DNA of 24,112 nucleotides from positions 1-24,112 of the IMG/VR virus record IMGVR_UViG_3300006879_000851, one strand, 5' to 3'. This document shows, one piece after another, positions 1 to 24,112 of the stretch (its first letter is position 1; every line of letters starts with the position of its first letter). Source of the stretch: a virus (lineage: Duplodnaviria; Caudoviricetes). The translations under genes were made by a program, and so were the position numbers. The notes beneath the pieces were generated by a model that did not search any database, was not told the DNA's origin, and saw nothing but the letters and a program-made list of their open reading frames with translations.

Positions 1-6
1 CGTCAT
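1..6 (-). CDS. Start of a gene running off the left edge (ATG ACG...)
   Basis: ATG at 4-6 preceded by AGGAGAG SD, the TCAACTACTA motif (19-28) and a repeat-family promoter (61-89). Confidence 0.5.
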
Positions 7-60
7 TTGAATCTCTCCTAGTAGTTGATTTAGATGAAACATCTCTCTCATCTATATACT

Positions 61-89
61 ATTATATCAAAGTATGGCAGAATCGTACA
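61..89 (-). promoter_or_regulatory. Repeat-family promoter, class I (TGTACG-17-TATAAT)
   Basis: -35 at 84-89, -10 at 61-66, 17 bp spacer; near-identical copy at 383-446; leader hairpin TAGATGA...TCATCTA. Confidence 0.75.
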
Positions 90-124
90 TACTTATTTAC
101 AAAATATTCCAAATATTCGGAAAA

Positions 125-153
125 TAAAACGAGCTGTGAGTCAGCTCGCTTTT
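125..153 (-). terminator. Intrinsic terminator after 60-aa ORF (possibly bidirectional)
   Basis: CGAGCTG-TGAGT-CAGCTCG stem flanked by A and T runs. Confidence 0.7.
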
Positions 154-169
154 CCCTTCGTATTTATTT

Positions 170-352
170 TTATTTCATTGTATCAACTAGATAAACCTTT
201 TTATTAAATTCATCTATTATTTCAGATTTATAATCAGTAAATTGTTCATCGTTAAATTTGTCGTCATTACCAAACTCTTTTCCTTCCTCTAAAAATATTA
301 ATTCTTCAACACCGTGATCTTTCCACTCAACTACGTATTCTGTTCTTTTCAT
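170..352 (-). CDS. Small acidic hypothetical protein (60 aa)
   Basis: ORF with AGGAGG SD, own promoter (413-441) and terminator. Confidence 0.75.
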   Translation of the reverse strand: MKRTEYVVEWKDHGVEELIFLEEGKEFGNDDKFNDEQFTDYKSEIIDEFNKKVYLVDTMK

Positions 353-412
353 TTTTTATTCCTCCTGTAAAAAAAATTATTCAGATGAAACATCTCTCTC
401 ATCTATATATAC

Positions 413-441
413 ATTATATCAAAGTATGGCAGACTCGTACA
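413..441 (-). promoter_or_regulatory. Repeat-family promoter, class I (TGTACG-17-TATAAT)
   Basis: -35 at 436-441, -10 at 413-418; copy of the 32-94 element. Confidence 0.75.
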
Positions 442-518
442 TACTTTTACATAACTTTTTAAATAAAAATTTATTTAAAACATTTTAAATTTTCATACAA
501 TTCTCGTCGTATAAAAGG

Positions 519-530
519 GAACGTACGTTC
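519..530. promoter_or_regulatory. Candidate LexA/DinR (Cheo) SOS box
   Basis: GAACGTACGTTC matches the Bacillus GAAC-RNRY-GTTC core; intergenic. Confidence 0.55.
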
Positions 531-555
531 TTTGAGGCTGGGGCTTATTTTTAAA

Positions 556-598
556 AATAAAAAAGCCTAAAGACCAAACTGATCAATTAGGCTTCTTC
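556..598 (-). terminator. Intrinsic terminator after topoisomerase A subunit
   Basis: AAGCCTAA...TTAGGCTT stem followed by a T-run on the minus strand. Confidence 0.6.
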
Positions 599-601
599 AT
601 A

Positions 602-2605
602 TTAAACTACTTGAACTTTACTGCAATTACCTTTTCTTGTAATATAAACACCTGTTGCTCCACGACCACCAGTCATATTGAGATCAGAGGTTTCAAATTT
701 GACTTCTGTGCGATCTGTTTTCATTTTAATAGTTTCATCTTTATACATCGTTAGGATATCTACAAGATCTTGTTTTGCATTGTACGAGTTCTTTAAGATT
801 TTTCTGTTTCCATTAAATGATTTTATATCGACCTTAGATACTCTGTTATTTGAGTATGCCATAATTAAGAACGAAACATTTTCATCAAGGATTGAGTAGT
901 TAACAATATCTTCGTCAAAATTCATCATCCCTGGAATGAATGTCCCTAAAGTATTAGCTCGGGTGTCTTCGATATCTCTTACCGGAATTTTGTAACAATT
1001 TCTAAGTGAATCAAATACTAACACTTCAGCAAGATTATTTGTTTCAAATTTCTTAAAGACTTCATCGCCAGGCTTCAAATGAGGCTCTTGTTGTCCTTTA
1101 AATTTATACATGTAACCTTCTTTTGTAAGGAATATGTTTACATTATAATTCGGGGTATGATCCTCTACAGTAATTACAGGGGCTTCTCTGATTGATTCAA
1201 CGAGACTCTTTCGACCTTGGCCGTATTGTTTATATGTTTCTTCCAAACCTTCAATAACAATCTTGTTGAGTTCTTCTTCTTTACCAATTACGAACTTCAA
1301 TCTTTCGATTTCTTTTTCAAGATTGTCTACGTCTTTTATTTTCTTCAAAATATATTCGGAGTTAATGTTACGTAATTTCATATTGGCAACTTCGACAGCT
1401 TGATCGTAATCGATCTCGAACTTGTTTTGTAAGTTGATTTCAATCTTTTCAGCAGAAGACGTTCTAATAATTTCAATTGCTTCATCAATATCAAGTAATA
1501 CTTTTTCCAAGCCTTTTAATAAATGGAGTTTTTTACTTAATTGTTTAACATCGTAAATTATAGATCGTTCGATTGAGCTTCTTCTGAAATCTAACCATTT
1601 ATCGATAATCGGCCACACTCCAAGAACTTTCGGTAGATCATCTACTAAGATGTTCATATTAGCGCTGTAAGTGGATTGGAGAGGAGTAAATCTAAATAGC
1701 TTTTCGAGGAGCATTTCCATATCTGTTCCACGTCTTGCTGTTACTTCAATAAGCATTCCTTTTAGCCCAGTTAAATCTTTAACATCTGACACTTCACGAA
1801 GTTTTCCTTCTTTTGCAAGTTTCTCAATTCTTTCGATTATTGCTTCCCTTGTTGTAGAGTAAGGAATTTCTGTTATAAGTATTTCATTTCCTGCAATTTC
1901 GGCTTTTCCACGAATTCTCACAGTTCCTTTACCTTGTTCGTTTATTTGTTTAAATGTTTCTTCATCTTTAATAATAGTTCCACCAGTTGGAAAATCTGGG
2001 GCTAAAATTGTCTTTTCGTTTGTTTCTAGATATTTAATAATTGCTTTTGAAAGTTCTTTTAAATTAAATGACATAGTCGAAGAACTAAATCCAACACCAA
2101 TTCCACTTTGAGAATAAGCTAGAATTGCAGGGAATTTAACTGGAAGTACTTCAGGCATCATCATCGATCCATCGTAGTTGGGAATAAAGTTAACAATATT
2201 CTTGTTAAAGTCTTTCATCATATCAAGCGATATTTTAGATAAACGAACTTCAGAGTATCGATCTGCAGCTGGAGCTAAATCTCTTGCTGTATGTTGTCCA
2301 AAGTTTCCTTTTCCTTCTAGCATTGGATGCAATTGTTTGTCTGTTTGAACCATACTAACCATTGTTCCATATGACGAACCATGAGGGTGAAGTCTCATCA
2401 CGGCTCCAGCCATATTAGCAGACTTAGTAAATTTGGTAGCGTTTTGTTCTAACATAGAATATAATATTCGTCTGTGAACAGGTTTCAATCCATCTCGAAG
2501 ATCTGGTAAAGCTCTGTCTAATAGAACATAAGATGCATATTCCATCATCTTATCTTCGATAATATTTTCAATTTTTGTATCAGTAGTAGTAGTCAAGTTA
2601 AACAT
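602..2605 (-). CDS. Type IIA topoisomerase subunit A (GyrA/ParC-like), short CTD
   Basis: RALPDLRDGLKPVHRRILY, HPHG, GNFG, AADRY catalytic Tyr, PDFPTGG, ITEIPY; true start may be TTG at 2596 given AGGAGG spacing. Confidence 0.95.
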   Translation of the reverse strand: MFNLTTTTDTKIENIIEDKMMEYASYVLLDRALPDLRDGLKPVHRRILYSMLEQNATKFTKSANMAGAVMRLHPHGSSYGTMVSMVQTDKQLHPMLEGKGNFGQHTARDLAPAADRYSEVRLSKISLDMMKDFNKNIVNFIPNYDGSMMMPEVLPVKFPAILAYSQSGIGVGFSSSTMSFNLKELSKAIIKYLETNEKTILAPDFPTGGTIIKDEETFKQINEQGKGTVRIRGKAEIAGNEILITEIPYSTTREAIIERIEKLAKEGKLREVSDVKDLTGLKGMLIEVTARRGTDMEMLLEKLFRFTPLQSTYSANMNILVDDLPKVLGVWPIIDKWLDFRRSSIERSIIYDVKQLSKKLHLLKGLEKVLLDIDEAIEIIRTSSAEKIEINLQNKFEIDYDQAVEVANMKLRNINSEYILKKIKDVDNLEKEIERLKFVIGKEEELNKIVIEGLEETYKQYGQGRKSLVESIREAPVITVEDHTPNYNVNIFLTKEGYMYKFKGQQEPHLKPGDEVFKKFETNNLAEVLVFDSLRNCYKIPVRDIEDTRANTLGTFIPGMMNFDEDIVNYSILDENVSFLIMAYSNNRVSKVDIKSFNGNRKILKNSYNAKQDLVDILTMYKDETIKMKTDRTEVKFETSDLNMTGGRGATGVYITRKGNCSKVQVV

Positions 2606-2645
2606 CCTCCTAAGATTTTTGAGAAAATATATCTCTCTGTATACA

Positions 2646-2674
2646 ATTATATACAGCTCTTAGAAAAACGTAAA
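2646..2674 (-). promoter_or_regulatory. Repeat-family promoter, class II (TTTACG-17-TATAAT)
   Basis: -35 at 2669-2674, -10 at 2646-2651; AGAGAGAT leader motif. Confidence 0.65.
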
Positions 2675-2701
2675 CATAGAAAACATCTTTTTATGTTTTT
2701 G

Positions 2702-3118
2702 CTACTTTCTTGTACCTATAAACATTTTATCATCTTTCATAAGTTCATTTATTAGATCGCATACTGATTCTAAAGCAGGTATATCTTCAGCAGTAATCTT
2801 ATTCGAAACGTAGTTTTCGTTTACTTTGCTAACAACCCCTACCATAGTTTCGCTTAATACATAATTCACTTTTGTATCAAGGTAAAAAGTTCCAATGGTA
2901 TTCTTATTGATTCTAACTCCACCAATTGTTTTCAACGTAGAAGACTCTTTAAGGTACAGCCATGGTCTGTTAACTGATTTCTTAGTGATTATATCACATT
3001 TCTGTTCAATGACCTCAGAGAGCGTTTCTGGGTCTCTTATATTATCTTCGTTAACAACAACTTTCTTTACATATCGTCTTTCAAAAACTATAGAATTTTT
3101 ATTTGACTCAGTTTTCAT
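2702..3118 (-). CDS. Hypothetical protein (138 aa) between topoisomerase subunits
   Basis: ORF with AAGGGG SD; no recognisable motif. Confidence 0.7.
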   Translation of the reverse strand: MKTESNKNSIVFERRYVKKVVVNEDNIRDPETLSEVIEQKCDIITKKSVNRPWLYLKESSTLKTIGGVRINKNTIGTFYLDTKVNYVLSETMVGVVSKVNENYVSNKITAEDIPALESVCDLINELMKDDKMFIGTRK

Positions 3119-3176
3119 TTTAACAACCCCTTTTATATAACTTATTTAAGTAAGTGAATTTTTGCAAGTTTTATGG

Positions 3177-3206
3177 TAAAAGAGAGAACGTCAAATGACG
3201 TCCTCT
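3177..3206 (-). terminator. Terminator-like hairpin overlapping the topoisomerase B stop codon
   Basis: AGAGGACGTC-ATTT-GACGTTCTCT followed by CTTTT. Confidence 0.6.
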
Positions 3207-5107
3207 ACAAATAAGTGTAAGTTTTCTGAAATGTAATCTTTTCGGTTAGCACCATCAATCCCCATCCATGTTTCAAGAGACTCGATCATCATCTTCGCAT
3301 CTTCAACAGTGACTCTTACAAGATTTCTAGTTTTGTCATCCATTGCTGTTTCTGCCATAGTTTCAGCATCAAGTTCTCCCAGACCCTTACAACGAGCTAA
3401 AACATATTTGCCTTTAACTTTAGGAAGTTCTTCATCTTTTTCTTTTTCAGAAAAGAAATATAACATAGAGTCATCTTCAAGTTTAACTTCGTATAGTGGA
3501 GTTTGAGCAATATAAATATGACCTTTGTTTAAAAGCTCTGGCATCAGTCGGTAGAACATAGTGATAATCAAACAAGCAATTTGGTGCCCATCAGGATCGG
3601 CGTCTGTTGAGATTATGATTTTGCCATACCTTAATTTTTCAATATTGAACGATTCTAAATCTTTGTTTTTTCTATCAGCTTGAATTCCACAACCAAGAAC
3701 TTTTACTAAATCAGTTATGATCTGATTTTTAAAAATAGTTGGATAGTCAGCTTTTAGACAGTTTAAGATTTTACCTCTTAACGGATATGCAGCTTGGAAG
3801 ATTGCATCTCTTGCTAGAACGATTGAGCCTAGTGCTGAGTGTCCTTCTGCAATAAAAAGCTCTGAATCTTTTCCGTGCTTTTTACTGTCAACAAGATTTT
3901 CTACTCTGTTTCCGATTCCGTCAACTTTTTCATTCAGTTTCTTTTTTAGTTGTTGTTTAGCTCTCAGAGATTGTGAGTTATGTTTCTGAACAGCAAGAAG
4001 ATGATTGATAAACTTTTTAAAGCCTTTTTCGTCTTCTACCATGAAAGCTTGAAGCAATTGCTTTACATGCTTATCAGCGATCTTTTTATATAGCTGTTTG
4101 TTTGTAGATAATTTTGTTTGGTTTTGGAATTCAACTTTATTTGATAAAGCAACACATACATAGCTCACACTTGACTCAATATCTGAGGTCATAAACGATT
4201 TAATGTTTTTAGGAAACAAATTATTATCTCTGCAATACTTACTTACAAAGTTTCTTATTCCAGAAACAATTCCATCGTGAAACGTTCCGTACTCTGACAG
4301 ATACGTAAGGTTTAAATATGATTCTTGAACAGGCTCAGTTGCTGTGGAAAACACAACTTTAATTTTATTAATTTCATCATCGTCATCATACTCAGTTTCA
4401 GGTGAAGTGATGATCGGCGACGTTCTTGTATTATTTACAATTTCGTCGAAATACTCTTCAACTGTTTCATAATGGAATTCCGTAGTTTCGCCATTATGAA
4501 TAAAGCTTAATTTAACTTTTGGAGAACCTACAGCGAATCTTTTTACGATGTCTTCTACTTCGCTTTTGTCATATTTCGTTCTAGGGTAAACTTCTTCATC
4601 AAGTTTAAATGTTACTCGAGTTCCATGTTTTTCTTTACTGCAAGTTTCTTCTTTCAGTCCATCGACAATTTCTCCACCGTTGATAAATTCAACAGTATGT
4701 TTTTTACCATTCGACCAAGATTCAACTTTAAAAAGTTTAGATGTGAAGTTGAGCACTGTGGCACCAACACCATTTGTACCCGTGGTCGTCTTTTCATTTT
4801 CTTCGTACTTCGTCGAGGCAAACAATGTCGTAAATAACAAATCATAGTTTTTTATTCCGTCTGTTTTTCCGCCAATAGGAATACCTCGACCTGTATCTGT
4901 AATAGAAACTGTTTTCAAGTCTTCAAAAAGTTCAACAGTTACTTGTCCGTCTTCATAATTGTTTATTACTTCGTCTGTAGAGTTAGCAATAATTTCTTTT
5001 AATCCATGCTGATAGTTTGAAGAACTTCCGTAGAAAATAGAAATCTTTTCTCGAGATTGTTCTCTGTCACTCAACGCTCTAATTTTATCTTTGTTTTCTT
5101 TGCTCAT
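3191..5107 (-). CDS. Type IIA topoisomerase subunit B (GyrB/ParE-like)
   Basis: GHKL motifs EIIANSTDE, DTGRGIP, GTNGVG; TOPRIM motifs EGHSA, PLRGKILN, DADPDG; KGLGE. Confidence 0.95.
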   Translation of the reverse strand: MSKENKDKIRALSDREQSREKISIFYGSSSNYQHGLKEIIANSTDEVINNYEDGQVTVELFEDLKTVSITDTGRGIPIGGKTDGIKNYDLLFTTLFASTKYEENEKTTTGTNGVGATVLNFTSKLFKVESWSNGKKHTVEFINGGEIVDGLKEETCSKEKHGTRVTFKLDEEVYPRTKYDKSEVEDIVKRFAVGSPKVKLSFIHNGETTEFHYETVEEYFDEIVNNTRTSPIITSPETEYDDDDEINKIKVVFSTATEPVQESYLNLTYLSEYGTFHDGIVSGIRNFVSKYCRDNNLFPKNIKSFMTSDIESSVSYVCVALSNKVEFQNQTKLSTNKQLYKKIADKHVKQLLQAFMVEDEKGFKKFINHLLAVQKHNSQSLRAKQQLKKKLNEKVDGIGNRVENLVDSKKHGKDSELFIAEGHSALGSIVLARDAIFQAAYPLRGKILNCLKADYPTIFKNQIITDLVKVLGCGIQADRKNKDLESFNIEKLRYGKIIISTDADPDGHQIACLIITMFYRLMPELLNKGHIYIAQTPLYEVKLEDDSMLYFFSEKEKDEELPKVKGKYVLARCKGLGELDAETMAETAMDDKTRNLVRVTVEDAKMMIESLETWMGIDGANRKDYISENLHLFVEDVI

Positions 5108-5171
5108 TTTTGAAATGACCTCCGATGTAGTAGTTGATAGATATTTTACAAAATATATCTCTCTAGTAATT

Positions 5172-5200
5172 ATTATATATAGTTATCTCTCAAACGTAAA
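5172..5200 (-). promoter_or_regulatory. Repeat-family promoter, class II (TTTACG-17-TATAAT)
   Basis: -35 at 5195-5200, -10 at 5172-5177; AGAGAGAT leader. Confidence 0.65.
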
Positions 5201-5213
5201 CACTTATGTTAAA

Positions 5214-6245
5214 TTATTCGTCAAGGCCATACATTTCATCAAAGAACATTGCTGCCAAACTATCTTTGTCCTTGTGAGGGTTCTCTAACTCGCCCTCGTA
5301 CATGTCCACTTTTCGAATACTTCTTGTAAATGCTGTTTCTAAACAAGTTCTTAAGTAACCACCATAATTTTCTACATTCTCATTTTGTTCAACTTCATCA
5401 CAAACTCTATAGATCAGACCTTCATTCATTCCTCTTTCTAAATATTCTTCTATGAGTCTATTTCTAGTAGATTCTTTTGATTCAAAATTTTTTCGACGAT
5501 TTTTATAAGAATTGTTAACAGCATTGTTAACAGATTTGTTAACAGGTTTTATATATTCTTTTTTATAATTATTATTAAAATTATTATTATTAGTGGTTCT
5601 TTTTGACCCATCAAGGGGTTCGTTTTGAACCTTCATAGGTTTTATATAGGATGGTTCATTTTGACCCATCTTATGATATGACTGGGATGGTTCATTTTGA
5701 CCCATCAGGGAGTCACTTTTTTGTTCGTCGATATTTTCAGCAATATTTTCAACAATATCTTCAATTTTTTCTTCTAAATTTCTATCTAAGTCTGGATTAC
5801 TTTTTCTTCTTTTTTCTAATTCTTTTTCAGCTTGTTTTGCTTTTTCTTCTCCTTCTAAAACAGCATCATCGGCAGCGAGATTTACTAGATAAATATCTTT
5901 ATCTGTGTATGATAATTTCATAGGAAATAATTTATTAGGTTTTCCAAGTCCTTCTTGAATCTCTTCCAACAGTCCGAAATCTTTTAGCTCTTTCTTACAC
6001 CTTTTGTATGTAGATTCTGACATTCCTAAAAGTTCTTCGGCACTTTCTTGAGTTAGCCTGACATAATACTTTCCATCATCAAGCCATTCATTACTCATTG
6101 AAAGTTTAATTCTGTCTAGTAATAAGATATAAACCATTTTTGTATTAGGTTTCATCTTTCTGTACTTTTCTCCGATAATTAGAATTTTTGGAACCTTGAA
6201 GAATATTAGATTATCCTGATCATCCTTTGTAAAATATTTGCTCAA
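5214..6245 (-). CDS. repA: Replication initiator protein A (RepA_N family)
   Basis: N-terminal FFKVPKIL..YRKM...KMVYILLLDRIKLS...W.D..G..Y...KKEL..GLL...QEGLGKPN is typical RepA_N winged helix; central repeats; AAGGGG SD with TTG start. Confidence 0.85.
   Translation of the reverse strand: MSKYFTKDDQDNLIFFKVPKILIIGEKYRKMKPNTKMVYILLLDRIKLSMSNEWLDDGKYYVRLTQESAEELLGMSESTYKRCKKELKDFGLLEEIQEGLGKPNKLFPMKLSYTDKDIYLVNLAADDAVLEGEEKAKQAEKELEKRRKSNPDLDRNLEEKIEDIVENIAENIDEQKSDSLMGQNEPSQSYHKMGQNEPSYIKPMKVQNEPLDGSKRTTNNNNFNNNYKKEYIKPVNKSVNNAVNNSYKNRRKNFESKESTRNRLIEEYLERGMNEGLIYRVCDEVEQNENVENYGGYLRTCLETAFTRSIRKVDMYEGELENPHKDKDSLAAMFFDEMYGLDE
5512..5706. repeat. Intragenic replication origin candidate: iterons, AT-rich segment and TTGTTAACAG repeats
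   Basis: Four GGTTCnTTTTGAmCcwTC repeats at 5595, 5617, 5653, 5689 (5649-5670 = 5685-5706); AT-only stretch ~5559-5592; TTGTTAACAG at 5512, 5524, 5536. Confidence 0.75.
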
Positions 6246-6266
6246 TTTTTACACCCCTTATAGTAG

Positions 6267-6296
6267 TTGAAAAAATGGGGCAACATCTGTTATAAT
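6267..6296 (+). promoter_or_regulatory. Sigma-A type promoter antisense to the repA leader
   Basis: TTGAAA-18-TATAAT with extended -10 TG. Confidence 0.55.
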
Positions 6297-6302
6297 AAAT
6301 AA

Positions 6303-6358
6303 AAGGAATATGATGTTACCCTAAAAATAGCTTGAGCTTCCGACTCAGCTATTTTTTT
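6303..6358 (+). ncRNA. Candidate sRNA-1, countertranscript of the repA leader
   Basis: Promoter 6267-6296; terminator AAAAATAGCT...AGCTATTTTT (6323-6356) with loop CTTCCGA; no ORF. Confidence 0.5.
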
Positions 6359-6372
6359 ATTTCACTTTATTG

Positions 6373-6401
6373 TTGACATTATAAATGTAACATATTATAA
6401 T
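6373..6401 (+). promoter_or_regulatory. Perfect-consensus sigma-A promoter
   Basis: TTGACA(6373-6378)-17-TATAAT(6396-6401), overlapped by imperfect palindrome ACATTATA...TATAATGT. Confidence 0.8.
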
Positions 6402-6407
6402 GTATTT

Positions 6408-6480
6408 AGTAGTTGAGTTAAGCAGAAATGCTTAATCCCATCCCACACTTTTTTCTCCGATTAGTGTGGGGTATTTTTTT
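6408..6480 (+). ncRNA. Candidate sRNA-2 (~73 nt), putative trans-acting antisense regulator
   Basis: Consensus promoter; hairpin TTAAGCA-GAAA-TGCTTAA; terminator CCCACACT-loop-AGTGTGGG plus T7; G.U pairs fit the plus strand only. Confidence 0.65.
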
Positions 6481-6481
6481 A

Positions 6482-6847
6482 TCAAAATTCATCGTATAGC
6501 AATTCAAGATAATCACTTTTTCCGCACCCTTTACAAATATTAGTAGAGCTTGATATTGTATTACATAATTCACATCTGGCTTTTCCATATCGAACATCAT
6601 CTTCGACCTCTTCAACAAAATCATCAAGGACCCGAACGACCTCAGAAGTTACGTTTTTAATTGGAAGAACATCGTACTCATATTTGAATAAATTAGTTTC
6701 ATCTACCTCTACCCATTTCCCAGAGACGCTCGACCAGAACTTTTCCCAAAATTGATATTCCCCAAAATCAATTTCGCCAATGTCTAACAAAAAATCACTT
6801 TCTTCATAAAAACTTTCTAAAGCATCGTTAGAAATTTTTATTTTCAT
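6482..6847 (-). CDS. Acidic hypothetical protein with C-terminal zinc ribbon
   Basis: CELC...CKGC; AAGGGG SD. Confidence 0.75.
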   Translation of the reverse strand: MKIKISNDALESFYEESDFLLDIGEIDFGEYQFWEKFWSSVSGKWVEVDETNLFKYEYDVLPIKNVTSEVVRVLDDFVEEVEDDVRYGKARCELCNTISSSTNICKGCGKSDYLELLYDEF

Positions 6848-6923
6848 TTATAGCACCCCTTAAGTTATTGACCTTACAATGTTTATTATAATACAAATAA
6901 TTTAAAAAATACAACACTATGTC

Positions 6924-6956
6924 AAAAAAAAGAATAAGCCCGAATTTGAGCTTATT
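6924..6956 (-). terminator. Intrinsic terminator after thymidine kinase
   Basis: AATAAGCTC...GGGCTTATT stem followed by CTTTTTTTT on the minus strand. Confidence 0.7.
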
Positions 6957-6964
6957 CCAAGTTT

Positions 6965-7537
6965 TTATGAAAAATAACATTTCTCACAAAGTGCAAGATA
7001 TTTACTTTTTTCAGAAACAAATATTGCTCCTTCTCGGGCAACCTTACCATCAACTATTCTACCATTATAATCAGCCTTACTGTAACAATCGTCTGTTTGA
7101 CAGTTCATTACAATAAAGTGTATCTGAGATTTTTTTAAATTGTTTATTAAGTATTCTGAGCTTTCAAAATAACTTCCAGTGAAAGTAGTTTCTAATCCAT
7201 AAAGAAATAAATTAACGTCTTTATTTTTAAGATAATTTAAGAGCTCTTTGAGAGCTTTTCTTGAGAGGAACTGTATTTCATCAATATAAATATTGTTGAT
7301 GCTTGTACGCTCTAATAAAGTATCTAGGAAGCTTATATTTCCTTCACCATTTTCAGAAAGACAAAATCCCTCAATTGAGTCTCCGTTTCTACTTTCAATA
7401 AAAGTTCTTTCTCCAGCTTTCTTTTCAAAACTAACTGCTAAAGGTAGATTGTCTTTTTGACCAAAATAGTCAATCATCTCAATCATCTTTTTCGATTTTC
7501 CTGATCCCATCAATCCAGTAAAAAAATTAATATCCAA
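6965..7537 (-). CDS. tdk: Thymidine kinase (TK1-like)
   Basis: P-loop GLMGSGKS, IESRNG, IDEIQF, YGL..F.G.YF, C-terminal Y.ALC..C zinc ligands. Confidence 0.85.
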   Translation of the reverse strand: MDINFFTGLMGSGKSKKMIEMIDYFGQKDNLPLAVSFEKKAGERTFIESRNGDSIEGFCLSENGEGNISFLDTLLERTSINNIYIDEIQFLSRKALKELLNYLKNKDVNLFLYGLETTFTGSYFESSEYLINNLKKSQIHFIVMNCQTDDCYSKADYNGRIVDGKVAREGAIFVSEKSKYLALCEKCYFS

Positions 7538-7597
7538 TTTGCGCTCGCTCCTTTTTGTAAACTAGTAGTATTTTATCTACAAAAGAGGAAACGTAAA

Positions 7598-7783
7598 TTA
7601 AAGTATATTCTTTTCTTTTAGCTTTTCAACAATAAGTTCATAGTCTTTCGAAGGTAATATTTCACCAAACAATCTAGCGTATCTAATTCGTAATCCCTCG
7701 ACATACTCGTCAAGAGATTGATTACATGTAAATAATCCTTTTTCTTTTTCTTTAGTTAACAAATCAATTGCTGTTTCACTCAT
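7598..7783 (-). CDS. Small hypothetical protein (~61 aa, MSETAIDLL...)
   Basis: AAAGGAGAG SD before ATG 7783; the longer 99-aa call overlaps GGCT. Confidence 0.65.
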   Translation of the reverse strand: MSETAIDLLTKEKEKGLFTCNQSLDEYVEGLRIRYARLFGEILPSKDYELIVEKLKEKNIL

Positions 7784-7796
7784 ATTATTCTCTCCT

Positions 7797-8198
7797 TTAG
7801 AATGTTCCATTTTCAATTTTGTCACCGAGTCTAGTAGACATTGGACCTTCAGTATTGTAAACATATACATACGCTTCAAGTTGACCGGAATCAACATGTA
7901 AGGACTTTACTTCTCTGTTGTATAAATTATAAGGATTATTAGGTCTGTATCCTTCAAGGAAGTCTAAGGCCTCCATAGTCTCTTTTAATAACTCTTCACG
8001 TATCTCGAAGATTTCTCCAAATACTTTTCCAGTACCAGGAATCAGGCAAGGAAAGTCGCCTCCAACAAATTCATAAAGATCAGCGTTATTGATATAAGCC
8101 CTACTCTTTTTTAAGATAGCTCCAGCAGGAATTACATGATGATTTCTCTTGCCCTCTTTTAACGTCCCATAAACAAATACCTTGTTGAGTTTTTTCAT
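7797..8198 (-). CDS. Gamma-glutamylcyclotransferase (GGCT/AIG2-like)
   Basis: VFVYGTLK.G..NH, FP.L, V.GE.FE, LDFLEG, Y.R, AYVYVY. Confidence 0.9.
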   Translation of the reverse strand: MKKLNKVFVYGTLKEGKRNHHVIPAGAILKKSRAYINNADLYEFVGGDFPCLIPGTGKVFGEIFEIREELLKETMEALDFLEGYRPNNPYNLYNREVKSLHVDSGQLEAYVYVYNTEGPMSTRLGDKIENGTF

Positions 8199-8255
8199 TT
8201 TATTTTAGTTCCCTTCTGATTGTTGTGTTTTTGGTTAGAGAAAAGAGAGAGCTTC

Positions 8256-9023
8256 TTACGAAGCTTCTCCATCTAGTTTAGCGAATACTCTTTGAACTCT
8301 TCTGTACATCTTTCTTTTCGAATCTGATAGATCGATCTCTTCAAAAAGTTCTTCTAGAGCGTCCTCATTGTTAGTAGACTTAATAGTCTGTTCTAACTCT
8401 TCATTATTTACTGCAGCCTCAATGATTTTTCCAGTGACTTCTAACCATCCAAGAACTTCATCAATGTATGCTGTTCCATAATGTTGTCTGAACTCAATTG
8501 TTCCATATTTAACGTAAGAGCTAGGGTTTAGAGTGAAGTAACGACCATTGATCGAGTTTCTAAATTCTTCTAAAGAGCTCATTCTGTTGATACGTTCTGT
8601 AAGATATCCAATGCTCTTGCAGTAAGCGTTATTTAGACGGTGCTTTCTGATAATACTTCTGATAGCGTTTCCTTCATACTTGTTGTAAAGTTGGAATACT
8701 CTTTTTAACTGATCAATTGTTAGATCGCTCACATCATGGTGAATATGTAATCCTGTGTTTTTGTTGCATCTAACTTTTAATACGTTTCTTAGAACATAAA
8801 CAACTTTTTCAAGTTCGTCTGTACTTGTAAGAGGTGGTGAAACGATTTCCCATCCATTAGGAAGTGAACCATCATATTGAACTTTCCACTGACTATGATT
8901 GACAGCGCTTCCATAAGTAGAACCAACAGCATCAATTCCATGTTCTTGTAACGCCTCAACAATTGTTTCTCTTGATTTCTTTGTAGCAACCTCAAGCTCA
9001 ATTCCAAATTTCATTTGTCTCAT
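8256..9023 (-). CDS. Phage-type amidoligase (COOH-NH2 ligase, Amidoligase_2-like)
   Basis: FGIELE, W....DGSL, EIVSPPL, TGLHIH, RY..LN, GTIEFRQH.GT. Confidence 0.85.
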   Translation of the reverse strand: MRQMKFGIELEVATKKSRETIVEALQEHGIDAVGSTYGSAVNHSQWKVQYDGSLPNGWEIVSPPLTSTDELEKVVYVLRNVLKVRCNKNTGLHIHHDVSDLTIDQLKRVFQLYNKYEGNAIRSIIRKHRLNNAYCKSIGYLTERINRMSSLEEFRNSINGRYFTLNPSSYVKYGTIEFRQHYGTAYIDEVLGWLEVTGKIIEAAVNNEELEQTIKSTNNEDALEELFEEIDLSDSKRKMYRRVQRVFAKLDGEAS

Positions 9024-9093
9024 TTTAAATCTCCTCCGATTAGTTAGTTAGTAGTTGATTAGATAAGGTTTATATATCTCTCATCTATATACT

Positions 9094-9122
9094 ATTATAT
9101 ACAGTTTAGTAGAGTTCGTACA
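9094..9122 (-). promoter_or_regulatory. Repeat-family promoter, class I
   Basis: TGTACG(9117-9122)-17-TATAAT(9094-9099); AGATGAGAGAT leader. Confidence 0.75.
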
Positions 9123-9215
9123 TACTTTTATTGAAATAATTTGCAATATTCCGAAAACTTTTCAAATGCAAGTATGTTGAAATTAATAGATCATCTATCT
9201 TAGTAATATTTTGAA

Positions 9216-9395
9216 TTACTTAATATATCCTTTCTCTTGTAAGAATTTGTATTCTTGCTCAAATAATTCAGGGTTAGTTTTTGATAAGTGTTCAACTCTA
9301 TCTACAATATCGAATAAGTCCATTTCTTCACCAATATCTTTAGAATATTTTCTGTAAGCACTTGCTAAAGTTCCTTGTTTATTTACTAAGTTCAT
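9216..9395 (-). CDS. Small hypothetical protein (~59 aa)
   Basis: ORF downstream of tandem promoters; GGAG SD best spaced for ATG 9395. Confidence 0.65.
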   Translation of the reverse strand: MNLVNKQGTLASAYRKYSKDIGEEMDLFDIVDRVEHLSKTNPELFEQEYKFLQEKGYIK

Positions 9396-9456
9396 TTCTG
9401 TCATCTCCAATTAAGTATTTTATAAGATATGTTTTATTTCTTTACCTTATATATAT

Positions 9457-9618
9457 ATTATATCAAGTATGGAAGAGCTCGTACATACTTATTTCTAACT
9501 TTTTTCAAGTTTTTTGTGAAATATAAATTATTTGTATGTCTCTCTCATCTAATTACTATTATAAACAGTTTAGAGGGGTTCGTACATACTTATTTCTAAC
9601 TTTTTGCAAGTTTTTTGT
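9457..9618 (-). promoter_or_regulatory. Two tandem class I promoters with duplicated upstream element
   Basis: TGTACG-17-TATAAT at 9457-9485 and 9558-9586; 39-bp direct repeat (38/39) at 9479-9517 and 9580-9618. Confidence 0.75.
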
Positions 9619-9620
9619 AT

Positions 9621-9652
9621 AAAAATAAAAGAGCCTCAATTGAGACTCTTCT
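9621..9652 (-). terminator. Intrinsic terminator after the par operon
   Basis: AAGAGTCTCA-AT-TGAGGCTCTT stem followed by TTATTTTT. Confidence 0.7.
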
Positions 9653-9653
9653 T

Positions 9654-9920
9654 TTATACGAAACCACCAGTATCACCTAGTTTTTTATCGACATTATCAC
9701 TTTTCTTAGGCTCTATTTTTGTGCTATTTACTTTTTGTTCTTTAGGTTCATTATAAATAACAGTTTTCTTAGTTTCTTTTTCCTCAATATCTTTTGTAAT
9801 TAGCTCTCGAAGATACCAAGCTATTCCATTTCCATGTTTTGCATTTTCCAGGGCTTCGCATATTTCAGGGTACTTATCCCGGTTGAAGTTTATCTGGTAA
9901 AGAAAATTCTTTTTACTCAC
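9654..9920 (-). CDS. Putative ParR-like centromere-binding adaptor
   Basis: Overlaps the actin-gene stop (GTGA); strand-helix-helix N-terminus (Y.RELI..DI) and low-complexity tail. Confidence 0.65.
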   Translation of the reverse strand: MSKKNFLYQINFNRDKYPEICEALENAKHGNGIAWYLRELITKDIEEKETKKTVIYNEPKEQKVNSTKIEPKKSDNVDKKLGDTGGFV

Positions 9921-10741
9921 GAGAACATTTCCTCAAACTGATCACTGTACTTTAATAAGAGCCCGACAGAATTTGCAAAATATGTTTCTTTACCTTCAAC
10001 TTCAGGAATTGTTATTTCTTCATACCCGATTCTAGAAAGAGCTTCTTTTATTTCTGATGCTCTACCACCAGTACAAACTATCGGATATTTATAATCCAAT
10101 TGAGGAGATGCTTTAGCAACATTATTAGCTATTTCAAAGGGGTCTAAATTTATTGTTCCTCCGTTTATCGTGCTACTGTCTTCTTTACTTATTGAGCCAT
10201 TGATTAGATACAAAAAATTCGTTGTCATTGATCCAGCATCAACAATTGCACAGTTCGGTTGTTGAGAATAGTAATATGAACCGAAACCTTCTGCAGCAAC
10301 AACAATGTTACTAACTTCAAAGCTAAAAGGATTATCGTTTACATACGCTGTTCGTTTTCCATGAAAATTCTTTATGAAGTATTCCTTATCTTCTACCATA
10401 CTATCGTATGGAGATGTAAGGATTAAATTAAACTCTTTAACGTTTGTTTCTTTATAGATATAGTACAAAGAAGCTAATAGTCTTATTTGAGCTTCATGAT
10501 GCCCTTTCTTCACATTACCAAAATACATTTTATCTTCTTTCCCACTGTAGAAGTTTTTCACTTCGTCCCCTATATAATAATCAAGATTATTATACGATAA
10601 TCTTAATAAGTTATTTTCTCCTTCTAGTTCTTTGTAAGGATGAATAACTGATGAAAAAGAATTTGATACGATTTCTTGGTTAAACTGATAGCAATACTTG
10701 GTACTGAAATTTCCTACGTCTATTACTGCTGTTATTGTCAT
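9917..10741 (-). CDS. parM: Actin-like partitioning ATPase (ParM/StbA/Alp family)
   Basis: Phosphate-1 IDVGNFSTK, AEG, phosphate-2 IVDAGSMTT, adenosine TGG, FANSVGL. Confidence 0.85.
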   Translation of the reverse strand: MTITAVIDVGNFSTKYCYQFNQEIVSNSFSSVIHPYKELEGENNLLRLSYNNLDYYIGDEVKNFYSGKEDKMYFGNVKKGHHEAQIRLLASLYYIYKETNVKEFNLILTSPYDSMVEDKEYFIKNFHGKRTAYVNDNPFSFEVSNIVVAAEGFGSYYYSQQPNCAIVDAGSMTTNFLYLINGSISKEDSSTINGGTINLDPFEIANNVAKASPQLDYKYPIVCTGGRASEIKEALSRIGYEEITIPEVEGKETYFANSVGLLLKYSDQFEEMFS

Positions 10742-10770
10742 TTAACTTCCTCCTTATTGTTTCTAAATAC

Positions 10771-10838
10771 ATTATACCACTATTAAATAAAAAATCAAAT
10801 AATATATTAAATAACATATTAAATAAGAAGTAAATTAT
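10771..10838. repeat. Candidate parC centromere overlapping the par promoter
   Basis: TATTAAATAA at 10781, 10805, 10817 plus degenerate copy at 10793 (12-bp period); extended -10 TGgTATAAT at 10771-10779 on minus. Confidence 0.55.
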
Positions 10839-10907
10839 CAGTATAATTAATTTTTATCAAACTCATTTGTTTGCTCGATTACAAAATAACAGGTATAATC
10901 AAATATA

Positions 10908-10941
10908 GAAAAAGACTTATCAAATCAATGATAAGCCTTTG
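10908..10941 (-). terminator. Intrinsic terminator after sigma factor
   Basis: AAAGGCTTATCA...TGATAAGTCTTT followed by TT. Confidence 0.65.
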
Positions 10942-10948
10942 GAAGGTG

Positions 10949-11545
10949 TCAGACGATCTCTAAGTATTGTTTCTTGACAACTTTTCTTAATTTATTTCTG
11001 AATCTTACAAGACGTTGGTTTGCGGCCTGTCTTGAGATTCCATATTTTGTAGCGTAATCTTGAATTGTATTGTTTTCTCGATCGAATAGAATTTTTAACA
11101 TTTCTTGTTCTTCTTGTTTTGTATTCTTATGAATTATGTCCAGTAATTCATAAGTATTCAAACCGTCCATTGAAGAGTCATCGATTGAAAACATATCTTC
11201 TAACTTGAGATCGTCGTCACCGTGTGTAGCGTTCATTGAAAGCAATCCGTTGTGCTGATTCTTTTTAGAGTACTTATAGAATGTGGCATTTCTAACACCT
11301 TTCATAAGTTTGTAGTGAAGATACGTTGTGAAGCAATATCCTGTTGATGGATCGTAAGCTTCAAATCCTCGCCATAACTCAATTTCTAATTCTTGTCTGA
11401 AATCATCTTCTTCTACTTGATTGTAAACAAATTTGTTATTTGCTTTTCTCATTGCTCTGATCACCATCGGTGTGAATTGTTCTCTTACCTCCTCAAAATT
11501 CATTTCTCTTGTAGTTCCGTCCGAAAAAATAATTTCTTTAATCAT
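10949..11545 (-). CDS. Sigma-70 family alternative RNA polymerase sigma factor
   Basis: Region 2 (EEDDFRQE..I.LW....YDP..G..FTTY) and region 4 HTH (TIQDYATKYGISRQAANQR); GGGGGA SD favours ATG 11545. Confidence 0.85.
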   Translation of the reverse strand: MIKEIIFSDGTTREMNFEEVREQFTPMVIRAMRKANNKFVYNQVEEDDFRQELEIELWRGFEAYDPSTGYCFTTYLHYKLMKGVRNATFYKYSKKNQHNGLLSMNATHGDDDLKLEDMFSIDDSSMDGLNTYELLDIIHKNTKQEEQEMLKILFDRENNTIQDYATKYGISRQAANQRLVRFRNKLRKVVKKQYLEIV

Positions 11546-12007
11546 GATGCATGTTTCCCCCAAATACTGTATTTTTATTTGTCTCTTTTATTTTTGTATC
11601 TATGTTTATATAAATGTAAACTAAAAAAAGAATAATTTCTTTAATATCTTTTTTACTTAAAGTGTTTATTTACATCTCACTTATACAATTTTATCTTGGT
11701 GAGCATCTACCGAACATATACCAAAAGTAACCTTTTTCATCCTGATACTTAGGTACTAGAGTGTTTTTTTTGGGGGTAATTCTTTTTATGTATTTGCAGA
11801 TGAAGAGACTCAACCCTTAGATATATTGAAAATTCGAAGAAAAACTAAGAAGTAAAACAATATTAAAGGTATAAAGAATTGATCGAATATATCGCCTGTT
11901 CTTTGTAAAAAATATAGCAAATTAAATTATGTCGACTTTATCTATTATATATATAAAAATTAAAAAATCTAGAGTTACGGTTAAAATAATAAAATAAGTA
12001 TTTTATG

Positions 12008-12061
12008 ACAAAAAAGGTACCACATATAGACATTTAACATAATTGGTGTCTACATATGGTA
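12008..12061 (-). terminator. 15-bp stem terminator-like hairpin
   Basis: TACCATATGTAGACA...TGTCTATATGTGGTA (two G.U pairs on minus strand) followed by CCTTTTTT. Confidence 0.6.
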
Positions 12062-12181
12062 TATAAAAATCACTAAATTCTACATATTGAACTGGAATAT
12101 TATGGACGCCTGAATTTTCGTTTAATTGACAACGTTTACCTTGACAAAAATGTGACAAATGATAAAAGTTATCATTAAGCA

Positions 12182-12343
12182 TTATATTAGAGATTCTTCA
12201 AACTTCTGTAAAGTTCTTTTTACTGCCTCTTTTCGGGCCTTGTCAAATATAGCTTTAACTTGGCTGTAGTCCATTTTCTTATACCATTCTTCTGGGTAAG
12301 GGTACATCAGTAATAGCTTCTCAATCATTTCATGCTTTCTCAT
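12182..12343 (-). CDS. Small protein (53 aa) below ORF-track cutoff: MRKHEMIEKLLLMYPYPEEWYKKMDYSQVKAIFDKARKEAVKRTLQKFEESLI
   Basis: GGAGA SD 7 nt before ATG 12343; TAA at 12182-12184. Confidence 0.65.
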   Translation of the reverse strand: MRKHEMIEKLLLMYPYPEEWYKKMDYSQVKAIFDKARKEAVKRTLQKFEESLI

Positions 12344-12396
12344 ATTATTGTCTCCAATCATTATAGAATTATTTAGTCATAAGAAGAAGAGAAGCC

Positions 12397-12951
12397 TCAA
12401 CTTCTCCTCTTTAAACATTCATCATTTTGAACTTCTTCAATTATTCGATTGTCTAAAAGTTTTTTCATTATTCCACACTTTTCGACATTCCTCTTACATA
12501 AAGAGCAATTGTTCTCAATAAACTTATCTAAGTGAGATTGATTATCGAAGATCCCAATAGCTTCACTTTCATAGATTTCAATTTCTAAACGAGGATTTTT
12601 ATTATCCAAGTAAAGTCTGTCTGCTGATGGTAGAACTACGTCATCATCATAGTAAGCTCCTGCATCAGCAAGTACGTCTAATGGAACCTTGAAAAAGTTA
12701 TTCGGGTCTTTTCTTTTTCGATCAAGATAGAAAGTTATTTTCACATGTATTAGCTTTCCTTTTTTAGGTTTAATCCATCCTTGGTTCTTTATTTCTTCTT
12801 TGACATAATCTTCAAAGAAAGCATTAAACTCTTTTGTTTCTGGGGATGGATAAACCTGTACGTATCGTTTATTTCCACTTGCTGCAACACGATACTTCAA
12901 GTATCTGTTAACGCTCGGTGGGAGTGGTGATGTTAGTTTTAATATTTTCAA
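12397..12951 (-). CDS. rusA: RusA-family Holliday junction resolvase
   Basis: LPPSVN.Y, D.NN..K...D.L..AG...DD, D.KNPR.EI.I; Cys-rich C-terminal extension. Confidence 0.85.
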   Translation of the reverse strand: MKILKLTSPLPPSVNRYLKYRVAASGNKRYVQVYPSPETKEFNAFFEDYVKEEIKNQGWIKPKKGKLIHVKITFYLDRKRKDPNNFFKVPLDVLADAGAYYDDDVVLPSADRLYLDNKNPRLEIEIYESEAIGIFDNQSHLDKFIENNCSLCKRNVEKCGIMKKLLDNRIIEEVQNDECLKRRS

Positions 12952-13795
12952 ATAGTTTCTCCTTTATGAAACCTTGAATAATATTAGTAATGTCTTCGAC
13001 TTCATGCTCAGATATAATTAAATCAACTTTTTCTTCTAAGCCAGCAAAATCTTCCTCGTCTGCTTTGATTCGTCGGTTGAATTCTTTTTGGTCGTCGCCT
13101 CTGACTAACCCTCGAAGTTTTCTTTGAGACTCATCAGGAGATAAATATATTCCAATAACTTTATCTTTTCCGAGGTCTTCAATTAAGTCTTTATACCCTT
13201 GTGGATCAGTGACCGAGATTGCTACTCTGTTGTTATCTTTAGCTTTAGAAATTTTTCTTAGTAAATCAGAACGGCGAATTCCGTAACTCCATTTTTCGTT
13301 GTTTGCTGAATAAAAATGTCGAACGGCCAATAAAGAATCTACCATCTCTAAGTCTTCGAATTCTTCTCTAGAACAAAAATCATAATCAGAAACAATTCTT
13401 TCTCCGTTTCTTCTTGGACGTGTCGTTACAGATTTTACTTTTACATGACCTTCTTTTGTTAGGCAGTGTAGTTGGGTGCTTTTTCCAGAACACGTTTTTC
13501 CTAGTAAAACAACAAGTTTTCCATCAGTTTTACTTTCTATAGAAAGATTTTTATGTGCTTCTTCTAAATCGTGGGAACTAAATGGTCCATCGATCTTGTG
13601 AAGAAGTGTTCCGTTATCATCTACAAAAACAATTGTGTGCCATCTTTCTACTCCGTACTCTACCAATAGAAAAGGATTCAATTCAGCGTCGATTTCAATT
13701 ACTTCAATATTTTCAAGATTAGCCTCTGATATTTGACGTCTTTGGTACGTCAGTAGAGGGCAATCTTTTTTATAAAAATAAATAATTTTAGTCAT
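12908..13795 (-). CDS. Thioredoxin-like domain fused to guanylate-kinase-like NMP kinase
   Basis: N-terminal FY...CP / EID / YGV..T.VF.D..G Trx fold; C-terminal GKTCSGKST, TTRPRR.GE...DY.F, YG, R...RGD. Confidence 0.8.
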   Translation of the reverse strand: MTKIIYFYKKDCPLLTYQRRQISEANLENIEVIEIDAELNPFLLVEYGVERWHTIVFVDDNGTLLHKIDGPFSSHDLEEAHKNLSIESKTDGKLVVLLGKTCSGKSTQLHCLTKEGHVKVKSVTTRPRRNGERIVSDYDFCSREEFEDLEMVDSLLAVRHFYSANNEKWSYGIRRSDLLRKISKAKDNNRVAISVTDPQGYKDLIEDLGKDKVIGIYLSPDESQRKLRGLVRGDDQKEFNRRIKADEEDFAGLEEKVDLIISEHEVEDITNIIQGFIKEKLFENIKTNITTPTER

Positions 13796-13797
13796 TG

Positions 13798-14910
13798 TTA
13801 GTATTCCTCCGATGATTCAATAATTTTGTTTAACTCTTCAATAGCTTCAACAGGAATGAAAGCTTCATGCTTTAAAAGCCAATCCGATACTTGCTCTTTC
13901 AAGCTCTTGGTAGGAATATATACTTGAGAGTCAAATCTCGAACTTCCAGTAACAACATTTTTAAATACTTCTGAAACGATAACAGCGTTTCTCATTTTGT
14001 CTACTCTCTTTTTATCTTCTTCACTTGAGATAGGAACTGAATTTGGTCCATATTTTTCAATAAAGAAATCAAAAGCTCGTTCCTTGATTTCATCAGAGTT
14101 TTTACTAGAAGTTAATCGATGACTAATGTACTGAACTTCTCTAGAGTTCTCCACTAACAATTCAATAATTTTGCTAGAATGCTTGGTAGCGTCAACTTCT
14201 GACCATAATCTTGACGTTTCCCAAGTAAGATCGAATTCTCGAACTGTTTTTCTATCCCTGTCTAAATCTAGCAAATCAGGTGGAAGATTATATCCATATT
14301 TGAACCCCTCCATAGAACTAACGTATAGTCCGTTTACGAAAAGCTTTCCTCGATGTCTTTCATCAGTAAGTATTTCACAGTCTCCAGATTGGATAGATTC
14401 ATAGTTTTCTTGTAAAAATAGAATTGACTCTTTTATTTTTACTACATCACTTGAACTAACGTTTTCAATTTGAATTCGTAAGTTATTATCCGGAACCTTT
14501 GACCAAATATGTTTTCTGTCGACATCCACAACTAAAAGTTTTGATTGGTATCTCTTAGAGTTGATAAATTTTGGTCTCCACACTTCTCTTGCTCCATAGT
14601 TATAGATTGTTACGTTTTTGTTTAATCGAGTTAAAACAAGTAAAGCAATTTTGTAGCCTTCTCCGTATTTTCCTATTAAAGATTCGTCTTCTGTTTTTGT
14701 TGAAGAACCTAACAATAGTGAAGTTGTAGTTAAAACTGAGGACTTATTTCCAAGAGTGAATACCTTATCTAAAGAGTTATAATTCCAAAACATTTCATTG
14801 CCCTCACTGGAACTTTGATCAACTGCGTTTTGAAATAATTCTCGAAAAGCTTCTACAATTCCCCAATCAGGAACATAATCAGGTGTTAAACTTAGTTCAT
14901 ACCTAGCCAT
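13798..14910 (-). CDS. GHKL/HATPase-family ATP-binding protein
   Basis: RELFQNAVD (motif I), LLLG.S.K, IGKYGEGYK (G-box), LD.DR. Confidence 0.7.
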   Translation of the reverse strand: MARYELSLTPDYVPDWGIVEAFRELFQNAVDQSSSEGNEMFWNYNSLDKVFTLGNKSSVLTTTSLLLGSSTKTEDESLIGKYGEGYKIALLVLTRLNKNVTIYNYGAREVWRPKFINSKRYQSKLLVVDVDRKHIWSKVPDNNLRIQIENVSSSDVVKIKESILFLQENYESIQSGDCEILTDERHRGKLFVNGLYVSSMEGFKYGYNLPPDLLDLDRDRKTVREFDLTWETSRLWSEVDATKHSSKIIELLVENSREVQYISHRLTSSKNSDEIKERAFDFFIEKYGPNSVPISSEEDKKRVDKMRNAVIVSEVFKNVVTGSSRFDSQVYIPTKSLKEQVSDWLLKHEAFIPVEAIEELNKIIESSEEY

Positions 14911-14957
14911 TTTACTTGCCTCCTAATAGTTAAAGGGGAAATTAATCCCCTTTATTT

Positions 14958-15572
14958 TTAAATACTGTCAATAACGATTTTTGACCAATTTTCTAGTCGT
15001 CCATAAAGTTCAGGCTTTCTTAAATCTTCGATCTTTATGAAATCCCCTTTTAGCTCTTCAGTTTCTTTTACGCTAATCTGAGTATCTTCTGGAACTTCAA
15101 TTTTAGTTAGTAATCCAATATGAACTTCTCCAACTTCGTCAGAATCGTCATTAATTAGACCAATAATTTTTAAGTCGTTTCCGATAGAAGAAGAAATATT
15201 TAACTCTTCATTTAGTTCTCGAGTTAAATTGATGAGCGCTTGCATCTTGAACTCTTGATGGGGAATGTAATTCATATGACCGCCAACACCGACTGAAAGT
15301 TTAGAGTGAAGTCTTGTTTCTCCAGCTCCTTTTAGTCTTTCATATACGAACATTTCATCTCCACGAGTGATGAAAGCATATGGGATAGGTTGCTTAAACT
15401 GAGGGTCTTCTTCAGCCGTACCACGTCTCAATTCGAAGAAACTTCCAGAAATGTTAGACATGATCGTATTGATTACATCTTCATTTGTTTCGACTCCTTG
15501 GAATTCTAGTGAATTATTTTCAAATACTTCTTTTCTTGGTGCTACAATAATAATTTCATCCATTTTTGACAT
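14958..15572 (-). CDS. NUDIX-family phosphoesterase
   Basis: AEEDP.FKQ.IPY, E.RLH...S.G.GGH, REL.EE, GLINDD...VG.VH.G. Confidence 0.85.
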   Translation of the reverse strand: MSKMDEIIIVAPRKEVFENNSLEFQGVETNEDVINTIMSNISGSFFELRRGTAEEDPQFKQPIPYAFITRGDEMFVYERLKGAGETRLHSKLSVGVGGHMNYIPHQEFKMQALINLTRELNEELNISSSIGNDLKIIGLINDDSDEVGEVHIGLLTKIEVPEDTQISVKETEELKGDFIKIEDLRKPELYGRLENWSKIVIDSI

Positions 15573-15593
15573 TGTTTTTCCTCCGATAACTTT

Positions 15594-15875
15594 TTAGTAC
15601 ATAATGTATGGTTGACCATTTTCATCAATCTTTTGGTCATAGAAATTGTCTTCTTTAGCTTCGATATCGTAGATCAGAATAGCGATTGAATTTTTGTTAA
15701 GGTTCTTTCCAACCCCGATTACTCTTGTTTCATAAATTCTTTTTCGTATTTCATTATGAAACTCTTTAAGATCAGTTAAACTTTCAGTTCGATCTTGGGT
15801 TAGAATGAATTCTTTTAAACTTTCCTCAACCTGAGAAATGTACAAGATTGGGTGTACTTTTCTTTTATTGCTCAT
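15594..15875 (-). CDS. Hypothetical protein (93 aa)
   Basis: TGATG coupling with upstream ORF; GGAGG SD. Confidence 0.7.
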   Translation of the reverse strand: MSNKRKVHPILYISQVEESLKEFILTQDRTESLTDLKEFHNEIRKRIYETRVIGVGKNLNKNSIAILIYDIEAKEDNFYDQKIDENGQPYIMY

Positions 15876-16084
15876 CAGTCAACCTCCATTAATTCTGCCT
15901 CTGTATAATACTGAGTCGTGATAACAACCACGTAATAGTCGATTCCTTTACGAGTCTTTTTTGTTAGAGAAGATGACTTCACGTAGTCTCCAAGTTCTTT
16001 TTTCTTTTCTTTCAAGAAAGATTCTGCCTCTAAAAGAGTTGTAGCTAAATATTTTTTTGTTTCTGAAAGTACTGTTACTGACAT
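15875..16084 (-). CDS. Hypothetical protein (~69 aa)
   Basis: GGAGG SD before ATG 16084. Confidence 0.7.
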   Translation of the reverse strand: MSVTVLSETKKYLATTLLEAESFLKEKKKELGDYVKSSSLTKKTRKGIDYYVVVITTQYYTEAELMEVD

Positions 16085-16104
16085 GTTTGTTTCCTCCAAT
16101 TGTT

Positions 16105-16470
16105 TTATAGGTTTTCGTATTCTAAGACTAATTTGTTCATTTCCGGGTCTTGATAGGCGATTCTTTTGAACAAAGAAAGCTCTTCAAGTTCAATTCTTCT
16201 AGCTCTCATCTTCTCTAGAATTTGCTCTTTTCTAGCTGATAAACTAGATTCGCTTTCTTTTAATCTGAGAATTCGGGCTTTAATATTTTTTTGTACCATA
16301 TGTTCAGGTAAGTAGTTGGCAAATATAGCATTTCCTTCTCCACTTGGATTAGAGTTAGAGGTTACAATTACTTTATCTCCTCTCTTTAAGTTAGAGAATC
16401 CGTTAGTTAAGAATGTGTAAGTTTTTTCTGGACTTGATTTAAAGTAGACTTGTGCGTATTTTTCAACCAT
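16105..16470 (-). CDS. Hypothetical protein, paralog of the adjacent ORF
   Basis: ATCGGAGG SD before ATG 16470; shares V.F...P.K.Y.FLT, L.RG..V.V and A..DP.M with 16518-16889. Confidence 0.75.
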   Translation of the reverse strand: MVEKYAQVYFKSSPEKTYTFLTNGFSNLKRGDKVIVTSNSNPSGEGNAIFANYLPEHMVQKNIKARILRLKESESSLSARKEQILEKMRARRIELEELSLFKRIAYQDPEMNKLVLEYENL

Positions 16471-16517
16471 TATAAATTCCTCCGATTTTTTAGTAGTTGA
16501 GGTCAAGCTAAAGGGAA

Positions 16518-16889
16518 TTAAATCCCTTTAAACTCGTCCAAGATTTCTTTCATTGATGGGTCTTCTTTTGCTAGAAGTTCGTAGATTTGAATTTCTTCAA
16601 TTTCTTTACGTCTTTCTTCTAGTTTTAGTCGGAGTTCTTCTCGACGTGCTTCTTTTTCAAGTCGCAGCTTGTGAGCATCTAAATCAATTCGTTGAACAAC
16701 CCACTTCATGATGTTCATAGGAATAGAATGATTTCTTTCTCCATAACCTTCAACAGTCGCAACTTTTAAACCGTTTCGAGTATCAACAACAACTTCTTCT
16801 CCTCGTTCTAAGTCTTGGATATCAGTTAAAAATTGATAAGATTTGAATGGGTTTTCATCAAAAAAGACAGATACATATTTTTTAGTCAT
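16518..16889 (-). CDS. Hypothetical protein (beta-rich N-terminus plus coiled coil)
   Basis: ATCGGAGG SD before ATG 16889. Confidence 0.75.
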   Translation of the reverse strand: MTKKYVSVFFDENPFKSYQFLTDIQDLERGEEVVVDTRNGLKVATVEGYGERNHSIPMNIMKWVVQRIDLDAHKLRLEKEARREELRLKLEERRKEIEEIQIYELLAKEDPSMKEILDEFKGI

Positions 16890-17133
16890 TTGTGTTTCCT
16901 CCGATTTTGTAATTGTATGGGTAATCATTTGGATGTTCTGTAGGTGTTATTTCAACGATAGTGAGATCGATATTGAATTTCTCAGATAGTTCGACGAATG
17001 GTCCGAATTTTCTGATTTCTTCTTTTGTGAACATATAAGCTTTAGATGTTAATTCGATCATTCTAATAGCTTTTTCTCGACTCTCTACGTTTACTAAACC
17101 TCGTTCAGTATGAACAATCATTGAACTAATCAA
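16882..17133 (-). CDS. Hypothetical protein (~80 aa)
   Basis: Fills the gap in the operon, overlaps neighbours by a few bases. Confidence 0.6.
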   Translation of the reverse strand: MISSMIVHTERGLVNVESREKAIRMIELTSKAYMFTKEEIRKFGPFVELSEKFNIDLTIVEITPTEHPNDYPYNYKIGGNTND

Positions 17134-17504
17134 TGAACATAACCAAGATCAGCGTTTTCTTGTCGTTCGTAGTTAATCTTGTTTTTATCTTTGTAACGTT
17201 CAATTACTTCTTTCTCATCCATTCCTAAAGCTAAGAAAATATTAGACATAAAGTGAAAAGCATCAATTGCTTCGTCTTTCATTTTTTCTTCTTGAATATT
17301 CAATTCTTCTTCAGTTAAGTGAGAATAGTCCTTCCAAGATTTATGAAAAGGCATTTCTCTAAATAATTCGACAACTTCTTCAATTAAGAAATATCCGTGC
17401 TCTTTAATATAAGCTGATCTTTCTTTAACTGTCATTTCTTCGAAGTTATGTCCCATACGTTTTTGAAACTTAAGTTGGGATTGTAATACAAATTCAATGC
17501 TCAT
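17130..17504 (-). CDS. Dimeric all-alpha dUTPase (MazG-like NTP pyrophosphatase)
   Basis: EE..EL, K.WK, DE.ID..HF, Y..KNK.N..RQ; GAGGA SD before ATG 17504. Confidence 0.8.
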   Translation of the reverse strand: MSIEFVLQSQLKFQKRMGHNFEEMTVKERSAYIKEHGYFLIEEVVELFREMPFHKSWKDYSHLTEEELNIQEEKMKDEAIDAFHFMSNIFLALGMDEKEVIERYKDKNKINYERQENADLGYVH

Positions 17505-17545
17505 GATTATGTTCCTCACCTTTCAAAAATAAATCTTACATGTTA

Positions 17546-17573
17546 TTTATATCTTGAGTATTTAAAACGTAAA
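17546..17573 (-). promoter_or_regulatory. Class II promoter (TTTACG-14-GA-TATAAA)
   Basis: -35 at 17568-17573; same architecture as 17844-17871. Confidence 0.55.
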
Positions 17574-17583
17574 CAAAAGGTTT

Positions 17584-17808
17584 TTAAATACTTTCGATTA
17601 ATTCAACTCTTCCATTTGATACATCAAAGACCATTGGAATCGTTTTTCCATTGCTAAAAACTTTGAAAATATTAGTAATTCTTTCATTGTCTTTAAGCTG
17701 AGATAATCTTTGTTTTAAACTGGAATCGTCTTTAAAACTTCTCAATTTCTTTGAAACTCCTTCTTGATAAACAACTGTAGCAATAAGAATGCTTTCATCA
17801 TTCGCCAA
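17584..17808 (-). CDS. Hypothetical protein (74 aa)
   Basis: AAAGGAGG SD, TTG start, own class II promoter. Confidence 0.7.
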   Translation of the reverse strand: MANDESILIATVVYQEGVSKKLRSFKDDSSLKQRLSQLKDNERITNIFKVFSNGKTIPMVFDVSNGRVELIESI

Positions 17809-17843
17809 TTTAGTTTCCTCCTTTTGTTCGTCGTTCTAAAAAA

Positions 17844-17871
17844 ATTATATCTTTAGCTTTAGAAACGTAAA
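17844..17871 (-). promoter_or_regulatory. Class II promoter (TTTACG-14-GA-TATAAT)
   Basis: -35 at 17866-17871, -10 at 17844-17849. Confidence 0.6.
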
Positions 17872-17890
17872 CAAAGAAAAACGAAAGATT

Positions 17891-20800
17891 TTACTCTTTC
17901 GCTTTCTCCGTTTGCATAAATACGTTTTCTTGATCGTATTTATTTATTTTAAATATTGTATGAGGGAATGTTGAGCCAGTTTTTCTTAAAACAAACTCAT
18001 CTCCACGTCTGAATCCTACTAGAATCATTTTTGTGCCTCTTGTGAACCATGAAGTGTCTAAGACTTCTTTATCTTTTCCACTAACTCTGATAACTTTCTT
18101 GTCATAGTGAGAAAATTGACCTTTAGAAAGCCTAACTGTTACAACACCGTCTTGAGTAGAAACATAGAAAAGTGATTTTCCTTTGTTCTTATCTACCACA
18201 GTTCCTGAAATAACGCTGATCTTATTCTGAGGGACTCTTCTCCCACGAATCGTCTTAAAGCCTGCGATTTCAGGTATTCTTGGAAGATTATTGAACTTTT
18301 CAATATCGAAGTATTTGTGCAATGGTATAAAGTCCATTTCGTGGTGGTTTGAGTAAAACAATATTGTTTCCATTTCCCAAGCTTCAATTGTTCCCATGCA
18401 ATTTTTCATCCAGAATTCTCTCATTTTTATTTTATTGAATTCGTCTGCGACTTCTGGAAGATAAACCCACTCTTTTAAAGGTTCAATTGCTTTGCCATAG
18501 TGTTTTTCAAATGATTTCTTATCAATTTCAAGTACTCCACTGTCATTAAACTTGTACTCTACTTTATCTTTTAAGTTTTTAATAAAATAAGTCTCGATTT
18601 TGTTATTCATCTCAACTTTATTTCTTCCAAAACAAGCCTGTCTGAAATGGTACAATTCAAGTTCATCTTTGAACTTTTCTTTGTCTACAAAGTTCATAAC
18701 AGCTGGAAGTTGGACCATTGTTATTTTCTTTCGCTTAGGGACTACTCTTCTTACATACTCAACCATTAATTTTCTTCGATCTTTATTGAATCGGTCAAAA
18801 CAGCCAGCTTTTATTAATATAACGCCTCGACCTTCTGAAATTACTTTCGTTTCAATAATTCTTTCATAAAAATCGTCAAAACTGTTGTAAGGTCGATTGC
18901 TTATTATCTTTTGAATAGCGTCAACACCAAGCCCTGGAATAGGTTTTAGACCAAATAGAATTTTACCTTCACTTTCTAAAGGAGTGAATCCCATATCTGA
19001 GTCATTGATGTCTGGGTTTAAAACGTATTCTTTCATATCTCCGATTGCTTTTGCGATAGAGCCATAATCTGTTCCTGATGTACTGTCTCCAATCAATCCA
19101 GCGTTAATTGATAAGCAAGCTGTTTTCCAGAAAACTGAACCGTATCTGTGACAGATGTTCATTTCAATCATTAGAATGAGAGTGTAACCTGCAATGTGTG
19201 GTAGTGAGAAAGCATAACCGAATTGAGGTTTTAATAACATTTCCCATACATAATTTAAGAAGTGATCAGAAGTTCCAGCAAGATTTCCCTGTTCATAGAA
19301 AAGGTTTCTTTGTTCTTCAATTAGTTTTTCATTTTGCTTAGCTACAGCTTTTCTGAATTTGTTTGCTTGAGTCAATGTAAAGTTTGAAATTCTCTCGTCC
19401 ATTGAAAGCTGCATTAGTCCTTCTTGAGTATCACAAATTCCGTACCTGTCTAGTAAGTGACCTTCTAAGATTTGAACTTCTGTTTTATTCAATCCATAAG
19501 CTTCCATCTCTTCGTACCATAAATTAATATTGTTCTTAAATCTAACGAACTTATCTAATGGCTGCTCTCCATCTGAGCTTAGTCTCATTAAAGAGTTTCC
19601 AGCACATAGCTCGTTGAAGTTTCTTGGCTGAATTTTGTTTAAAGCTTGTTGACCAACTGCGGTCTCAAATTGGAAAGCATTCATTACATGCCCTTCGAAT
19701 AATAAATCGTACATTTCAGGATCGTTCATTTCTAAAACGTCTGGATGTAAGTACTTCTCATATGTTTCTCTTAAACTTCCCTGCCATTCAATCTTTTTAT
19801 GCTCAATTAATAAATCTAGGGCTGTTCTGATTCTGTCTAGAGCGTTGATTGATAAGAAATCTAGTTTTAATCCACCCATATATTCGCTGTCTACTGCATC
19901 GAATTGTGTGATTGGTAGACCTGATGTTGTTTTCATCATAGCATTTTGCTTTGTGTAATCGTCTGGGAAAATGATGACGCCTGAGGCGTGCTGTCCGCGT
20001 CCCGAAACTAACCCCGAGATTGAATACATTGCTTCTTTCAATCCTTCGTAGTTTCCTACTTCTCTTATAAACTCTTTAACTGGAGCTTTACCTTTTTCTG
20101 AGTTTCCTTCGAAGCATTCTATAATACTCCAAGCTCCACCTTTGTCTGTAGGAATCAAGTTTGCCAAGTTAAATGCAATGTCCCTGTCAATTCCTAATCC
20201 TCGACAAGCAGTTAGGACAGTAGATCGAGAACCCTCAGTTGTTGTAGTTCCCATATTTAAAACTTTATTTTCACCGTAAGCTTCTTTGATAATATCGATG
20301 ATTTCAGCTCTTTTTGAACCTTCAGTATCTACGTCAATATCTGGTAGTTCTACACGTTCTTTTGAAAGGAAACGCCAGTGAGGTAGATCGAATTTCAGTG
20401 GGTTGATTTGTACGATATCGAGCAAATAGTTTAAGTAATAACAAGATGCTGATCCACGACTAACTCCAACCAATGAAACGGTCCACATTAAGTCAATTAC
20501 GTCCTTTGTTAGAACGAAGTATGAAGAAATTGGTTGCTTTAACGCTTTTGTAATGTGATATAACTCATCAAGTTCAAGGTTAATTCGAGATAAGTTTTCA
20601 TCGTTTAATTCTTCTTTCTTCTCGAGTAAACCTTCAGCAATTAAATGAAGATAGTATCGATCTACTTCGTAGTTACTTTCTGAGTACTTCTTGATATACT
20701 CATACTTTTCGTAATACGGCTCCAATAAATTGTTCATTTTGTATTCTGGAATATGAGCTTTTGGAACTTGAGTTTCCATTTTGAATTCAATAGGTTCAAT

Positions 20801-21682
20801 AGAATCACTTATTAAATGAGTGTTCTCAATAAGTTTATCTAGAATCGTTTCATCAAAATACTCTAAAAGTTGGTCACGATCCATTAGGTAAGTAGTTGCA
20901 TAGAATGCTGCAACTTCTCGCTCTCCGTTAGACGCTTGAAGATAAACTTCGTGAGCTCTTGCTTGTTCTTTGTTTAAATAGTGAGCATCAGTTGATACTA
21001 CACAATGAACTCCGTAAGCTTCTCCAATTTTTAATAAACCTTCGTTTGCATCTAACTGATCTTGGTTGTGAGAAGGCTGTAATTCAAAATACAAATCATC
21101 TCCGAAAACTTTTTTCAACCAAACAACCAATTGGTGAACTTTACTTTTTGTTTCTTTAGAAGGATTTCGCTTATAGTTAATTAATGCTTGAGGTAATTCA
21201 CCACCAACACAAGCTGAAGTCGCAATAATATCTCCTTTGTAGTCCTTCATGATTTCTTCTAACTCATCTTTGTAAGTTGGAACTCTTTCCATTCCCCTGT
21301 AGAAGAATGAATTTTCCCACGCCCTAGATGATAGCTTTTTCAATCCTTCATATCCGTGTTGATTTTTTGCGATTAAAATAAAGTGAGGAAATACAATCTT
21401 TTCATTTAGCTCTTTCTTAGATAACGTGTCTTCCTTATCTACCAAGTATATTTCGTTTCCGAAGGCAAGAGTGAAATCTTTGAATCGATCTTGATTATCT
21501 TGAACGTGTCGGAAAGCTTTTACGTGAGAAGATAACGTCTCGTGATCTGTGATAGCAATTCCTTTTAGACCTAATTCTAGAGCATATTCTAGTAAGTCAA
21601 CTGGCTTATTTATTGCGTCCCTCAATCTGAAATTTGATGCATGAGTATGAGAATGCGGTTTAAATGGCTGTTTAATCATCAT
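17891..21682 (-). CDS. dnaE: DNA polymerase III alpha subunit (DnaE-like, phage type)
   Basis: PHP domain (HSH, AITDH, TDAHY), SRGSA, PDIDVD catalytic motif, HASG, KLDFL, YAFSLPH, C-terminal OB region. Confidence 0.95.
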   Translation of the reverse strand: MMIKQPFKPHSHTHASNFRLRDAINKPVDLLEYALELGLKGIAITDHETLSSHVKAFRHVQDNQDRFKDFTLAFGNEIYLVDKEDTLSKKELNEKIVFPHFILIAKNQHGYEGLKKLSSRAWENSFFYRGMERVPTYKDELEEIMKDYKGDIIATSACVGGELPQALINYKRNPSKETKSKVHQLVVWLKKVFGDDLYFELQPSHNQDQLDANEGLLKIGEAYGVHCVVSTDAHYLNKEQARAHEVYLQASNGEREVAAFYATTYLMDRDQLLEYFDETILDKLIENTHLISDSIEPIEFKMETQVPKAHIPEYKMNNLLEPYYEKYEYIKKYSESNYEVDRYYLHLIAEGLLEKKEELNDENLSRINLELDELYHITKALKQPISSYFVLTKDVIDLMWTVSLVGVSRGSASCYYLNYLLDIVQINPLKFDLPHWRFLSKERVELPDIDVDTEGSKRAEIIDIIKEAYGENKVLNMGTTTTEGSRSTVLTACRGLGIDRDIAFNLANLIPTDKGGAWSIIECFEGNSEKGKAPVKEFIREVGNYEGLKEAMYSISGLVSGRGQHASGVIIFPDDYTKQNAMMKTTSGLPITQFDAVDSEYMGGLKLDFLSINALDRIRTALDLLIEHKKIEWQGSLRETYEKYLHPDVLEMNDPEMYDLLFEGHVMNAFQFETAVGQQALNKIQPRNFNELCAGNSLMRLSSDGEQPLDKFVRFKNNINLWYEEMEAYGLNKTEVQILEGHLLDRYGICDTQEGLMQLSMDERISNFTLTQANKFRKAVAKQNEKLIEEQRNLFYEQGNLAGTSDHFLNYVWEMLLKPQFGYAFSLPHIAGYTLILMIEMNICHRYGSVFWKTACLSINAGLIGDSTSGTDYGSIAKAIGDMKEYVLNPDINDSDMGFTPLESEGKILFGLKPIPGLGVDAIQKIISNRPYNSFDDFYERIIETKVISEGRGVILIKAGCFDRFNKDRRKLMVEYVRRVVPKRKKITMVQLPAVMNFVDKEKFKDELELYHFRQACFGRNKVEMNNKIETYFIKNLKDKVEYKFNDSGVLEIDKKSFEKHYGKAIEPLKEWVYLPEVADEFNKIKMREFWMKNCMGTIEAWEMETILFYSNHHEMDFIPLHKYFDIEKFNNLPRIPEIAGFKTIRGRRVPQNKISVISGTVVDKNKGKSLFYVSTQDGVVTVRLSKGQFSHYDKKVIRVSGKDKEVLDTSWFTRGTKMILVGFRRGDEFVLRKTGSTFPHTIFKINKYDQENVFMQTEKAKE

Positions 21683-21772
21683 ATATTATTTCCTTTCAAT
21701 ACAGTTATAACAGTCATGTCTGAGTTATAGAAGTTATAACAGTAGTTATATAAAGAAAGAGGTAGCTATAAG

Positions 21773-22225
21773 CTACCCCTCAACCTTCTTGGTTTTTCCT
21801 TTAAATACATGTGGCATTGATACGAGGATGCTTGTTTTAATGGATAAGTCTCCACCTAAATGTTTTTTTATGAAGTAATTAAAGAATTGTGCATCATCTT
21901 CTAAGTTAAGAAGATTTGATGACCTTTGGAAAACATTTATTGCAGAAACTTTTTTATTTTCATCGAATACAAAATGAATAGAAGAGATACATTCATCACT
22001 AGTGTAGAAAACTTGTCTTTCTGATTGAATCCATCCATGTTCAAATTTATATAGCAAGTGAACTAATTGTGCTTCAAGTGCTTCATAATAAACTTCATCT
22101 GATGGAGGAAATTCGTCACTAGTTCGTGGGGAAAGGAGAAGAAATGGTCCATATAGAACCATATCTTCAGTTTCCTTTGCCACAATTAAGTCTTCTTCTT
22201 TTGGAACGTAAGAGAAACCTAACAT
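21773..22225 (-). CDS. Minimal thymidylate-synthase(ThyA)-fold protein
   Basis: DECISSIHF (cf. PCH...QF), FQRSSN (cf. YQRS.D), LEDD (cf. LPFN/FRND), PHVF (cf. H.Y); starts 1 nt after the thyX-like stop. Confidence 0.55.
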   Translation of the reverse strand: MLGFSYVPKEEDLIVAKETEDMVLYGPFLLLSPRTSDEFPPSDEVYYEALEAQLVHLLYKFEHGWIQSERQVFYTSDECISSIHFVFDENKKVSAINVFQRSSNLLNLEDDAQFFNYFIKKHLGGDLSIKTSILVSMPHVFKGKTKKVEG

Positions 22226-22226
22226 A

Positions 22227-23246
22227 TTAATGGCCCTCTACAATATCGTCGATTGATACTGGATCTGAATGAATTTCTTCATCTTTTAATTCTCGTAAAT
22301 CATCCATGTATTCTTTAGATCGAACTTTCATTTTCTCTAGAGTTTCTTTGTACTGAGAAAGCATCTTTTCAAAGATTGAAGGACCTTCTGGTTTATGAGT
22401 TCCGTTAATATCCTCTCGGTAACCTTGATAAATGAAGTCTTTTTCATTCCACTCGAATTTATCAGAGCTTTCCTCTGGGAAGTAAAGGTTTGTAGCATGT
22501 CCGTTACGAGCATTCTTGATATAGTGGTAAGACGGCATTTCGAAATCAATAAGGTTTAAGTGAGCGATTGGATAAACTTCACATAAAGCTAAGTACATTT
22601 GATAAGCTAAAATGTTATCTGACTTAGGTTGAATTTGACGGTCTAAACGTTGTTTAATGAATCCTAGTAAGTCTCGGACATTACAAGAAGCATAATAGAA
22701 GTTATCATGGTTCTTGTTGAGGATTAATCGAGCATCCATAAGAGAAATCTCTTTAGAATCGATCATATCTGCATATAGCTCTCGACACTCTGTAGTTAAT
22801 TTCTTGTAACGTTCTAAGAACTCCGGAGAGTTTTGAATTGATTCTGGAACAACTGCCTTGTGATGAGATAACCAACGATCTCCTGTACATTGTGCTGAGA
22901 ATGAAAAAGTACGATGACGAATTAAATGAGTTACATCTTGAACTGAAATACCTTCAATTCGGAAAGTTAATCGAATTGTTTCTAAAATAGATGGTAGAGT
23001 TTTGAAAGTAAATGCTTTTTCAATATCTTCTACAACCTGATCTAATTTGAATTTATGTTGAGGATTGTCTGCCCAAGTTGCGTTAACATATCCTGGAAGA
23101 TATGATACGATACTTTCAAATGGTGTGTAATCAACTAAAGAAACTTTAATGTTTTCTAAGTCATTCACGAATTCGAAATCTGGCTTTTCTCCGAATCGAA
23201 TTGGCATTGGTAGCTTTACTGGTTCTAATTTGTTATTTTTTGGCAT
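22227..23246 (-). CDS. thyX: Divergent flavin-dependent thymidylate synthase (ThyX family)
   Basis: LE....TF.IEGIS, HLIRHR..SF, Y.....S..DAR.IL, N.R.L..F...R; Cys at the RHR-X7-S position. Confidence 0.8.
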   Translation of the reverse strand: MPKNNKLEPVKLPMPIRFGEKPDFEFVNDLENIKVSLVDYTPFESIVSYLPGYVNATWADNPQHKFKLDQVVEDIEKAFTFKTLPSILETIRLTFRIEGISVQDVTHLIRHRTFSFSAQCTGDRWLSHHKAVVPESIQNSPEFLERYKKLTTECRELYADMIDSKEISLMDARLILNKNHDNFYYASCNVRDLLGFIKQRLDRQIQPKSDNILAYQMYLALCEVYPIAHLNLIDFEMPSYHYIKNARNGHATNLYFPEESSDKFEWNEKDFIYQGYREDINGTHKPEGPSIFEKMLSQYKETLEKMKVRSKEYMDDLRELKDEEIHSDPVSIDDIVEGH

Positions 23247-23318
23247 TTTGTATTTCCTCCGATTGTGTTTTAAATTTGTTAGATTGAGAAATTTTTAAGA
23301 ACTTCTGAATCTAAAATC

Positions 23319-23346
23319 ATTATATCTTTGATATTTCCTTTGTAAA
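23319..23346 (-). promoter_or_regulatory. Class II promoter (TTTACA-14-GA-TATAAT)
   Basis: -35 at 23341-23346, -10 at 23319-23324. Confidence 0.55.
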
Positions 23347-23402
23347 CAATAATATTAAATAATTTTTTATTTAATATTTAATGTAATTAAATAATTCCTT
23401 AT

Positions 23403-24014
23403 TTAAACCCACTCCACAATATCTTCTGTAGGCAGTCTTTTTGAAATATTGGCTGACGCTCTCGACTTCCCAATAGTCACTAAAACGATTGGCGTGTATC
23501 TCTCATCTACATTGAACTGATCAATTAGCTGAGACTTATTAAAGCCTCCAATAATACCTGTATCGAAACCGTGAGATTCGGCAGCTAATATTAAGCTCAT
23601 AGCTGAAAGTGAAGCATTTACTAAAGAAGAATCTTCAACATCCCTTTCGTTTCTTTTAAACTTAGAAACTTGATTGCTTATAATATCTTTCACTTCTGGA
23701 GTGATTATTGACTCTTCTACTAAAGGTTTATATACCTTCTCGAAGTTTCTGTAGTATTCAGTGTCTGCTAAAACAGCAATGGCAGCACTACACTCAACAA
23801 TCTGTCTTTGATAATATCCAATTGGAAGAAGTTTTTCTTTACTTTCTGGAGTTACGACAGATAAGAACTTCCAAGGTTGAAGATTCCAAGCAGAAGGTGT
23901 TTTTGATGTTGTTTCAAATATTTCTGTTAACTTAGATGTAGAGATCTGAAAAGACGGATCGAACTTAGTAATATTAGTTCTGTTACTCATTAGCTGATCA
24001 AATAAATGTTTCAT
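23403..24014 (-). CDS. Nitroreductase / NAD(P)H-flavin oxidoreductase
   Basis: R.....F, PSAWNLQPWKF, L.LAA...G.DT..IGGF, P...V.IG, RLP. Confidence 0.9.
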   Translation of the reverse strand: MKHLFDQLMSNRTNITKFDPSFQISTSKLTEIFETTSKTPSAWNLQPWKFLSVVTPESKEKLLPIGYYQRQIVECSAAIAVLADTEYYRNFEKVYKPLVEESIITPEVKDIISNQVSKFKRNERDVEDSSLVNASLSAMSLILAAESHGFDTGIIGGFNKSQLIDQFNVDERYTPIVLVTIGKSRASANISKRLPTEDIVEWV

Positions 24015-24112
24015 CCTAGATCGACCTCATCCATAGCCTCATTCGCTAATTGATCAGCTCTTTCATTTCCGGGAACCCCAGAGTGACCCTTTACCTTTAC
24101 AAAAGAAATAAA
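24011..24112 (-). CDS. rnhA: Ribonuclease HI, 3' end (partial)
   Basis: Translates FISFVKVKGHSGVPGNERADQLANEAMDEVDLG*; TGA overlaps nitroreductase ATG. Confidence 0.85.
   Translation of the reverse strand, partial: FISFVKVKGHSGVPGNERADQLANEAMDEVDLG

Follow-up and report, generated by a model that had tools for sequence, protein, structure and literature searches.

A conserved candidate small RNA with seeds that match tags at gene starts across the replication arm of a pBS32-like phage-plasmid

The small RNA locus and its homologues

The window (the whole analysed stretch of 24 112 nucleotides) carries all its genes on the minus strand: gyrA- and gyrB-like genes and genes for RepA_N, thymidine kinase, amidoligase, an actin-like protein, a sigma factor, RusA, guanylate kinase, dUTPase, DnaE and ThyX. 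Their order is that of the Bacillus subtilis plasmid pBS32 and of the Geobacillus phage GR1, and identity with pBS32 amounts to 40% for RepA, 57% for SigN, 57% for AlfA and 70% for GyrB. Genes for head, tail and terminase are present in both the pBS32 and the GR1 record, and the window is accordingly part of a pBS32-like Bacillus phage-plasmid. Its SigN orthologue (10949-11563, minus strand) is likely the driver of many of the target transcripts described below. A GyrB search of the genome collection returned only Clostridia-type loci (33-34% identical), which do not contain the RNA described here, and no relative emerged when viral contigs were searched with RepA. Three features of gene organization were also seen, all on the minus strand. 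The thioredoxin-like and guanylate kinase parts, which are two genes in pBS32 and GR1, form a single 295-aa ORF (12908-13795); 16105-16470 and 16518-16889 are tandem phrog_3489 paralogues, both with tagged Shine-Dalgarno sequences (SDs) and with true starts downstream of the longest-ORF starts; and SigN-type promoters (TTTACG..GATA[TA]A) lie at 6925-7000, 17130-17600 and 17830-17900, before the thymidine kinase gene, the dUTPase gene and a 74-aa gene, as in pBS32.

The small RNA (sRNA) is predicted on the plus strand. Its SigA-type promoter, TTGACA-17-TATAAT (6373-6401), agrees with the consensus at 12/12 positions and was the best of 27 promoter sites in window positions 4500-8000. The predicted transcript of ~73 nt (6408-6480), whose start is placed by promoter spacing, is supported by its fold, by an alignment of eight homologues and by covariance model matches. 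Its fold comprises a free 5' tail, a GAAA-loop hairpin and a terminator hairpin that runs into a U tract; at −23.3 kcal/mol (z = −5.05) it was equalled by 0/200 shuffles. The 5' seed (6408-6424) begins with a free toehold, nt 1-7 (predicted unpaired probability in the window 0.99), and could be extended to 17 nt by opening hairpin 1 (6417-6436). The intrinsic terminator and its U tract occupy 6440-6480, and the terminator loop presents the second seed, CUCCGAU (6455-6461; predicted unpaired probability 0.76), the complement of an AUCGGAG variant of the SD. Promoter and transcribed unit are thus as given in the preliminary description; the GAAA loop that it noted is present in the window but is not kept in the homologues, where hairpin 1 is always predicted with variable sequence, register and loop. 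The sRNA has its own promoter and intrinsic terminator and no conserved ORF: a 17-codon ORF on the minus strand over the locus was rejected as not conserved, with a start codon after an SD-like site in only 2/8 homologues. No LexA box was seen at the sRNA promoter on inspection. Of four RNA runs considered, three offered contigs of even depth, and the fourth, a raw run, gave no reads. The Rfam search suggested earlier gave no family match, with 0 matches at gathering score for the window and only three weak, unrelated ones (E 0.38-3.5).

A conserved 121-aa gene (6482-6847, minus strand) converges on the 3' end of the sRNA, and its mRNA, if read through, would be fully antisense to it. The convergent partner of a type I antitoxin RNA is a small hydrophobic toxin peptide; this role was rejected for the sRNA, since the 121-aa protein (phrog_28968) is acidic and cysteine-bearing. 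On the other side, a predicted minus-strand promoter (6421-6394) would make the sRNA divergent to rep. A second plus-strand unit (6267-6358), with an extended -10 promoter (6267-6296) and a bidirectional terminator (~6325-6358), sits inside the likely repA leader and is a probable RepA_N countertranscript or attenuator. Similar units are found upstream of rep in pBS32, GR1, L050 and L051; these four share a ACTTTGGTCGG motif, which is absent from the window.

The promoter-hairpin-terminator unit (6373-6480) recurs as eight distinct sequences, which were aligned: the window, the pBS32-like L062, GR1, L066, L063 (G006), L080, L095 and G003. The RNA of G005 is identical to that of GR1. All eight homologues agree at nucleotides 2-11 and in the loop heptamer CTCCGAT, so that conservation of both seeds, which the preliminary description had proposed to check in relatives, is observed. 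The -35 and -10 boxes are kept in 7/8, with unrelated spacers. In the unedited alignment both partners differ in 6/10 pairs of the terminator stem, and pairing is kept in 86% of cells vs 36-49% in slid controls; the covariation score was reached by 0/500 shuffles, a comparison in which relatedness alone can also beat the shuffles. Stem cells include 14 G.U on the plus strand vs 1 A.C. The 5' seed is predicted to be accessible in 6/8 homologues and the loop in 7/8; in G006 and L095 the 5' seed is partly paired by prediction (unpaired probability 0.29 and 0.36). Most homologues have repA next to the RNA; in L063 another gene lies between the two, and L095 keeps the RNA with neither repA nor the 121-aa gene as neighbour. 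The L095 copy (L095:3758-3826, plus strand) is an orphan with a decayed promoter and few phage-like ORFs, next to tRNA genes on a chromosome-like Bacillus contig, and may be a prophage remnant.

Two kinds of wider scan were made. A promoter-plus-seed pattern gave 46 loci in viral contigs, which were treated as chance matches because none of the 32 searched with the RNA model was better than E 0.02. Scans for seed plus loop found a promoter or terminator context in 4/5, 4/38 and 6/41 matches, one of the last six being the window's own sequence and several coming from contigs already counted; the remaining matches were dropped by eye.

Tags at gene starts and a sibling loop after terS

The 5'-seed complement TCAACTACT occurs six times in the window, always on the minus (coding) strand (0.27 expected, 0/100 shuffles). 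The sixth copy is the RNA locus, and the other five lie just upstream of an SD: at 20-28 (a gene cut by the contig end), 5129-5137, 6262-6270 (repA, RepA_N, 5214-6245), 9050-9058 and 16492-16500. ATCGGAG is found 10 times, again on the minus strand only (1.46 expected, 0/100 shuffles); seven of these serve as SDs, one belongs to the RNA locus, and the remaining two fall within coding regions (6170, 19039). Both tags stand in the leaders of the gyrB-like gene 3191-5107 (tags at 5120-5137), of the amidoligase gene 8256-9023 (9034-9058, including an 11-nt loop match at 9034-9044) and of gene 16105-16470 (16480-16508, with a 16-bp 5' duplex at 16492-16508). The SD tag occurs by itself at 13807-13813 before the thioredoxin/guanylate kinase gene 12908-13795, at 15581-15587 before gene 14958-15572, at 16899-16905 before gene 16518-16889 and at 23257-23263 before thyX (22227-23246). 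The preliminary description had five genes with the first motif, seven with the second, three leaders with both and the 11-nt match, all of which hold; its coordinates included one flanking base, and its list missed the longest pairings, namely that at 16492-16508 and a predicted duplex of 17 bp (3 G.U) over the UUG start of the gyrA-like gene 602-2596 (2588-2604, minus strand). Its suggestion of a link to copy control is weak, because the repA site, which is not conserved in relatives, pairs well in the window only (−12.8 kcal/mol vs −9.7 in pBS32, −7.5 in G003 and −7.3 in G006).

The distribution of the tags was analysed in six RNA-bearing genomes (the window, pBS32, GR1, G003, G005 and G006) and in three controls: G004, the sole RNA-less relative, which is a complete SigN-bearing genome (SigN 39%, GyrB 57%) with no match to the RNA covariance model, SPP1, and SPbeta 70-120 kb (50 kb), phages here standing in for the host chromosome. 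Genes were called with a simple custom ORF and SD script that favours SD-like starts, not the ATC prefix. In an unbiased ranking of 8-mers from −35 to +21, ATCGGAGG-type and CAACTACT-type words, i.e. seed complements, were in the top 14 in 6/6 RNA-bearing genomes, and G004 gave generic SD words only; the enrichment at ribosome-binding sites (RBSs) for which the preliminary description proposed a count is thus present. In pBS32, 13/13 copies of TCAACTACT are on one strand and 11 of them at starts (P = 3e-15). ATC precedes GGAG in 51/260 SDs of five RNA-bearing genomes vs 3/216 in controls, and genes with an exact tag number 0/70 in SPP1 and 1/77 in SPbeta 70-120 kb.

Predicted targets were defined by a 5' duplex of −11.5 kcal/mol or better, a threshold set afterwards to include 9-mers, or by an exact SD tag. 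They make up 9/28, 27/98, 34/102, 17/90 and 12/60 genes in RNA-bearing genomes (between one in five and one in three of an element's own genes), and 5/137 in G004, 1/70 in SPP1 and 1/77 in the SPbeta part. The structural arm contributes 1/24 and 0/27 against 26/74 and 34/75; the tagged classes are replication and nucleotide genes, with structural genes at 1/51. At a cut-off of −12 for the 5' duplex, the real seed selects 11-22% of genes in RNA-bearing genomes and 0-2% in controls, and shuffled seeds average ~1%. Tags lie mainly at −34 to −22, −11 to −8 and +4 to +16, varying within the ribosome footprint; the 5' tag has no fixed place and may precede the SD, lie between it and the start codon, or fall within the opening codons. 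With the consensus taken from Table 2 of PMC6751061, a SigN-type promoter lies ahead of 11/19 targets in pBS32 and 12/22 in GR1. It had been supposed that the two seeds might act on one target. The two tags do co-occur above chance in pBS32 (nine genes), GR1 (five) and the window (three), but not in G003, G005 and G006, and such pairing is not required, as most targets bear a single tag. The sigN gene itself is tagged in 3/6 genomes only, and nrdF, primase and rusA in 0/6. The RNA-less relative has two hairpins in which ATCGGAG and CTCCGAT make up the stem (G004 80868, minus strand, and L114 near 5050).

A terminator-like hairpin with the same CTCCGAT loop and a different stem lies between terS and terL in 4/4 RNA-bearing genomes with terS: pBS32 (L058:27812-27876, minus strand, followed by tRNA genes), G003 (L156:3724-3807, minus strand), GR1 (L061:18137-18219, minus strand) and G005 (L165:3839-3921, plus strand). 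G004 has terS (61%) and lacks this hairpin, so that it is without the RNA, the tags and the terS loop. In a terminator scan (6-44 hairpins per RNA-bearing genome), which missed the bulged terS stems of GR1 and G005, the CTCCGAT loop appeared only at the RNA locus and after terS; it appeared in 0/92 terminator hairpins of the controls.

Probable pairing with the tags and competing explanations

We consider it very probable, judging from the sequences, that the RNA pairs with the tags. The best 5' duplexes, of 13-17 bp with G.U, fall on core genes (12-17 at or near starts across genomes): gyrA at −18.8 or better in 5/6 genomes, nrdE in pBS32 and GR1, dnaB in four and dnaE in four genomes. When sites were picked on Watson-Crick identity alone (59 sites), 37/66 substitutions facing RNA nt 2-10 proved G.U-compatible. 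Opposite the same nucleotides A>G is seen at 12/177 and T>C at 1/118 (P = 0.011), in a test that was narrowed afterwards (the 14-nt version gave P = 0.07) and that counts orthologues as independent. Pairing-breaking C>A is still common (17 vs 25 C>T). Covariation of seeds and leaders between relatives, which the preliminary description had put forward as a check, was not significant: the pairing of sites with their own rather than another RNA ranked 13 of 120 permutations. Among orthologue sites the own RNA is favoured at 25/38 and not at 13, including gyrB of pBS32; sites that do follow the local RNA variant are gyrA and nrdE in pBS32 and gyrB in G003. Being anti-SD-like, the loop gives duplex energies that by themselves fail to tell the genome sets apart. 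Net cofold in the window reaches only modest energies (best, −11.7 kcal/mol).

The sRNA probably represses. A loop that covers the GGAG core of the SD, together with the many 5' duplexes that cover the start codon or first codons, makes inhibition the sterically favoured outcome. The same facts weigh against the strongest competitor, in which the same tags are paired and the mRNAs are activated or stabilised, through 5'-end protection or leader remodelling, or in which the RNA acts late in the lytic phase. Activation has a precedent in B. subtilis RoxS, described as protecting an mRNA 5' end from RNase J1 and stimulating 30S binding (PMC5419742), and some 5'-seed tags are near SigN start sites. 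The sibling loop in the late terS transcript would suit late-phase use; the sRNA promoter, however, is of the host SigA type, not SigN. We regard this alternative as improbable.

The G.U-compatible substitutions also speak to another reading, in which the tags are bound by an RNA-binding protein that the element encodes, or are DNA operators, and the locus is a minus-strand decoy carrying both tags, or just a further operator at the divergent rep promoter. We judge this distinctly unlikely. Tolerance of G.U at the tags is matched at the locus by the 14 to 1 bias in the terminator stem, and the promoter boxes and U tract are kept on the plus strand, even though the minus strand also folds well (z = −4.64), shows AUCGGAG in a loop and would be transcribed by read-through from the 121-aa gene. 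The window 9-mer does overlap the minus-strand promoter-like site (6421-6394); however, tags keep no fixed distance from promoters and occur inside operons (dnaB codons 4-8), and some duplexes extend over 17 nt and match the RNA variant of their own genome (gyrA, nrdE, G003 gyrB).

The presence of the CTCCGAT loop between terS and terL in every RNA-bearing genome with terS, and its absence from G004, would fit a sensor in which AUCGGAG-tagged early mRNAs pair with CUCCGAU terminator loops and cause read-through, the sRNA serving as a buffer that sets the level required for late genes to be expressed. This is slightly less credible again, as it leaves unexplained both the 5' seed and the place of the tags on SDs and start codons. 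Finally, a local cis element (a RepA_N countertranscript, or a cis-antisense to the 121-aa gene, the tags having arisen incidentally through leader duplication) is highly unlikely: the RNA does lie beside repA in most homologues, the converging gene is conserved and staphylococcal RepA_N plasmids use an antisense RNA of ~83 nt (PMC5703833), but by prediction the sRNA is divergent from the likely repA leader and does not overlap it, the unit at ~6303-6358 (plus strand) fits a countertranscript better, cis pairing would not keep two short seeds or tags in dissimilar leaders, and L095 has the RNA with neither neighbour.

Proposed role and related systems

Since its seeds match tags at the starts of the element's own genes, the sRNA is likely one brake on the element's replication programme. 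It is, as far as the comparisons above go, a real, conserved small-RNA family with seeds matching private tags across its own replication regulon. The core proposal of the preliminary description, a multi-target, SigA-type, plus-strand sRNA, is well supported by the promoter boxes, the seeds, the co-varying stem, the enrichment of the tags and the absence of tags where the RNA is absent. Pairing over an SD or start codon is an established way in which sRNAs block 30S binding. On the model that we favour, and think reasonably likely, the sRNA, transcribed with SigA, would repress translation in trans and so impose a threshold on the SigN programme. Its 5' end and terminator loop would pair with the tags UCAACUACU and AUCGGAG at the starts of non-structural genes, and pairing over the SD or start codon would prevent 30S binding and ribosome loading. 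The first 7-9 nt of the 5' end would serve as a toehold, from which the duplex could grow to 13-17 bp as hairpin 1 opens; the loop would pair directly with the tagged SD, and either seed alone may suffice.

Whether the main job of the sRNA belongs to the carrier state is, in our estimate, evenly balanced. There an RNA made constitutively would bind and neutralise transcripts that leak from the genes for gyrase, ribonucleotide reductase, helicase and polymerase and from nucleotide genes. In pBS32, sigN is under LexA repression, and SigN switches on its own gene together with a regulon for nucleotides and replication; SigN also competes with SigA and lowers SigA-dependent transcription (PMC6751061, PMC10601692). 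Once LexA no longer represses it, SigN would drive tagged mRNA to very high levels and depress transcription by SigA; because of both, the RNA would be titrated on induction and translation would be switched on sharply. A bolder version, which we hold only tentatively, is that pBS32-like elements use an sRNA and not a CI-type protein as master repressor, with the sibling loop after terS reusing the tag. About a third of non-structural genes would then carry private RBS address tags and be silenced in the carrier state, and the late terS loop would shut the early programme down or gate late genes. XRE/CI-type Pfam families were absent from the 61 pBS32 proteins scanned (of ~98 genes), a set that left out structural and most large proteins and gave one weak MerR-like match.

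The sRNA would work like c4 or RoxS and belongs to neither family. The c4 RNA of P1/P7 is likewise a small RNA of a plasmid prophage, in which loop-exposed sequences pair around an RBS, block translation and support lysogeny; its target is the mRNA of the antirepressor ant (PMC12197685), whereas the present sRNA finds matches in 12-34 genes of each element, spread over the replication arm, and has its own promoter and terminator. Membership of the c4 family was rejected, as there is no Rfam match and the targets are replication and nucleotide genes; no antirepressor family was found among 30 window proteins or the 61 pBS32 proteins. RoxS-type sRNAs of Firmicutes expose a C-rich seed that pairs in trans with G-rich, SD-like sites of several mRNAs; they are host-encoded and act on metabolic genes (PMC5419742). 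The present loop, in contrast, reads an element-specific three-base prefix of the SD and is joined by a second, unrelated 5' seed, and RoxS/RsaE membership was rejected because Rfam gave no match. P22 sar, lambda OOP and Phi24B 24B_1 are phage small RNAs that bias the lysis-lysogeny decision post-transcriptionally, each through one regulator gene, and none is described in the cited review as acting regulon-wide via repeated tags (PMC12197685). RNAI of pSK41, in RepA_N copy control, resembles the sRNA in size, in its two stem-loops and 5' tail and in its repA_N neighbour; RNAI is, however, counter-transcribed within the rep leader (PMC5703833), whereas the sRNA is predicted to be located outside the likely leader and its match to repA is not kept in relatives. 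The antisense-sigN transcripts of pBS32 likewise restrain the SigN programme of this element family through a threshold set by RNA, but they are cis-encoded and overlap sigN (PMC10601692), so that locus and mechanism differ. Our literature search, whose coverage excluded older pBS32/pLS32 papers and most subscription-journal papers, found no description of the sRNA or the tags.

The phage small RNAs covered by that review act on one or a few genes (PMC12197685); the sRNA appears to have co-evolved with tags across a whole replication regulon. Such a system would let an element silence itself and leave host mRNAs untouched, and an orthogonal pair of RNA and RBS tag is a possible synthetic control part in Bacillus. 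B. subtilis NCIB 3610, a tractable laboratory strain, carries the predicted sRNA on its plasmid pBS32 (NZ_CP020103.1, 75,276-75,345, minus strand), for which SigN-dependent hyper-replication without raised repN transcription and the indirect repression of alfAB are stated as unknown in PMC6751061. A post-transcriptional layer with gyrA, nrdE, dnaB, dnaE and alfA as predicted targets makes these questions testable, partly by existing Rend-seq data.

The central part of the RNA was considered as a possible third seed and rejected as a family feature: it behaves as one in the pBS32 RNA only, with matching runs of at least 9 nt in eight leaders (17 nt in one case), and its matches also extend to six leaders of GR1. 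A separate leader motif, TATAAT...GAGAGAT, follows SigA-type -10 boxes and often lies in a hairpin loop. It is found in the window in the leaders of genes 602-2596, 3191-5107 and 8256-9023 and at 30-70, with six copies in pBS32, nine in GR1 and none in G003, G004 and the controls. The middle of the pBS32 sRNA is complementary to this motif over up to 17 nt.
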